This document shows positions 1 to 64,000 of a DNA stretch of 64,000 nt, in pieces; within the stretch, counting starts at the first letter, position 1; each line of letters starts with the position of its first letter. The stretch spans positions 16,757 to 80,756 of the forward strand of contig CALHRZ010000010.1 in assembly GCA_938038445.1 (NCBI GenBank), written 5' to 3'. Origin of the DNA: an uncultured bacterium (lineage in GTDB: Bacteria; Verrucomicrobiota; Kiritimatiellia; CAIKKV01). Below the pieces are notes generated by a model that did no database searches, had not been told where the DNA came from, and worked only from the letters and a program-made list of their open reading frames with translations. A program made the position numbers and the translations under genes.

Positions 1-307
1 ATTTTTGGGCGCATCATTGCCGCCCATGTCAACGTCAAGGCCGATTTGCGGCGGCTTTACACGGTCGCATCGGGGCATTGTCTTGCGGGCGTTCGTCCGA
101 TTCCGGAAACCATGATTCGTCCTCCCCATGCGCCGCCGGATCCTTTTGAAGCAAATTCTTCCCCGTGATACTTGCTTTCGAGGAAATTCGGCGGCGGGGG
201 AAGAAGGTCTCAAGAAATCTTGCAGGTTCGTCGTGGGCTTTACCGTTTATGCCGGCCAGAGGACGGTGTGGACATGAAGTAATGCCGAACGATAGAGGGG
301 GCCGGGA

Positions 308-1771
308 TCAAGGTATTCCGGAATATGGGCGGGAGGATGCGTGGGAGTCCCGGTTGTTCGAGGGATTTCGGTTTTGAGGCGAGTAAAGCAGGGGAAGGGC
401 GGAAAAAAAGAGGAGGGCTACGGCACCGAGGCTGAGCCAGAGACCACGAAACGAACGGGCGCGGGCTTGCAGGGTCGCGGGCCGCCCCAGCGGCAGTACA
501 TAAACGGTGTTGTTGAAGGCGCCGTGAATGAGCACGGAATAGGAACCGGCTTCCACGACGGCGGGGCTTCCCCAGCGATTCTCCCCTTTATTGATTTTGT
601 CCCAGATCGGTCGTCCGGTGTAGTAGGAGGTGACGATGCGGCCGGTTCGTGCATCCAGCAAATGCAGGTGGTTATCCAGAGCGGCGATTAACAAATGGGG
701 GCGTCCCTCGAGGTGGAAGAACGCTGGGGCAGAGTAGATTTCTCCCCCCAGTGCGCGGCGCCAGATCAAGTGGCCGTCGGCGGCGCGGAGGGCATAGACG
801 TTGTAATCGTGTGAGCCGGCGAATACGACCGGTTCGCCCTCCACGACTCCGATGCAGGCGGAGTTATCGAACCAGTTTCCGGCCATTCGTTTCCATCGTT
901 CGCGGCCGGTGGCGGCATCGAGGGCGATGAGGTTACCGAACTTGGATCCCAGGACGAGAACCGGTTTGTCGTCCTGGTCCCAGACGGCGGGCGCTCCCAT
1001 GACCTCGTGGGGCATCTGGTAAGTCCAACGCAACTGGGGGGTGGCGGTTTCGACTGTGAAACATTGCAGCAAGCCTTTTCGCGCGCAGATTGCGACGTGT
1101 GGGGTGCCGTGAATTCGGAACCCGATCGGTTCGCTGACATAGCCGCGGCTGACTTCGACACGCGCCCGGAGGGTACCGTCTTCGGGATGGAGCACATACA
1201 GCCATCCGCGTTGTTCATTGCGGGCGATCGAGCGATCGTACACAAATCCCCCCACGTAGAGGCGTTCTTCGAACAGCAGCGGTGCGGTCATTTCCGCTTC
1301 TCCGAGCGTTGGCCTTGCCGGCTCTAGTTCTCGAGTCCAGAGTGTTGTACCGGTTTGGGCATCCAGAGCGTAGAGGGTTCGGTCGTTGGAAGCCAGAAAG
1401 ACTGCGAGGCGTCCGCGAATATAACCCACAGCGGGGGGTGCGACGATTTCGGCGTTGGTCATCCGCCGCCAGAGGATGCGGGTGTTGACAAGGTCGAGAG
1501 CGTGGAGGGTTTGGTCATATCCCCCCAGGAAGGCTATGGGTCGGCCGTCGAGCATTGCGAGCGCGGGGGATGCCCAGACCGTCTGGCCGGGTTTGTAGCG
1601 TTGTTTTGCTTTCCATTCGTAATGCCATTCGGGGATTTCGATGGGATGGTTCGACTGCATGGTTGCGTCTCCTGCAGCGGACCGGCGTGCGGCGGGCCAT
1701 GGGTCTTCGGGGCTTGCCGGAAGAACGGTAGGGATGCAGAGGGCGATCGGGAGGAGGAGGGTCAACCGCAT
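308..1771 (-). CDS. Secreted PQQ-like beta-propeller repeat protein (BamB/PQQ_2-type repeats)
   Basis: The translation has repeated motifs (YALDAQTGTTLWTRELE, LYVLHPEDGTLRARVEV, VYALRAADGHLIWRRALGG) typical of PQQ-enzyme-like beta-propeller blades. The start was trimmed to the ATG at 1771 (MRLTLLLPIALCIP..., signal-peptide-like); this overlaps the upstream gene stop (1762-1764) by 10 nt. It is the last gene of the minus-strand operon. Confidence 0.6.
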   Translation of the reverse strand: MRLTLLLPIALCIPTVLPASPEDPWPAARRSAAGDATMQSNHPIEIPEWHYEWKAKQRYKPGQTVWASPALAMLDGRPIAFLGGYDQTLHALDLVNTRILWRRMTNAEIVAPPAVGYIRGRLAVFLASNDRTLYALDAQTGTTLWTRELEPARPTLGEAEMTAPLLFEERLYVGGFVYDRSIARNEQRGWLYVLHPEDGTLRARVEVSRGYVSEPIGFRIHGTPHVAICARKGLLQCFTVETATPQLRWTYQMPHEVMGAPAVWDQDDKPVLVLGSKFGNLIALDAATGRERWKRMAGNWFDNSACIGVVEGEPVVFAGSHDYNVYALRAADGHLIWRRALGGEIYSAPAFFHLEGRPHLLIAALDNHLHLLDARTGRIVTSYYTGRPIWDKINKGENRWGSPAVVEAGSYSVLIHGAFNNTVYVLPLGRPATLQARARSFRGLWLSLGAVALLFFSALPLLYSPQNRNPSNNRDSHASSRPYSGIP

Positions 1772-2826
1772 GGGCGATTCCAATCGTCCACGACCGTCAA
1801 AGCGTTTTGGGGGCAGCGATCGACGCATTTCATGCAGAAATGGCATTCGGCGGGTTCGATATGACCGTTGTGAACGGATTCCACACCGCAGACGCGGTCG
1901 CAAGCGCCGCAGGAGACGCATCGGGAGGGGTCATGCACGATGGTTCGGACGCTGCATCGCCCCGCCCATGCGATTGCAGCCCGCCAGGGGCAGAGGTACC
2001 GGCACCAGACGTGGGGGATCAGAAGAGCGGCGAGAATGACCATGCCGGTTGAAAGCAGCGAGGCGGGGTCGTACACCTTGGCGAAGCCGAGATGGACGGG
2101 AGAGGTCACACGGAGGCTGAGGAAGGATGCGGCGGTTACCAAGCCGAAAGAGACCCAGCGGAGCCTGCGTAAGGGCCGGTCCCAGCGGGCCGTGTTCCAC
2201 GTGACGAGCAGCGTGATCAGAACGAGGACTTCGGACCAATAGATGGAGGCATCTTCGATAAAAAAGAGCCGGGTAACACTGAGGCGGATCATCCAGAGAA
2301 TGAACACGGCCATCAAGACGAGGGCGCCGGCGAAGGCGAGACGGGAGAACGGCCATCCCTGCTCTTTACGCCGGAGGTTCCATCGAGCCGTGAGGGTCCC
2401 GATCCACTCTTGGAGTGCTCCGGTGGGGCAAATCCAGCCGCAGAAGGCGGGTCCGAACAGCATGGAGGTGGTCAGGATGACGGCGGGAACGGAGCAGTAG
2501 TACAGGGCGACGATATTCTCTCGGCCGATTTCGGTTAGTCCGCGATGAAAGTTGCGGATCATGCCGAAGACGCCGAGACAGGTGAAGACCACGAAGATGA
2601 AGACGATCACACCGAGGATCTGGTTGAACATCCGCCATCGCTGGCGATGGCGGGGGGGGAAGAGAATGGGAAGGATAGCGAGAAGGCCGAGTGCCAGGAT
2701 GGTGAGGAGTTCGACGTAACTGCCCTCCATGCCGAGGAGTGCGCGTTCGACGATTTTGATATTGCCCGTTGCGTCTGAGAGGAAGGTTTCCAGCCGATCG
2801 AATGCCGAAGAGGGACCTGTGTTCAT
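1762..2826 (-). CDS. Membrane polyferredoxin, NapH/MauN/CcoG-like 4Fe-4S binding protein
   Basis: Multiple TM segments carry CGWICP and CRYLCP motifs. The C-terminus has two ferredoxin-type clusters (CVSCGACDRVCG ... CHFCMKCVDRCP). The start at ATG 2826 overlaps the upstream ABC ATPase stop (ATGA at 2823-2827). Confidence 0.6.
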   Translation of the reverse strand: MNTGPSSAFDRLETFLSDATGNIKIVERALLGMEGSYVELLTILALGLLAILPILFPPRHRQRWRMFNQILGVIVFIFVVFTCLGVFGMIRNFHRGLTEIGRENIVALYYCSVPAVILTTSMLFGPAFCGWICPTGALQEWIGTLTARWNLRRKEQGWPFSRLAFAGALVLMAVFILWMIRLSVTRLFFIEDASIYWSEVLVLITLLVTWNTARWDRPLRRLRWVSFGLVTAASFLSLRVTSPVHLGFAKVYDPASLLSTGMVILAALLIPHVWCRYLCPWRAAIAWAGRCSVRTIVHDPSRCVSCGACDRVCGVESVHNGHIEPAECHFCMKCVDRCPQNALTVVDDWNRPCG

Positions 2827-3827
2827 GGAGCAGTCTCCTGGCCGAAAAGGTGGAGGTGTTGGGGGTCCCAGCGAACGGAGACGCGGGCGCCCGAAACCAC
2901 GTAATCGGGAAGGGGTTTTCCGAGGTGGGCGATCCATCGCCGATTGGAACCAAGCGAAAGTTCGACTTCATGGAAGGCACCGCGGTCGCGGCAGGCCAGG
3001 ATGGTGGCAAGGCATCCTGTTTGGGGGTTGGGAGAGTCCAGAAGGAGATGTTCCGGGCGGAGCATGGCCAAGGTATCGTTCGGGCAACCGAATTCCCGGG
3101 CGGGGCAAACGTTTTCCGCGCCGAGGAATCGGGCGATTTCGGGGTTGGCCGGGTGGTGGAAGAGTTCCTCGACTGGGGCGAGCTGCCCGAGGCGGCCGTG
3201 AAGGAGAACGCCGCACAGACCGTTAAGGGTCCAAGCTTCCTCGCGGTCGTGTGTAACATGGATGGTGGCGGTTCCCAATTCTTCGTGAACCAGGGTCAGG
3301 CATTCGTGAAGTTCGCGTCGCGAGTTGGGGTCCAACATGCCGAGGGGTTCGTCGAGGAGGAGGAGTTGGGGCTCGATTGCGAGGGCGCGCGCGAGGGCGA
3401 GTCGTCGGCCTTCGCCGCCGGAGAGGAGGCCGGCGCGGTAATGGGCACGGTGCGTGAGGCGGAAAAGGTCGAGAAAGCGGCGGATTCGGGCAAGGCGGTC
3501 GGTTTGGGAGAGGGGGAGGAAGCGGAGTCCGAACGCGATATTTTCCTGCACGGTGAGATGGGGAAAGAGATCATTGGCCTGGGCGACGTAGGCCATCTGA
3601 CGCTGTTCCGGCGGAAGCCGTCCGATGGGGCGGCCGTCGAGTCGGATGGCGGTAGGAGGGGAGCGATAGACCCCGGCGAGGAAGCGGAGCAGGGTCGTCT
3701 TTCCGCAGCCGGAGGGGCCGAGCAATACGAGCCATGCTCGGGCCGGCAGTTCGAAGGAGATGGGACCGAAATGAAATTCGCCCAGTTGTGCTTCCAGTTC
3801 GTGCACTTCCAGGAGGGGGACGCTCAT
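2823..3827 (-). CDS. ABC transporter ATP-binding protein, molybdate/tungstate/sulfate type with C-terminal TOBE-like domain
   Basis: Walker A GPSGCGKTT, signature LSGGEGRRLALARAL and Walker B LLLLDEP are present. The C-terminal ~100 aa resemble a TOBE/ModE-type oxoanion-binding domain. The start ATG (3825-3827) overlaps the permease stop (3824-3826) as ATGA. Confidence 0.7.
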   Translation of the reverse strand: MSVPLLEVHELEAQLGEFHFGPISFELPARAWLVLLGPSGCGKTTLLRFLAGVYRSPPTAIRLDGRPIGRLPPEQRQMAYVAQANDLFPHLTVQENIAFGLRFLPLSQTDRLARIRRFLDLFRLTHRAHYRAGLLSGGEGRRLALARALAIEPQLLLLDEPLGMLDPNSRRELHECLTLVHEELGTATIHVTHDREEAWTLNGLCGVLLHGRLGQLAPVEELFHHPANPEIARFLGAENVCPAREFGCPNDTLAMLRPEHLLLDSPNPQTGCLATILACRDRGAFHEVELSLGSNRRWIAHLGKPLPDYVVSGARVSVRWDPQHLHLFGQETAP

Positions 3828-5194
3828 GGGGAGTCTATTCTCCAGTCATGCAAGGTGGGGATACGGCGGGCGGCGTATTGGAGCAGAAAGAAAAGGGCAA
3901 GTGAGGCGATCAGGAGAAGGGTCACGAAAGGGGTTGTTTCCACCAGTCCTTGCCGTTCGAAACGATAGAAGATTGCGATGGGAGCCACGGGAGGATCGGC
4001 GGTCATGAAGTAGACGGCGCCGAATTCCCCTGCGGCCCGCGCCCAGGCGAGAACGGCGGCAAGGAATAGACCGCGGCGGGCAAGGGGAAGGACGAGAAAC
4101 CGGAACGCCCCCCAGGCATTGGCCCCGAGGTGGCGGGCGGCCAGTTCGAGGTCGGGTGGGACGGCATCGAAAGCCGCAATCGCGGGTTTCACCAGAAAGG
4201 GAAACGCGGTGAACATCTGGGCGATTACGATCCCGGCGACGCTTCCGTCCAGGGCGACACCCCATCGTGATTCGAGCCAAGCGCCGAGGGGTTGGGTCCG
4301 GCTGAAAACGGAGAGGAGGGCGATTCCGGCGGCGGACTGGGGAATGATGATGGGGACATCCATGAGGGCGAGGACGAGGGTTTTGCCGCGAAACGTCAGG
4401 CGGCTGAGGCCGTATGCGAGTGGAATGCCTAGGAGGGCAAGGCCGAGTGTGGAGAGGCAGGCGGTTCCGGCGGTCAGGAGAATCGCGTGGCGGGTTTCTG
4501 CCCGTTCCAATTCGACGGCGAGAGTTGCGGTGGACTGGCTGAGGAGGAGGACCAGGACGGGGAGAAGGACCAGGGCCAACGCGGCAAGTCCGATTCCCAG
4601 GCCGAGCAGAGCGGCGGGATTAGAGGGATGGGCGTGGGCGGTCAGTATGGAGCGGAGAAGAAGGGCCAATAGGATTGCGGATTCCCAGGCGTAGGGCTGG
4701 AAAAGGGTAAAGGCGAGGACGAGGATCCAGAACCATGCGAGGAGGCGGAAATCGCGTCCGGTAGCGCACAACCCCATTACGGCAAGGAGAAAAAGCGGTT
4801 CCGCATGAGGCAGACGGACAATGAAGAGATAAAAGAGCGCCAGGTAGCTCAGGGCGAAAACTATTCCGTAGCGTAGGGGGCGCTGTTCGAAAATGTTCCA
4901 AGCCACATAGACCGTGAGGAGGCTGACGAGAAGCAAGGCGCCACTGGTCAGCGAATCGGGCGCCAACCGATGACCGACAAGAGCATGGGCGGCATTCAGG
5001 AACAGTACGGCGCTTCCCATGAGTTGTGGGATCTGACGGCGTGCCATCCCAACGGACAAAAGGCCGTTGAGCGCAAGGAGTCCGAGGCTGAACGGTTCGA
5101 GGGGATCGAGCCGGCCGGAGGTTCCCAGAGCCAAATGGCCCAGAAGGTGAGCGCCGAGCAATAGGAAAGGTAGCCATGAAAGAAAAGAATTCAT
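3824..5194 (-). CDS. ABC transporter permease (ModB/CysTW/TupB-type) fused to an extra N-terminal ~200-aa polytopic membrane domain
   Basis: The C-terminal half has the classic EAA-loop region (AARHLGANAWGAFRFLVLPLARRGLFLAAVLAWARAAGEFGA). The N-terminal ~200 aa are additional hydrophobic helices. A strong RBS (GGAGGGGA) precedes the ATG at 5194. Confidence 0.65.
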   Translation of the reverse strand: MNSFLSWLPFLLLGAHLLGHLALGTSGRLDPLEPFSLGLLALNGLLSVGMARRQIPQLMGSAVLFLNAAHALVGHRLAPDSLTSGALLLVSLLTVYVAWNIFEQRPLRYGIVFALSYLALFYLFIVRLPHAEPLFLLAVMGLCATGRDFRLLAWFWILVLAFTLFQPYAWESAILLALLLRSILTAHAHPSNPAALLGLGIGLAALALVLLPVLVLLLSQSTATLAVELERAETRHAILLTAGTACLSTLGLALLGIPLAYGLSRLTFRGKTLVLALMDVPIIIPQSAAGIALLSVFSRTQPLGAWLESRWGVALDGSVAGIVIAQMFTAFPFLVKPAIAAFDAVPPDLELAARHLGANAWGAFRFLVLPLARRGLFLAAVLAWARAAGEFGAVYFMTADPPVAPIAIFYRFERQGLVETTPFVTLLLIASLALFFLLQYAARRIPTLHDWRIDSP

Positions 5195-6070
5195 TTACGG
5201 TTCCCCTCCGTAGGCGGCGATATCCGCGAATTGGGCGTAATCTTGGCGGCTGCCAAAAAAGACGGGCTTCAGCCGGCGGAATCCTCGATCGGTCCATTCC
5301 ACGCGGTCGGGGCTGATGAGGTAGCGCAAAAGGGATTCTGCTTCGCGGGGATGGGCGCTATCGGGGGGAATGGTGGCCGCGAATCGGATGGGGGCGGTTT
5401 CGTCCGATTCGGTTGAGAAGTTGATGGCGGAGTCGAGTGCGATGAACCGAATTTCATGCATCAGGGCAGCGGAGCGGAACAGGAAGGCATAATCTACATC
5501 GCCGGTTTTCAGACGGGCGGCCACCGTGCCGATATCGTCGGCGACTAGGAAGGTTTTTTCGCGCAATTCTTCTGCAAGCCCGGGATAGCCTTTTTGTTCC
5601 ATTCGTTTCCACAAGCGGAGTGTATAAAGGCCGGCGGGGCTTTGAATTTCGTCGGTTCGGGCCAGTCGGATACCGGGGGCGCGGAGTGCGGCGACCCAAT
5701 CACGTTCTGCCAGATCGGGATTGGGGGCGCGAAGACCGACGGCCAGGACCATTTCGTCGGAAAGCCAGACGAGATGCCAGCGGAAACGGCCGCGGCCCGT
5801 GGTAGCGAAAAAGGAGGGATCGGCCGACAGGAGGAGATCGCACGGGCGGCCGAGTTCCGTATAGCGACGGATGAGATTTCCGCTGCTGCCGGCTTCGGCG
5901 CGGATGCGGAGGCCGAGGTGTTGGGCCGCTGTGGGATAGAGATCTCGCAAGACAGGCTCGAAAACGGCAGCGTGGAACACTTGCAGAGTGGGAGGGGGTG
6001 GGGTACGGGAACAGCCGGGACACAGAACGGCCGAAACGATCCAAAAGAGGAGCAGTTGGAATCCTTTCAT
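5195..6070 (-). CDS. Periplasmic substrate-binding protein, molybdate/tungstate (ModA/WtpA-like) family
   Basis: The start was trimmed to the ATG at 6070 (MKGFQLLLFWIVSAV..., signal peptide). VFHAA..., EAGSSGNLIRRYTELG and LLLSADPSFF resemble the WtpA/ModA-type PBP family. The start overlaps the upstream stop (ATGA at 6067-6070). Confidence 0.6.
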   Translation of the reverse strand: MKGFQLLLFWIVSAVLCPGCSRTPPPPTLQVFHAAVFEPVLRDLYPTAAQHLGLRIRAEAGSSGNLIRRYTELGRPCDLLLSADPSFFATTGRGRFRWHLVWLSDEMVLAVGLRAPNPDLAERDWVAALRAPGIRLARTDEIQSPAGLYTLRLWKRMEQKGYPGLAEELREKTFLVADDIGTVAARLKTGDVDYAFLFRSAALMHEIRFIALDSAINFSTESDETAPIRFAATIPPDSAHPREAESLLRYLISPDRVEWTDRGFRRLKPVFFGSRQDYAQFADIAAYGGEP

Positions 6071-6867
6071 GGGAGGGGCGAACGTTCCTTGGGGTTTTGG
6101 AACACGGCCAGTGCGGCTCCCAGGGCGACGACGGTCTGGGGCGAAGGTGGGACCCAGATGCGGACGCCGAGATTTTCCTCCAGTGTATCGAGCAACGCGC
6201 GGTTGAGGGCGCCGCCGCCGACGAAGGCGAGAATTTCGCGGGGACCGATTCGGCGCACCATCGCGGCGATGCGATCTGCGATGGCCTGATGGGCGGCGGC
6301 TGCGATATCGGCCTTTGCGACATTCCGGGCGAGGAGTGAGACGACTTCGCTTTCCGCGAAGACGGCGCACGTGGAGTTCATATGGATGGGGACGGTGGAG
6401 GAGCGAGCGGCCTGAATAAATTCCGGCATTGAAAGATCGAGCTTTCGTGCCAGCATTTCAAGGAAACGACCTGTTCCAGCCGCGCATTTGTCGTTCATGG
6501 CAAAATCCTGCACGTCGCCCGTGTCGGCCAGAGCAATGACTTTGGTATCCTGGCCGCCGAGGTCAAGGACGGTTCGGATGGGGCCATGCGGGGAACCGAG
6601 AAATCGGGCACCGAGGGCCGAGGCCCGGATTTCGGTAATGATGAGATCACCCATTCCGGCTAGACGCCGACCGTACCCTGTGACGGCGACGGCCCCGACG
6701 GCTTGAGGGGAGAGATTGGCCTGGGCCAATACTCCGTCCAGCACCTGGCGGGCGCTATCGGCGGGCAGGATGGCGTTTGAGAGGACGACGCCGGCGATCA
6801 GCCGGGTGCCGTCGAAGAGAACGGCTTTGCTGGTGGTGGATCCGATATCGAGCCCGGCGGCGATCAT
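6067..6867 (-). CDS. BadF/BadG/BcrA/BcrD-type ATPase (CoA-substrate-specific enzyme activase, HgdC-like)
   Basis: The N-terminus MIAAGLDIGSTTSKAVLFDG is the acetate/sugar-kinase-fold signature of HgdC/activator ATPases. The later VGGGALN motif also fits. The start overlaps the upstream stop (ATGA at 6864-6867). Confidence 0.7.
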   Translation of the reverse strand: MIAAGLDIGSTTSKAVLFDGTRLIAGVVLSNAILPADSARQVLDGVLAQANLSPQAVGAVAVTGYGRRLAGMGDLIITEIRASALGARFLGSPHGPIRTVLDLGGQDTKVIALADTGDVQDFAMNDKCAAGTGRFLEMLARKLDLSMPEFIQAARSSTVPIHMNSTCAVFAESEVVSLLARNVAKADIAAAAHQAIADRIAAMVRRIGPREILAFVGGGALNRALLDTLEENLGVRIWVPPSPQTVVALGAALAVFQNPKERSPLP

Positions 6868-8114
6868 CTCAGAGTCTCCAAAAAGGCTTCGACCCGTACT
6901 CGGAGCTGTTCGGTGTCTTCGAGACTGTAGTCGGTCCGAAGGGTGAGGAGAGGGATGCCACGGGCCTTGAGGACCCGTTCCAGCCGACCGGTTTCGAGGT
7001 CGAAGGGTTGACAGAGGCGGAGAGCGTAATTGACGACGCCGTGGGCGTTGGAGCGTTCGACGAGATCAAGGATTCGATTGAAACGGTTGATGGAGTCAGT
7101 GAAACAAGGGCAAGGGGATCCGAAGACCGATCGGGCCGCGAGCGCTCGGAGGAGTGCATTCCAGCCGGATTCATCGGTGAGGGCGGGATCCGCGCAGGAT
7201 TGGATACCGGTACAGAGCGTATCGGCTACGAGGTCGGCGCCGGATTCTTCGAGGACTTGGATGGGTTTGAAATTGGGCCAGACGATGGGGGCGCCGGTCA
7301 AAATCAGTCGGGGGCGGAGCCGTTTGCGTTCCGGTTGGAAGGATTCGGCGTAGCGTACGGCTTTTTCGGCTTCCGGTAGCCATTCGGCAAGGGGGGTGGG
7401 AGAGAAGAGCGAAGACTGAATGATGAGGAACGCGTCCTGCAGACTCATGGATTCGGGGTGGGCGATCCGAGCCTCTTGGAGGCGGCGCGACAGGGCGGCG
7501 CGTTGGTTTGAATCATTGATCGCCAGTTGCAAGGCATCTCGTCGGATCCGGCGGCCGGTTCGTCTTGCGATGAAATCGGCAAGGCGATTATATTCATCGG
7601 TCATCGCGTGGGCGTAACGAGTCGGATCGGGGTTGGGAGGGAGCGACAGACTGAAGACCGTCTTGAAATCGGCCAACCATTCGATGAGTTTTCGTTTGGG
7701 GTCACAGGAGGCGGGTACGACCCAGGCGTTGCAGGAATTGGGGAGAGGGTTTCGGCTGGACACGAGGCCGAGCGTTGCCTTGGCGAGTGGGCAGATATCG
7801 CCGACGACGAGTTCTTCACCGGCCAGGAGTGCGGCGCTGCTGCCACAATCGAAGCGGAGGGTTTCGGCGTTGACGGCCCAGAAAAGTTCCGGAGGGGCGA
7901 AATTACAGAGGAGGCCGAACCGGCGAGTTTGAGGGGGAGAAAGGGAGGGGTTGAGGAGTTGTTGTTCGAACCAGGCGATGTTGGGTGGGCGCCGAGGGAT
8001 CTCGTGGAGTCGGCGGCGTTGTTCTTCCAGAACCGCGTGTTGTTTACGGCGGAGGGAAAGCCGGTCGGACCAGATTGGGGGAAGTTGATAGGGATGGTCG
8101 GGTGGGGACGTCAT
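6864..8114 (-). CDS. 2-hydroxyacyl-CoA dehydratase family protein (HgdB/BcrC/double-cubane-cluster-protein-like)
   Basis: The start was trimmed to ATG 8114 (MTSPPDHPYQ...), preceded by a GGAG RBS and overlapping the upstream polyferredoxin stop (ATGA at 8111-8114). Conserved Cys residues (DTLCTGIQSCADP; CPCF) and the overall pattern resemble PF06050 family members that pair with HgdC-like activators. Confidence 0.5.
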   Translation of the reverse strand: MTSPPDHPYQLPPIWSDRLSLRRKQHAVLEEQRRRLHEIPRRPPNIAWFEQQLLNPSLSPPQTRRFGLLCNFAPPELFWAVNAETLRFDCGSSAALLAGEELVVGDICPLAKATLGLVSSRNPLPNSCNAWVVPASCDPKRKLIEWLADFKTVFSLSLPPNPDPTRYAHAMTDEYNRLADFIARRTGRRIRRDALQLAINDSNQRAALSRRLQEARIAHPESMSLQDAFLIIQSSLFSPTPLAEWLPEAEKAVRYAESFQPERKRLRPRLILTGAPIVWPNFKPIQVLEESGADLVADTLCTGIQSCADPALTDESGWNALLRALAARSVFGSPCPCFTDSINRFNRILDLVERSNAHGVVNYALRLCQPFDLETGRLERVLKARGIPLLTLRTDYSLEDTEQLRVRVEAFLETLR

Positions 8115-9616
8115 GGCCACTGGCTCCGAGCGATGGGGCGGCCGGCAAACTCGGCGCGCAAGCAATCGTTTTGGGGGCACCATTCCACGCATTTGAGACA
8201 GTAGAGGCAGGCGGGTTGGGCGACATCTTCTGTTTTCATTTCGGAAGCGACGGTTGAGATATCCATGGGGCAGACTTCGCGACAAATTCCGCAGCGATTG
8301 CAGCGACGAGGTTGTTTGCGGAGGGAGAAGAGTCCCCCTCGGTTGAAGGGGGTAGCGAGCAATCCCATCGGGCAAAAACGGCAGAAAAAGCGGCGCGAGG
8401 CAGCGAAGGAAACGAGGAAAAAAAGCGTGAGAAGAGGGGCGACGATGAGGAAGAAGCCTCCGAGCCATTCCCGTCCTGGCAGGGGAGGGTATGCGGTGAG
8501 TCCGCGGGTTGCGACGGGGCATAGTTGTTGGGCTGGGCAGATTTTGCAGAAGGGGTAGAGAGGAATTTTACATCCGAGGAAGCGGCCATCGGCGTCCAAT
8601 CGTGGGATTGCGGCGGCGAGAAGGAGGCTGAAAGAACCGAAGGAGAGGCCGGCGCCCCAGGCGATCCTTTGACTTCGGGGTGAGGGTTTCCAATGGGGGA
8701 GTCGGAGAAGACGGCGGACGAGGTCGAATCCATCGCCCAAGGTTGCAAGGGGGCAAATCCATCCACACCACCAGCGGCCGGCAAGGAAGAGGGCGATGGT
8801 CACCGAGGCGATTGCTCCCAGAATGATGGCGAGGAGGCCGGTTTCATTCCGTGCGTTGCGGACGATCGTCCGAAAATCGAATTGGAAGAGACGTTGGAGA
8901 AGTTCCATGGGGCAGCCTTGGACGTAGCCGCCGTCTGCGCTGAATCGGCAAGGCGCGGACGGGATGTACGTGAGGCGATCGGGATCGTGAAGCGCGGGAA
9001 TCGTTTCAGAGAAGGCCACGACGTCGTTGCGTAATTGAGCCCGGCGGGCCATGGCGTGTTGCCAATCCGAAGGAGAACGGCGGAAAAGAAAGCCTCCGCC
9101 GAGGAGAAGAATTAGTGCGGTCAAACGGACAGAGGTGCGGAAGGCACGGAGGGGAACGAAGGGGTGGAGGAGAATGAGAATGGAGACGAGGCCGAGGAAC
9201 AGAGGGATAGGAGCGGAAGGCGCTCCCACGAAGCCTCCATCGGGAGGACGGCTCTGTTGCTGCGTTCCGACGTGGAGAATGAAACCGAGGAGAAGGAAGC
9301 AGGGCCAAACGAGAAAAATGCGGTATGCCGGGCGACCGTGCAGAAGAAGCGCAGGCAGGATGAGAAGAAAGAAGGCAGGGACGAGAGGATGCTGAAGGCG
9401 ATAAAGCCAGCGGGACCACCCGGGGTGAGTTTGGGCGAACCCATGGACCATAACGGACAAGAGGAAAACCCAGACAGGCACCATCCATCGAAGAAGGGGT
9501 GAGGAAGAACGGGAGGACGCCTTGAGCGCAAGGGAAGTTGCGAGGGCTACCAGGAGAGATTCCAGGGGGCGGAACCAAAATGCACCGCTTTGAAGAATGG
9601 CATTCAGCGGGTCCAT
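8111..9616 (-). CDS. Membrane polyferredoxin, NapH/MauN-like 4Fe-4S binding protein (second copy)
   Basis: The polytopic membrane protein carries a CGWICPLATLGD motif. Its C-terminus has ferredoxin motifs (CNRCGICREVCP ... CLYCLKCVEWCP). Confidence 0.6.
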   Translation of the reverse strand: MDPLNAILQSGAFWFRPLESLLVALATSLALKASSRSSSPLLRWMVPVWVFLLSVMVHGFAQTHPGWSRWLYRLQHPLVPAFFLLILPALLLHGRPAYRIFLVWPCFLLLGFILHVGTQQQSRPPDGGFVGAPSAPIPLFLGLVSILILLHPFVPLRAFRTSVRLTALILLLGGGFLFRRSPSDWQHAMARRAQLRNDVVAFSETIPALHDPDRLTYIPSAPCRFSADGGYVQGCPMELLQRLFQFDFRTIVRNARNETGLLAIILGAIASVTIALFLAGRWWCGWICPLATLGDGFDLVRRLLRLPHWKPSPRSQRIAWGAGLSFGSFSLLLAAAIPRLDADGRFLGCKIPLYPFCKICPAQQLCPVATRGLTAYPPLPGREWLGGFFLIVAPLLTLFFLVSFAASRRFFCRFCPMGLLATPFNRGGLFSLRKQPRRCNRCGICREVCPMDISTVASEMKTEDVAQPACLYCLKCVEWCPQNDCLRAEFAGRPIARSQWP

Positions 9617-10242
9617 ATCTTATTGATCGCAAGGAGTGCAAACACAACGGCCATGGGGAGGAGATACCACCAGAAATAATAATCGGCGCGGCTGTCCGCG
9701 ATGATGGAAATGGTGCCGAGCCGGGTTTCCTCGCCCGATGGTTCCGAACGGGTCAATGAGAAACGGCGGACTTTTTGAGCGGAAACCGGCGAGAAGGACA
9801 ATCGAGCAACGGTCGGATTGGAGCGTTGAAGAGCGTTCCCCCATTCAATGCGGAGGGGTCCCGCGTCGAGAGATTCCGGTGGCAATTCAAGGGCGAACGT
9901 CAGGCCGACGATTTCCCCGAATTCGCGGGTGAGGGTATTGGTTTCAATTACGAGGGGCAGAGGGCGGCCGAGTCCATCCGTTGCACCGATCCGATCGAGG
10001 GATCCGACAGATAGATGGGGAGGTTGGAAGCGGCCGTACACGATCCAACCCTGAGGGTTATGAGGAACGAACGAGGGGGTCTCCGACAGAGGGATTTCTT
10101 CGGGAGGTTCGGAGGGGGGCGGGTCAAGTTCCAAGAGGTGGATCGAGATTGACGTAGCCGATGTGTCGGCGGGACAAGATGGGCAGGAAAAGAAGAAAAG
10201 GAACGGGAGAGCGCACAGGAGGGCAAGACGGGGCATGGGCAT
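9604..10242 (-). CDS. Hypothetical secreted/membrane-anchored protein
   Basis: It has an N-terminal signal-like segment (MPMPRLALLCALPFLFFFSCPSCPA) and a C-terminal TM anchor (YYFWWYLLPMAVVFALLAINKIW). It overlaps the polyferredoxin start by 13 nt, so it is co-transcribed. Confidence 0.35.
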   Translation of the reverse strand: MPMPRLALLCALPFLFFFSCPSCPADTSATSISIHLLELDPPPSEPPEEIPLSETPSFVPHNPQGWIVYGRFQPPHLSVGSLDRIGATDGLGRPLPLVIETNTLTREFGEIVGLTFALELPPESLDAGPLRIEWGNALQRSNPTVARLSFSPVSAQKVRRFSLTRSEPSGEETRLGTISIIADSRADYYFWWYLLPMAVVFALLAINKIWTR

Positions 10243-10248
10243 ACGGCG

Positions 10249-11187
10249 TCAATCCGGAAGAAGCAGGCGGGCGAACACCAGCGGGTTTTGGTAGGAGGCT
10301 CCGTTTCCGAGCCAGTAGGAGAGGTGTGCGTCGCGTTGACGGGCCACATTGAGGAGGAAGGACTTTTGGATACCGAGGGGCTGAAGGGGAAGGGTCAGCT
10401 CGATGCCGTCGGGTCCTTTGACGGCCCGGGCTCCGGCGGGTGCGTTCTGAAGATCGGCGTTGGCCAGGTTAAGTAGGATCGAAGTCGGGGGAAGGTCCAT
10501 GTCGGAGCTAAGCAAGAGGGTCAGGACATCCGATTCCGCACTGGCGGTTTCGGGTGTGGGGATCATGGCGTAGAGCGTTTCGGCGTCTGCGGCGAGGCGG
10601 AGTCGGGTGCCGCAATTGGAGGGTTGCACCTCCACGTAGCGGCGGCTTTTGGAATCTTGGGAAAAGCTGGTGCAGAGCCAGGCATCGGCCCATTCGTCGC
10701 GGGTGATGGAGCCGTCAATTCGAAGCGAAGGGACTTTGCGGGGAAGCGTGGAGACGTTTATGGCGCGATCGAGTTCGACGGTTTTGAATTCCATGCGAGG
10801 TTGGCGGCCGTTGAAGAGGCGTAAAGCGATTTCGTAGCGGCCATCAGGCACTCCGGGTTTTCGTTTGAGGGTGACCGTGAAATACTCTTTTTTACCGCCG
10901 TGGCGGGTGGTTTGGAGTTGGGGGAAGGACCGCCATTCGGGAGAGGGAGTGACGGTGCTTTCGAAGTCGGGGCTAATCACTTCGAGCCGGATATCGGCGA
11001 TCGCCCGGTCCATGGTATTGAGGAGATGAACTCGGAAGGAAGCTTCCTGATGGATCCGGAGTTGTCCGTCGCGGATATCGACCTTGACGGCCAGATTGTC
11101 GCGGGCTTGTTCGAAAACATCGTTGCAGAGGTGGGACTGAACGTTCGCGAGGGGGAGGAAGAGTACGAGAAGGACGATTCGCTTCAT
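10249..11187 (-). CDS. Hypothetical secreted protein, possible CBM9/DOMON-like C-terminal domain
   Basis: The start was trimmed to ATG 11187 (MKRIVLLVLFLPLANV, signal peptide) with an AAGGA RBS. The motif IDGSITRDEWADAW resembles the CBM9/DOMON-like fold. There is a 7-nt gap to the next gene. Confidence 0.35.
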   Translation of the reverse strand: MKRIVLLVLFLPLANVQSHLCNDVFEQARDNLAVKVDIRDGQLRIHQEASFRVHLLNTMDRAIADIRLEVISPDFESTVTPSPEWRSFPQLQTTRHGGKKEYFTVTLKRKPGVPDGRYEIALRLFNGRQPRMEFKTVELDRAINVSTLPRKVPSLRIDGSITRDEWADAWLCTSFSQDSKSRRYVEVQPSNCGTRLRLAADAETLYAMIPTPETASAESDVLTLLLSSDMDLPPTSILLNLANADLQNAPAGARAVKGPDGIELTLPLQPLGIQKSFLLNVARQRDAHLSYWLGNGASYQNPLVFARLLLPD

Positions 11188-11259
11188 CGAGAGGATTCCT
11201 TGCACAGAGGGGCTTTTATTTATCAGTCTACCGAAAGAGGCGGCGGAAGTCAGGAACAA

Positions 11260-12621
11260 TTATTCATAAAACACATCCCCTTGCTCATTGAGGCGGACGT
11301 GGTAACGTCGCAGAAGATCGGGACCGGGTTCGAAGGGATCGCGGAGTCGGACGAGACGGGTATGAAGCAGGTGGTGCAATTCGGCGATTTGCTCTGGCGG
11401 GGCAGTGGGGAGGAGGTTATGGAGTTGAAAGGGGTCGTGTTGCACATCGTAGAGGAACCACGGGCCATCCGGACGTTCGGCATAGGCGTAGCGGGCGGTT
11501 CGCAAGCCACGGAATTCGAGCACGCGGGGGGGGCTCCGGCGGAGCTCGTGGAAGGGGCAGTAACAGGAGAGGAGGGCGGGTGTATTCGGTTCGTCGGGGG
11601 TGGTGCCAGTAAGGAGGGGGGCGAGGTTACGGCCTTCGGTTTGGGGCGGGATAGGGAGGGCCAAGAGACCGAGAAGGGTCGGCATGATATCCGGGGCGTC
11701 AATTGGGAACTGAACGGTACGGGGTTTGGCACCGAGTTTTTCCGTCCAGCGCAGGAGGAAGGGAACGCGGATGGACTCTTCGAAAGGCCACTGTTTTCTT
11801 AAGAGCCCCTGGGCGCCGAGCATATCGCCGTGATCGGAGGTAAAGACGACGAGGGTGTGATCAGCGATCCCTTGTTCCTCCAGGGTATCGAGAAGGCGGC
11901 CGAAGCATGCATCGAGCGCCGCGCCGTGGGCGTAGTAGCCCGCGAGGTCGTTGCGGGCTATTTCGGCCGTTTCCAGAGGCACGTTGGGGGAGAGTTGGAT
12001 TTTTTCGGGAGAAAAAAGCGATTGATATTGTTCGGGGGCGGTGTGGTAGGGGTTATGAGGGGGACCCCAGGAAAGAAAGAGGGCAAAAGGGCGGGGAGCA
12101 TGCGCGCGGGAGGCGATTTCGGCGCAGGCCAGGTCGGTTTGAGCCTTGGCGTCATATCCTTTCCAGAGAAGGGGTTCAGGGGCATCGGCATAGTACAGGG
12201 AATGGTTGTAGTCGTGGGTGCATTCGAAGCCGCGCCAGATCCGGAAGCCGAGGCGATCTTCGGGAGGGACGTAACGGGTTCTTCCGCCGCCGTGGAGATG
12301 CCATTTGCCGATCCAAAGCGTATCGTAATCCGCGGCGTTGAGATGGTCGGCCAGCGAGCCGCCGGGCACATGTCGGAGAGGCTGATCGTTGACGATGATC
12401 CCGTGGGCAAGGGGGTATCGGCCGGTGAGGAGAGAGGCGCGGTATGGGCTGCAGACCGGACAACCGCTCACCGCGTTGGGAAAAGCGATTGCTTGTGCGG
12501 CGAAGGCATCGGTGCGGGGCGTTTTCGCATTTGGATCTCCGGCGTATCCGAAGGCTTGGGCGCGCCATTGGTCGGAGAAGACGAAGAGGATATGCGGGCG
12601 ACGAAATGCAACATGTGGCAT
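11260..12621 (-). CDS. Sulfatase (arylsulfatase family)
   Basis: HILFVFSDQW ... CPVCSPYRASLLTGRYP carries the formylglycine C-x-P-x-R motif. The start was taken at ATG 12621. No obvious signal peptide is present. Confidence 0.7.
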   Translation of the reverse strand: MPHVAFRRPHILFVFSDQWRAQAFGYAGDPNAKTPRTDAFAAQAIAFPNAVSGCPVCSPYRASLLTGRYPLAHGIIVNDQPLRHVPGGSLADHLNAADYDTLWIGKWHLHGGGRTRYVPPEDRLGFRIWRGFECTHDYNHSLYYADAPEPLLWKGYDAKAQTDLACAEIASRAHAPRPFALFLSWGPPHNPYHTAPEQYQSLFSPEKIQLSPNVPLETAEIARNDLAGYYAHGAALDACFGRLLDTLEEQGIADHTLVVFTSDHGDMLGAQGLLRKQWPFEESIRVPFLLRWTEKLGAKPRTVQFPIDAPDIMPTLLGLLALPIPPQTEGRNLAPLLTGTTPDEPNTPALLSCYCPFHELRRSPPRVLEFRGLRTARYAYAERPDGPWFLYDVQHDPFQLHNLLPTAPPEQIAELHHLLHTRLVRLRDPFEPGPDLLRRYHVRLNEQGDVFYE

Positions 12622-12849
12622 GAACGTATTCTGCCAAAAAGGGGGCAGAGAACGGAAGAAAAACGTCGGAGTAAGACTTGCGCTGGCGTCTAACACCTCC
12701 GAGGGGATTTCTTTGAAGGGCGGGAGCAGATCAGTTGGAGTGTTGAGGGCTGGAGGGGTTGAGGGGGCGGCGTGAGGGAAGAGCGGATGCCAGCGGCGAT
12801 TGCGATGGAAGGTGGCCAAAGCGAGGAAGTCCTCATCGGCTTCGAGGCT

Positions 12850-13700
12850 TCAGAACTGGCCGGTGCGTTTGAAGCGCAGTTGGAATTGGCCGCAAGTTGA
12901 TTTCACGGCGCCGGGGCCATTGGGCTGGCCGAGACGCTTGCCTCTTTTGTTGTCCATGCGCTTCTTGTTGTCGGCGAGGTGGTTGGTTTCGTCCTGCGGG
13001 GTTTTCTTCTGCTTGGCGGTCGGGCGCGCGAGGCTGTCGCGCATCAGTTCGATGGGCTCGATGACGTCGATCGCGCCGTTCTGTTGGCGCTCCAGCCAGC
13101 GTAGCAGGGGCCGGAGCCATCGTCTGGCTTGCGCGGCATCATCGCCATAGATCGCAAGGGCGATGGTCCAGAGGTGTTGCTGGGTGGGCCAGTCGTCCAG
13201 GCGGTGCATGGCGCCCTTGAAGCGGTTCTGCGCCAGTTTCCACATCCAGATGGCCCCATCGGCCAGGAGCAGAACCGTCTGCGCCTGCAGCAGGCCGCGG
13301 AGGATCGCCTCGGTATTAAAGCTGCGCCTCGCCCAATGCCAGAGGGAGAACGCTTCCCCTTTCTGCCGTAGTAGTCGTCGAGTCGGTCCCCTGGCGGCGC
13401 GCTTCCCGATGGATCGTCGCTTGGCCCAACTGTGCTTCCCGTTGACCCGCCGCGCATTTTGCCCAGGTCGATCAGGTGCGTCTTGCCGCCCTTGTTCAAG
13501 GAGAAGTACGGCTGCTTGTTGCGCCCGCCAATCACCACCACGCTGCCGCGCATGACTACGTCAAGTCCGCTCATCTTCCGCTGGAGTTCGCGGAGCCGGG
13601 ACTTGAGGACCTGCAGGTTCTGCGGCTCCATGCGTTTTGGACTCCTCGGCATGGCTCCGCCTTTTTTCATGCGAGACGAGGCTCCTGGCATATACTCATG
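12850..13700 (-). pseudogene. Degenerate transposase-like gene (frameshifted mobile-element remnant)
   Basis: Protein-like segments are split over at least two minus-strand frames. The first has an N-terminal DUF6788-like segment (MSGLDVVMRGSVVVIGGRNKQPYFSLNKGGKTHLIDL). The other has a transposase-like core (EAFSLWHWARRSFNTEAILRGLLQAQTVLLLADGAIWMWKLAQNRF...). No intact ORF is present. An adjacent low-GC patch lies at ~13700-13860. Confidence 0.35.
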
Positions 13701-13932
13701 CAACAAAACGAGCCTCGGACGTGATATGCGCCCCGGAGGATGAAACCACCATAAAATTAGACAGAACCTCGATGGTGGTGGTAGGGTAGTAACGGGATAG
13801 TGTTTATCCTGATGGAACATGGATCAGGCCAGACAGTGAATCGGCAGCTGTGAAGACAATGTGTCGTGTATGTCTGACCCCGATGTTCCGTGCGGTGTTG
13901 GAGGTTTTTGGAACTCAATAGGGAGCACTTGC

Positions 13933-15033
13933 ATGACGGGTGAACTTCTCGGCATAGGGATGAACGCGTTGACGCGGTTGACCAACGAAAAGACTCGGTC
14001 CGTTACAGCAGAAAATGTGTATGGCGAAAAGGGAAGAGGGGGGATGGCGGAAGTATCTCAAACGCCACAAGAAGAGGTCGTCAAGATTGGGCAGCATTGG
14101 GACGGTCCCAATGCATGCGCGCGAGATCTCGGGCGGAAATGGAAGGTTCGGCCTTGTATCACTCTGCCGGCGGGAAAAGTCACTCCCTTGATGGATGTTG
14201 CGGGACCTGGCCGAATTCAGCACATTTGGATCACAGTGGATGCCAAATTCTATCGCGACCTTATTTTGCGAATCTATTGGGACGGGGAAGCCGATCCGAG
14301 CGTCGAGACGCCCTTGGGGGATTTTTTCTGCAACGGATGGAAGACGCGGGTGAACATTATGGCCATTCCGATCAACGCGAATCCTTCGGGCGGGTTCAAT
14401 TGCTATTTTCCCATGCCGTTTCGAACGCATGCGCGGATAACGATAGAGAACAGAAGTCCTAGCTCTGTTGGGGGATTCTTCTACGCGGTGAATTATGCCC
14501 AAGGTTCGGTGGGGCACGAGGAGGTCTACTTCCACGCCCAATTTCGAAGGACCAATCCATTACCCTACAAACAGGACTACGTGATTCTGGACGGCGTGAG
14601 AGGCCAGGGCCATTATGTCGGCACCTATCTGGCGTGGCAGCAAAATAACAGCGGCTGGTGGGGGGAAGGGGAGTTTAAGGTGTTTTTGGATGGCGATGAG
14701 GAGTTTCCCACGATATGTGGAACGGGGACGGAAGATTATTTCGGGGGCGCCTGGTGCTTTGGGCAAAATTACACGGCGCCGTTTCTTGGGTATCCTTTGG
14801 GATCCTGCGACGGTCGGCCCGGTAATCGGCACGGGATGTACCGGTTCCATATCTTGGATCCGATCCGTTTTGAGCAGGACATCCGGGTGACCATGCAGGC
14901 CATCGGATGGCGGAGCGAAGGGAGGTATCTTCCTTTGCAGGACGATATCGCGTCGGTCGCTTATTGGTACCAAACCGAGCCCCACGTTCCCTTTCCGCCT
15001 TTGGGCGATCGTGACGCCCTGGAAGTCATTTAG
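13933..15033 (+). CDS. DUF2961 domain protein (glycoside hydrolase family 172-like)
   Basis: The ATG at 13933 is preceded by a GGGAG RBS. Motifs such as ICGTGTEDYFGGAW and GWWGEGE are typical of DUF2961/GH172. Confidence 0.55.
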   Translation: MTGELLGIGMNALTRLTNEKTRSVTAENVYGEKGRGGMAEVSQTPQEEVVKIGQHWDGPNACARDLGRKWKVRPCITLPAGKVTPLMDVAGPGRIQHIWITVDAKFYRDLILRIYWDGEADPSVETPLGDFFCNGWKTRVNIMAIPINANPSGGFNCYFPMPFRTHARITIENRSPSSVGGFFYAVNYAQGSVGHEEVYFHAQFRRTNPLPYKQDYVILDGVRGQGHYVGTYLAWQQNNSGWWGEGEFKVFLDGDEEFPTICGTGTEDYFGGAWCFGQNYTAPFLGYPLGSCDGRPGNRHGMYRFHILDPIRFEQDIRVTMQAIGWRSEGRYLPLQDDIASVAYWYQTEPHVPFPPLGDRDALEVI

Positions 15034-15219
15034 GGCTTCCGGTCCGTTGGCCCCTTCCTCCGACGCAGCGTGAGAGGGGTGACGGAATTCTTTTTGTTTC
15101 CGTCAATGGGATATGGGGGAGATTCCAGCGGGGAAGGAGCATGGCGCTCCCGTAAAAGGTTTCCGGCGCGGCGGCTTTTCAAAGGGCCAGGCCGGGCGCC
15201 CTGCGGACGCTGGACAGAC

Positions 15220-15248
15220 TTGACGGAATAATCCAGCATACTTATACT
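15220..15248 (+). promoter_or_regulatory. Candidate sigma70-type promoter of the nikR-nik operon (TTGACG-N17-TATACT)
   Basis: TTGACG lies at 15220-15225 and TATACT at 15243-15248 with a 17-nt spacer. The predicted TSS is ~4 nt before the nikR ATG, implying a near-leaderless transcript. An AT-rich ATACTTATACTTA repeat overlaps the -10 box. Confidence 0.35.
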
Positions 15249-15258
15249 TACGAGCGAT

Positions 15259-15768
15259 ATGAATAATAAAGAAAAAAGTAATACGAGTTCTTCCGGGCTT
15301 TGCCGCTTTACCATCTGTATGCCCGAAGAACTGGCCAGACTTTTTGACGCTCTACGGCAGCGGAAGGGATTCGAAAACCGTTCTCAAGCGTTTGCCGAAC
15401 TCGTCCGCCAATGGGTGGTAGACGAGCGGGCACGGACGGGAAAAGGAACGATCGCCGGTTCGATTACGTTGGTCTACGATCATCACAAACCCGGGCTCCA
15501 GTCCCGCTTGACGGCGCTCCAGCACCGCTATGCGGGTGTCATCCTGAGCGTTTTGCACGCCCATCTGGATTCCTGTAACTGCCTGGAAATTATTGCCTTG
15601 CGCGGTGCCGCTCAACCGATTTATCGCCTGGCCGATGCCGTGGGGGCTGTCAAGGGGATCAAACACGCCCGTCTTTCGGTCACCACCGCCGGGCGGGAGT
15701 TTCGACACGGTTTTGGGCATGTATCGCGCCACTCTAATTTGCATGAACAGGACCCCCCCAAACATTGA
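15259..15768 (+). CDS. nikR: Nickel-responsive transcriptional regulator NikR (ribbon-helix-helix + ACT-like metal-binding domain)
   Basis: The RHH region (RFTICMPEELARLFDALRQRKGFENRSQAFAELV) and the high-affinity Ni-site motif (LHAHLDSCNCLEI, compare HxHLDHxNCLE) are present. It sits directly upstream of a CbiMQO-type transporter. Confidence 0.8.
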   Translation: MNNKEKSNTSSSGLCRFTICMPEELARLFDALRQRKGFENRSQAFAELVRQWVVDERARTGKGTIAGSITLVYDHHKPGLQSRLTALQHRYAGVILSVLHAHLDSCNCLEIIALRGAAQPIYRLADAVGAVKGIKHARLSVTTAGREFRHGFGHVSRHSNLHEQDPPKH

Positions 15769-15780
15769 AGGGAGAAATGC

Positions 15781-16560
15781 ATGAACCGTCACATCCTGGT
15801 TGTTGCCGTGGGGCTATTGCTTCCGCTGGCTCTTCGCGCCCATCACGCATTGGAGTATATCGAAATGGAAAGTTATTTCACCCCTCGCCGCGGGGGGGCG
15901 CTCTTTCATGTTCATTACGACTACTATGTCGAGGATGCCGACAATCCCGATGCCGACCACTGGGAATTTACGCCGGGGTTTTCCTACGGTCTCACCGATT
16001 GTCTCATGTTCGATGTGCACACCCATTTTGCGAAGTTTGGCCGGGAACATGTCGTGGAGGCACGGCGCGAGGAATACGGCGAGAGCGGTCCTTCGCCGTT
16101 TTTGGAAGCCGTGGCCTTTTCCCTTCAGTATCGTTTGCCGGATCAATGGCCGATCCAGGCGGGGCTCGCTGGGAAGCTTGAGGTCCCGTTTCGCAGGGCC
16201 CGCCGTCTCCTTGGAAGCGAAGATCATGTGTTCGGCGGCACGTTGATCTTGAATCGAGAATTCGGATCGCACGGCGCGGTCACCCTCAACGTGAACTATG
16301 AGAATGAGGGGGGCGAAGAAGATTGGAGCTGGGCGTTGGGGGTGAGATCGCCGCTTTCCATGGATCCCCATGGGATTGCCGGAGGCGTCGAAATCTCAGG
16401 CGACTTTGAAGGCAATTCATGGGCCGTACTGCCTGGCGTCTATCTTCCGATCCGGGAGGGAACGGTGTTCAAAACGGGGCTTCAGTTGGGACGCCAGAGG
16501 GCGGAAGAGGAATGGGTTGGTACGCTTCGGCTACACACCTCGTTGATGTACAGCTTTTAA
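15781..16560 (+). CDS. Putative outer-membrane beta-barrel/channel protein of the nickel uptake operon
   Basis: It has a signal peptide (MNRHILVVAVGLLLPLALRA), a His-rich mature N-terminus (HHALEYIEMESYF...HVHYDYYVED) and a C-terminal aromatic residue (...LMYSF), as in MetA-pathway-like OM channels. Confidence 0.4.
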   Translation: MNRHILVVAVGLLLPLALRAHHALEYIEMESYFTPRRGGALFHVHYDYYVEDADNPDADHWEFTPGFSYGLTDCLMFDVHTHFAKFGREHVVEARREEYGESGPSPFLEAVAFSLQYRLPDQWPIQAGLAGKLEVPFRRARRLLGSEDHVFGGTLILNREFGSHGAVTLNVNYENEGGEEDWSWALGVRSPLSMDPHGIAGGVEISGDFEGNSWAVLPGVYLPIREGTVFKTGLQLGRQRAEEEWVGTLRLHTSLMYSF

Positions 16561-16564
16561 GGGG

Positions 16565-17242
16565 GTGCATGCAATGCCGCGAATGCTGATCCCGTTGGTG
16601 TTGACCCTTTCGGCATGCGGAGGATCGCGTGTTCTCGCGCACGAAACGTGGCTGTGGGTATCTTCTTATCGGCCGTCTCCAGAAGAACGAGTTACGGTTT
16701 GCGCGGGGAACGGCCATGCCTTTCCCAAGAGCGATATGCGCATCGCTCCGGACTGGCTTCGTCGCCTTCATGTTGTCGAGAACGGGATCCCGCGCGCCGA
16801 TCTATTGCTTCAACCGGACGGGAATGAATATACGGCGGCCATGACGGTGGAACGCGGAGGGGTGTTTCTCTTCGTGTTAGAGCTTCAGCGGGCTTCCATG
16901 TCGGAGCCGAGGGCATGGGTTCGTGCGATCATGGTTTCAGGCGAACGGGATGAGCCAGACTGGTATCGAACGGGGGATGGTTTGGAAATCGTTCCGGAGC
17001 GCGCGGTGTCCCGGCTCACGGAGGGAGAATCCCTTCCCGTGGCGGCATATTGGAAAGGCGAACGGATTGAAAACCGGCTGACGATCCGACTGCCGAAAAG
17101 CGGGCGGGAACTCGTACTGAGCACGACCCCAGAGCGCCCAGCGGTTCTGACGCACCTTGAATCGGGCGTCTATCTGCTGACGGTGTCCTATCTCGGGCGA
17201 ACGGCGACTCTGACCTTTTCGATCGGTGGAGGCCGGCCATGA
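16565..17242 (+). CDS. DUF4198 periplasmic protein (NikK/CbiK-like additional component of Ni/Co ECF-type transporter)
   Basis: It has a lipoprotein-like signal (LTLSACGG) and a mature N-terminus HETWLW typical of DUF4198. It is positioned immediately before nikL/M/Q/O-like genes. Confidence 0.55.
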   Translation: MHAMPRMLIPLVLTLSACGGSRVLAHETWLWVSSYRPSPEERVTVCAGNGHAFPKSDMRIAPDWLRRLHVVENGIPRADLLLQPDGNEYTAAMTVERGGVFLFVLELQRASMSEPRAWVRAIMVSGERDEPDWYRTGDGLEIVPERAVSRLTEGESLPVAAYWKGERIENRLTIRLPKSGRELVLSTTPERPAVLTHLESGVYLLTVSYLGRTATLTFSIGGGRP

Positions 17243-17682
17243 GGTTCGGTGTCTGGCGGAATGGAGTTGTATTGTTCTTTACCGGCGCGGTGTCCTTCGC
17301 TCTGGGCCATGGGATGCATGCAGAGCGAACCGATGCTGCAGGGTTTGTGTTTCGGTATGATGACGGTTCACCGGTTGCGTTTGCCGATATTCGTGTATGG
17401 GGGCCGGGGGATGGGGAGACCCCGGGTCTTCAGGGGACTACGGACGTCCGCGGTGCGTTTGCGTTTTCCGTTTCCACCGTGGGGAGTTGGCGCATTCGGG
17501 TTGATGACGGGCTTGGCCATGCAACGGAGACAACGTTTACGGCGGGGACCGAAGGGGGTCAGTGCGCGAGGGTAGGGCGACCGGATCGGTGGGCACGATG
17601 GCTGGCGGGGATTGGGGTTATCTTTGGATTGGCAGGGGTCTATGTCCTGGTGTCGCGGCCGGTTGGCCAACCGCGGCATTAG
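17239..17682 (+). CDS. Small membrane-anchored protein, NikL-like (transthyretin/carboxypeptidase-regulatory-like fold) accessory component
   Basis: It overlaps the upstream gene by ATGA. It has N- and C-terminal TM segments flanking a beta-rich domain. This position is conserved in nik(K)(L)MQO clusters. Confidence 0.4.
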   Translation: MRFGVWRNGVVLFFTGAVSFALGHGMHAERTDAAGFVFRYDDGSPVAFADIRVWGPGDGETPGLQGTTDVRGAFAFSVSTVGSWRIRVDDGLGHATETTFTAGTEGGQCARVGRPDRWARWLAGIGVIFGLAGVYVLVSRPVGQPRH

Positions 17683-17703
17683 ACCGACAACAGGAGGCAG
17701 GGC

Positions 17704-18321
17704 GTGCATATTGCAGAAGGGGTGTTGAGTCCGGCAGTGGCTGCGAGCGGGTGGCTGGCAAGCGCGGCGGGGATTTACTGGGGATTGCGTTGTATGGAGC
17801 CCGAAGCGATTCCCCGAACGGCGATGATGACGGCGGCTTTTTTTACGGCCTCCCTGATTCAAGTGCCGATCGGCCCTGGCCATACCCACCTCGTTCTGAG
17901 TGGCCTGGCGGGAATCCTGCTGGGGCCGGCCACATTTCCGTCTCTGGCGGTCGCTTTGTTTCTCCAGGCGTTACTGTTTCAATTCGGCGGGCTGAGCTCC
18001 CTGGGAGTCAATCTCCTCATTATGGCGGTTCCGGCTGTCGTATTCGGATTCCTTTTTCAGGGGGGAATGCGTCGGCGGAGCGGGGGACGCGGTCGGCTGT
18101 GGGGGTTTGCGTTTATGGCAGGAATGGGTTCGGTCTGGCTTTCCGCCTTGATGCAAGCCGGCGCGCTCCTGGCGTCTGACCCCACGTTTCGGGTTGCGGG
18201 CATGACGTTGGCGGCGATTCATGCTGTATCGGGTCCAGTGGAAGGACTCATTACGGCATTCACCGTCACGTTTTTGGAGGAACTTCGGCCGGGTCTGGCG
18301 AAACGCGGAGGGATCCGGTGA
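17704..18321 (+). CDS. nikM: CbiM/NikM substrate-capture component of Ni/Co ECF transporter
   Basis: The GTG start gives the N-terminus MHIAEGVLSP, the hallmark CbiM/NikM N-terminus (N-terminal Met-His metal ligands). Confidence 0.8.
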   Translation: MHIAEGVLSPAVAASGWLASAAGIYWGLRCMEPEAIPRTAMMTAAFFTASLIQVPIGPGHTHLVLSGLAGILLGPATFPSLAVALFLQALLFQFGGLSSLGVNLLIMAVPAVVFGFLFQGGMRRRSGGRGRLWGFAFMAGMGSVWLSALMQAGALLASDPTFRVAGMTLAAIHAVSGPVEGLITAFTVTFLEELRPGLAKRGGIR

Positions 18322-19070
18322 GTTGTCTGACTTGGATTCCGGGGCGCTCCTGGATTCACCGCGTGACGCCGGAAGCACGTCTTTTTTCGGCGCTTGTGCT
18401 GATGGTCGCGCTGACCATTGCGGAGGGTCCTTGGGCGGCGATGGGCGGAGGAGTTCTGGCGGTGGTTCTCGTTGGGCTGGCTCGGTTGCCGCTGCGGCTG
18501 TTGGGGCATGTGTTGATTCGGCTGAACCTTGTATTGGGGTTTATGGCGTTACTCCTTCTTCCGGCACTGTGCGGTAGTTCCCTCGTCGAGTCTCCCGCGG
18601 TACGACCTTCTGGGAACGGGTTTTCGCTTTTGGGGCGGATGGTTTGGAAAGGCAATGCGATGGTGATGCTCTATTTGGCCCTTTTGGCTACGATGGACCC
18701 CATGGCGTTGGGGCTGGCGATGCGCGCTCTCCGTCTTCCTTCCCGGCTCGCTCTCCTGTATCTGTTGACGGTTCGGTATGTCGATCTCTTGCATCACGAG
18801 TGGGAGCGCATCCGCCGTGCGATGGGGGTTCGGGGATTCCGTGCCCGAGCGGATCGCCGTACCTTTCGCCTGTATGGCCACGCTCTGGGCCGACTGTTCC
18901 TGCGGTCTCTCGAACGGGCGGAACGGATTGTTTGGGCTATGAAATGCCGGGGTTTCAAGGGGCATTATCCTTTGTCTTCCCGGGGACGGTGGACGACGGA
19001 CTCGATCTTGTTCGCGGTGGGGAGTTGTCTTGCGGCTGTTTTAATATTTGCCTTAGCATGGATCCGATGA
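18318..19070 (+). CDS. nikQ: CbiQ/NikQ transmembrane (T) component
   Basis: The GTG start overlaps the nikM stop (GTGA). The hydrophobic CbiQ-like sequence includes RAMGVRGF. Confidence 0.7.
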   Translation: MSCLTWIPGRSWIHRVTPEARLFSALVLMVALTIAEGPWAAMGGGVLAVVLVGLARLPLRLLGHVLIRLNLVLGFMALLLLPALCGSSLVESPAVRPSGNGFSLLGRMVWKGNAMVMLYLALLATMDPMALGLAMRALRLPSRLALLYLLTVRYVDLLHHEWERIRRAMGVRGFRARADRRTFRLYGHALGRLFLRSLERAERIVWAMKCRGFKGHYPLSSRGRWTTDSILFAVGSCLAAVLIFALAWIR

Positions 19071-19723
19071 ACGCATCTTTCCTTCGTTTTTGGAACTTGT
19101 CTTATGCGTACGAAGAGGGGCGAGCGGTGCTGCGGGAGGTTTCCGGTCGGATCGAACGCGGCGAACGGATTGCGCTGATCGGTCCGAACGGAGCGGGAAA
19201 AAGTACGCTGTTGCTTCTCCTCATGGGGTTGTTGAAGTCTCCGACTGGCGGATTGGAGATATTGGGGCGACGGTGTCGGTTGGAACAGGATTTTGATGAG
19301 GTGCGGGGTCGGATCGGTCTTCTGTTCCAGGACAGCGACGATCAATTGTTCAACCCGACTGTCTGGGACGAGATGATGTTTGGTCCGCTCAATTTGGGGT
19401 GGTCTTTTTCGCGGGCCGAGGCGAAGGCGAAGGAAACGTTGGTGTTGTTTGGAATTGAAAACCAGGCGTCTCGGTTCACGCATCGGCTTTCAGCCGGGGA
19501 GAAACGTCTGGTGGCGCTTGCCTCTCTATGGGTAATGGAACCGGAGGCGTTGTTGCTGGATGAGCCGACGGCCGGTTTGGACGACAGTGCCCGCCAACGG
19601 GTGAAGGCGATTGTGGCGTCTTTTCCGGGTAGCCTGGTCGTTGCGTCACACGATCGGGAATTTTTGGAGGGTGTGACATCACGGCGTTGGAATCTCGTGG
19701 CTGGACATTTGGAAATTGAGTGA
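19055..19723 (+). CDS. nikO: CbiO/NikO ATP-binding component
   Basis: The start was trimmed to ATG 19055 (MDPMNASFLRF...). Walker A GPNGAGKST, LSAGEKRLVALA and LLLDEPTAGLD are present. Confidence 0.75.
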   Translation, partial: SMDPMNASFLRFWNLSYAYEEGRAVLREVSGRIERGERIALIGPNGAGKSTLLLLLMGLLKSPTGGLEILGRRCRLEQDFDEVRGRIGLLFQDSDDQLFNPTVWDEMMFGPLNLGWSFSRAEAKAKETLVLFGIENQASRFTHRLSAGEKRLVALASLWVMEPEALLLDEPTAGLDDSARQRVKAIVASFPGSLVVASHDREFLEGVTSRRWNLVAGHLEIE

Positions 19724-19778
19724 CGCGGCTGGTCGCTTCTGATATCCTTTTCCGCTTTCCAGATCGCGGAAGAGCGGA

Positions 19779-21305
19779 ATGGGAGCGGATCGAATGCGCG
19801 AACCCAGATTGGATTTGCTTGTACTGGCGGATCTTCACTATGCGTTGCCGAATCGGCCGGAAGCTGCGGCGGAACCTCTTCGAAAGATGGCGTGGGGGCG
19901 TTTACTTTTTCGCAAGGTGTTGCGCCGCGTTCGACACATGGGGCGATGGCCGGATGCTCTGGTTTTGCTGGGCGATCTGGTAGAAGATGGAGGAGCGGCG
20001 GATGCGGAATCCCTTCTCAAGGGATTGGCCGCGGAAGCGGAAGAAGCGGGACTTTTCGTCCTGGCGGTTGCGGGCAATCATGATCCAACGGACGATTCGG
20101 TTGCTCGAGTTTTCGACTCTCCGACCGGCTTTCGAGAATTTGGAGGCTATGGATTTCTTCTGATCCGCGACGAGGTGGGGCCGGGGGATTTTGCCGCGCG
20201 CCCCCCCGGCGATCTCGTCTTGCCCGTCCAGGCGGCGCGTGCTCATCCGGATCTTCCCCTGGTTGCGGTTCAGCACAATCCGATCTTCCCTCCCATTGAA
20301 AGTTCCTATCCCTTTTTGCCGACGAATGCGGAAGCGATTGCCGAATGTTATGAGGAGGCGGGGGTAATTCTTTCGCTCAGCGGGCATTATCACTGCGGAA
20401 ATGGGCCGATTCAGCGGGGGCCGACTCTGTACCGCACCACGCCTGCATTATGCGAATCGCCTTTTCGATTCGACTATGTGCGGCTGCGCGGTCGGCGGGT
20501 CGAGGTGGAGACTCATGCGCTCCGTCTGGAGGTGCCAGGACTCACCGACGTGCACTGTCATACCGAACTTGCGTACTGTGCCACGACGGTTCGGGCCGAA
20601 GAGAACGTGGCGATTTCCCGTGCCATGGGTGTTTCCCAGATCTGTTTGACCGAGCATGCCTTTCAGCTTTACATGCCGGAGGAGGAGGCGTGGAGTTTTC
20701 GTTGGCAGACGGACAGGCCGATGGCGGAGCGTTGTTTGGCGGGGCCGACTCGCATGGAGGCGTATCGGGCGTTAGCCGGCGTTTGGCGGGGTGACGCGAG
20801 CGTTCGAATCGGATTGGAAGTGGACTGGCGGGAAGGGGAAGGCTGGCTCCTGCGGCCGGGCGATGCGGACGGTTGGGATTTGTTGGTGGGAGGCGTGCAT
20901 TTGTTACCGGGCTATACTCGCGAGACGGTTCGGAAGGCGAAGCGGGCGGAGTTGGAGCGGCTTTTTATACGGCAAGTCGAAGATTTGCTCTCGAAGGGGA
21001 TTTCGGTTTTGGCCCATCCGTTTCGCATTTTCATCCGCTGGGGGTTGGAAGAACCCACGGCACTTCATGACCGACTGGTCGAAATGCTGAAGGCGGCGGA
21101 CACGGCTGCGGAAATCAATTTTCACGATCATCCCACGAGCGATCGGTTTTATCGCGAATGCCTGGTTCAGGGGGTGCGGTTGGCATTGGGCACAGATTCC
21201 CATGATCTGTCGGAGGTCGGCGAACTGTTTCCTCATTTGGAGGTTCTGAAACGGATTGGAGTGGACCCAACCACTGAGACAGACCGGCTGTTTCGGCTTT
21301 CCTGA
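19779..21305 (+). CDS. Fusion protein: calcineurin-like metallophosphoesterase domain + C-terminal PHP (polymerase/histidinol-phosphatase) domain
   Basis: The N-terminus has LADLHY ... GDLVEDG ... AGNHD metallophosphoesterase motifs. The C-terminus has HCHTELAYC ... TEHAF ... PHP-like motifs. An alternative start lies at 19794 (MREPRLD). Confidence 0.55.
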   Translation: MGADRMREPRLDLLVLADLHYALPNRPEAAAEPLRKMAWGRLLFRKVLRRVRHMGRWPDALVLLGDLVEDGGAADAESLLKGLAAEAEEAGLFVLAVAGNHDPTDDSVARVFDSPTGFREFGGYGFLLIRDEVGPGDFAARPPGDLVLPVQAARAHPDLPLVAVQHNPIFPPIESSYPFLPTNAEAIAECYEEAGVILSLSGHYHCGNGPIQRGPTLYRTTPALCESPFRFDYVRLRGRRVEVETHALRLEVPGLTDVHCHTELAYCATTVRAEENVAISRAMGVSQICLTEHAFQLYMPEEEAWSFRWQTDRPMAERCLAGPTRMEAYRALAGVWRGDASVRIGLEVDWREGEGWLLRPGDADGWDLLVGGVHLLPGYTRETVRKAKRAELERLFIRQVEDLLSKGISVLAHPFRIFIRWGLEEPTALHDRLVEMLKAADTAAEINFHDHPTSDRFYRECLVQGVRLALGTDSHDLSEVGELFPHLEVLKRIGVDPTTETDRLFRLS

Positions 21306-21338
21306 AACGGTGCGTTGAATAAAACGGAGGAAATAACA

Positions 21339-23162
21339 ATGAAAATGATTCAAAATGGCTGGTGGAAGGCTCGGTTTGACGAACGGACGGGCAAGTTGGT
21401 TTGGTTGGAGGAGGCGGAGGGCGGGATTCCGCTGACGGACGCGGTGACGGAGGATGGGACCGACATGAAAGAGGGGGGTGCGGAACCCTATCGTGGGTTG
21501 TCCACCTGGATTAAGACGGGGGATCAACCGGACCCCAATACGGGAGTGCTTATGGCCTTTGCTCCCTTGCACGTTATTCCGCGGCAGGCGGTTTTGGTGG
21601 AGAACGGCATCCGATTTGAATCGGAATTGGACGGCATTCGGTTTCAACAGACATGGACCTTGAAGCCGGGCCAATCGCCGCTGGAGGTGGAAACGGTTTT
21701 GGAAAACATCAACGGGGCACCGGCCCCGTATCAGATTGAATTTTTCTTTGCATGGCATATCCCGCCGGAAGAATGGGGCTGGACGGTTTCCTGGATGCCT
21801 GGAAAAGGATTGAACGTGCTTCCGCCCTTTGGCGATATCCGTTTTGGTCCATCGGAGGGTGTGAACTCGGCGGCCTTTTTTTGTCGTCTCGGATCGTTGA
21901 AGGGGGCGGCATTGCAAGCCGGGGAGGGGATTGCGCGGTATTTTGCCGGAAATCAATCCGGCAGTTTTGTCCTGGGCTTGCTGAGCGTGGCGAAGGCGTT
22001 ATCCCCCGGCATGCGGACGATCTCGCGATTTGAACTGTGGCCTTATGGGAAGGCGCAGGAGGCCGCAAAAGTTCCTCATCCGTCCTGTTTGGCGGAAGAG
22101 GTCAAGGTGTGGGAGCAGCAAACGATGCGGGTTGCCGGCCGGCATCCGGATCTTCGGAGTTTTGCCGGAACTCTGGAACCTATGGCGCTTCCCCGGCGGT
22201 ATTTGCATTTGACCTTCCAGTATGCGCCTGTTCCGGTGGATGAAATTTTAATGTTGTTGGATCGTGTGGTGGCCCCTCTGGGGTTTACGGATCTGATCGC
22301 CGAAATTGGCCGGGCCTTTCCCTATGCCTCACATCCTTCCGTCGGTGCCCGATGGGCCTATTCGCGGGCGGAGTGGAAACGGATTGTCGAGGCGGTTCGG
22401 GCGGTCGGTTTGAATTTCATTCCGGAATACAATGCATTGGGGCATCAACGGGAGTCGGGGCTTGGGGCGGCGTTTCCCGAGATGTGCGAGGATTCGGGAT
22501 GCTGGTGTTTGGACGTCGAACATCCCCAGACGCAGCCTTTTTTGAGGGATCTGATTGGTGAGTTGTGCGATTTCTTTGCGCCGGAAGCCTTCCATGTGGG
22601 GTTGGATGAAGCGGACATTCCGAGTCGGCCCCAGACGTTTGCCTGCCCGCGAAATGGGAGGCCACGGGATGGGGGGTTGTTGCTGGCGGAGCATGTGTTA
22701 GGGCTTCATGCGTTCCTGGCTGACCGCAAAGTGCGGGCGATGATGTGGGCGGATATGTTGCTCTACCGTCCGGAGCATCACACACAGAACGGATTAAGGA
22801 CTGGGTCGTGGCGGGCGATTGAGCGGCTTCCCCGTGATATCGTGATGTTCGATTGGTGTTATTGGCCTGTGAAGGGGTATGACACATCGATCTATTTGAA
22901 GGGCGAAGGATTTTCGGTTGTGGGAGTGACCTGGCATATTCCGAAAGCGGTGGCCGATTTCACGCGGTTTGGGGCCGAGCAAAAGCTTGCCGGCATGTGT
23001 GCCACGACGTGGGCGAACCCGACCTTTCGTTCCATTCCCGTTGTTTGTACCCTCATGGCCGGTAGGCTCTTTCGCCGTCCTTTCGATGGACCATGGGAAG
23101 CGATTCGGGATGAAGCCGAAGCGCAGGCGTTTCGGTTGGCGCGGCAAAAGGATCAGCGATAA
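21339..23162 (+). CDS. Glycoside hydrolase family 20-like (beta-N-acetylhexosaminidase-like) protein
   Basis: The ATG at 21339 (MKMIQNGWWK) has a GGAGGA RBS 7 nt upstream. EYNALGHQRE ... LDVEHPQTQPFLRDLIGELCDFFAPEAFHVGLDEA aligns with the GH20 catalytic region (E.DMPGH ... LD..NP.T..F ... HIGGDE). Confidence 0.5.
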   Translation: MKMIQNGWWKARFDERTGKLVWLEEAEGGIPLTDAVTEDGTDMKEGGAEPYRGLSTWIKTGDQPDPNTGVLMAFAPLHVIPRQAVLVENGIRFESELDGIRFQQTWTLKPGQSPLEVETVLENINGAPAPYQIEFFFAWHIPPEEWGWTVSWMPGKGLNVLPPFGDIRFGPSEGVNSAAFFCRLGSLKGAALQAGEGIARYFAGNQSGSFVLGLLSVAKALSPGMRTISRFELWPYGKAQEAAKVPHPSCLAEEVKVWEQQTMRVAGRHPDLRSFAGTLEPMALPRRYLHLTFQYAPVPVDEILMLLDRVVAPLGFTDLIAEIGRAFPYASHPSVGARWAYSRAEWKRIVEAVRAVGLNFIPEYNALGHQRESGLGAAFPEMCEDSGCWCLDVEHPQTQPFLRDLIGELCDFFAPEAFHVGLDEADIPSRPQTFACPRNGRPRDGGLLLAEHVLGLHAFLADRKVRAMMWADMLLYRPEHHTQNGLRTGSWRAIERLPRDIVMFDWCYWPVKGYDTSIYLKGEGFSVVGVTWHIPKAVADFTRFGAEQKLAGMCATTWANPTFRSIPVVCTLMAGRLFRRPFDGPWEAIRDEAEAQAFRLARQKDQR

Positions 23163-24242
23163 CGTCCGAATCGGCGGGCGGCCTCATACATGGCGAGGAC
23201 GTTTTCCGTTGGAGTATTATCCTGAATCGCATGGGTGGGGGCGAGGCAGTACCCTCCGCCGGGCATCATGACTTCCAGGGTTTGGCGGCAGACTTTCCGG
23301 ACGTCGTCGGGTGTCCCGGTGGCGAGCGGGCCGGCGGTGGAGATGGCGCCATGAAAGGCCAGGCGGTTGCCGAATCTTGATTTGAGGTATGCGGGGGCCA
23401 TCTGGGCGGCTTCGGGTTGAAGCGTATCCACGGCGGCGATACCCATTTCGATGAAGTCTTCGAAGGCCCAGCTGCTGGAACCGCAGGAGTGGATGATGAC
23501 GGGGATTCCATACGCGCGCCCCAGGTCTACGAACCGCTGATGGATGGGGCGGAGGACTCGGCGGTAGAGGTCGAGGCTGATCATGGGACCGATCTGGGTT
23601 CCGAGATCTTCCCCGAGCCAGAGGCCGTCGGCTTTTCCGTCGAGCGCGTCGAGGGTCCGTTCGGCGAGGGCAAACAGGATGTCGGCTCTTCGGCGGGCGA
23701 GGAGGAGGCCGGCCGGGTCATCCGTGGCCAGGTCCACGAGGGTCTGTTCCATGGAGCGAAGCATTCCATTGCCGTTGATGATGTCGGGGACGCCTGGGCC
23801 GCCGACGGTGAGGAAAAGATTGGGCCATTGTTGACGCGCCTGTCTGGCGGTGGCGTAATCGAAATGATCTGGGTTGGGCATTGGCCACCGCGCCACCTCC
23901 TCTTCCGTCGCGTTCAGAAGGGGGAAGTCGCAGTAATCCCAATAACCGCCGGATGGGTGTTCGATCCAGCGTCGTCGGACGCCCCAGCAATCCGTTTTGA
24001 TCCCTCGTTCTGGAATGTCGGCATGGAGTTGGGGTCCGCGGTAGGGCGGCCAAAAGGAGCGGAAATCCACCTCCAGGGCCCGCAGGAGACCTTCGTTGTC
24101 ATCAGGGGCAAGGCCGAAATGTTCTTTGAGGCGCGCGTCAATCCCGGCATTCGCGCTGTAATTGACGGGGACACGGTCGGGTTCGTGCCGTGCCAAGGCG
24201 ATTCGAACGCGTTCGCGAGAGTTCAGCGAGGTCATCGGCATT
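23153..24242 (-). CDS. Uroporphyrinogen decarboxylase (URO-D) family protein (MtaA/CmuA-like methyltransferase fold)
   Basis: The start was trimmed to ATG 24242 (MPMTSLNSRERV...). Its length and motifs (RVPV ... HSCGSSSWAFEDFIEMGIAAVDTLQPEA) match the URO-D family. Its 3' end overlaps the GH20-like gene convergently by 10 nt. Confidence 0.5.
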
Positions 24243-24343
24243 CTTTCTTGTTTATAGTGACCTATTATGCAACATTTCTTTAGTCCAGGGCAACGGGATG
24301 AGGATAGAGGAACGATGAGAAGAAGCGAAGAGGAGAAAAGGGA

Positions 24344-25171
24344 ATGCGGTATTCGATGATGAGTTACACGATCGCTCGCCATGGGCCGAAAGTTTTCGAT
24401 CTCGACCGGATGCTGCGGCTGGCGGTCGAATTGAAGATGGCGGGTGTGGATTTTGTGACATTGCACGGTTTTTCGGCTGCCGAATTGAAGAAGCGATGCG
24501 AGGGATATGGACTTGCAGTTGTGTGCTATACCATTCCGGCGGGGGGGCTGACCAGCGATAGGCGGGAGGAAGTGGAGCGGGCAAAGGAAACGTTGATGCG
24601 CGGGGTGGAGGATGCGGCGGCACTTGGCGCTCCCGTCATAATGGTCGTTACGCCGGGGCGGGATGACGTGCCGCGCGACGAAGCGCGTCGGCGCTACATT
24701 GAGGGGATTGCGCGATGCATCGAAGTGGCGAAGCCCATGAACATTCGGGTAACGGTAGAGAATTTTCCGGGTAAGAGCAGTCCGTTTGTCACGGCGGAGG
24801 ATTTCTTGGCGGCTGCCGTGCAATTACCGGATTTGGGCTTGACGTTTGACAGTGGGAATACGGCGGGCGGCGAGGATCCTGCGGATTCGTTTCGGCGGGT
24901 TGCGGGTCGCGTCGCACATGCCCATTTCAAGGATTGGGTGGTTCTGACCGCGCGGCAAGCGGGCGGGCGGGAAATGTTGAATGGTCTTCGGTATGAACCG
25001 GCGCTGATCGGCGAAGGGATTCTCAATCACAAGGCCGTGCTTGGGGCGATGGGGCAATCGGGATATTGCGGGTGCATTAATATTGAATATGAGGGGCCGA
25101 AGGATCCTTATGAAGCAACTCGGGCGGCGGTAAATTATTTGCGGGCGCTCGAGGTGGAACTCGGCGTTTGA
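24344..25171 (+). CDS. Sugar phosphate isomerase/epimerase (xylose-isomerase-like TIM barrel)
   Basis: Typical motifs are present (GVDFVTLHG ... MVVTPG ... VTVENFPG ... HAHFKD ... INIEYEG). Confidence 0.55.
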   Translation: MRYSMMSYTIARHGPKVFDLDRMLRLAVELKMAGVDFVTLHGFSAAELKKRCEGYGLAVVCYTIPAGGLTSDRREEVERAKETLMRGVEDAAALGAPVIMVVTPGRDDVPRDEARRRYIEGIARCIEVAKPMNIRVTVENFPGKSSPFVTAEDFLAAAVQLPDLGLTFDSGNTAGGEDPADSFRRVAGRVAHAHFKDWVVLTARQAGGREMLNGLRYEPALIGEGILNHKAVLGAMGQSGYCGCINIEYEGPKDPYEATRAAVNYLRALEVELGV

Positions 25172-25176
25172 TCTTC

Positions 25177-25253
25177 TGGCGTACCTGGCAGGAGTCGAAC
25201 CTGCAACCCTCAGATCCGAAGTCTGATGCTCTGTCCAATTGAGCTACAGGTAC
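25177..25253 (-). tRNA. tRNA-Arg (anticodon TCG)
   Basis: The 77-nt cloverleaf (minus strand) is GTACCTG TA GCTC AATTGGACA GAGC A TCAGA CTTCGGA TCTGA GGGTT GCAGG TTCGACT CCTGC CAGGTAC G CCA. A20 in the D-loop is an Arg identity element. The CCA end is encoded. Confidence 0.75.
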
Positions 25254-25276
25254 AGGGAAGGGTGAGGTCAAGGTGC

Positions 25277-25353
25277 TGGCGTACCTGGCAGGAGTCGAAC
25301 CTGCAACCCTCAGATCCGTAGTCTGATGCTCTGTCCAATTGAGCTACAGGTAC
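25277..25353 (-). tRNA. tRNA-Arg (anticodon ACG)
   Basis: It is identical to the neighbouring tRNA except for position 34 (anticodon loop CTACGGA). It lies 23 nt upstream (in transcription order) of the TCG copy. Confidence 0.75.
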
Positions 25354-25356
25354 GCG

Positions 25357-25384
25357 TTGCATATCCATTGCCCTGTACTATAAA
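25357..25384 (+). promoter_or_regulatory. Candidate uvrB promoter (TTGCAT-N16-TATAAA), overlapping the divergent tRNA promoter
   Basis: TTGCAT lies at 25357-25362 and TATAAA at 25379-25384. The -10 boxes of the two divergent promoters overlap. Confidence 0.3.
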
Positions 25385-25405
25385 ATAAGCGTTTAGGAAA
25401 AGCAA
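25377..25405 (-). promoter_or_regulatory. Candidate sigma70-type promoter for the tRNA-Arg pair (TTGCTT-N17-TATAGT on minus strand)
   Basis: Minus-strand TTGCTT lies at 25400-25405 and TATAGT at 25377-25382 with a 17-nt spacer. This places the TSS ~17 nt upstream of the mature tRNA 5' end. Confidence 0.4.
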
Positions 25406-25418
25406 GCGATCCTTGTCT

Positions 25419-27476
25419 ATGTCTCTGTTGTTCCGCCTTGAGTCCCCTTTTGAACCCACCGGCGATCAACCGGCCGCGATTGCGGCGATTGAGGAAGCGT
25501 TCCGGGCGGGGCGGCGCTATCAGGTATTGGAAGGGGTGACCGGTTCCGGTAAAACGTTTACAATGGCGAATGTGATTGCCCGACTGGGCCGTCCGGCTCT
25601 TGTGATCTCCCACAACAAGACGTTGGCGGCGCAGTTGTATGCGGAGTTGAAGAGCTTTTTTCCCGGAAACGCGGTGGAGTATTTCATCAGTTACTACGAT
25701 TATTACCAGCCGGAAGCCTACATTCCTCAGACGGACACTTATATCGAGAAAGATGCCTCGATCAATCGGCAGATCGAGCGGTTTCGTCTATCCGCCACAA
25801 ACGCGCTTCTCGGGCGGCGGGATGTGATTGTGGTGGCCTCTGTGTCGTGCATCTACGGGTTGGGGTCGCCGGAGGACTATCGGGAGATGGTGGTTTCGGT
25901 CCGGCGGGACGCGCCGATGGACCGGGACGAACTGTTGGCGAAATTCGTGGAGATTCAATACGATCGAAATGACGGGGAATTGGAACCGGGCGTCTTTCGG
26001 GTACGGGGGGACGTTGTCGAAGTGGTACCTGCGTGGGAGGAAACGGGAATTCGGCTGTTGTTTTTTGGGGACCGGGTAGAGCGGATCGAGCGATTCGATC
26101 CCTTGACGGGCCGGACCCAGGAGGAGTGTGAGGCCGTCGTATTATCCCCGGCCAATCATTTTGTGACCCCGCGGGACAAGCTGGAATGGGCCATTGCGGC
26201 CATTTTGGAAGAGCTGGAGGAGCGGGTGGCCGAGTTGGAGAAAGCCCGCAAGCTGGTGGAAGCGCAGCGGTTGCGGCAGCGCACGTTGTATGATGTGGAG
26301 ATGCTCCGGACGGCGGGTTATTGTCCGGGGATTGAGAATTATTCGCGGCACTTGACCGGTCGGAGGGCGGGAGCCCCCCCCGCAACGCTGATGGATTATT
26401 TTCCGGCCGATTTTCTCACGATCGTGGATGAGTCTCACGTGACGGTGCCTCAGCTACGGGCGATGTACAACGGCGACCAAGCGCGCAAGACGGTGCTGGT
26501 GGAGCATGGGTTTCGGCTTCCCTCGGCGAAGGACAACCGGCCGCTTAATTTTGATGAATTTCTGGAACGGGCCGGTCCGATTTTATTTGTGTCGGCGACG
26601 CCGGGACCCTTCGAGAGGAGTTTGTCGGATCCCGTTCGGCAGCTCATTCGACCGACGGGGCTCTTGGATCCTCCGGTGGATGTGCGGCCTTTGCGGGGGC
26701 AGGTGGATGATCTAATGGCGGAGGTGCGGGCCCATGCTGCGCGTGGGGAGCGTGTGTTGGCCACGACGTTGACGAAAAAGACGGCGGAGGATCTTGCGCG
26801 TTATCTGCGGGAAGCCGGGTTGCGCGTGCAGTATCTTCATTCCGACATCACGGCGCTGGAACGGGTGGACATTTTGCGACGGTTGCGCCGAAACGAATTT
26901 GACTGCTTGGTGGGTGTCAATTTGCTGCGGGAGGGGCTTGATTTGCCCGAAGTGTCGCTTGTAGCGATTCTGGATGCGGATAAGGAGGGGTTTCTACGGT
27001 CGGACACCTCGCTGATTCAGACGGCGGGTCGTGCGGCCCGGCATGTGAACGGCAAGGTGATTCTGTATGCGGATGAGGTGACGGATTCGATGCGCCGGTT
27101 GATCGAGGTGACGGAGGAACGCCGGGCTGTTCAGATGGAGTTCAATCGCCGCCATGGGATTACGCCCAAGAGCATTCAACGGGAGCGGGACTGGGAGTGG
27201 GCGGCGGGAGCGACGGCTCGGGCGATTGAGGAATCAGTAGTTCGGGAAGCGGGAACGGCGTATGAAACGCGCGATTTGATAGAGACGCTCAAGAAAGAGA
27301 TGTGGGAGGCTGCAGAGGCGCTGGAGTTTGAGCGGGCGGGGCGGTTGAGAGATGAACTGATGGAACTTATGAAAGCGGCGGGGATGACGCCGCCGCGCGA
27401 GTGGCGAAAACCGGGTGGACGCGGGGCTGCCCGGCGTCCACTGGGGAGGCGTCATGCCCGCCCGTTTCGGAGGTGA
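25419..27476 (+). CDS. uvrB: Excinuclease ABC subunit B (UvrB)
   Basis: The conserved UvrB N-terminus ([20 protein letters not shown]), the helicase motif (GVTGSGKTF) and the C-terminal UvrB/UvrC-interaction region are present. The start is ATG 25419, or the TTG at 25413 as in the ORF track. Confidence 0.9.
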
Positions 27477-27480
27477 TAAG

Positions 27481-28002
27481 ATGCCGATCTACGAATTCTA
27501 CTGTCCGAGTTGTCATCGTTTATTTTCCTTTTTATCCCGTCGGGTGGGCGTATCTCGGACGCCTGCTTGCCCGAAGTGCAAAGGGCATCAGATGCGCCGC
27601 GAGGTTTCGCCCTTTGCGGCTCCGAGAAAAAGCGGTGAAACGCGGGGGGCAGAGGAGGGCGGCGAGCCAGGCGGTGAGGAGGAGGTGCCGGTAGAGGAGG
27701 AGCGGGTCGAGCGGGCGTTGGATACGCTGGCGGCCGAGGCGGCCTCCATGGGGGAGAACGAGGATCCCCGGCAGGCGGCGCGGTTGATGCGCCGTTTTTC
27801 CGAGATGACGGGCATGCCGCTGGGGGAAGGGATGGAGGAAGCGATGCGCAGGCTCGAGGCGGGGGAGGATCCCGAGGCGGTTGAAGAGGAATTGGGCGAT
27901 CAAATCGAGCGGGAAGATCCCTTTGAAACACCTCGGCGGCAAGAAATTCGCCGTCGGAGAACGCCTCCTTCCCGCGATCCGACGCTGTATGATTTGGGCT
28001 GA
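27481..28002 (+). CDS. FmdB-family zinc-ribbon protein (putative regulatory protein)
   Basis: MPIYEFYCPSCHRLF ... ACPKCKG, a CxxC-N-CxxC zinc ribbon, is followed by an acidic low-complexity tail. Confidence 0.6.
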   Translation: MPIYEFYCPSCHRLFSFLSRRVGVSRTPACPKCKGHQMRREVSPFAAPRKSGETRGAEEGGEPGGEEEVPVEEERVERALDTLAAEAASMGENEDPRQAARLMRRFSEMTGMPLGEGMEEAMRRLEAGEDPEAVEEELGDQIEREDPFETPRRQEIRRRRTPPSRDPTLYDLG

Positions 28003-28008
28003 GCGCGT

Positions 28009-29694
28009 TTATTTTTCGCCCGTGACGACTTCTGCAATGTTGTAGGCGTGGTCCCGCACGCGCCGGAAGGCGGTGAGCATATCGGTATAGACCAGGCTCA
28101 TCAGCGGATTGTGTTCCTGACGAGCGAAGGTTTCGAGATGTTCGTGACGGAACTCTTTCATGACCTTGAGGACCTTGGCGGCTTCCGGTTGGAAGTCCAC
28201 CATCAACGTGGGATTGGGAATCGTTTCCTCCTGGAGAGGTTGGTGCAGCCGTTTGAGCAAGCCGGCAACGAGCCCATGGAGTTCTCGCAGGTGGCGGCGT
28301 TCTTCCATAGGAAGCTCCAAGCGGTTCTGGACGAGTTTGATGTTCAGTTTGACGAGGTTCATGAAGTAGTCCCCGACGGATTCGTATTCGTGGGCGAGGC
28401 GGAGCTGGCGGCGCCCGACATCCATCACTTCCCCTGGGACCGAATCGGACAGAAGGCGGGACAAAAAGACCGTTACCTCGCGTTGGATATTGTCCAGAAT
28501 CTTCTCCCGTCGGAAGATCTCATCTTCCGACCGTGTATCCCGTTCCGGATAGGGAAGGCTGAGGATTGTATCCAGGGCAGAAACCATTTGGAGGACATGC
28601 TCGGACATGGCGACGATCTCCTTATGGGACTGTTCGACGCCGAGAGCAGGATGGGCGAGAAAACGGACGTTGAGATATTCGAGGCGATAGGCTTCGCCGG
28701 CCTGACGGTCCGGAATCAACCAACTGACCAAGCGGGCGAACGGTTTAAGGAAGGGCAAAAAGACCAACGTGTTGATGACGTTAAACATCGTATGAACCAA
28801 CGCGAGCCGCGTCAAATTAGTCTGGAGCAGGAGCGAGGCTTCACTTCCATGGTTCGGAACCAGACCTTCGATGAATCGACGGTAATGGGGAAAGATGGGA
28901 AGAAGCCAAAGGACGCCGATGACGTTGAAGAGAATGTGGCCGAGGGCAGCCCGCCGGGCGTGGGCGTTTCCTCCGATGGACGCGATCCAGGCGGTGATGG
29001 TTGTGCCGATATTGAGTCCTAATACGATGGATGCGGCGGTTGGGAAATCGAGCAGGTCGGTCTTCAAAAGCCCGATCACGATTCCCAAGGTGGCCGAAGA
29101 GGATTGAATGATTGCCGTGACAATCAAACCGACAAACGCCGCCCGGATGACTCCCGTAAACGTTTCGGCTCGGAGTGTGTGAAACAGGCGGAGGACGGCA
29201 GGTTCCGAGCGCAAAGGCTTGAACCCGTCGCTCATCAGTTCGAGGCCGAAGAAGACCATTCCGATGCCCATAAGGAACATTCCCCAATAGCGGTATCGTT
29301 CCCGCCCGGCGAAAAGGAACACAAGGGAGGAAGCCCCAAGCAAAGGGAGGCCGTAGTGAGAAATTTTGAGCGAGAGAACCCATCCGGTGATTGTTGTGCC
29401 GATATTGGCTCCAAAAATCACACCCAGGGCTTGAAGGAGCGTCATAAAGCCGCTATTCACAAACCCGACAACCATGACGGTGGTAATGGAGCTTGATTGA
29501 ATCAGGGTGGTGACGAAGGTTCCGATTGCGACCGCGAAAATACGGTTATCCGTGACGCTACTGATCATGCGGCGAAGCCGGGGACCTGCGACCGCCTGCA
29601 TGCCTTCGGACATGTACTTCATGCCGAGGAGAAAAATGCCGAGCCCCCCCATTGCCATCATGAGAACCTGGAAATAGCAATTCATGGAATTCAT
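28009..29694 (-). CDS. Na/Pi cotransporter family protein (NptA-like, with PhoU-like C-terminal domain)
   Basis: The N-terminus MAMGGLGIFLLGMKYMSEGMQ and the repeated GANIGTTITGW / GLNIGTTITAW motifs match Na/Pi cotransporters. Confidence 0.75.
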   Translation of the reverse strand: MNSMNCYFQVLMMAMGGLGIFLLGMKYMSEGMQAVAGPRLRRMISSVTDNRIFAVAIGTFVTTLIQSSSITTVMVVGFVNSGFMTLLQALGVIFGANIGTTITGWVLSLKISHYGLPLLGASSLVFLFAGRERYRYWGMFLMGIGMVFFGLELMSDGFKPLRSEPAVLRLFHTLRAETFTGVIRAAFVGLIVTAIIQSSSATLGIVIGLLKTDLLDFPTAASIVLGLNIGTTITAWIASIGGNAHARRAALGHILFNVIGVLWLLPIFPHYRRFIEGLVPNHGSEASLLLQTNLTRLALVHTMFNVINTLVFLPFLKPFARLVSWLIPDRQAGEAYRLEYLNVRFLAHPALGVEQSHKEIVAMSEHVLQMVSALDTILSLPYPERDTRSEDEIFRREKILDNIQREVTVFLSRLLSDSVPGEVMDVGRRQLRLAHEYESVGDYFMNLVKLNIKLVQNRLELPMEERRHLRELHGLVAGLLKRLHQPLQEETIPNPTLMVDFQPEAAKVLKVMKEFRHEHLETFARQEHNPLMSLVYTDMLTAFRRVRDHAYNIAEVVTGEK

Positions 29695-30223
29695 GGAGGG
29701 AATGATAAACTAGGGGGATGTTTGGTTCAAGTTGTGGTTCGCGTCGTGGCCGGGGGGAGCCCTTCACCGCAAAGGGAGGCCGTGAGAGGTGGGATAATAT
29801 CGCGTTATGCTGGGAAAGCTACGATTGTTGTGTGAGCGTGCGCTGTGTTTTGTGACAAGCGGGGGAAACGCCTGGCAGGTGATTTTTCACCTTGAGGAGG
29901 GCCATGAGCGTTTCTGAAGCAGCATGGGGAACGGGTCTCAGCCCTTGGAATGGGGGTCTATGCGAGGCGTGCGGATGGACAATCATTATTTCGCGCGGAC
30001 ACTGCGTGGGAAATTCAATCGCTTCTAGCAGCGCCTCAACACGACCGATGCAGTATTATCGGCATAACGCGGACAGCCGTGGCATGTTATGATTGAGGGG
30101 AGCCGGCTTCCAGGGGGACGATGGCGATGGACGGACCGGGGCGAGCCTTCGCGTAATTGGGCTCTGCATGGCAGGGTAAGCGCAAAAGCCGTTATCATGA
30201 GATGCAAGCGATTTGAGCCCCAG

Positions 30224-30253
30224 GATGAAACCATCGAGGATGAAACGATCGAG
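30224..30253. repeat. Perfect-ish 15-bp tandem direct repeat (GATGAAACCATCGAG / GATGAAACGATCGAG)
   Basis: It is seen directly in the 0.9-kb non-coding gap between nptA and the 861-aa gene; 14 of 15 bases are identical. Confidence 0.6.
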
Positions 30254-30619
30254 ATAAGGCAGAACCTTGATGGCGGTGATCGGGTATGGGCAGGAAGAGT
30301 GTTGATCCGACCCCGATGGATCATTGAGCAGGTCGGACAGCAAGTTGCCGCCGTGAAGAAAGTGTACGGGGCATGTCTGGCCCCGTAGGCAGGGCATGCA
30401 AGAAACTCATATTCTGAAGGGAGGAGTAACGATTGCGAATGTCGCAAAAATAGCGCTTATGGTTGAACAGCACATGAGACTCCATGCTTCGGAACACGGC
30501 CGCGGCCAAGGGAAGGGGCTTCGCTTTTTGGATTTGGCTGTCTGCCGGGTCTTCATGGTTCTGGTTGCGGTTGAATTACAAATCTGCGGACAGAACAGCA
30601 AAACAGAGGAAAAGGATCA

Positions 30620-33205
30620 GTGAAACGAGTCGGCTTGCTTGTGATGACCGTGATAAGCGCCGGAGGAGTGATGTGCGGGGGGCTGGTTGCCGGCCAGGAA
30701 GTGTTGTTTCCACGGTGGACACCTTTCGGACGCAATCTGGCGTTAGGGAAGCCCTACACTCCTGATCAATCCGGATATCCCCTCTGTGCGGATCCTGGGG
30801 ATAAAACCCAGCTAACAGACGGTGCTTATGCGCCGGGCGGGCCAGGGATGTGGCATTTCAAGGAGACGGTCGGTTGGTCGTGTGCCACGATCCCGTTGAT
30901 TGTTGATTTAGGTGAGATCTGTTCGATTGGAGGGCTCAGTTTCAGTTCTGAGACGAGTCCTGAAGCGGGCGTTGGTTTGCCTCGCGCAATCCTGATTTTG
31001 GTGAGCGACGACGGCAAGGCGTACCGAAGGGTAGGGGAACTGATTGCCCTTGCGGCCCGATATGGTGCCCCCCCGGAACGGGGGCGATATACGTTGCGGA
31101 CTGACGGTTTGAACTGCCGGGGGCGGTTTCTTCAACTCGTAATCCAGTCCAGCCTTCACATCTTTGTGGATGAGGTTGAGGTGTACGAAGGTTCGGCGGC
31201 TTTTCTCGATCAGGAGCCTCAGGGCCCGATTATTGATCATCCGGTCCAGCATTTGGAGACGCATGTGACCGGTTATGCCGCTGCGGCCTGGTCGGCGATT
31301 GATGCGGCTCGGGCTCGCGAACGGCTGGCGGCGCTCGGCATATCGCCTACGCTTCGGAACCGGTTGTTCAAACGTTTGGATGACATCCATCGAAAGTCGG
31401 TCCAGATGATGCCGGAGTTAGCGGATCCCGAATTTCGCGCGATCGTACCGATTCATTCGTTGCAGGCCGACGTGCTTTCGGTAATGGCGGAGGGGTATCG
31501 CGCGGCGGGATATCCCGAGCATTGGGTGTGGCATACGAACCGCTGGTTGCGCCTTTCGCATTGGGACATCCCGCCCCCGCCGAAGGGGGGCGGTGGGCCG
31601 GCGTTACGGATGCACCAGATGCAGGAGGAAAGGCGGGGGGAAGTGTTCAGCATAGCCAATTTCAGTCCGATCCCGAAAACGGCGACGGTTCGGTTCCATG
31701 GATTACCCGGCGGGGCAGTTCCAGAATGTATCCGGGTATTGCAGGCGGAATTCGTCGCGCAGCAGTCGCGCTACTGGGACGCCAATGCGTTGCCGGCGGC
31801 GGAGAAGACAGACGGGGGTTGGCGCATAACCCTGCCGGTCGGAATTTCCCGGCAGGTATGGTTGGACGTATGGCCCCGCCGGCCAACGTGCCCGCCTGGC
31901 CTTTACAAGGGTGAAGTTGTTGTGGCGATCGAAGAAGGGGGGACGTTCCGCATTCCCCTTGAATTGAAGGTCAGTTCGATCCGGATGCCCCCGCCTCGCG
32001 AACGCGCCATTGCGATCGGCGTATGGGACTACACGGCCAAAGGAGGCGCGGCCGGATATGGGCTTCACCCCGGCAATGTTCAGGCGGCGATTGCTCACAT
32101 GAAGGGCAGCGGTGTGAACGCGCCATGGGCGATGAACGACTGGGCTTCTCCGAACGTGTTTCCTCCTCATGGAGCGTTGGATTCGGAGGGACGGATGGAT
32201 TTCAGCGCGTTTGACCAGTGGGTGGATCAATGGCCGGACGCGAAATACTACATGATCTACAGCGGCTTTCACTGGGGGCTGATCGGCAAGGAGTGGGGGC
32301 AAACCGATCCGGAAATTCAGCGCCAGTTTGGGGAGCGGATGAAGGCATGGGCCGAACATCTTCGGAACCGCAGGATCAATCCTTCCCGCGTGGCGCTTCT
32401 GTTGGTGGATGAGCCGGGAGGTGGGGATGCCGATGCCCTGACTTTGGCAGGGGCCGCCGTGATCAAGACCGAGACTCCCGAATTCCTCTTGTACATTGAT
32501 CCCGTTCATGGAGCTGCCCAGTATGAGGACCCGGTGACGCGGAAGATGTTTGAACATATGGACATCATTACACCGGGGTGTCCGTTTGTTTGGGGCCAGC
32601 CGTGGGGGGAGGCGACACATGCTTTTTACGATCAATGGCGCCGCAAGGGGAAAATCATGGGGTACTACTCGTGTGCGCAGAATCCCTCCGAAGCCGACGC
32701 CATCGGCTACTATCGGATGCAGCAATGGCATTGTTGGAAGATCAACGGTGGCGGTTCGAACAGTTGGGCCGGCTTTTGGGCGTACGCGGACGTGCGGGGC
32801 AATTCGTCATGGAACCCTCTCGACAGCGGACGCGACAAAAACTGGTCTCCAGTTTACATTGATTCGAAGTCGGTGACCGACAGCAAGCACTGGTTGGCCA
32901 TTTTTGAAGGACAACAGGACTACGAGTATCTGCTGACTCTCAAAAATAAGGTTGAATTGCTGGAGAAATCGAAGGCGCATCCCTCGGTGGCATCTGCGCG
33001 TCGACTGCTGGAGACGGTGGCTGACGAGACCATTGCGGCGGTATATTTTGGCCGGGAGACGGCAGAACGAATGGACTTCGAGCGAACCGACGTTTATGCG
33101 GAGATGCGCCGGTTGGGTCGAGGGCTTTACGATATCGAAGCGTGCGACCGAGGGCGGTTACGGGTGTTGGAAGCGTTGGAGCGATTGGGAGAAGTGGATC
33201 GGTGA
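30620..33205 (+). CDS. Large secreted hypothetical protein (N-terminal galactose-binding/discoidin-like domain; possible glycoside hydrolase)
   Basis: The GTG start has a GAGGAAAAGGA RBS. It has a signal peptide (MKRVGLLVMTVISAGGVMCGG). The N-terminal segment resembles CBM32/F5-8-type lectin domains. The remainder is unassigned. Confidence 0.4.
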   Translation: MKRVGLLVMTVISAGGVMCGGLVAGQEVLFPRWTPFGRNLALGKPYTPDQSGYPLCADPGDKTQLTDGAYAPGGPGMWHFKETVGWSCATIPLIVDLGEICSIGGLSFSSETSPEAGVGLPRAILILVSDDGKAYRRVGELIALAARYGAPPERGRYTLRTDGLNCRGRFLQLVIQSSLHIFVDEVEVYEGSAAFLDQEPQGPIIDHPVQHLETHVTGYAAAAWSAIDAARARERLAALGISPTLRNRLFKRLDDIHRKSVQMMPELADPEFRAIVPIHSLQADVLSVMAEGYRAAGYPEHWVWHTNRWLRLSHWDIPPPPKGGGGPALRMHQMQEERRGEVFSIANFSPIPKTATVRFHGLPGGAVPECIRVLQAEFVAQQSRYWDANALPAAEKTDGGWRITLPVGISRQVWLDVWPRRPTCPPGLYKGEVVVAIEEGGTFRIPLELKVSSIRMPPPRERAIAIGVWDYTAKGGAAGYGLHPGNVQAAIAHMKGSGVNAPWAMNDWASPNVFPPHGALDSEGRMDFSAFDQWVDQWPDAKYYMIYSGFHWGLIGKEWGQTDPEIQRQFGERMKAWAEHLRNRRINPSRVALLLVDEPGGGDADALTLAGAAVIKTETPEFLLYIDPVHGAAQYEDPVTRKMFEHMDIITPGCPFVWGQPWGEATHAFYDQWRRKGKIMGYYSCAQNPSEADAIGYYRMQQWHCWKINGGGSNSWAGFWAYADVRGNSSWNPLDSGRDKNWSPVYIDSKSVTDSKHWLAIFEGQQDYEYLLTLKNKVELLEKSKAHPSVASARRLLETVADETIAAVYFGRETAERMDFERTDVYAEMRRLGRGLYDIEACDRGRLRVLEALERLGEVDR

Positions 33206-33494
33206 GAACCGTTTGCCGTTGGCGAATGAATGCCTTGGAAATTAAAATTCGGTTTTCGCCTGAGCCGCCATGAAGGGCGGCACAGAATGGTCCTCCCTCC
33301 AACGGGGGGCGTTTTCCTCTTTGGGGTCGCTTTTATGCGATTAGCCATTACGCTGGAAATCTTGGGGGGATGCCCGAGATGTTCAATTTAGGCAAAGTGA
33401 GAAAATCATATTATGATGTGATAGGGAGGGATTGTTTGGTTGTACTTTCTGCGCGATGTTTCCGTCAGGTTCGTATTAGTAGGGGAGGTGTCCT

Positions 33495-35333
33495 ATGAAC
33501 GGCTGCTTTGATATCCGAGTTTTGGTGGCGGCGATAGCTGTGGGCATTCTGGGCATGCGGAGCAGCGTATGGAGTGCGACTTGGCATGTCGATGCGCAAG
33601 CCTCCTCCGAGGGGGACGGCACGAGTTGGGCGACGGCGTTTCAGAGCCTGACGAATGCGATCGCGCAGGCTTCGAATGGCGATGAGATCTGGGTGGCACA
33701 AGGCACCTATTTTTGGACCAATGAGAGCGGGCTTTCGGTGAGCCATCATACGCTGGTGGGAGGATATCCGACGGGCGGAGGACTGCGCGATCCTGAGGCG
33801 AACCCGACTATTCTCGATTGCCAGTCCGCACGGCGGGCATTCTATAAGACCGGCGCAGCGGAGCGCTTCACGCTGGACGGGTTCCGCGTGATCAATGGGG
33901 TGGCCATCGGCGATCAAAAGGGTGGCGCCATATACGCGATAGAGGGTCCGCTGACGATCGCCAACTGCGTCTTCAGCAACAACGTTGCAACTTATCACGG
34001 CGGCGCGATCTACACGGAGGCAGCGGGCGTTGAAAACATTTTCTCCACCTGCCGATTCCTTGACAATCGCGCCACCGATGCCTGGAACGGATATGGCGGT
34101 GCCGTTGCGTTCCGATATGCCGGCACGAGCCGCTTCGAGCGCTGCACGTTCACGACGAACAGCGCCGGTTACAACGGCGGGGCCATTGCCGCGGGGCTGT
34201 CGGAAGTCGGCGGACAGTTGTCGATGACCGACTGCGTCTTTTCCAACAATGTCGCCGGAACGTTGGGCGGCGGGATATGGGCAAGGAGCCATCTCGAATG
34301 TTCGCAAGGGACGAATGCGTTCGTGCACAACGTTGCAACTTATTACGGCGGCGCCGTCTGCAGCTCGTACAGCGGCCACAGCAACGCATTTGTCAACTGC
34401 ATATTCGACAACAATCGCACCACCCATGTTGGGGACGGCCAAGGTGGCGCCATCATGATCCAATATGCCGGCACCAGCCGCTTCGAGCATTGTTCGTTCA
34501 CGGCCAATCGTTCGGGGCGCGGGGGAGGCGCGTTAAGGCTTGGGCAGATGGAATCAGGGGGGCTCTATCGCTTAAAGGACTGTCTGTTTGCTAACAACGT
34601 GGCAGCGATTGCCGAGGGCGGCGCGATCGAGTCCTGGGGCGGGCTCGAGTGCGTGCGCGTGGATTTCGACCACAATGAGGCGGAGTACGCCGGCGGCGCG
34701 GTGATTTTGCGCAATACCGCTGGGCAAGAGTGCCGTTTTCAGAACTGTGCGTTTACCGGCAACAGAACGGCCGCCTATCTCGGCGGGGGAGCGATTTATG
34801 CTCATAGTGACTTTACGATGACAACGACCGTGGAAAACTGCACCTTTGTTGGTAACCAGTCGGAGTGTTGGGGCGGGGCCATTCGATGGAACTCGGGATT
34901 GGCCACCCTGACGATCATCAACAGCATTTTTTGGGGGAATATCATTCCCGGGTCATACACCGGCACGAACATTCAAAATGCGGGGACGGTCAAGATCACC
35001 TACAGCGATTTGGACGTCGGCGAGGGTGCTGTGAACGGAGGGACAAAGAACTTGGGAGTCGGTTTGATGCACGTGGATCCCTTGTTGGCGAGTGCGAGCG
35101 CCCCTTATGACGTGCATCTCAAGTCGCGATACGGTCGATGGGATCCGGTCACTCACGGCTGGGTGAACGACGCGGAGCACAGTCCCTGTATAGATGCCGG
35201 AGATCCGGCCAGCGACTGGTCGAACGAACCGACCCGACGAAACGGCGAACGGATCAACTTGGGGCGGTACGGAAACACAGGGGAGGCTTCTCGTTCGTCC
35301 GGACCGACAGGAACCTTAATTTTTGTCCGATAG
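33495..35333 (+). CDS. Secreted right-handed parallel beta-helix (PbH1) repeat protein with choice-of-anchor-Q-like C-terminal cap
   Basis: It has a signal peptide. Repeated NCVFSNNVATYHGGAIY-type PbH1 units are present. The C-terminus is SPCIDAGDP...RINLGRYGNTGEA...GTLIFVR. An RBS GGGGAGG precedes the ATG. Confidence 0.6.
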   Translation: MNGCFDIRVLVAAIAVGILGMRSSVWSATWHVDAQASSEGDGTSWATAFQSLTNAIAQASNGDEIWVAQGTYFWTNESGLSVSHHTLVGGYPTGGGLRDPEANPTILDCQSARRAFYKTGAAERFTLDGFRVINGVAIGDQKGGAIYAIEGPLTIANCVFSNNVATYHGGAIYTEAAGVENIFSTCRFLDNRATDAWNGYGGAVAFRYAGTSRFERCTFTTNSAGYNGGAIAAGLSEVGGQLSMTDCVFSNNVAGTLGGGIWARSHLECSQGTNAFVHNVATYYGGAVCSSYSGHSNAFVNCIFDNNRTTHVGDGQGGAIMIQYAGTSRFEHCSFTANRSGRGGGALRLGQMESGGLYRLKDCLFANNVAAIAEGGAIESWGGLECVRVDFDHNEAEYAGGAVILRNTAGQECRFQNCAFTGNRTAAYLGGGAIYAHSDFTMTTTVENCTFVGNQSECWGGAIRWNSGLATLTIINSIFWGNIIPGSYTGTNIQNAGTVKITYSDLDVGEGAVNGGTKNLGVGLMHVDPLLASASAPYDVHLKSRYGRWDPVTHGWVNDAEHSPCIDAGDPASDWSNEPTRRNGERINLGRYGNTGEASRSSGPTGTLIFVR

Positions 35334-35386
35334 TGCCTCCCGCGCATCATGGGCTCGGGGACATGGGTTCCCCCCATATCAAGGCG

Positions 35387-36262
35387 TTAGCGATGGATGC
35401 TTTTGCGGTACAAGCCAGGCCGCCATCCGGTTTGTCGAAGGAACGCCTGCGAAAAATTGTATGCGTTGCTGTAGCCCACGAGCACCGCAATCGTATCCAG
35501 CTTCTCATGGGAGGTTCTCAGCAGCTCGGCAGCTTTTGCCATTCGAACGCTGCGGATGAGGCAGGCGGGAGGCTGACCATACAATCGGCGGACGGTTCGG
35601 TGGAGATGTCCGACGGACATGTTGAGCGTGTGCGCTAGCATGGGAACGGACCATGGTTGTTCGGGCTGCGCGGCGATGTTATCCAACACGCATGCCATCT
35701 TTTTGCGGAAGTTCCGATCGAAAAAGGATTCGTGAGCACCAAGATGCCGCCGAAGAAAGTGGAAAATAGCGTTGCAGAGGGCGGCGCATGCTTCCCCGGA
35801 GTCCGGGTGTTGTTGCAGGGGCTCGCGGATTAGGACCTCTGTCGCGACCCGAAGCAGTTCCGAATGGGGAAACGGATGGACTTCCACCTGTTGGGGGAGC
35901 GCGAGGTTTTTGCGCAGAGTTCCGTCCGGTAGAAGGTGAATCCAAAGGACGGTCGCAGAACAGCGATGGGTTTCCACTCGCTTCGGAGAATTTTCGGGCA
36001 GTAGCAGGGCTTCCCCTCGTTTGACTAGTATTGGGGGCGCCTTATCGCGTGGGTAGTAGATACGGCCTGCTGCCACGATAAAGATCAGGTAGAGGGAGGT
36101 TTCGCCCCAGCTTTGCCGCGGGGGTCGTTTATCCATTCCCATCATCCGGACCCCCAACTCGCGCAGAGGACGCATGATGGGAATGTCGGATGTCACCCCG
36201 ACGATTCGTGTGAGGTCGTTCAATGGGGGGCGGTGAAAGTCCTTTGACGGATGGGAAGGCAC
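35387..36262 (-). CDS. AraC-family transcriptional regulator
   Basis: The C-terminal HTH_AraC signature is present (HLHRTVRRLYGQPPACLIRSVRMAKAAELL...GYSNAYNFSQAF). Confidence 0.75.
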   Translation of the reverse strand: MPSHPSKDFHRPPLNDLTRIVGVTSDIPIMRPLRELGVRMMGMDKRPPRQSWGETSLYLIFIVAAGRIYYPRDKAPPILVKRGEALLLPENSPKRVETHRCSATVLWIHLLPDGTLRKNLALPQQVEVHPFPHSELLRVATEVLIREPLQQHPDSGEACAALCNAIFHFLRRHLGAHESFFDRNFRKKMACVLDNIAAQPEQPWSVPMLAHTLNMSVGHLHRTVRRLYGQPPACLIRSVRMAKAAELLRTSHEKLDTIAVLVGYSNAYNFSQAFLRQTGWRPGLYRKSIHR

Positions 36263-36287
36263 GCGGCAAGTCGTCGCTTTCGGTAAA

Positions 36288-36376
36288 CCGTTAACCGAAA
36301 CATATCATGTTCTCATATTTCACGCAAGATGGCCCCCCTTGTGGCAAGAGGCGCGATATTCCCAACGGGTTAACGG
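36288..36376. promoter_or_regulatory. Pair of inverted 9-bp sites containing GTTAAC (CCGTTAACC ... GGTTAACGG) in the AraC/hypothetical divergent region
   Basis: CCGTTAACC lies at 36288-36296 and its reverse complement GGTTAACGG at 36368-36376. They are ~70 bp apart between divergently transcribed genes. Confidence 0.3.
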
Positions 36377-36466
36377 CTTATCGCGGGGTAATCCAACCTT
36401 TTTCGTGTTTTGTCCAGGTTTGGATTGAGAAGGACGAGGGGTTTTGCTAAAAAACAGATCTTAGGG

Positions 36467-37780
36467 ATGCGGAAGATTCGTCCAGCCTGGGGTGTGGCCT
36501 TACTGGCTTTCGCGGTTGCGTATAGTATGACCCGCCCCGTGTCCTTGCGGCGGGCTGCCTTGCGGCCACCCCATGAGCCGGACTTGAGTCGGGTGCCTCC
36601 TTCGGTCGCTCTGGTGACCGTCCTATTGGGTGGGTTCCGGGGTTTGGCGGCCGATCTTCTTTGGTTCCGCGCCACGTCGCTTCAAGACGAGGGGCGTTTT
36701 CTGGAAATTGCGCAGTTGGCCGACTGGATTACGCGACTCGAGCCGACCCTTCCGGAGGTTTGGTCCTATCACGCATGGAATATGGCCTATAATATCAGTG
36801 TTCTTTTTCCGAACCCTTTGGACCGCTGGCGGTGGATTTGCAACGGCCGCCGGATTCTTCAGGAGGACGCCATTCGGTTCAATCCCGCCTCGCCCCGGCT
36901 TTATGCAGAATTAAGTTGGCTTTACTATCATAAAATCGGCGGGTATTCCGATCCGGCGTCTGATCATTATCTGGCGTTTTTTTTTCAGGAAGTCGAAGAG
37001 GTGTTACCGGGGGGCAGGATGGAAGGGATCCCGCCTGCGCACCTTTCCCGATTCTTGGAAGTCTTTCGGATAGGGGGGGAGACCGCTCGATTGATGACGG
37101 ATCGTTGGGGGGAAATGGATTGGCGGTTACCGGAAACTCATGCGCTGTATTGGGCGTTGGAAGGCACACAGGCGGCTGGCGAGGCGCCGGACATTCGCGC
37201 GGACCGCCTTCTTTACTTGACCTTGATGGCTTGCTTTTTCCGGGGGCGGATTGCGCTACCCCGGCCAGGCCAATCGCCGATACGGGGGCTTCGACCGGAA
37301 CTGGCTGGGGCCGTTTTGGAGGCTTTGGAAGAAATCGCTCTTCGCCATCCAGACCCGGCATACCGATGGGGGGAGATCATCGCCTATTTCAACAAACGTG
37401 CCGCGTTTTATCTGTATTGTTACGGCCATGACGAGTTGGCGGAGCTTTATTTTGAACGGGCCCGAAGGGCGGGGGCGGCGACCGAAGCAACGCTCTACGA
37501 GATGGCTGTTCGCGCAGCGGAGGAAGCCACAATGGCGGGTGCGGATTACTGGGACCAGACGATGGCGCTTTTTTATGAAGCGGCGCGACGGCGTTTGGGG
37601 GGAGACGAAAAGGGAGGGGCGCGCTGTGCCGAAATGGGGCGTCGTTTTTACGAAGGGGTCAGGGCTCGGCTGGTTGTGATGGGAGTGGATTCGCTTCCGT
37701 CGGCCGATGCCTTGCGAATGGAAGGAGAACGACTGGCCTGTCTGGAGAAGAACGGCGAGGGGGAGGGGGAGGATCCGTGA
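36467..37780 (+). CDS. Hypothetical polytopic membrane protein
   Basis: The track ORF starts with a TTG at 36410. The ATG at 36467 (MRKIRPAWGVALLAFAVA...) is more plausible. No confident family assignment was made. Its 3' end overlaps the apbE start (GTGA). Confidence 0.35.
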   Translation: MRKIRPAWGVALLAFAVAYSMTRPVSLRRAALRPPHEPDLSRVPPSVALVTVLLGGFRGLAADLLWFRATSLQDEGRFLEIAQLADWITRLEPTLPEVWSYHAWNMAYNISVLFPNPLDRWRWICNGRRILQEDAIRFNPASPRLYAELSWLYYHKIGGYSDPASDHYLAFFFQEVEEVLPGGRMEGIPPAHLSRFLEVFRIGGETARLMTDRWGEMDWRLPETHALYWALEGTQAAGEAPDIRADRLLYLTLMACFFRGRIALPRPGQSPIRGLRPELAGAVLEALEEIALRHPDPAYRWGEIIAYFNKRAAFYLYCYGHDELAELYFERARRAGAATEATLYEMAVRAAEEATMAGADYWDQTMALFYEAARRRLGGDEKGGARCAEMGRRFYEGVRARLVVMGVDSLPSADALRMEGERLACLEKNGEGEGEDP

Positions 37781-38808
37781 AGAGGCGCTTTTTCTTTGTT
37801 TGGATTTTATCGGCGGTTGGGCTTATGACCGGCTGTTTGCCTTCTCGACCTCGGCTTGTGGTTCGCGAATATCCGGGCATGGGGACCTTGGGCAGTGTGA
37901 CGGCGTTGTCGGACGAGGAGGCTTTTTCGTGGGCAGCCCGGTGCGCTCAGATCACGCGGGAATGGGAAGAGCGGCTCAGTGTTTTTCTTCCGAATTCCGA
38001 CTTGGCGCGGATCAATGCTGCCGCCGGCAAAGGAGTGGTGGCAATTTCTCCCGAGACACGCTGGGTACTGGAACATGCGATTCGTCTTGCCCGAGAGAGC
38101 GGAGGTGCTTTCGATCCCACGGTGGGTCCTTTAATGGATTTGTGGGGATTCCGTCGCCAGGGTTTGGCACGCAAACCCATGTTGGATGAGATTGCGGCGT
38201 CACGTGAACGGGTGGGTTATCACAAGCTTGTGATTTCAACGGAAGGCTGTGGGTTGGAACGGGAGGGGATGGCATTGGATTTAGGGGGGATTGGCAAAGG
38301 GGTTGCGGTGGACCGCTGCTGGGAAGAGTTACGAAGGGAAGCCAAAGGGCGGCCGTTTCTGGTCAATCTGGGAGGCAACATTCGCGCGTCGGGACGTTTG
38401 CCGACGGGGCGGGAGTGGTCCATCGGCATCCGGGATCCGTTCGATCCTGGCCGGATTGTCGCCACGATTTCGTTGGAAGATGGAAAAGCGGTGGCGACCT
38501 CGGGTCACTACGAACGGTTTGTGGTGCTGGACGGAGAGCGCTGGGCACACATTATGGATCCCCGGACGGGTATGCCGGTGCGGGGGATGGCTTCTGTGAC
38601 GGTAGTGGCCGACAGTGCGGAGGATGCCGATGGTCTCTCAACCACGCTTTTTGTGATGGGGCGTGAGGAAGGAGAGGCATTTCTGCGACAGACGGGAAGA
38701 AATGCTGCTGTTTTGTACATTCCTGACCAGAAGCCTCTTCATCTGTTTCCCAACGCTTCCATGAAAAAAATCATAAAAATTGACAGCCGCGATCCTAGCC
38801 TATTATAA
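37777..38808 (+). CDS. apbE: FAD:protein FMN transferase ApbE (lipoprotein)
   Basis: The GTG start has a GGAGGA RBS. A lipobox-like LMTGC is present. ApbE motifs match (AFDPTVGPLMDLWGF; DLGGIGKGVAVD; TSGHYERF). Confidence 0.75.
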   Translation: MKRRFFFVWILSAVGLMTGCLPSRPRLVVREYPGMGTLGSVTALSDEEAFSWAARCAQITREWEERLSVFLPNSDLARINAAAGKGVVAISPETRWVLEHAIRLARESGGAFDPTVGPLMDLWGFRRQGLARKPMLDEIAASRERVGYHKLVISTEGCGLEREGMALDLGGIGKGVAVDRCWEELRREAKGRPFLVNLGGNIRASGRLPTGREWSIGIRDPFDPGRIVATISLEDGKAVATSGHYERFVVLDGERWAHIMDPRTGMPVRGMASVTVVADSAEDADGLSTTLFVMGREEGEAFLRQTGRNAAVLYIPDQKPLHLFPNASMKKIIKIDSRDPSLL

Positions 38809-38873
38809 TGTAACTATGTTTTTGGTTTGCGTGTGAATACTATTTAGACAAACACGCAGATACGGAGGGTGCC

Positions 38874-41800
38874 ATGACATTTCGATGCTGTTCGGGTAGG
38901 TTGTTCCAGCTTTTGGGCGTTCTTTGCAGTTTTTTTCTTTCTGAAGTGGGATGGGGGCAGACGTGGACGTTCAATGTGCCCGAACGGGTAGTGGAAACCG
39001 GCACGAATTGGTTGACGGGTGCCGGTGTGGTCAGTAAAACGGGGATTGGAACCCTCTGGCTGATTCCGACAGGGGCCACCAACGTCTATACGGGACCGAC
39101 CTATGTTTTGGATGGGGTTCTGAGGGCCGACGAGGGGCGAGGCTTGCCGTTTGCGTCCACCTTATATCTCAACGGTCAGAATGTTGCAACTCGGTCAACA
39201 GGGGTTTTGGAAACCCGTGGAACGTTTTCCCGGGATGTGGGAACCGCGGCAGGGCAAGTTTATTGGAACGGGACTTATGGCGGATTTGCCGCACGTGGGG
39301 GTGATCTTATTGTGACTCTGAACGGTGGGGCTCCGTTGCTTTGGGGCGCAGCCAACGGCTTTAATGCGAAAAGTCTTTCCTTGAGCAGCCTGACCGCGGA
39401 CGGAGCGGTCGAGATTCGGAATGACATCGGATTGGGGGCAAACCGGGCTGTTTTCATCGAGCTGAATACGAATAATGCGAACAATTTAGCGGTTCTTTCG
39501 GGTGTGATCAGCAATGGTGCTGCAAGCGCGTTCGGACTGACCGTAAATGGTCGTGGCACCTTGTGGTTGCGTAACACCAATACATTTACGGGTGCGCTCA
39601 CTTTTGGCGGGGGGACAGTGCGCGCAGTGGATGGCGTGGGGCTTCCAACGACGGCACTGGTGACATTCAACAATACGGCTACGCATGGGATACTGGAATC
39701 CTCCGGCTCATTTACTCGAACGATTGGGAGTGGGGCGGGGCAAATTTCATGGCAATCGTCGAGTGTCGGAGGAGGATTTGCAGCGTGGGGAGGGCCGTTG
39801 AATGTGAGTCTTAACGGGGGTGGGGTCATCAATTGGGCGAGCGGCACGGATGGTTTTAATGGGCGGGTTCTGGTGTTGAACAGTTTTACCGCGAACGACC
39901 GAGTCATCCTTGAAAATTCGATCGAACTTGGGGCGGCTCGCACCATTTATGTTTATGACAATCCTTTTTCTGAGAATGATGCCGCCGAGATCCGTGGTGA
40001 ACTTCGGGGAAATAATACAGGCTATAACCTTACTAAAAGCGGGCCAGGGATCTTGGAGTTGAGTGGGTTTAATTCTTATCGTGGCAATACATTTGTTGGG
40101 GAGGGAACACTGCGGGTTAATGGGACAATTGCGAGCAACAACTATATTCAGGTGAATGTTCCGGCCATGCTGAGCGGGACGGGTCGAGTGATCAGTGTCG
40201 CTGCGAATGGTCTTTTGAATTATGGGACCGTATCGCCCCAGGATGGGACAGCGGCGGGCGTTTTACGGTACACGGGGCATGGGACGCTCTATACCAACTC
40301 TCGTTTGGAGGTGGTGCTGGGACCTGGGACCCAGGTGGGGCGATTGGAGATCAGTGGGAACGTGACGATTCAAACCAACTTTATCGTGCGGTTTCGGGAT
40401 TTTGGGGGTTCATGCAAAGCAGAGGATGAGTTAACGGTTTTGACGTATGGGACCAATTGCATGTCATTTCCGACGAACAGCTGGTCTTTCGACGCCTCGC
40501 TGGTGCAACATTCAGGGCGGTGGAATTGGACGAATGCGGTGTTGGTGCACGATCCGGCGGGCAAGCGGGTTTATGTGACCGGTTTGCGGGTGGATCCGCA
40601 GACTCCGAGCACATGGGTGACTTGGAATGGAGGGGCGGGAAATTGGACGGACTGGAACTGGGATGGCCCTGAGCCGGTTCCGACCATCGAGACGGAGGCT
40701 TTGGTGCTTTCCTCCGATTCCGATATTCAGGTCACGGGGGAGCAAGAAGCCCATACGCTGACGCTTTCCAATGGGGTGGTGCAAATTGAATCGGGTGGTG
40801 AGTTGGAAAGCTATTATGTGGAGATAGGGGGTGGGGAACTGAATGTGGAGGGAGTGCTCAAAGGGTTTGAGCGGGTTCGGGTGGCTCCGGCGGGTTCCTT
40901 GCGAATTTCGGGTACGCTGCAAGGGGCCGATTTGATCATCGAAGGGACGAATGTATTGGAATCGGGCGCAGACCTACGGGTGAGGCAATGGGTGTTTGGG
41001 GCGGATCAGACGCTGGGAAGCAATGTGTCCATCGCCGCCGATCGTGTAAGCGTTCCGCCTGCTCTGTTTTTGGAATCGGGCAGTGTGCTCAGTGCGGGGA
41101 CGTGGAGTGTAAAGGGGAATGTGGATGTGGCAGCGAGCGCGCAGGTGGCGGGGCAAGTTCGGCTGGCTACGGATGGGGATATGACCATTCACGGGGAGGC
41201 GGCATCGGGTGCTGTTATAGTGATGGATGGGGGCACGTTGCGCGCTTCGGAAGCGACCAGGGTGGGCGGATTGGATTTTACCTTGGGTGGTGTTTTGATC
41301 CGGGATGGGGCAACGGATCCGTTGCAAGTGGCAGGTCCGTTGATTGTACAGGGGGTTAATTTGGATTTGGATGGGTTGAAGCTGGACACATCAGAGGCTG
41401 CCATTGTGGCGACGAATGGGTATTGGCTGAGTACGACCGGGGATTTAAATGCGGCTTCGCTCCGAATGGTCGGTCCTATGCTCCGTGTGGGAGGAATGGT
41501 TTCGATCAGCAACGTGCTGTCCCTGGAAGATGTGACGATCACCAATCCGATCACAGGAGACACGATGGTTCTGGTGGGTGAAGGGCGCACACGGGATCAA
41601 CTTGTTTGGTTGGCCGCCTCCAACTCATTTCGGGGTAAAGTTCAGATTGAGCGGGGTACTTTGAGAGCCATTCCGGGAATCGGGTTGCCTGATGATCCAG
41701 GTGCTGGGGCATTTGATTTTTCCGCCGATACTGCCGGATGGCATGCTCTCTTGGAAGGCAACGGGGTTTTTGCCCGTTCCATTGGTGAGGGGAGCGGCGA

Positions 41801-44800
41801 TGTGTTTTGGAGTGGACATGGGGGGTTTGCGGCCTGGGGGGGAGATTTGGATGTGACGCTAAGGGGTGGAGATTTGATCACATGGGGAGCCACGAATGGA
41901 TTTCGCGGTTTCAACCTTTATTTGAGCAGCACGTCCGCTACGCATGTCGTAACGCTTCACAATCCCCTATTGGTCAATGGCACACATATTTTGCGGGTTT
42001 TTGACAATCCGTTCACCAACTCCGATTATGCGCGAATTACCGGTACGATTTCCATGGATACAGCGGGGCGGATCTTACAAAAAGCCGAACCGGGCATGGT
42101 CTGGCTGACGGGAACGAACACGTTTGGGGGCCGATTGCAAATTGATGATGGGGTTGTGCGAGCGATCGACGGGGCAGGACTTCCCGCTTCCGCCACTCTC
42201 TATCTGAACGGATCACTGCCAGGGACTCGCGCGTGTGGCGTGTTGGAGAGCAGCGGGGTGTTTGCCCGTAATATTGGGACAGGCGCAGGTCAAGTCTATT
42301 GGAATAATGCCGGAGGTTTTTCGGCTTTTGGTGGGCCGTTGGAGGTCCTTCTGAACGGTGGCGCAACCATCAGCTGGGGCGCAGCCAATGGATTTAATTC
42401 CAAGATCCTTGTCTCGGGCGGTCCGACCGCCGATGAAGTCGTGACGCTAGTCAATCCGGTCGATTTGGGGGCAAATCGTTCCATCTATGTCTGGGACAAT
42501 ACGAACTCACCGTCTGATGCGTTCAAGATGGCGGGAACCCTTGCCAACGGGGGTGCAGGCCATTTTGGGATTTGGAAATATGGGGATGGTGTCCTTTGGG
42601 TGACGGGAACCAACACCTTTACCGGAGGGATCACGAACTTCAACGGCGTTGTCCGTTTTGGGGACGGCATTGGGATTTCCGCCTCCGCATCGATGCGGCT
42701 AAGCGGCGGCAATATCACGCCCTGTGTGTTTGAGACGAGTGGAACACTGACGCGGAACCTGGGCACCGAAGCCGGGCAGATCCACTGGGGAGGGAGCGGC
42801 GGTTTTGCGGCATGGGGCGGGGATCTCGACTTGGTGTTCCATGGCGGTTCGAATATTGTCTGGTCCGCGCTTTCGGGCGGATTCAACGGCCAAGTTTTGC
42901 ATTTGGGATCGCGAACGGCGAACGGACGAGTGGATCTTAAAAACGACATCGCGCTCAATGGGCACCGAACCATTTATGTGTGGGACAATCCATTCTCCAC
43001 CAGCGATTATGCCCGCATTTCCGGAACGATTTCGAACGGTCCTACAGCCGGTTCGCAATTTCTTCGGTACGGTGATGGGTTGCTGGAACTGACGGCGACC
43101 AATAGTTACACGGGGCAGACTTCTCTCTATGACGGTGATACCCGCGTGATGGGAGTTATTTCGGGACCGGTGGTAGTGGCCGTAAACCACACGAATGGGC
43201 CTCGTACGATCCTTTCGGGTATAGGACGCGTGGGTAACCTCACCGTGCAGGCCAATGGCATTGTGGCGCCGGGGGCGGGGGGTGTCGGCACCCTGACGGT
43301 GAACGGAAATGCGACAATTCAACGCGGTGCGGCCTTGGAGTGGGAGATTGGGTTGGACCAACAGTCTGATCGAATCCATATCATATCGAACGTCACCTTT
43401 AATGCGGAATGGGTTCTTCGGGTTCGGGATGGTGGAGGCTGTCCGACGAAGGAGGATCGGTATCCGGTGGTGACGTTTGGCGGTTTTCTGGCCAGCAACA
43501 CCACAACGGTATTGGATTTTTCGCTCTTGGATGAGGAGGTATGGGATGTTTCGGAGGCGCGCGTTTATTACGATCCGACCAACAAGCAGGTCGGGATCAC
43601 GGGATTGGGATACACGGGACCGCGGGTGCTGGTATCGGATGCAACCGTTGCCGAGACGGATTCGGGCGAAGTGGAGTTGGTCTTTGATGTGACGCTTTTT
43701 GATGGGTTTATGGGAGATGTGGACCTTTACTTTGCGACAGCCGATGGGACAGCGGAGGCCGGCAGTGATTACACGGCGACGTCCGGGGTGGTGACCCTGA
43801 CGATGGATTGGCCGAGCACAACGATCGTTGTAAAAGTTCAGGGGGACACGGTTCCGGAATGGCCGAGCGAATATTTCCTGTTGAGTCTCGCCGTGACCGG
43901 GGGAAACGCGCGGTTGGTGCGTTCGACGGCGGTTGGGAAAATTGCGGATGATGATGGAAGCGCGCGCTACAAGATGCCGATCGTGTTGAGCGGTTACACC
44001 GGAACAGAGACCTTGATCAACTTTCCGGCCCTTGTTACGTTCCGTGAGGGGGATGGGGGTTTCAGTTACGGGCAAATGGGGCACACAAACGGGTGGGACT
44101 TGCGGTTTCTCAATGCGGAAGAGACCGAGGAGTTGGCATACGAAATCGAGCAGTGGAATCGGGCCGGAACCTCGTATGTTTGGGTTCGGATTCCCCGATT
44201 GAGCGGCACGAACACCCTGATCTGGGCGGTATGGGGTGATGCGACGGTGACCGAACCGCCGGTGTATAGCACGAATGGAACAGTATGGTCCGAAGGGTTT
44301 GTGACGGTCCATCATTTCACACCCCCCGTTGGAGGGCTTTATCGGGATTCGGGGCCAAGAAATTTCCATGGCGTCAATGAAGGAGGCCGGATGGCATCCG
44401 GTGCAATCGGGGTCGGTTTGGATCTCAATGGGCCGACCAACAACGTCAACATGACCGGAGTGGCGTCCTCTGAACAAAGCTTCACGTTCGAGATGTGGGT
44501 TCGCACTCCCAGTTTAGTTTTGAACCGTTATTTATTTGATGCATTGAACGGCCGCCATCTGATTGCCATTAACTATCCCACCGTGGGAACGATTGCATAT
44601 TATGATGGCACATGGCGGTATTTCCCAGGGGCTCAGGGGTTGAACAATGGCGAGTGGAACCACGTGGTCGTGGTGGTTGATCGTGACGCCGGCCGTTCTG
44701 CTGTATATCTCAACGGCGAATTTGTGGGCACGAATACCTATAATCCCCGCGTGCTGGGTGGACAGGCGAGGATTGGGTCCCAATACAATGCGCCGGCAAC

Positions 44801-47800
44801 CCAGCATTATGATGGGCAGATGGATGAATTTCGCATTTCGGATCGTGCGCGTTCCGCCGATTGGATACGGGCGAACAGTCAGACCCAGAGCCGACCGGAT
44901 GAATTTGCCCGTAAAGGGAATGTCTTCACGGCTCGGGGGGGTGCGCTTGCGGAGGGGGTGTTAGCCGTGGGCAACCGTGCGGCCACCGGCGTACGCGACG
45001 GTAAGGCGACACTGAATGGAATCTTGGTTGGAACAGGCGGGGAAGCGACGGCGGGTTTGATGGTTTGCTGGGGGACGGCCGATGGGGGTACGGGGGCGAC
45101 GGGGGATTGGGAATATGCCGCTTCGCTGGGGACGGGGATTGAGCCTGCGTCATGGGTATCCTTTGAAGTTGACGGGTTGACGCCGGGTCAAAGTTATGCG
45201 TATCGGTTTTTTGCCACCAACGCAGCGGGTGAGGCGTGGGCGTCTCCGGCCGAATGGTTTGTGGTGCCTCGGGGGTGGTATGTGGCCACGACGGGTGATG
45301 GGAGCGACGGACAGAGTTGGGCCACGGCCTATACGAATATTCAGCAGGCGCTGGATGCGGCGCAACCGGGAGATGAAATCTTTCTCAAAGGGGAGCGGTT
45401 CAATATATGCAGTGATCCGACAGAAAACAACCAGCTCCTTGTCACCACGCCCAATCTCCGGATTCGCGGTGGGTACGAGGGGGTGGGGACGCCCGGGGCG
45501 AATGATCCTTCCGTATGGGTCACCATTATCACGCGCAGTGCGGGAACCAACCGGTTGATGCTCATTGATGGTGCCGACAATGTGGAGCTGTATGGACTGA
45601 TGTTTACCAATGGGTTACCCCGTGCACGTGCCAACCCTGTTCATCCTGATTCGAGTGGGGCGGGTCTCTTTATCCGAAATGCGAACGGAATCCGGATCGA
45701 ACGATGCGTCTTTCAACAGAATTGGGGCTACGGTCCGTTTGTGAACGGCGGCTATGTCTATGGCGGTGGAATTTGCGCCGTGACCTCCCGGTTGGAAATC
45801 GTTGCGAGTCGGTTTGTTTCGAACCGCGTCACCAGTTTGAGCTCGGCAAATATCCAGAATGGTTCTGGCGGCGGCATTGCCGTTGTGGATGGCGAATTGA
45901 CCATCGAGGATTCTGAAATTCTTGACAACTGGGTGGCTGGGGATTACCTGCATGGTTATGTGGATGGGGGAGGGCTTTCGATTCGGGGACTTTTTACAGC
46001 TCGGCGTGTTGTCGTGGCGCGAAACGATGTCGGAGAACCGTCGAATGATGCACGCCAATTCGGGGATGGAATTTACCTCTGGGGTGCAGGGAAGATTGAG
46101 AATGGGCTTTTCTTCAGGAATGGGCAATTCGCTCCGGGCACATCGGGAACATCGAACTTTGCGGTATATGTGGCCGGCGGGTATCTGACGATGGATCGGT
46201 GCACGGTAACCGATCACAAGCAGGCGGGTCTCTATCGAATCGGGGGGTCGGTTGTTATTTCCAATAGCATATTCTGGAACAACAACTTCTTGGATATATA
46301 CGAAAATGTGGCCGGAAACGTCATTCCCTTCTACACGCTGACCCAGCAGGGCTTTTACGATGGAGTTAATGGATGTTTTTCAGCGAATCCGTTGTTTGCC
46401 GATACCAACACCTTCCATCTGAAATCCGCCTATGGGACCTATACGGGGGGTTGGTTCAGCGGAGGCACGTGGGAGAATGCCGATGCGAACAGCCCGGCGA
46501 TTGATGCGGGCGATCCTTTATTCCGGGCCGACTTGGAGCCGTTCCCGAACGGGGGGCGGTTAAACTTGGGCGCATATGGCGGAACGATGGTAGCCTCCAA
46601 ATCGCCTCCGATTGCCGTCAGCAATGAACCGGCTTCGGGGGTGTCGCCGACGATGGCTCGGTTGAATGGGCGAATTGTGTCGGTGGGAGGCTACGGGACG
46701 GAAGCATGGTTTCTGTGGGATACAGAGGATCGAGGTGGCGATGTGGGGGCGTGGTCGAATCGTACCTTTGTTTCCACCTATGATGCGGCGGGTCCAGTGA
46801 CGTTGTTCTTGACGGGGCTAACACCGGAGACGGTTTATTATTATCGCTTGATGGCCACGAATTCGGCCGGTGGGTATGCTCTTGCCGAACCGTCCGAAAG
46901 CTTTGAAACCGTTCTTTCGAAACCTGAAGTGGCAAATCGAGGGGTGGAAAACGAAGCGGGCCCCACCGTGGTTTTGAAAGGCGAGGTGGTATTGACAGGT
47001 GGGGAAGACCCTGGGGTTTACGTCGTATGGGGTGAGGTTCCTGGTGGAAAGGCAACTGGGAGCTGGGAAAACGTGGTTTATGCCGGTTTTCAGGGAGGAA
47101 CGTTCAGCGTCGAGGTCGCGACGGCACCGGGACGCAGCTATTATTACACCTGTTATGCGACGAACAGTGGGGGAGAGGATTGGGCGTGGCCTCCCATTCA
47201 TTTTGGAGTCTCCAACTTATTCTATGTGTCAGCCGATGCGGTGGGAGAAGGCACAGGTCAGGGGTGGGTCAATGCTTTCAGCAACCTGCAAGATGCGCTC
47301 AATGCGGTGCTCTCGGACAAACCCACGGAAATCTATATCAAAGGAGGCGGCGGCAAGGAGCTGCAAGCGGCTGCGGAAGTCGGGTGGAATCGGTCCAACG
47401 TGCGGATTCTGGGCGGTTATGAAGGGGTAGGCTGGCCTGGGAATCGTGATCCGGAGGTTTGGCCGACCGTTTTGACTCGTCGCCCTGCCAACTTCATTCG
47501 GATCCTTTCGATACAGGGTGTTACGAACGGCTTACTGGATGGCGTGACCATACGCCATGGCAATCTGGCCGATTTCGGGGGTGGGATTCGGATTGTGAAT
47601 TCGACGAATCTAACGATTGCAAACTGCCGGATCGAGCGGAACAAGGGAGAGAATGCGACGGGAGGAACGACGGGGGGTGGCGGGGTGTATGCGGTCGATT
47701 CGTTCGGGGTGATTACGAACTGTTTGTTTGAGCGTAACGCGGTGACCAACACGGCTGGAGGCGGGTTTGCGTTGGGCGGCGGATTGATGATTTCGAATGG

Positions 47801-49619
47801 GCAGTGGACGATCCGCGACAGTCAGTTTATCTACAATACGGTGAATGCCAGCGGAAGCGGCTCGCGTGGGCGTGGTGCGGGCGTATATATTCATGGCGGC
47901 CAGCATGCGATCCGAAACTGCCTCTTTACCCAGAACTATCCTGCCGGAGCGGTGGATCAAGCGACGATGGCGCAAGGCGGGGCAGCCTACTTGACCAATA
48001 CCGTTGTTGCGTTCGATTACGTGACGGTGGCCGGCAATGTGCATGAGGGAATTCATGGCGCACAATTTGCCGAAATCCGGCATTCGATCCTGTGGCACAA
48101 TGGGAAAGACCTTGTCGGAACGCCGGGCGTATTGGCATACAACTCCATCAGTGACGGGGATGGGGTGGGGACCAATGGAAACGTGGTGACGGATCCTCGG
48201 TTTGAATATGGGTTCTATCTTGGTGATGGGAGTGGGTGTCGGGATGCGGCTTCGGAGACCGCTGCAGCGGCTGGGTTGGGCGGGATGTCGACCCGAGCGG
48301 ATGGGGCTTTGGATGAGGGTATGGCGGATCTTGGGTATCATGCGGCGCGTGGGATTGGGCCTTGGCACACTCTCTATGTGGCGACGGACGGCAATGACGC
48401 AAATGCCGGAACGAATTCTGCGGCCCCCTTGCGATCGCTGACAAGGGCTCTTGAAAAGGCGCTGATGGGGACGCGCGTCCTTGTTGCCGAGGGGCTCTAT
48501 GACAAAACGGTGGAAACATTCCCACTGATTGTGGACAAGGCGGGAATTCAACTTCTCGGTACGAATTTCGAAACCACAATTGTTTCCGCTTTGAATGCCA
48601 CGAGCCGGGTATTTCACGTCTTTGAGGCTCCGTGGGTTGTGTTGAGGGGAATGACCATAAGGGATGGCGTTCAGACGACTTATCGGTACTATCAGCAGGG
48701 CGGTGGGTTGTGGATTCGTCATTCGACTGATCTGCTGTTGGATCGCTGCGGGGTCGTCAACAATCTCAATCAGGGCGCAGTCAACGAGAATCGTTATGGG
48801 GGCGGTATCTATGCAGAAAATGCGGCGTTTGCTCGGGCGATCAACACTCGTTTTGTCAGCAACACCGTGTTTGCGAGTGCCGGACTATGGTCTGGTCTTG
48901 GGCATGGTGGGGGATTATACTTGTTGCGGGGAAGCTGGACCTTCGAGCGGTGTGTCTTTTCGGGCAATCTGGCCCGTGGGTACAATAATGAAGGTGCCTT
49001 GGGAGGCGCGGTGGCCATCTTGGGGGGAACCCATGAGTTTCGCAATTCCTTGATCGTCTCCAACAGTCTCGAATCCCGGGGTTATGGAGGGGATGGCGTG
49101 TATTCCCAGAACGCGACCACCCGCGTGGTAAACTGCACGGTTGCGGACAATGGGTGGCATCCGACGAAACCTGCGGGCTATTTTCGCGATGGATTGAGGC
49201 AAGTCGGAACGGGATACTTTGAAGTGCGCAACAGCATTGTGTATGGAAATCAGACGAACGATTTGGCGGGATTCACCACGAATGAGGTGGGCGAGTTGAT
49301 TAATGTTTACTACACGTGCATCGGAGACGGCCAAAACAACGGCGTGCAAGGATGCTTCCAGGCTGATCCGTTGTTTGCGGACCGTATTCATTATCATGAG
49401 CTATCCCGGAAAGGCTATTACAGCGGGGGCTTCTGGACAGGTGGGGAATGGCTCCTGGGCGGGGAAACAAGCTCTTGCATTGATGCGGGGGATCCCAATG
49501 ACGCGTATGAACATGAACCGGAACCCAACGGGAAGCGGATCAATCTCGGCGCATATGGCAACACGGAGACCGCCAGCAAGACGGCACGGCCGGGAGGAAC
49601 ACTCATCATTGTTCGGTAA
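38874..49619 (+). CDS. Giant (3581 aa) secreted multidomain surface/adhesin-like protein: PATR (autotransporter-associated beta-strand) repeats, Calx-beta, DUF2341-LamG, FN3 modules and three PbH1 beta-helix modules with choice-of-anchor-Q-like caps
   Basis: It has a signal peptide and a strong RBS (GGAGGG). Repeated GTLWL...NTFTG...GGTVRA units occupy the N-terminal ~1400 aa. The Calx-beta signature is VSDATVAETDSGEVELVFDVTL...DYTATSG. The LamG region is GEWNHVVVVVDRDAGRSAVYLNGEF. The repeated caps are DAGDP...NGGRLNLGAYGGT and CIDAGDPNDAYEHEPEPNGKRINLGAYGNT. Confidence 0.7.
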   Translation: MTFRCCSGRLFQLLGVLCSFFLSEVGWGQTWTFNVPERVVETGTNWLTGAGVVSKTGIGTLWLIPTGATNVYTGPTYVLDGVLRADEGRGLPFASTLYLNGQNVATRSTGVLETRGTFSRDVGTAAGQVYWNGTYGGFAARGGDLIVTLNGGAPLLWGAANGFNAKSLSLSSLTADGAVEIRNDIGLGANRAVFIELNTNNANNLAVLSGVISNGAASAFGLTVNGRGTLWLRNTNTFTGALTFGGGTVRAVDGVGLPTTALVTFNNTATHGILESSGSFTRTIGSGAGQISWQSSSVGGGFAAWGGPLNVSLNGGGVINWASGTDGFNGRVLVLNSFTANDRVILENSIELGAARTIYVYDNPFSENDAAEIRGELRGNNTGYNLTKSGPGILELSGFNSYRGNTFVGEGTLRVNGTIASNNYIQVNVPAMLSGTGRVISVAANGLLNYGTVSPQDGTAAGVLRYTGHGTLYTNSRLEVVLGPGTQVGRLEISGNVTIQTNFIVRFRDFGGSCKAEDELTVLTYGTNCMSFPTNSWSFDASLVQHSGRWNWTNAVLVHDPAGKRVYVTGLRVDPQTPSTWVTWNGGAGNWTDWNWDGPEPVPTIETEALVLSSDSDIQVTGEQEAHTLTLSNGVVQIESGGELESYYVEIGGGELNVEGVLKGFERVRVAPAGSLRISGTLQGADLIIEGTNVLESGADLRVRQWVFGADQTLGSNVSIAADRVSVPPALFLESGSVLSAGTWSVKGNVDVAASAQVAGQVRLATDGDMTIHGEAASGAVIVMDGGTLRASEATRVGGLDFTLGGVLIRDGATDPLQVAGPLIVQGVNLDLDGLKLDTSEAAIVATNGYWLSTTGDLNAASLRMVGPMLRVGGMVSISNVLSLEDVTITNPITGDTMVLVGEGRTRDQLVWLAASNSFRGKVQIERGTLRAIPGIGLPDDPGAGAFDFSADTAGWHALLEGNGVFARSIGEGSGDVFWSGHGGFAAWGGDLDVTLRGGDLITWGATNGFRGFNLYLSSTSATHVVTLHNPLLVNGTHILRVFDNPFTNSDYARITGTISMDTAGRILQKAEPGMVWLTGTNTFGGRLQIDDGVVRAIDGAGLPASATLYLNGSLPGTRACGVLESSGVFARNIGTGAGQVYWNNAGGFSAFGGPLEVLLNGGATISWGAANGFNSKILVSGGPTADEVVTLVNPVDLGANRSIYVWDNTNSPSDAFKMAGTLANGGAGHFGIWKYGDGVLWVTGTNTFTGGITNFNGVVRFGDGIGISASASMRLSGGNITPCVFETSGTLTRNLGTEAGQIHWGGSGGFAAWGGDLDLVFHGGSNIVWSALSGGFNGQVLHLGSRTANGRVDLKNDIALNGHRTIYVWDNPFSTSDYARISGTISNGPTAGSQFLRYGDGLLELTATNSYTGQTSLYDGDTRVMGVISGPVVVAVNHTNGPRTILSGIGRVGNLTVQANGIVAPGAGGVGTLTVNGNATIQRGAALEWEIGLDQQSDRIHIISNVTFNAEWVLRVRDGGGCPTKEDRYPVVTFGGFLASNTTTVLDFSLLDEEVWDVSEARVYYDPTNKQVGITGLGYTGPRVLVSDATVAETDSGEVELVFDVTLFDGFMGDVDLYFATADGTAEAGSDYTATSGVVTLTMDWPSTTIVVKVQGDTVPEWPSEYFLLSLAVTGGNARLVRSTAVGKIADDDGSARYKMPIVLSGYTGTETLINFPALVTFREGDGGFSYGQMGHTNGWDLRFLNAEETEELAYEIEQWNRAGTSYVWVRIPRLSGTNTLIWAVWGDATVTEPPVYSTNGTVWSEGFVTVHHFTPPVGGLYRDSGPRNFHGVNEGGRMASGAIGVGLDLNGPTNNVNMTGVASSEQSFTFEMWVRTPSLVLNRYLFDALNGRHLIAINYPTVGTIAYYDGTWRYFPGAQGLNNGEWNHVVVVVDRDAGRSAVYLNGEFVGTNTYNPRVLGGQARIGSQYNAPATQHYDGQMDEFRISDRARSADWIRANSQTQSRPDEFARKGNVFTARGGALAEGVLAVGNRAATGVRDGKATLNGILVGTGGEATAGLMVCWGTADGGTGATGDWEYAASLGTGIEPASWVSFEVDGLTPGQSYAYRFFATNAAGEAWASPAEWFVVPRGWYVATTGDGSDGQSWATAYTNIQQALDAAQPGDEIFLKGERFNICSDPTENNQLLVTTPNLRIRGGYEGVGTPGANDPSVWVTIITRSAGTNRLMLIDGADNVELYGLMFTNGLPRARANPVHPDSSGAGLFIRNANGIRIERCVFQQNWGYGPFVNGGYVYGGGICAVTSRLEIVASRFVSNRVTSLSSANIQNGSGGGIAVVDGELTIEDSEILDNWVAGDYLHGYVDGGGLSIRGLFTARRVVVARNDVGEPSNDARQFGDGIYLWGAGKIENGLFFRNGQFAPGTSGTSNFAVYVAGGYLTMDRCTVTDHKQAGLYRIGGSVVISNSIFWNNNFLDIYENVAGNVIPFYTLTQQGFYDGVNGCFSANPLFADTNTFHLKSAYGTYTGGWFSGGTWENADANSPAIDAGDPLFRADLEPFPNGGRLNLGAYGGTMVASKSPPIAVSNEPASGVSPTMARLNGRIVSVGGYGTEAWFLWDTEDRGGDVGAWSNRTFVSTYDAAGPVTLFLTGLTPETVYYYRLMATNSAGGYALAEPSESFETVLSKPEVANRGVENEAGPTVVLKGEVVLTGGEDPGVYVVWGEVPGGKATGSWENVVYAGFQGGTFSVEVATAPGRSYYYTCYATNSGGEDWAWPPIHFGVSNLFYVSADAVGEGTGQGWVNAFSNLQDALNAVLSDKPTEIYIKGGGGKELQAAAEVGWNRSNVRILGGYEGVGWPGNRDPEVWPTVLTRRPANFIRILSIQGVTNGLLDGVTIRHGNLADFGGGIRIVNSTNLTIANCRIERNKGENATGGTTGGGGVYAVDSFGVITNCLFERNAVTNTAGGGFALGGGLMISNGQWTIRDSQFIYNTVNASGSGSRGRGAGVYIHGGQHAIRNCLFTQNYPAGAVDQATMAQGGAAYLTNTVVAFDYVTVAGNVHEGIHGAQFAEIRHSILWHNGKDLVGTPGVLAYNSISDGDGVGTNGNVVTDPRFEYGFYLGDGSGCRDAASETAAAAGLGGMSTRADGALDEGMADLGYHAARGIGPWHTLYVATDGNDANAGTNSAAPLRSLTRALEKALMGTRVLVAEGLYDKTVETFPLIVDKAGIQLLGTNFETTIVSALNATSRVFHVFEAPWVVLRGMTIRDGVQTTYRYYQQGGGLWIRHSTDLLLDRCGVVNNLNQGAVNENRYGGGIYAENAAFARAINTRFVSNTVFASAGLWSGLGHGGGLYLLRGSWTFERCVFSGNLARGYNNEGALGGAVAILGGTHEFRNSLIVSNSLESRGYGGDGVYSQNATTRVVNCTVADNGWHPTKPAGYFRDGLRQVGTGYFEVRNSIVYGNQTNDLAGFTTNEVGELINVYYTCIGDGQNNGVQGCFQADPLFADRIHYHELSRKGYYSGGFWTGGEWLLGGETSSCIDAGDPNDAYEHEPEPNGKRINLGAYGNTETASKTARPGGTLIIVR

Positions 49620-49622
49620 ATC

Positions 49623-50993
49623 ATGAGAAAAATCGCACGGCTCAATCAGGAATGGAAAAAAATCTCCAAAGTTATTCAGGCATGGGAAGGGGCGATCGAC
49701 CCTCTTTTCATGACCCCTACGGAGGAATTTAAACGCCGGCAGACGGCTGTTTGGAAATCATTGGAGCAAGGGGGATACGACGCCGGGTTTGTCTTTTCGG
49801 ACGAACATTACTGCGGCGACGTGCCGTATCTGGGAGGCAATACCAATATTTCCATTGAGCAAGTAGCGGGGCTGATCGGGTCGACGGGTTTTCATTTGAT
49901 TGCCGGTTTGGAAGGGGGATATGTCGCCGAACAGCTTGCCTACCGTTCCGGTTGCACGGTTCATAAGGCCGAGCTGTTGCAACTTGCCGACGAAAAATAT
50001 CCCGTTGCAGCGGAAAAGTTGGGCGATATTTTGCAAGCGGCGGCCGGAAAACCGTTGCCAGCGATACGGAAGATTGGGTTGCTATCGCCCCGGCAGGTGA
50101 TTCCGTCCAGTCTCATCGAGCATTTGCATCATCTCCTCGGGCCGGAGCGTGTCGAGGATGCGCAGGAGCGGTATTTTCGGATCAAATACGAAAAATCGGA
50201 TGTTGAGATGCGATTGATCGCCGATGCCTGCAAGGTGGCCGATGCCATGATGCGGGGAATGTTGGCGGTTTTGAGGCCGGGCATGTTGGAAACGGAGGTC
50301 GCGGCCTGGGCGTCATTCCTAGGGAAAGCATTGGGCTGTGAGGATTGCGGCTTTAAGGTCATGGTGGGGGCCAATGAAGCGAACCGGACTCTGATTGGGA
50401 AGGCCCTTAATCGCCCGATTCAGAAAGGGGATTGGGTCCATTTGGGCGTGGCGCCGACGAGAGACGGGCTCAACTCGTGCATTCGCCGGTCGGTTATTGC
50501 GGTCGAATCGCCGGAAGAGGTCACATCGGATCAACGATATTGGTTCCGGTTCATCGAGCAAGCCTATCGCGTGGGGCATCGAAAATATGTGGAAGTGGCA
50601 AAAAACAATCTACCGGCCAGGCTTCAAGAGCAAGCGCTGGTGGATTTTTTTGCGTCGAAAGCGGAGGAAGTTTCCCGGCGGGTGGGAAAACCTATTCCCC
50701 TCGCGCAACTGAAGCCGTATACGGGAACCCACAATGCGGGGTATACGGAATGCCAGGAGTTTTTTGGCGCCATCACCTTGGAGTCCGAAGAGCCGCTTGG
50801 CCGTCAGATTGTCACCATGTTGGATGTCGCACTTCGGGGGTTTGGAAGCAAGTGGCATGAGGTGGTCATTCCGGGTTTTGACTACATCGTCATTGAAAAC
50901 ACGTTGGGGAAATACGATTCGACGATCAAAACCCTCACCCAGATGCCGTTGAACGTGCAGCGGTTGGTGGGGAATGTGGACGAATTGAAATAG
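49623..50993 (+). CDS. Hypothetical protein (possible creatinase/M24-peptidase-like fold), co-transcribed with the giant gene
   Basis: It starts 3 nt after the giant gene stop. The weak resemblance to Xaa-Pro aminopeptidase/creatinase architecture is not a confident assignment. Confidence 0.3.
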   Translation: MRKIARLNQEWKKISKVIQAWEGAIDPLFMTPTEEFKRRQTAVWKSLEQGGYDAGFVFSDEHYCGDVPYLGGNTNISIEQVAGLIGSTGFHLIAGLEGGYVAEQLAYRSGCTVHKAELLQLADEKYPVAAEKLGDILQAAAGKPLPAIRKIGLLSPRQVIPSSLIEHLHHLLGPERVEDAQERYFRIKYEKSDVEMRLIADACKVADAMMRGMLAVLRPGMLETEVAAWASFLGKALGCEDCGFKVMVGANEANRTLIGKALNRPIQKGDWVHLGVAPTRDGLNSCIRRSVIAVESPEEVTSDQRYWFRFIEQAYRVGHRKYVEVAKNNLPARLQEQALVDFFASKAEEVSRRVGKPIPLAQLKPYTGTHNAGYTECQEFFGAITLESEEPLGRQIVTMLDVALRGFGSKWHEVVIPGFDYIVIENTLGKYDSTIKTLTQMPLNVQRLVGNVDELK

Positions 50994-51003
50994 GCGGAAA
51001 CCC

Positions 51004-51363
51004 TTAGGGGAGGGGAATCTTGTTCCCTTCCGCATCCACCCGCACGAGGGTGACGGTGGTGGAAAACATGGGTTCATCGGCCGCGCGTCCCGGTGCTCTT
51101 CGAAATACCGTCACGTCGTACTGAACGGACGTATTGCCTTTGGTCTTCTGGACGCATTCGAAGCGCAGGATATCTCCATTGCCGGATCGTTTTTTGAATA
51201 CGACGTGATCCAGGGCGACGGTGACGAACGCGCAGTCGGGGAACTCCCGGGTTGCGGCAATCCACGCTGTTTCATCGACCCAGCGGAGCAAGTTTCCGCC
51301 GAAAAGAAAGCCGAAATGGTTCAGGTGTTCCGGCATCACCAGTTTGTAGGTCGTCGTGCTCAT
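51004..51363 (-). CDS. Acyl-CoA thioesterase (hotdog fold, YciA-like)
   Basis: The start was trimmed to ATG 51363 (MSTTTYKLVMPEHLNHFGFLFGGNLLRWVDETAWIAA...), a hotdog thioesterase pattern of 119 aa. Confidence 0.55.
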   Translation of the reverse strand: MSTTTYKLVMPEHLNHFGFLFGGNLLRWVDETAWIAATREFPDCAFVTVALDHVVFKKRSGNGDILRFECVQKTKGNTSVQYDVTVFRRAPGRAADEPMFSTTVTLVRVDAEGNKIPLP

Positions 51364-51390
51364 GCGCGCATTGTGAGAGATCGCCCAGCG

Positions 51391-51434
51391 CGCTTCAACC
51401 TTTTTTGACGCGTCAAAAAGCGGGTTGAAAGCCG
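51391..51434. promoter_or_regulatory. Extended near-perfect palindrome (core TTTTTGACGCGTCAAAAA flanked by TTCAACC/GGTTGAA) in the thioesterase/polA divergent promoter region
   Basis: The 18-bp perfect palindrome lies at 51402-51419, with outer 7-bp inverted arms at 51393-51399 and 51425-51431. It is ~40 bp upstream of both divergent start codons. Confidence 0.4.
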
Positions 51435-51459
51435 GTACGGAATCGGGCAATCTGTCTAC

Positions 51460-54180
51460 ATGGATGAGACGCCCCGGCTTTTTGTGGTGGATGTGATGCC
51501 TTTTCTGTATCGGGGGTACTTTGTCTTTCTGCGAAACCCCCGGATTACCTCGACCGGACTGAACACTTCTGCGTTGTATGGATTTGCCTCGAGTCTGGTC
51601 TCGATCCTCGAGGACCAGAAACCCACCCATGTAGCCTTGGCGCTTGATTCGGAAGGACCCTCATTCCGGCATCAGGTGTATGCGCCGTATAAAGCCCAAC
51701 GACAGAAGGCGCCGGAGGATCTCAAGGCGGCCATTCCCATGGCAATTGAGTTGGCCCGGGCGCTACGGATTCCTATTTTGCAGGTTGAGGGTTATGAGGC
51801 GGACGATCTGATGGGGATGTTAGCTCGCAAAGGACGGGACGCGGGGTGGAGGGTGTATTTGGTCACACCGGACAAGGACGCGGCTCAATTGGTGGAGGAA
51901 GGGGTTTTTCTCGTTCGTCCGGGCAAAAAAGGAGATGCGTTGGAGATTTTGGGTCCGGAAGAGGTGGCTTCTCGTTGGGGGCTTAAGCATCCCAGGCAAA
52001 TGGTAGACTATTTGGCGTTAGCGGGCGATACGTCCGACAATCTGCCTGGAATACCGGGCGTAGGCGAAAAGACGGCCAGAATCCTTTTGGAAAAATATGG
52101 CTCGCTGGATAACATTTTAGCTCATGCAGGAGAGATCACCGGCCGACTGGCGGAGCGTGTGCGGGAAGGACGCGAATCGGCGCTCCTTAGCCGAAGACTG
52201 GCCACCATTCGGGCCGATGTGCCCCTGGCCGTTGCGTTGGACGACCTGAGGCGGAGGGAGCCGGACCGGAATGCCTTGCAACAGGTTCTCAGTAAATATG
52301 AGTTGCAACAGGTTGGGCGGCGGTTGTTGGGGGAACTGTTTGAGATCAAGCCTGCGGCAAGGCGGGAATCGCTTCAAAGCGTTCCCCACGAGTATCGGCT
52401 GGCGGATACGGAGGAGGAACGCCATCGCCTTTTGGAAGCGCTACGGCAGGCGCCGGTGTGGTCGTTCGACACCGAAACCACGGGACTCGACCCTTGGAAG
52501 GCGAGGCTGGTTGGAGTATCGTTTGCCGTAGCGCCGGGGCGTGCCTGGTATCTCCCGGTTCCATCGGGGAAAGAGGAGTCCCTTCGCTGGTTGGCACCCT
52601 TTCAACCGCTCTTCGGCGATTCCACCCGCGTGCGCGTTGCGCATAATGCAAAATTCGATCTCACCATTCTTCGCCGCTATGGGCTCCTGCTGAAGGGGCG
52701 TGTGCACGACACGATGCTTGCGCATTATGTGCTCGACATGGGCGATCGTCATTCGTTGGACCATCTTGCGCAGACGTACTTGAATTATGAACCCATCCCG
52801 ATTCGGGTTTTGATCGGAGAGCGTGGGGCGGAGCAAGGAAACATGGGGGATCTCGATCCGCGCCAGATTGTGGATTATGCGGCGGAGGATGCCGATCTGA
52901 CTCTCCGGCTGCATGAAATCCTGCGCCCCGAAGTATTGCAGAAAGGCGCGCTGCCGGCCTTGGAAGAGTGCGAGGAGCCGTTGGTCGAGGTTCTGATCGC
53001 GATGGAGGAGACGGGGGTACGGATTGATCCCGGGGTTCTTCGGGCATACGGCCGCGAGTTGAACCGCGAACTGCTCGAATTGGAGCAGAAAATCGTCGAA
53101 GCCGCTGGAACGGCCTTTAACGTCAATTCCCCCAAGCAACTCGGTGAAGTGCTTTTTGATCGGCTGAAGCTGGATCCTCATGCGGGACTTACGGCGACTG
53201 GGCAGCAGTATGCGACGAGTGAAGAGGTGTTGCAGAAACTCGTGGACCGTCATCCCATTGTCCCCCTTATCCTCGAACACCGGACCTGCAGCAAGCTTAA
53301 GTCTACCTATGTGGACAAACTGCCGGAATGCATTGATTCCGCCACGGGGCGTGTCCATACACGGTTCAGCCAGACGCTGACGGAGACCGGCCGGCTTTCC
53401 TCTTCCGATCCCAACCTCCAAAATATTCCTGTGCGGACGGAACGAGGCAAGCGCATTCGGCAAGCCTTTGTGGCGCGCGACGACCGTCACGTGTTGCTTT
53501 CGGCCGACTATTCCCAGATCGAGCTTCGGGTGATGGCGGCCCTCAGTGGCGATCCGGCGATGCGGGAGGCGTTTGCGCGCGGGGCGGATATTCATGTGGA
53601 GACGGCGGCGCGGGTCTATGGCGTGATGCCGTCCCTGGTGACGCCTGAGATGCGAAACCGCTGCAAGATGGTGAATTTCGGAATCATTTATGGGATCTCG
53701 GCCTTTGGACTTTCCCAGCGGCTGGGCATTTCCCGCAAGCAGGCGCAGGAGCTGATCGACGCCTATTTTACCCAATATCCTGGAGTGAAAGCATATATGG
53801 AGAAAACCATTGCCGAGGCGCGGCGGCTGGGGTATGTGCAAACCGTCTTGGGCCGTCGGCGTTATCTAAGGGACATTCAGTCGCGCAACGCCACGGTGAG
53901 GCAGGCGGCGGAGCGGAATGCGATCAACACCCCAATTCAGGGTACGGCGGCCGATTTGATCAAGCTGGCGATGATTCGCATTCATCGGTTGTTTCTGGAG
54001 AAGGGGTGGAAGGCCCGAATGGTGTTGCAGATTCACGACGAGTTGCTGTTTGATGTTCCGAGGGAGGAAGTGGAGGAGGTGCGGGATGTGGTCCGGAAAT
54101 GCATGCTTGAGGCGATGGATCTTGGGGTTCCGCTGGCGGTTGAACTGGGTGTGGGGTGCAATTGGTTAGAGGCCCACTGA
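51460..54180 (+). CDS. polA: DNA polymerase I
   Basis: The 5'-3' exonuclease N-terminus, the 3'-5' exo region and the polymerase motifs (RQAFVARDDRHVLLSADYSQIELRVMA; KMVNFGIIYGISAFGL; QIHDELLFDV) are present. Confidence 0.9.
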   Translation: MDETPRLFVVDVMPFLYRGYFVFLRNPRITSTGLNTSALYGFASSLVSILEDQKPTHVALALDSEGPSFRHQVYAPYKAQRQKAPEDLKAAIPMAIELARALRIPILQVEGYEADDLMGMLARKGRDAGWRVYLVTPDKDAAQLVEEGVFLVRPGKKGDALEILGPEEVASRWGLKHPRQMVDYLALAGDTSDNLPGIPGVGEKTARILLEKYGSLDNILAHAGEITGRLAERVREGRESALLSRRLATIRADVPLAVALDDLRRREPDRNALQQVLSKYELQQVGRRLLGELFEIKPAARRESLQSVPHEYRLADTEEERHRLLEALRQAPVWSFDTETTGLDPWKARLVGVSFAVAPGRAWYLPVPSGKEESLRWLAPFQPLFGDSTRVRVAHNAKFDLTILRRYGLLLKGRVHDTMLAHYVLDMGDRHSLDHLAQTYLNYEPIPIRVLIGERGAEQGNMGDLDPRQIVDYAAEDADLTLRLHEILRPEVLQKGALPALEECEEPLVEVLIAMEETGVRIDPGVLRAYGRELNRELLELEQKIVEAAGTAFNVNSPKQLGEVLFDRLKLDPHAGLTATGQQYATSEEVLQKLVDRHPIVPLILEHRTCSKLKSTYVDKLPECIDSATGRVHTRFSQTLTETGRLSSSDPNLQNIPVRTERGKRIRQAFVARDDRHVLLSADYSQIELRVMAALSGDPAMREAFARGADIHVETAARVYGVMPSLVTPEMRNRCKMVNFGIIYGISAFGLSQRLGISRKQAQELIDAYFTQYPGVKAYMEKTIAEARRLGYVQTVLGRRRYLRDIQSRNATVRQAAERNAINTPIQGTAADLIKLAMIRIHRLFLEKGWKARMVLQIHDELLFDVPREEVEEVRDVVRKCMLEAMDLGVPLAVELGVGCNWLEAH

Positions 54181-54373
54181 GCGTGTGGGAGTTGCCCTGA
54201 ATTCCGCGAAGGAAGCGCGGCACGGCCGATAATAATTTTCTCGTGAAACCGGATTGGCCCCCCAATGGATCTTGACGTTCTGAACCAAAAGAGGCAGCAT
54301 AACCATTTTGCACGAGGTTGTTGTGGCTGTTTTTAAACCGGCCAATCGAATTTGGAATCCGACATACGAATGC

Positions 54374-55645
54374 ATGCCGCGCCCTGCACTTGACGCGCTT
54401 CAAGTCGAACGGCTGCGGGACCGGCTTGAGCGCGTCTGCCGTTCGGTACCCTGGTATGCGGAAAAGATGCGGTCGGCGGGGATCCGTCCCGCTTCGATCC
54501 GCTCGCTTGAGGATGTTCGACGACTTCCTTTCACGACGAAGGACGATTTACGGAAGAGCTATCCGTATGGGGCATTTGCCGTGCCGATGCGCGAAATCGT
54601 TCGCATCCATGCGTCGACCGGCACCACGGGTAAACCGACAGTCGTCGGTTATACGCGGCGGGACATGGAGACGTGGATGGAAGTGGTCGCGCGGTTTCTC
54701 ATTTCCGGCGGGTTGACGGAAGACGACATTGTGCAGATCGCATTTGGGTATGGGCTTTTCACGGGCGGGTTTGGCCTTCACTATGGAGTGGAAAAAATCG
54801 GTGCGGCCGTCATTCCCGCCTCTTCCGGCAACACGGAACGGCAGATTCTCTTGCTGCGCGATTTCGGCACCACCGCTTTGGTGTGCACCCCGACTTATGC
54901 CGTCCACCTGGGTGAGGAGCTTCAGAAGACGGGAGAAGAGTTATCCCGTTTGCGCCTTCGGTTGGGTTTTTTTGGCGGGGAGTTCTGGACAAATGAAATC
55001 AGGGAAAAGATCCAAGCATTGCTCGGTATCTTCGCGACCGACAACTATGGTCTTTCAGAGGTCATGGGGCCTGGGGTCAGCGGGGAGTGCGTGGAGCAGC
55101 GGGGCATGCATGTGCAAGAGGATCATTTTTTGTTTGAGATTGTACATCCAGGGACATTGGAGCCTGTTCCGGACGGCGAAACAGGAGAGGTGGTTCTCAC
55201 GACCCTCACCAAGGAGGGGATGCCGGTCATACGGTATCGGACGCGCGATATCACCCGCGTCATTCCCGAGCCGTGTCCTTGTGGGCGGACGACCCGCCGG
55301 ATGGAGAAAGTGACGGGGCGGACGGACGACATGCTGATCATTCGGGGGGTCAACATTTTTCCCTCGCAAGTGGAGGAGGTTTTACTGCGGTTTCAAGGGA
55401 CGGCGCCCCACTATTTACTGGTGGCCTCGCGTGAGGGGGCGCTGGACCGTCTCGAAGTCAAGGTGGAGATGTCCGAAGCTCTTTTCACGGACGAAATGAA
55501 AAAGCTGACGGAGGTCAAGGAAGCACTTCAACATCGACTCGACAGTGCTCTGGGCATACGGGTTAAGCTGACGCTGGTTGAGCCTGGTTCCCTGGAGCGA
55601 TTTATCGGAAAAGCGAAACGGGTGATTGACACCCGGCGATTCTAA
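54374..55645 (+). CDS. Phenylacetate-CoA ligase family adenylating enzyme (PaaK / coenzyme F390 synthetase-like)
   Basis: The ATG at 54374 gives [21 protein letters not shown]...; the motifs TKDDLR, SGTTGKPT and the PaaK-type C-terminal domain are present. Confidence 0.7.
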
Positions 55646-55654
55646 TATCCGATC

Positions 55655-56512
55655 ATGAGCGAGATCGCACAGATTCAGAAGCAACATGGCATTGTGGGCC
55701 GGGAACGGGAGATGCGTCTTGCGTTGGCGATTCTGCAATGTGGGCGGCATCTGTTGCTCGAGGGTCCTGTGGGGGTGGGTAAAACGACGGTTGCGCTGGC
55801 GGTATGTGCCCATCTGGGTCGGCGCGTTTGGCGGGTGGATGGGGACGACCGGTTCACGGAGCAAAAACTGACCGGGTGGTTTGATCCGCCCTTGGTGCTC
55901 AAGGCGGGGTATGGGGATGAATCCTTTACGCCGGGACCTCTGCTCGAAGCGATGGAGGTCGGGGGCGTTTTGTTCATCAATGAGTTGAACCGGATGCCGG
56001 AGTCAGTTCAGAACGTTCTTCTCCCCGCGTTGGATGAAGGGGTTCTTCAGATTCCTCACCTCGGAGAGCGCCGAGCGCGCCCCGGCTTTCAGGTCGTGGC
56101 AACTCAGAATCCGATTGAATATGTGGCCACCGGACATCTTTCCGAAGCGTTGCGGGATCGATTTGAGCATGTGGGGTTATCCTATCAGAGCGAGGAAGAG
56201 GAGATTGCGATTGTTCGGCGCCATGTTCCGGATGCGCCGCTCGAGCTTGCAGAGGAGGCGGTTCGCTTGACGCGCGCGACACGGCAGCATACGGCCTTTC
56301 GACGGGGCGCTTCGGTGCGGGCGGCCATTGCCATCGCGCAGATCGCGATGGCAATTGGGGGCCCTTCCGCCTTGTCGCAGGCGGCGGAAGCTGCTCTGAC
56401 GACTCGGGTGGAGGTGAACGAGACGGACGGATCGGGGTTAAGCGGCGTTATTCAGGCGATTCTGGCTGAAAAAAAAAAGAGCTGTTCGAATTACGCCCCG
56501 TCCCTGATCTGA
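55655..56512 (+). CDS. MoxR/CbbQ-NorQ-type AAA+ ATPase
   Basis: Walker A LLEGPVGVGKTT, Walker B VLFINELNR and the short (~285 aa) CbbQ/NirQ/NorQ-like size fit. It starts 9 nt after the paaK-like gene. Confidence 0.75.
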   Translation: MSEIAQIQKQHGIVGREREMRLALAILQCGRHLLLEGPVGVGKTTVALAVCAHLGRRVWRVDGDDRFTEQKLTGWFDPPLVLKAGYGDESFTPGPLLEAMEVGGVLFINELNRMPESVQNVLLPALDEGVLQIPHLGERRARPGFQVVATQNPIEYVATGHLSEALRDRFEHVGLSYQSEEEEIAIVRRHVPDAPLELAEEAVRLTRATRQHTAFRRGASVRAAIAIAQIAMAIGGPSALSQAAEAALTTRVEVNETDGSGLSGVIQAILAEKKKSCSNYAPSLI

Positions 56513-56607
56513 GTTTTTCGACCTCCCAATCCTTCCCGCAACTTCCATGCAAGCCGGAGGAACGTCGCCGGAGGGTCTGTCAGCATTATGGCCAGAACGA
56601 AACGCGA

Positions 56608-57390
56608 TTGGACGGCTGGAAACTGGCGGAGACCGTTTCCGAACTCGGGTATGAAACGACAAATCCAGCCATCCGGGAGGAAGCGGTTCGGCTGGCGGCC
56701 TGGGCGGTGCTACGCCGGGCATGCCGTTTGGTCGGGCCGTTAAGGCTCAGCCGACGCAAGCGGCGGGAGGTGATGCGGGAATCGTTTCGGGGGGAGCTTG
56801 AAGTCGAGTTGACGTTGGACAATATATTGGGTAAAGAGATGCCTGAACCTCACGATTGGATGGCCGTATTGCCGGAGGAGCATGCACGGGCGGTCTGTCT
56901 GATGATGGATGTGTCCCTCAGCATGTCGGGACGTAATCTCGCATTGGCGGCATTGGCGTGCGCCGTACTGGCGCTCAAGATTCCCCCGGGCGACCTGGCG
57001 TTGGTGGCCTTTGACAGCGTGGCGCGTCGGTTGGTGGCGTTGGGGGAAAAGGTTTCGGCAGAGGAAGTGATTCGGCGAATATTGCGGTTGCCGGCTCGTG
57101 GTTATACGAATCTTAAGGATGCGTTACAGACCGGAGGAAAAGAATTGAGCCGTGCCCGGAGCGGAAAGCGTGTCGGCGTGTTGGTGACCGATGGGGTTGC
57201 GACGGTTGGGGAAGATCCTCTGTCGGAGACAAGGCGTTTTCCGCGGCTTCATGTCTTGATGACGGAAGATGGGAAAACGAACGAAGTTCTATGCCGGAAG
57301 ATGGCAAGCGGGGGACAAGGGCAACTGCTCCGGATCCGTCGGTTGGAAGAGATGCCGGCACGGTTATTGGAACTGGCGAATCGGCTATGA
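56608..57390 (+). CDS. von Willebrand factor A (vWA) domain protein, partner of the MoxR ATPase
   Basis: The MIDAS motif DVSLSMSG lies in a VWA fold (...VLVTDGVAT...). A start further upstream via a non-ATG codon is possible. Confidence 0.6.
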   Translation: MDGWKLAETVSELGYETTNPAIREEAVRLAAWAVLRRACRLVGPLRLSRRKRREVMRESFRGELEVELTLDNILGKEMPEPHDWMAVLPEEHARAVCLMMDVSLSMSGRNLALAALACAVLALKIPPGDLALVAFDSVARRLVALGEKVSAEEVIRRILRLPARGYTNLKDALQTGGKELSRARSGKRVGVLVTDGVATVGEDPLSETRRFPRLHVLMTEDGKTNEVLCRKMASGGQGQLLRIRRLEEMPARLLELANRL

Positions 57391-57406
57391 AAGGACGGGC
57401 GTTTCG

Positions 57407-58393
57407 ATGATGACAGCGCGAGAGATCATTTTGGCGAATGCGAAATCTGACGGCGCGGACCGGCCGGGGTTCGACTTTGATGGCGGGCGGCGCCGAGACA
57501 TTCTGTGGGCGGGGCTGTCACCCTCTCGGCGTTGGAAAGAGCGGCGATGGAGAGAAGGAGGGTTCGAGTATTATGACGATGCCTGGGGAAACATCTGGCA
57601 TCGGAAACCGGATATGTCTGCGACGGGGGAGGTTTGGAAACCGGTGTTGGAGGATTGGGGAAAGCTGGATGCGCTCGTTCTGCCCGATTTCGATCATTCA
57701 GAACGATATGAGGATATGGCCAAGGCATTCCGAACAGATCCGGACGACCGGTTTCACATGGCCTTTTTGCCGATGTGGATATTTGCCGTCAGCCGTTATT
57801 TGAGGAAGATGGAAATTTATCTCACCGATTTGATCGAGTATCCGGAGGAGATTGACGCCTTACACGGGAAAGTGGCCGATTTGGCCGAACGGGTAATCCG
57901 GCAATGTGCGGAGGCGGGAGCGCATGGGGTGTTTTTCTGCGAGGATTGGGGAGTTCAGGATCGGCCGTTGGTATCGCCGGCCATGTTTCGAGAACGGTTC
58001 GCACCGCATTACCGGCGGCTGACGGCCGCGGCTCATGATCGCGGGCTTCTCGTGTTCATGCATTCGTGTGGGAACAATACCCAGCTGCTGGAGGATTTTG
58101 CCGATACTGGTTTGGACTGTTTTCAATTTGATCAGCCGGCGGTTTATGATATGCCCGCTCTGGCGGCTTGGATGCGAAAACGGAAGATCGGACTTCATGC
58201 CCCGCTGGATATTCAACGGTTTCTCCCTACGGGCGACCGGGCGCTGATCGTACGCGAGGCCCGGCGCATGGTCGAACTATTTCGCGGCGGATTGATCCTC
58301 AAGAACTACCCTGATCTGAAGGGAATCGGGGTTCAACCCGAATGGGACCAGTGGGCCTATGAAGAATTTCTGTCGGCCGCCGATCTGTCCTAA
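57407..58393 (+). CDS. Uroporphyrinogen decarboxylase (URO-D) family protein, second paralog
   Basis: The start was trimmed to ATG 57407 (MMTAREIILANAKSDGADRP...). The URO-D-like length and motifs (FMHSCGNNTQLLEDFADTGLDCFQFDQP) match. It starts 16 nt after the vWA gene. Confidence 0.5.
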   Translation: MMTAREIILANAKSDGADRPGFDFDGGRRRDILWAGLSPSRRWKERRWREGGFEYYDDAWGNIWHRKPDMSATGEVWKPVLEDWGKLDALVLPDFDHSERYEDMAKAFRTDPDDRFHMAFLPMWIFAVSRYLRKMEIYLTDLIEYPEEIDALHGKVADLAERVIRQCAEAGAHGVFFCEDWGVQDRPLVSPAMFRERFAPHYRRLTAAAHDRGLLVFMHSCGNNTQLLEDFADTGLDCFQFDQPAVYDMPALAAWMRKRKIGLHAPLDIQRFLPTGDRALIVREARRMVELFRGGLILKNYPDLKGIGVQPEWDQWAYEEFLSAADLS

Positions 58394-58401
58394 AAACACG
58401 A

Positions 58402-58428
58402 GGCAAAAGTTTCTTGCTTTTTTCCGAT
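58402..58428 (+). terminator. Weak candidate intrinsic terminator after the URO-D-like gene
   Basis: A short GCAA/TTGC stem is followed by a TTTTTT run (ggcaaaagtttcttgcttttttcc). Low confidence. Confidence 0.2.
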
Positions 58429-58467
58429 TCGATTATTATCATTTCATTATAACTAGGAGGGATCCAC

Positions 58468-60561
58468 ATGAAAAAGAAGGTGTTCGTCATTCTGCTTTTT
58501 TCGGGTCTGATTGAAATCTGCGTGGGGGGATCGGTCTGGGACGGAGGAGGGGCTGATGCTTCTTGGGGGACGCCGGAGAACTGGAATTCTGATACGTTGC
58601 CGGCTTTTGATGGCACGGAAACCATTACGTTTTCCGGATTGTCAAGCGGGACCAACTTGACGCTGGACGGCGACCGGCGGATTCGTTCCATTACCCTTCC
58701 AACCGGAAACGACATTTCCATTAGGTCGGGCACGCCGTCGGGAAGTCGGTTGGAAATCCAGGGGGGCAGCATCTCTCTTTCCGCTAACACCCGAAGGCAT
58801 GCTTTTGATTGTCCGATTTTACTTTTGGGAAACGTTGCCGTCACAAACGCCGGCGCCTCCGGAGCATTTATTCGATTTCAGGGGCCCATTTTGGATGAAG
58901 GGGAGGGGTACGGGCTGAGCGTGGCGGGATTGCGAAATACAACGCTCAGTGCCAGCAACGATTTTCGGGGACCTGTCCTCTTGATGGCAGGCGTTCTCTA
59001 TGTGGCGGACGATTTTGCCCTCGGGCATGGGACATTGATCTACAGAGGCGGTGCCCTTTTCGCGAGCGGGAACCGCACAGTGACCAACAGCTTGGATATC
59101 GAAGCCACTCCATTCAATTTTGGAAATAATGGGGGCTCTGGGATGTATTTTACAGCCCCCGGCATTGTCTCGCTGAAGACCAATGTAGAATTCAAGTTAA
59201 CCCAGGCGACAGGCGCCGGATCTGAATTGCGATTTATGAACGGCATTCGGGAAGATATTCCCGGTTGTTCCATGACCCATAACCATAATCGAACCATGTG
59301 GCTTTATGGCACGAGCACCTTTACCGGACCGGTTATTCTTCAATCCGGCACCCTACGTTTTGGCGGCACGTTGATGGCCTCTTCGGTCCAGCAAAGCGGT
59401 GGAACCATTGAGATTGCTGCGCATAATCCGCTGGGCACGGGAACGTTATTTTTGGCGGGCGGGCGGTTTTCATCTGCGGGGACGCGATGGCAATTGGACA
59501 ACGACGCGTTTTGGAGCGGGACTCATGGCATTATGGTCAATGGCGGGTCCCACATTGACTTTAATCTCGACGGAGGGGCTGCGATTCTGACGGATCATAT
59601 GGTGTTTGATCATCGAGGGACCTCCTCCGATCCGGCAACATCCCCTAAATTCCATCGGGGCTTTCAGGAGACCAACGGGTCGTTTGGGATCACATGGAAA
59701 GGCAGTCCGTCGCGATACATCCGGTTGGCCGGCACCAGCACCTATACGGGACCGACCATTGTCACCGACCTGATTGTTCGGGTTGAAGCCGAGAATGCGC
59801 TTCCCACGAATACGGCACTGTCGGTTTTCAGCACGGTCCAAATGCTGGGTAATGCGACCACGATCGGAAGCCTGCAAGGCAATGGAGCGGTGGATACGGG
59901 GGGAGGGCTTTTGACCCTTGGGGGCGACGGAACCGCGTCGTATGAAGGAAGAATCATGGGCGCAGGGGGACGGCTGCTTAAGGTCGGGTCGGGCGTGCAG
60001 CGGTTGGCATGGACCAATCTTCAGAGCTATACCGGATGGACGCGCATTGAAGGCGGTATTCTTCGGTTGGACGATGGTTTGACGTCTCAAATCAGTCTTG
60101 TGGAAGTTGTGGGCGGCTGTCTGGGGGGGACCGGTCTCGTCAACCGTCCTGTACGAGTTTATGGCGGCGGACGGTTGGGCGCCCATGGGGTGACGGTGCC
60201 GGAAGGAGGAATGCTGAGAATTCCACGCACGGTGACGCTGGAGGACGAGGCGGCCCTGGTTTGGACAGTCGCGGCCGATAGTCAGGATCGGATTGCGGTT
60301 TCCGATCTCGTTCAGCAAGGGGCCGTGACCCTTTATTTGCGTAATTACGGACGTGCGATTCAACCGGAAGACACTTTCGAAGTTGTTCCCTACACCGGTT
60401 CGCTCACGGGGTTCGAACCGGGACAATGGACGTTGGATACTTCCGAGTCGCCCATTCCGATTTCCGTTCGGTCGGCGCAAATCGAGAATACAGGTGCTGC
60501 GATTGTAATATCTGGGCTTCGATCGCCGGTTGCTCCTGGAACGGTCATACAGATTCGCTAA
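58468..60561 (+). CDS. Secreted autotransporter-associated beta-strand (PATR) repeat protein
   Basis: It has a signal peptide (MKKKVFVILLFSGLIEICVGG) and a strong RBS (AGGAGGG). Repeated GTL...GGxL...G units are present. It ends ...VAPGTVIQIR. Confidence 0.5.
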   Translation: MKKKVFVILLFSGLIEICVGGSVWDGGGADASWGTPENWNSDTLPAFDGTETITFSGLSSGTNLTLDGDRRIRSITLPTGNDISIRSGTPSGSRLEIQGGSISLSANTRRHAFDCPILLLGNVAVTNAGASGAFIRFQGPILDEGEGYGLSVAGLRNTTLSASNDFRGPVLLMAGVLYVADDFALGHGTLIYRGGALFASGNRTVTNSLDIEATPFNFGNNGGSGMYFTAPGIVSLKTNVEFKLTQATGAGSELRFMNGIREDIPGCSMTHNHNRTMWLYGTSTFTGPVILQSGTLRFGGTLMASSVQQSGGTIEIAAHNPLGTGTLFLAGGRFSSAGTRWQLDNDAFWSGTHGIMVNGGSHIDFNLDGGAAILTDHMVFDHRGTSSDPATSPKFHRGFQETNGSFGITWKGSPSRYIRLAGTSTYTGPTIVTDLIVRVEAENALPTNTALSVFSTVQMLGNATTIGSLQGNGAVDTGGGLLTLGGDGTASYEGRIMGAGGRLLKVGSGVQRLAWTNLQSYTGWTRIEGGILRLDDGLTSQISLVEVVGGCLGGTGLVNRPVRVYGGGRLGAHGVTVPEGGMLRIPRTVTLEDEAALVWTVAADSQDRIAVSDLVQQGAVTLYLRNYGRAIQPEDTFEVVPYTGSLTGFEPGQWTLDTSESPIPISVRSAQIENTGAAIVISGLRSPVAPGTVIQIR

Positions 60562-60794
60562 ATGTTCGCGGCGCTCAAGATGGGAAGGTGAGGGTGGGCT
60601 TTGGCTTCGCTCCTCGGTGATGAAACAGAAACACGATGTTTCGTTGAGAGCGTTTCGGAACATCAACGAGTGGAGTTTTGGGGTAATCTTGGTTGGACGT
60701 TGACTGGTGAAAATGGGATGGGCTTGTCGGTGGCTCGGTTTTGGGCTAGAGTAAAAGGCGTTTTTGATGCAGGGGCCCCTTTTGAGGAGCGGAC

Positions 60795-62378
60795 ATGGCG
60801 AAAAAGAAAGTGTTGATTCCGACCAAGCTGGACAAAATCGCAGCAGAGATTTTGGAGGGGCATGGAGGGTATGAGGTCGTCCAAGACGACAAGACGGAGT
60901 TGCACGCGCTGGCTTGTCTTCATCCGGATGCGCATGCGCTGATCGTGCGAAGCGAGAAAGTGACGGCCGTTGTTCTCGACGCTCTCCCATCGCTCAAAGT
61001 GGTGATTCGTGCCGGCGCTGGTTACGATACGATTGACATTCGCCATGCCCGGCGGCGAGGGGTGGACGTCATGAATACGCCGGGAGCAAACTCCAACGCC
61101 GTCGCGGAAGAGGTGATTGCGATGATGTTGTCCGATGCCCGGCACATTGTGAGGGCGGATACGGACACGCGGGCAGGCGGATGGGAAAAGAAAGCCTTTA
61201 TGGGGCGGGAAATTGCGGGCAAGACGATTGGGATTGTCGGGCTGGGCAATATTGGCAGGCTGGTGGCGAAACGCCTATCCGGATTCGATTGTCGTTTTTT
61301 GGGCTACGATCCGCTGATCGCGCCTCAGCGTGCAGAAGAGTATGGCGTGACGCTGACGACGTTGGAAGTGCTGTTTTCGGAGTCGGATTATGTTACGCTC
61401 CACGTTCCCCTGAGTCCGGAGACCCGGGCAATGGTGAATGAAACTCTGCTCATGCGGATGAAGCGTGGCGCGACGCTGATCAACTGTGCTCGGCATGGGA
61501 TTGTGGACATGGCGGCGTTGCGGAAGGTGAAACCGCAGAAGGGACTTCGTTTTTTGAATGACGTTTACGAAAGGGACGAACCCGGGCCGAAACCGGACGC
61601 CGATTTGATGGATCTGATGCTTCCCCATTTGGGCGCCAACACGCACGAGGCCAATTGGAATGCCGCTCGTCGTGCGGCCGAGCAGTTGATCGAATACGAG
61701 GAAAAGGGGATTACTTCCTATGTGGTCAATCGGGACATTCCGGAGGGGCTCGATCCAGCTTATGGAGAATTGACGTTTATGCTGTCAAAACTTGCGCGGG
61801 CCCTGGTGGGCCGGGAGAGCAAGCTGACGCGGATCGAGACGAGTTTTTATGGAACGCTCGAACCGTTTGCGGACTGGTTATTGGTTCCGCTGGTTTCGGC
61901 GATCTGGAACGAGTTTGACCGCTCGATGGATGCGGGTGCCGCGCGCCATTTCCTGAAGGAGCGGGGAATTGAGTACCAAAATCGCAAAGGGGATCCAAAG
62001 AAAGGCTTTGCCAATTCGATTACGGTGGACATGACGGCGAGCATGGGGGGACAATCCCTTACGGCGGTGAGTGTGCGGGGAACCGTGGCGGAAAGCGCGC
62101 TGATGATCTCGCGGATTGACGAATTTGATCGGCTGTATTTCGAGCCGAAGGGGTTCACGGTTTATTTTCAATACGATGATCGGCCAGGGGTGGTGGGTGC
62201 GATCGGAATGGCGTTGGCGGCGGCGGAGATCAACATCGAGGATGTTCGCCATTCGCACAGCGAACGGAGCGGGCAATCGCTGGTCATGATGCGGGTCAAC
62301 AAACCCGTTTCGCCTGCGATGATTCGTCAGATCGGCGAAGAGATCCGCGCGTCGCGCGCTATTGCGCTTAGTTTTTAA
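60795..62378 (+). CDS. serA: D-3-phosphoglycerate dehydrogenase (SerA) with C-terminal ASB/ACT regulatory domains
   Basis: The NAD-binding motif GIVGLGNIGRLVAKR, the catalytic-domain pattern of 2-hydroxyacid dehydrogenases and a ~527 aa length with a C-terminal ACT-like region are present. Confidence 0.8.
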   Translation: MAKKKVLIPTKLDKIAAEILEGHGGYEVVQDDKTELHALACLHPDAHALIVRSEKVTAVVLDALPSLKVVIRAGAGYDTIDIRHARRRGVDVMNTPGANSNAVAEEVIAMMLSDARHIVRADTDTRAGGWEKKAFMGREIAGKTIGIVGLGNIGRLVAKRLSGFDCRFLGYDPLIAPQRAEEYGVTLTTLEVLFSESDYVTLHVPLSPETRAMVNETLLMRMKRGATLINCARHGIVDMAALRKVKPQKGLRFLNDVYERDEPGPKPDADLMDLMLPHLGANTHEANWNAARRAAEQLIEYEEKGITSYVVNRDIPEGLDPAYGELTFMLSKLARALVGRESKLTRIETSFYGTLEPFADWLLVPLVSAIWNEFDRSMDAGAARHFLKERGIEYQNRKGDPKKGFANSITVDMTASMGGQSLTAVSVRGTVAESALMISRIDEFDRLYFEPKGFTVYFQYDDRPGVVGAIGMALAAAEINIEDVRHSHSERSGQSLVMMRVNKPVSPAMIRQIGEEIRASRAIALSF

Positions 62379-63522
62379 GTGAGGGGGCGTCCGAAGAGGC
62401 CAGACAGACGCGAAGTGCGGCGGAGAAATCGGCCAGAAAGCGGGGGATGGAGAACTGTTCCGCTCGGCGGCGGATTGCGGCGGGGTCCCAAGGGATTGTT
62501 TCGGCTTTTTCAATCGCTTCGCGGAGGCATTCTTCCGTTTGGTATTCGAACAGCAGCCCGGAGACGCCTGGAAGGACGGTTTCGGTCGCACCGCCCCGGC
62601 CGAAGGCGATGACGGGGCGTCCGCAGGCCATGACTTCCAGCGGGATGATTCCAAAATCTTCCTCGCCGGGAAAGAGGAGGGCCCGGCACCGTTGGTAGAG
62701 ACGGCGCAGTTCGGCGTCGGATACCCGGCCGAGAAATTGGATTGTGGGTCCGGCCATCTGTTCCAGGCGGGGACGTTCGCTGCCCTCTCCGACGACACGG
62801 AGCGGCAGATGGAACCGCGTGCAGGTGCGGACGGCGAGATCGATTTTCTTATAGGGTACAAGGGCGGATGCCGCGAGATAGTACTCGGCGGGTGCTTCAT
62901 TTGAGGGGTGCCAGTAGGCGGTATCGGCGGGCGGATAGACGCAGAGTGAGTTCTGCCCGTAGAAACGGCGAATACGGTCCTGGACGTGGCGGCTGATGGC
63001 GACGAAGGTATCCACCGAGGCATTGGTCTGGCGGTCCCAGTGGCGTAGAAGCGCGATAGCGGGGGAGGCGAGCAATCGTCGAAGGGGTGACCTTCCGAAA
63101 TATTCCTCCCGGAAAAGCCAGGCGTATCGCATGGGGGTGAAACAGTAGCAGAGGTGTCGGCCTCCGGAAGGGCGGGGAAGTCCCTTGATCACGCAATGGC
63201 TTGTGGTGATCAGGAGGTCTCCGGTTGGGCGTGGCAGTGTTCGAACGGCGGAGGGGAAAAGCGGAAGAAGGTGACGGTACTGGGTTGCGACGTTGGGCCA
63301 CCGTTGCAGCCAGGAGGTGCGAATGGGGTGTTGACGGAGGCGATCCGAGATTGCGGAGGGGTTACAGAAAAGGGTGAGAATCGGCGCGCCGGGAAAGCCA
63401 TCGGCCAGCAATTCCAGGACCCGTTCGCCGCCGCGCATGCCGGTCAGCCAATCGTGGCCGAGCGTGACGCGCAGCCCGCGGGGCCAATCGGTGGGAAAAG
63501 TAAGGGAAAATGGCTCCATCAT
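62368..63522 (-). CDS. Glycosyltransferase family 4 (GT-B, GT1/GT4-like)
   Basis: The C-terminal motif is LLFPGEEDFGIIPLEVMACGRPVIAFGRGGATETV. The start at ATG 63522 overlaps the upstream GT stop (ATGA). Confidence 0.7.
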   Translation of the reverse strand: MMEPFSLTFPTDWPRGLRVTLGHDWLTGMRGGERVLELLADGFPGAPILTLFCNPSAISDRLRQHPIRTSWLQRWPNVATQYRHLLPLFPSAVRTLPRPTGDLLITTSHCVIKGLPRPSGGRHLCYCFTPMRYAWLFREEYFGRSPLRRLLASPAIALLRHWDRQTNASVDTFVAISRHVQDRIRRFYGQNSLCVYPPADTAYWHPSNEAPAEYYLAASALVPYKKIDLAVRTCTRFHLPLRVVGEGSERPRLEQMAGPTIQFLGRVSDAELRRLYQRCRALLFPGEEDFGIIPLEVMACGRPVIAFGRGGATETVLPGVSGLLFEYQTEECLREAIEKAETIPWDPAAIRRRAEQFSIPRFLADFSAALRVCLASSDAPSLKN

Positions 63523-64000
63523 TCGGGATTTTCCTGCGCGGAACACGCCGATTCGTATGCTTCGAGTGTGGCGGAAGCGGTTCGATCCCAATGGAAAGCC
63601 GCCGCTTGTCGAAGACCTGCGGAAGACATGCGTTCGGCGAGTTGGGGATCGAGCAACGGTTTGAGCAGGAGCCTGGCAAAATCGGCGGTATCCGACGGAT
63701 CGCCGTAGAGAGCGGCATTTCCGGCAATTTCCCGGAGTGCGGGAGCTGGGCCACAGAGGACCGGTGTACCGCAGGCCATGGCTTCGGCCACGGGAAGGCC
63801 GAATCCTTCGTAACGGGAGGGGAGTACGACCAAATCGGCGCGTTGGTAGGCGTCAAGCAACTCTTCGTCGGTGAGGTATCCTGCCCAGTGCACCGAATGA
63901 CCGAGTCCGAGGGACGCGGCGAGGAGGTGGGCCTCCGGATATCGGGGATCGGGTGGTCCGGCGATGCGAAGGAGGAGGGGGAACGGGGCTTCTTTTTGCG
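63519..64000 (-). CDS. Glycosyltransferase family 4, C-terminal part (gene continues beyond window end)
   Basis: The motif LVVLPSRYEGFGLPVAEAMACGTPVLCGPAPALREIAG is present. The reading frame is open to the window edge. Confidence 0.6.
   Translation of the reverse strand, partial: QKEAPFPLLLRIAGPPDPRYPEAHLLAASLGLGHSVHWAGYLTDEELLDAYQRADLVVLPSRYEGFGLPVAEAMACGTPVLCGPAPALREIAGNAALYGDPSDTADFARLLLKPLLDPQLAERMSSAGLRQAAAFHWDRTASATLEAYESACSAQENPE

Follow-up and report, generated by a model that had tools for sequence, protein, structure and literature searches.

The ATPase and vWA open reading frames of this cluster likely form one recoded gene, whose two parts would be joined at a conserved slippery A-run. 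Given the -1 geometry of the two frames and the conservation of the site across related loci, the locus probably makes two proteins, a 285-aa ATPase and an ATPase-vWA fusion of approximately 578 aa. Recoded AAA-vWA loci are usually annotated as two separate genes, and the first-pass annotation of the DNA analyzed here (a stretch of 64 kb, hereafter the window) also treated the ATPase and vWA ORFs as separate, missing the conserved recoding site that would join them.

Geometry and conservation of the predicted recoding site

The ATPase ORF (55655 to 56512, plus strand) is the 0 frame of the proposed recoded gene; standard decoding stops at 56510-12 and gives the short product, a 285-aa AAA+ ATPase of the MoxR/AAA_5 type. 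Near its 3' end lies the candidate recoding site (56469 to 56479, plus strand), a run of ten A residues (56469-56478) followed by a G and read in the 0 frame as GAA AAA AAA AAG. It contains the heptamer A_AAA_AAG at 56473-56479, with A_AAA_AAA just ahead. The vWA frame opens inside this run, just past an in-frame TGA at 56467-69, and its translation is free of stops from 56470. This -1-frame ORF (56470 to 57390, plus strand) encodes a linker and a vWA domain with the MIDAS residues DxSxS..T..D (VWA_2/VWA_CoxE). Because the frame is open from 56470, it shares 43 nt with the 3' end of the ATPase ORF, and the gap of "~95 nt" described earlier between the two genes is not intergenic.

For the main comparison, 38 cleanly framed loci were taken from the genomes of species in several phyla. 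The vWA frame was -1 relative to the ATPase frame in all 38 of them, and each carried an in-frame X_XXY_YYZ heptamer, either A_AAA_AAA/G/C or C_CCA_AAA. The latter motif was present at six loci, four of which have a GGAGG sequence 6-9 nt upstream. A 0-frame stop follows the site after approximately 1-3 codons in nearly all loci, and after 11 codons in the window and in locus L002. The second, independent set comprised 59 distant metagenome loci whose contigs included the junction and whose vWA sequences went down to ~26% identity; the same -1 arrangement was observed in 45 of these, an in-frame fusion in 7 and neither pattern in 7. The recoded arrangement is kept across more than 100 related loci in several phyla, and the predicted proteins of 119 of the 120 nearest ATPase clusters have C-termini of the form KK(x0-11) or PK(x1-4). 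The ATPase ORF was located directly upstream of the vWA frame in every locus where upstream sequence was present. In a set of 45 loci used for the analysis of the linker, the linker was open in 44, and the GC content by codon position was 0.81/0.59/0.85.

Codon usage at the site is anomalous. Lysine codons elsewhere in the high-GC members are 28 AAA versus 327 AAG, and the site is always AAA AAA or CCA AAA. At all A7 sites (17/17), a hairpin of -20 to -26 kcal/mol lies 3-9 nt downstream; compared with other windows of the same gene these hairpins fall in the top 6%, and their sequences differ between lineages. Downstream structure was also found at four of nine C_CCA_AAA sites. No stimulatory hairpin was detected downstream of the A9 and A10 sites, the value for the site under study being -4.7 kcal/mol (96th percentile). 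A10 is found in the window and in L002, and A9 in other Verrucomicrobiota and in Spirochaetota loci. Homopolymer runs of about nine or more A/T residues are taken as sufficient for transcriptional slippage with no stimulator required, and the A10 run is of this length. The lack of a hairpin at the A9 and A10 sites suggests that they work by transcriptional slippage; at the window site, the shift would be either a ribosomal slip or transcriptional slippage.

Predicted products and proposed mechanism

From these sequence comparisons we infer that shifting takes place at the site in vivo. On the A10 run, part of the expression would switch into the -1 frame, either through ribosomes slipping on A_AAA_AAG or through RNA polymerase adding one A. 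Reading would then pass through a linker of ~45 residues into the vWA/MIDAS domain, yielding the fusion of ~578 aa, with ..AILAEKKKELFELRPVPDL.. as the predicted junction-spanning peptide. Short and long products may co-assemble in one hexameric ring bearing a sub-stoichiometric, tethered MIDAS, in a layout akin to that of BchI/BchD, NorQ6-NorD or the six-AAA-plus-one-MIDAS Midasin. How efficiently the frame shifts would determine the ratio of short to long subunits, and the ring would act on a client protein by remodeling it or by loading metal into it.

The ATPase matches Pfam AAA_5 with 87.8 bits (cutoff 22), which places it in the MoxR class. Its nearest solved relatives are the AAA modules of Midasin (1.9e-40) and NorQ (7.5e-14), followed by MoxR 2R44 (1e-09) and CbbQ, in agreement with the MoxR type assigned at first. 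No match to ChlI, BchI or ChlD was obtained in the PDB search even at E<=1. The Walker A, sensor 1 and arginine motifs (GPVGVGKT, TQNP and RDRF) do not vary among 34 family members; the Walker B motif of the family is hhhhNE, within an invariant LF(I)NELNR, with Asn replacing the Asp of the canonical hhhhDE. In the vWA part, the MIDAS residues DxSxS, T and D show no variation among 26 sequences, and an N-terminal ALAxRYG..LDGW helix is conserved. Among solved proteins of named function, NorD is the best match to the vWA part (E 6.5e-4). The pairing of the ATPase with a vWA protein, recognized at first pass, stands.

Gene cluster and candidate clients

The proposed recoded gene is part of a group of four co-oriented plus-strand ORFs. 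All four are present in the ORF listing between 54374 and 58393, where the first-pass annotation had placed them, and Pfam agrees with its domain calls (PaaK-like ligase, AAA_5/MoxR ATPase, vWA protein and URO-D/MtaA-fold protein). The gaps of 9 nt between the PaaK-like and ATPase genes (55645 to 55655) and of 16 nt between the vWA and URO-D-like genes (57390 to 57407) had been given correctly. Scanning of the locus sequence revealed no terminator-like or promoter-like site between the four genes. We regard the locus as a co-oriented cluster of three functional units (ligase, recoded AAA-vWA gene and URO-D-fold enzyme), which are probably co-transcribed. Housekeeping-type genes (polA, serA) flank the cluster in the window.

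The first gene encodes a PaaK-like aryl-acetate/acyl-CoA ligase of the phenylacetate-CoA ligase family (54323 to 55645, plus strand; Pfam AMP-binding and AMP-binding_C_2). Its start is uncertain, the candidates being TTG 54308, GTG 54323 and ATG 54374. The gene caller selected GTG 54323, resulting in 440 aa; ATG 54374, the start chosen at first pass, cuts off the conserved stretch IWNPTYEC. A PaaK equivalog was rejected, as TIGR02155 gave 534.7 bits versus a cutoff of 646.3, and the protein is a family-level member only. An ACT gene is situated upstream of the PaaK gene in L061.

The last gene (57407 to 58393, plus strand) encodes a putative Zn-dependent enzyme of 328 aa with the URO-D/MtaA fold (Pfam URO-D, 61.9 bits). 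The PDB sequence search gave no match for this protein. Its AF2 model (pLDDT 95) contains an extra N-terminal beta-rich segment, and the best fold matches were MtaA (4AY7/4AY8) and UROD, with a TM of ~0.6. Among 34 homologs, H219-S-C221-G-x-N and D242 do not vary, and C238 is found in at least 90%. An acidic residue follows the H-x-C motif by 21 positions, a spacing like that of the Zn sites of MtaA and MetE. The enzyme probably binds Zn, and the earlier Zn/MtaA-type reading is consistent with the MtaA/UROD fold and with the invariant H-x-C, which resembles that of the Zn-dependent MtaA and MetE. Although the protein shares its fold with MtaA/MT2 and HemE, identities are 14-18% and the scores are far below the NCBIfam cutoffs (17 versus 303 bits for HemE, 41 versus 235 for MtaA/CmuA), which leaves membership of the superfamily only. 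Unlike in MtaA, the distal Cys ligand is absent; C238 may replace it. No corrinoid protein gene was found adjacent to the URO-D-like gene in the window.

The gene order PaaK-AAA-vWA-URO-D recurs in three different flanking contexts. The co-conservation on which the four-gene proposal depended was thus observed, within a narrow Kiritimatiellia-like clade only. In this clade, the most plausible putative client would be the adjacent URO-D-like enzyme, and less so the PaaK-like ligase, an assignment that we hold weakly. The description of these two proteins as the only candidate clients could not be maintained, as the AAA-vWA module is self-contained and has quite different neighbors in other lineages. 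It was also identified in Actinomycetota/Thermoleophilia, Spirochaetota, other Verrucomicrobiota, Eubacteriales and Thermoplasmata, and most lineages lack PaaK and URO-D genes beside it. The genes found next to it there encode TauE-DUF1634 and Band_7 proteins, a HEAT-repeat protein and a FakA-like protein, or an ADP-forming acyl-CoA synthetase.

We consider it slightly less than an even chance that the four genes are neighbors without a shared function, the client of the AAA-vWA protein being encoded elsewhere, the PaaK-like ligase having a housekeeping role and the URO-D-like protein being one of many sugar-context paralogs. Besides the varied neighbors of the module, which can also stand alone, this possibility is favored by L011, a close relative with no PaaK upstream of the module, and by URO-D homologs (55-59% identical) that sit alone in sugar-type contexts. 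A second URO-D-family ORF occurs within the window and URO-D paralogs are common in this genome, so that little can be read into a URO-D gene lying loosely nearby in this lineage. The absence of a shared function is opposed by the tight 9- and 16-nt spacing together with the repeated gene order, by PaaK homologs up to ~10 kb downstream of the module in eight Actinomycete loci, and by URO-D-family genes in the vicinity of the module at L009, L014 and L018.

Alternative interpretations of the junction

If the cluster consisted of four ordinary genes, vWA synthesis would start independently past the ~95-nt spacer and the ATPase and vWA protein would be separate polypeptides, as are NorQ/NorD, CbbQ/CbbO and CoxD/CoxE (PMC13036017). 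Gene callers do treat the vWA protein as separate, with lengths of 205-311 aa, and some in-frame ATG, GTG or TTG is present in the linker in 30 of the 45 loci, where independent initiation could add free vWA protein. No start codon precedes the conserved helix in the remaining 15, and the called vWA N-termini are not conserved in position. The window is such a case: it has no ATG, GTG or TTG ahead of the helix, and the sole canonical start in the N-terminal region of the frame, TTG 56608, lies downstream of the family-conserved motif (..QHYGQ..LDGW) that this frame encodes. The automatic gene call used an even later ATG (205 aa), cutting into conserved residues. Independent initiation would also not explain the constant -1 offset, the in-frame slippery heptamer and immediate 0-frame stop, or the disfavored AAA codons and downstream hairpins at the site.

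Natural single-ORF AAA-vWA fusions of 563-668 aa, which make up approximately 15% of relatives (~25 of the 150 leading family representatives), further argue against separate genes, and we consider that explanation improbable. Several of the natural fusions have no K-run in the linker, and such fusions were also found as paralogs beside frameshifted copies and as a stand-alone gene. L041 and L050 were not accepted as natural fusions, being ambiguous or assembly artefacts: L041 carries an A11 run with a hidden stop, and L050 an indel. The fused ORF of L041 matches the Midasin AAA modules with an E-value of 9.7e-52.

It is very improbable that the frameshift at the A-run arose through sequencing or assembly errors in a homopolymer, or through a pseudogenizing mutation of a single fused gene. 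Homopolymers are indeed error-prone, some long-read MAG loci contain indels (L022, L038, L050, L053 and L054), and the A11 run of L041 is in frame; however, the same -1 layout is present in independent short-read assemblies (NODE_/k141 contigs, JGI, Logan) from different samples and phyla, and the non-homopolymeric C_CCA_AAA occurs at further loci besides the six genome loci. Random errors would scatter across frames and positions, and would not leave a 0-frame stop conserved directly past the site.

Comparison with known systems

NorQ/NorD, CbbQ/CbbO and CoxD/CoxE are pairs of a MoxR AAA+ ATPase and a vWA protein that serve in metal insertion or remodeling. Among solved bacterial proteins, NorQ and NorD stand closest to the two parts of the proposed fusion. 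They share with it the AAA_5 hexamer-type ATPase, a vWA partner bearing MIDAS, and a conserved tail at the C-terminus of the vWA protein. In contrast, all three pairs are made without recoding and have their client genes (norCB, cbbLS, coxMSL) adjacent; none of these genes, nor gvp genes, was found within the window. The Walker B motif also differs (NE here, not DE). Assignment to a named NorQD, CbbQO, CoxDE or GvpN system was rejected, no NCBIfam equivalog threshold being reached (best match GvpN, 97 bits versus a cutoff of 266.8). The least probable interpretation, a vWA-MoxR "ternary" conflict or defense system as suggested alternatively at first pass, would draw on a weak bpMoxR match (E 5.9e-4) and on precomputed PF20030 matches for some homologs, but fails on a PF20030 score of 19.4 bits versus a cutoff of 27, the absence of a third conserved VMAP/effector component at the compared loci, the housekeeping-type flanks, and PADLOC results with weak generic AAA matches for the ATPase and none for the vWA, PaaK and URO-D proteins.

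Midasin/Rea1, which functions in eukaryotic ribosome assembly, is a single chain of ~4,700-4,900 residues with six fused AAA modules. Its AAA modules are the best solved sequence match to the ATPase, and it follows a similar plan, with an AAA_5 ring connected by a linker to a single MIDAS domain at the C-terminus, whereas the ring proposed here would be built from separate short subunits and one frameshift-made long subunit.

The closest precedent for a recoded AAA-vWA gene is the frameshifted chlD (fs-chlD) of Mg/Co chelatases, in which validated -1 frameshifting with an efficiency of up to 63% yields the small and medium chelatase subunits, and of which orphan copies without the large subunit have been reported, e.g. 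Spirochaeta thermophila NC_017583.1:1673962 (PMC3711429; PMC9227772). The likeness includes an AAA-only product by standard decoding, an AAA-linker-vWA product reached by shifting into the -1 frame where the sequence is slippery and A-rich, a downstream hairpin in many cases, annotation as two adjacent genes and natural fusions in other species. However, the ATPase analyzed here is AAA_5/NorQ/Midasin-like and not ChlI-like. The conceptual fusion was rejected as ChlD/BchD (28.2 bits versus 499.6, TIGR02031) and as a putative cobaltochelatase (48.6 bits versus 779, TIGR02442), and Mg_chelatase PF01078 matched with 30 bits over the Walker A stretch only. No cobN or chlH gene for a CobN/ChlH large subunit was found within the window. 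Frameshifted chlD is reportedly also the subject of a study by Antonov in 2020.

The dnaX gene, from which tau and gamma are made, uses -1 programmed frameshifting on A_AAA_AAG in E. coli and transcriptional slippage on A9 in Thermus thermophilus. Its protein family is unrelated, and the E. coli shift leads to the shorter product and not, as proposed here, to the longer one. Identical slippery motifs occur in the present family, the Thermus-type context "A9 GCC TGA" among them, and in both cases there would be two products with a common N-terminus in a ratio set by recoding.

The junction between the ATPase and vWA reading frames

Four open reading frames lie on the forward strand of the window, encoding a PaaK-like ligase (54308 or 54374 to 55645; Pfam AMP-binding and AMP-binding_C_2), an ATPase (55655-56512; AAA_5, 87.8 bits), a vWA protein (56608-57390 if started from TTG; VWA_2, VWA and VWA_CoxE) and a URO-D-like protein (57407-58393; URO-D, 61.9 bits). 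The first-pass annotation had described these as four separate genes with gaps of 9, about 95 and 16 nt. The common orientation and the gaps of 9 and 16 nt stand, but the gap of about 95 nt between the ATPase and vWA ORFs is coding in the -1 frame. An A10 run (56469-56478) is located 34 nt ahead of the point where the ATPase stop codon (TGA, 56510-12) ends. In the vWA frame, a TGA at 56467-69 is followed by a stop-free stretch from 56470 to 57390, where the first ATG, GTG or TTG is found only at 56608. Upstream of this TTG, the vWA homology extends further in the close relative L002 (a contig carrying the same ATPase-vWA pair, hereafter the module) and in 25 homologs, and a conserved helix with the consensus ALAxRYG..LDGW, which reads QHYGQ..LDGW in the window, can be observed. 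The automatic gene call for the contig begins even later and gives a vWA protein of 205 aa.

Judging from the sequence, the "MoxR" and "vWA" genes probably form a single recoded gene, with recoding that is real and functional. One A added to the transcript and a ribosome slipping into the -1 frame on A_AAA_AAG (56473-79) would both yield the identical product, in which ATPase residues 1 to about 274 would be followed by KKELFELRPVPDL.. and then by the vWA domain (578 aa in total), with the predicted junction peptide ..AILAEKKKELFELRPVPDLSF... Conceptual fusions of this kind are 573-640 aa long across the family.

A scan between the four genes found nothing promoter- or terminator-like; its hits did not exceed the shuffle expectation and are uninformative. 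Co-transcription of the four-gene cluster is likely. The Rfam scan of positions 53900-58700 (E<=1) returned zero matches, and thus no riboswitch pointing to a ligand.

Conservation of the probable recoding site across the family

The junction was compared in 44 loci, retrieved by a pattern search with one genome per species, together with contigs fetched earlier. The 44 loci come from Kiritimatiellia/Verrucomicrobiota, Thermoleophilia/Actinomycetes, Spirochaetota and Eubacteriales, and the comparison was restricted to loci with ATPase and vWA matches placeable in frame. In 38 of the 38 cleanly framed loci the vWA ORF is read at -1 with respect to the ATPase, and five loci with "messy" frames have the same run and stop, with indels elsewhere. 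The 0-frame X_XXY_YYZ heptamer is A_AAA_AAA, A_AAA_AAG or A_AAA_AAC within A7, A9 or A10 runs; in six high-GC loci of the 38 it is instead C_CCA_AAA, preceded 6-9 nt upstream of the site by GGAGG in four of the six. Nearly all loci have the 0-frame stop about 1-3 codons past the site; in the window and L002 the distance is 11 codons.

Between the site and the DGW motif, the linker is free of stops in 44 of 45 loci, no canonical start precedes the conserved helix in 15 of the 45, and the GC content by codon position (0.81/0.59/0.85) looks like that of coding sequence. In loci with GC > 0.63, lysine codons away from the site are 28 AAA versus 327 AAG, whereas the site itself is invariably AAA AAA or CCA AAA. 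Moreover, among the 120 clusters closest to the ATPase (independent sequences with identities of 63% or more), 119 have a C-terminus of KK(x0-11) or PK(x1-4), and such a tail is what the site and an immediate stop would predict.

An independent set of 80 metagenome loci was retrieved via more distant vWA relatives, with a minimum of about 26% identity to the window vWA; an initial alignment, built from very remote vWA relatives, had too much diversity to retrieve loci. Fifty-nine of these loci contained the junction: 45 showed the same arrangement, 7 were in-frame fusions and 7 fitted neither pattern. One of the last seven, L067, has an A9 run and a nearby stop (about 2391-2409), but its vWA frame is +1, not -1, which may reflect a misassembly or another kind of shift. 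Altogether, more than 100 loci, spread over at least five bacterial phyla, show the putative recoding arrangement; the ATPase family as a whole comprises more than 2,000 sequence clusters, chiefly from uncultured organisms.

Natural fusions of the two domains

The vWA profile, used in a full HMMER search, matched 193 representative clusters (E<=1e-30). Among the best 150 of these, about 25 consist of a single ORF of 563-668 aa whose N-terminal part is this ATPase (37-68% identity); one fused representative is a stand-alone gene on a 1.4-Mb contig, and another fusion cluster includes a protein from a Thermoplasmata archaeon, annotated as "AAA family ATPase". The natural-fusion argument is based on two groups of sequences. 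First, several fused representatives, e.g. P0177, P0181 and P0188, have a linker without a K-run. Second, an in-frame fused AAA-vWA paralog is located directly 5' of the frameshift-type copy in L036 (6345-8255) and L043 (6055-8094), so both architectures occur in tandem in the same genome. Two other candidates were rejected as natural fusions: the 586-aa single ORF of L041, where an A11 run with a hidden C TAA stop corresponds to the usual A10 plus one base, and L050, which has an indel inside the ATPase gene.

Two types of probable recoding site

Ribosomal frameshifting by -1 has as its classical signal a heptamer followed by a spacer and a hairpin. Plain MFE z-scores against shuffles were weak overall for downstream structure (mean z -0.57), and the only informative test was one of percentiles within each gene, made separately for each site type; in this test, the best 36-nt fold 3-9 nt past the site was ranked against all windows of the same gene. 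All 17 A7 sites are followed by a hairpin of -20 to -26 kcal/mol that falls in the top 0-6% of windows. The top 10% was reached by four of nine C_CCA_AAA sites and by one of 17 A9/A10 sites, that of the window included among the 17 (median percentile 0.54). The hairpin sequences differ between lineages, while the spacing is the same. The long A runs, which have no stimulator, match the transcriptional slippage type of the Thermus dnaX site (A9 GCC TGA).

Classification of the ATPase-vWA module

MoxR-vWA pairs are widespread and their mechanism is poorly understood, including the way in which a correct ratio of the ring to its single vWA partner is maintained. Among solved structures, the ATPase is closest to the Midasin AAA modules (1.9e-40) and NorQ (7.5e-14), followed by MoxR 2R44 and CbbQ, and none of ChlI, BchI or ChlD was present among the solved-structure matches, even at E<=1. 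The vWA profile matched the uncharacterized protein 3RAG and NorD among solved structures. The conceptual fusion scored 28 bits on the BchD-ChlD model (cutoff 499.6) and 49 bits on a putative cobaltochelatase model (cutoff 779). Because of the Midasin and NorQ relatives, the lack of chelatase matches and these low scores, we assign the module to the MoxR/AAA_5 type, distinct from the chelatase D subunit. The nearest NCBIfam models of the ATPase are GvpN and MadB-type AAA proteins, with scores that fall far short of the cutoffs. In the vWA family alignment the MIDAS residues are invariant, as are Walker A, sensor 1 and the arginine motif of the ATPase across the family; Walker B is hhhhNE, not hhhhDE (LFINELNR, ATPase residues about 105-112), and is invariant in 34 family members.

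The first-pass annotation had proposed a MoxR-vWA chaperone for the URO-D-like or PaaK-like protein, or alternatively a vWA-MoxR ternary system. A PADLOC scan gave no defence-system match and speaks against the latter. The former survives as to a MoxR/AAA_5-type ATPase with a MIDAS vWA protein and a clade-level gene order, but not as to two separate genes or a family-wide client.

The recoding that joins the ATPase and vWA ORFs is new with respect to that annotation; the design itself is shared with fs-chlD, the frameshifted chlD of chelatases, where frameshifting has been validated with an efficiency of up to 63% (PMC3711429). "Orphan" fs-chlD copies with no assigned function have been described in Spirochaeta thermophila and Brevefilum fermentans (PMC9227772); these copies may be distant members of the present family. 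Literature searches on frameshifting in MoxR or vWA genes gave nothing beyond the fs-chlD work, and those on MoxR-vWA with URO-D, or on the MadB ATPase, gave nothing relevant.

As a tentative joint reading, with a little less than an even chance of being right in all its parts, the recoding would be ancient and family-wide, and the family an undescribed one distinct from ChlD. High-GC lineages would use ribosomal -1 frameshifting with a hairpin, and A9-A10 lineages probably transcriptional slippage. The product would be a "mini-midasin": in its hexameric ring a fixed minority of the subunits would bear MIDAS, and in the Kiritimatiellia clade it would serve a URO-D-fold Zn enzyme. If this is true, one message encoding both subunits would provide built-in ratio control and co-translational assembly, and the chlD precedent would carry over to another AAA+ clade. 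At present, the family is routinely annotated as two genes, with arbitrary late starts and truncated vWA N-termini, so structure predictions and expression constructs based on these gene calls would be wrong.

Gene neighbourhood and candidate clients

The order PaaK-ATPase-vWA-URO-D is found with polA upstream in the window and L002, with quite different flanks in another contig, and with an ACT-domain gene ahead of PaaK in L061; L012 and L013 are consistent with it over their extent. All carriers have a vWA protein at least 62% identical to that of the window, so the unit is real but clade-limited. In L011 (63% identity) PaaK is absent upstream, and in other Verrucomicrobiota the neighbours of the module are unrelated. 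Neighbourhood conservation thus holds across several flank contexts but only within one clade, with other neighbours elsewhere, and the linkage to PaaK and URO-D is specific to a lineage and does not define the module.

The first ORF encodes a phenylacetate-CoA ligase family member below the PaaK equivalog cutoff (534.7 vs 646.3 bits, NCBIfam), and the URO-D-like protein scores far below the MtaA/CmuA and HemE cutoffs. We found 685 homologs of the latter; 34 aligned sequences (mean column identity 67%) have invariant H219-S-C221-G-x-N and D242 and a nearly invariant C238. A PDB sequence search gave no match, and the best folds for the AF2 model (pLDDT 95) are MtaA (4AY7/4AY8) and UROD, with TM about 0.6 and 14-18% identity. 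The H-x-C..acidic pattern, which we take to resemble the Zn site of MtaA and MetE, would be Zn-site-like by this analogy. Homologs 55-59% identical to the window protein occur alone, in sugar-type contexts, in Armatimonadota and Limnochordia.

Outside the four-gene order, URO-D-family genes are convergent to the module or at a distance of a few kb from it in L014, L009 and L018, and none was found near it in about 35 Actinomycete and Spirochaete loci. A second URO-D-family ORF in the window (23153-24823, reverse strand, 556 aa, URO-D domain at residues 411-551) indicates that such paralogs are frequent in the genome, which weakens arguments from loose proximity; these three loci were down-weighted as evidence for a conserved client. 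No client gene is conserved next to the module across the family, which speaks against PaaK or URO-D as a general client. As a lineage-specific candidate the URO-D-like protein is reasonable, but no more than that. There is roughly an even chance that the client is this enzyme or, less likely, PaaK; that it lies outside the four-gene cluster is a serious possibility, falling slightly short of even.

Other lineages have their own neighbours. In Actinomycetes, TauE-DUF1634 is found upstream of the module and Band_7 downstream, and eight loci carry PaaK homologs downstream of it, at distances of up to about 10 kb. In another group, the module is followed by genes for a HEAT-repeat protein and a FakA-like protein. 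This small HEAT-repeat protein (about 180 aa), which could be an adaptor, adjoins the module in 23 loci of one subgroup (e.g. L052 3407-3937 and L097 694-1404), in most of them directly 3' of the vWA ORF and often followed by the FakA-like (Dak2/DegV) gene; in L033 it is upstream. In Spirochaetes, a cytidylyltransferase is located upstream and an ADP-forming acyl-CoA synthetase (ATP-grasp_5/CoA_binding_2/Succ_CoA_lig) downstream, the latter in L010, L020, L029, L053 and L079. A nitroreductase gene lies directly downstream of the module in L010 (10704-11501), and genes of this family are also near it in L007 and the P0009 contig. The acyl-CoA synthetase and nitroreductase neighbours, with PaaK elsewhere, form a recurring but loose acyl-CoA theme. 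In L007, an Actinomycete-type locus with DUF3786 and nitroreductase genes upstream, a B12-binding corrinoid protein (10899-11531, reverse strand) is convergent to the vWA ORF, a single case.

Upstream of the cluster in the window are polA, an M24 peptidase-family gene (49623-50993) and, before the latter, a 3,581-aa ORF (38874-49619, forward strand) with PATR, Calx-beta, Laminin_G_3 and Beta_helix/DUF1565 matches, probably a surface adhesin-like protein. Downstream, a 697-aa PATR/autotransporter-repeat protein (58468-60561, forward strand) lies between the URO-D-like gene and serA; it is missing at the syntenic position of L002 (10988-11062), so the 3' edge of the cluster has seen an insertion or a deletion. 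Elsewhere in the window, ORFs for an HGD-D (2-hydroxyacyl-CoA dehydratase D-component-like) protein (6864-8522, reverse), a sulfatase (11260-12819, reverse), a DUF2961 protein (13861-15033, forward) and a weakly GH20-like protein (21315-23162, forward) are compatible with an anaerobic polysaccharide-degrading organism of the Kiritimatiellia type.
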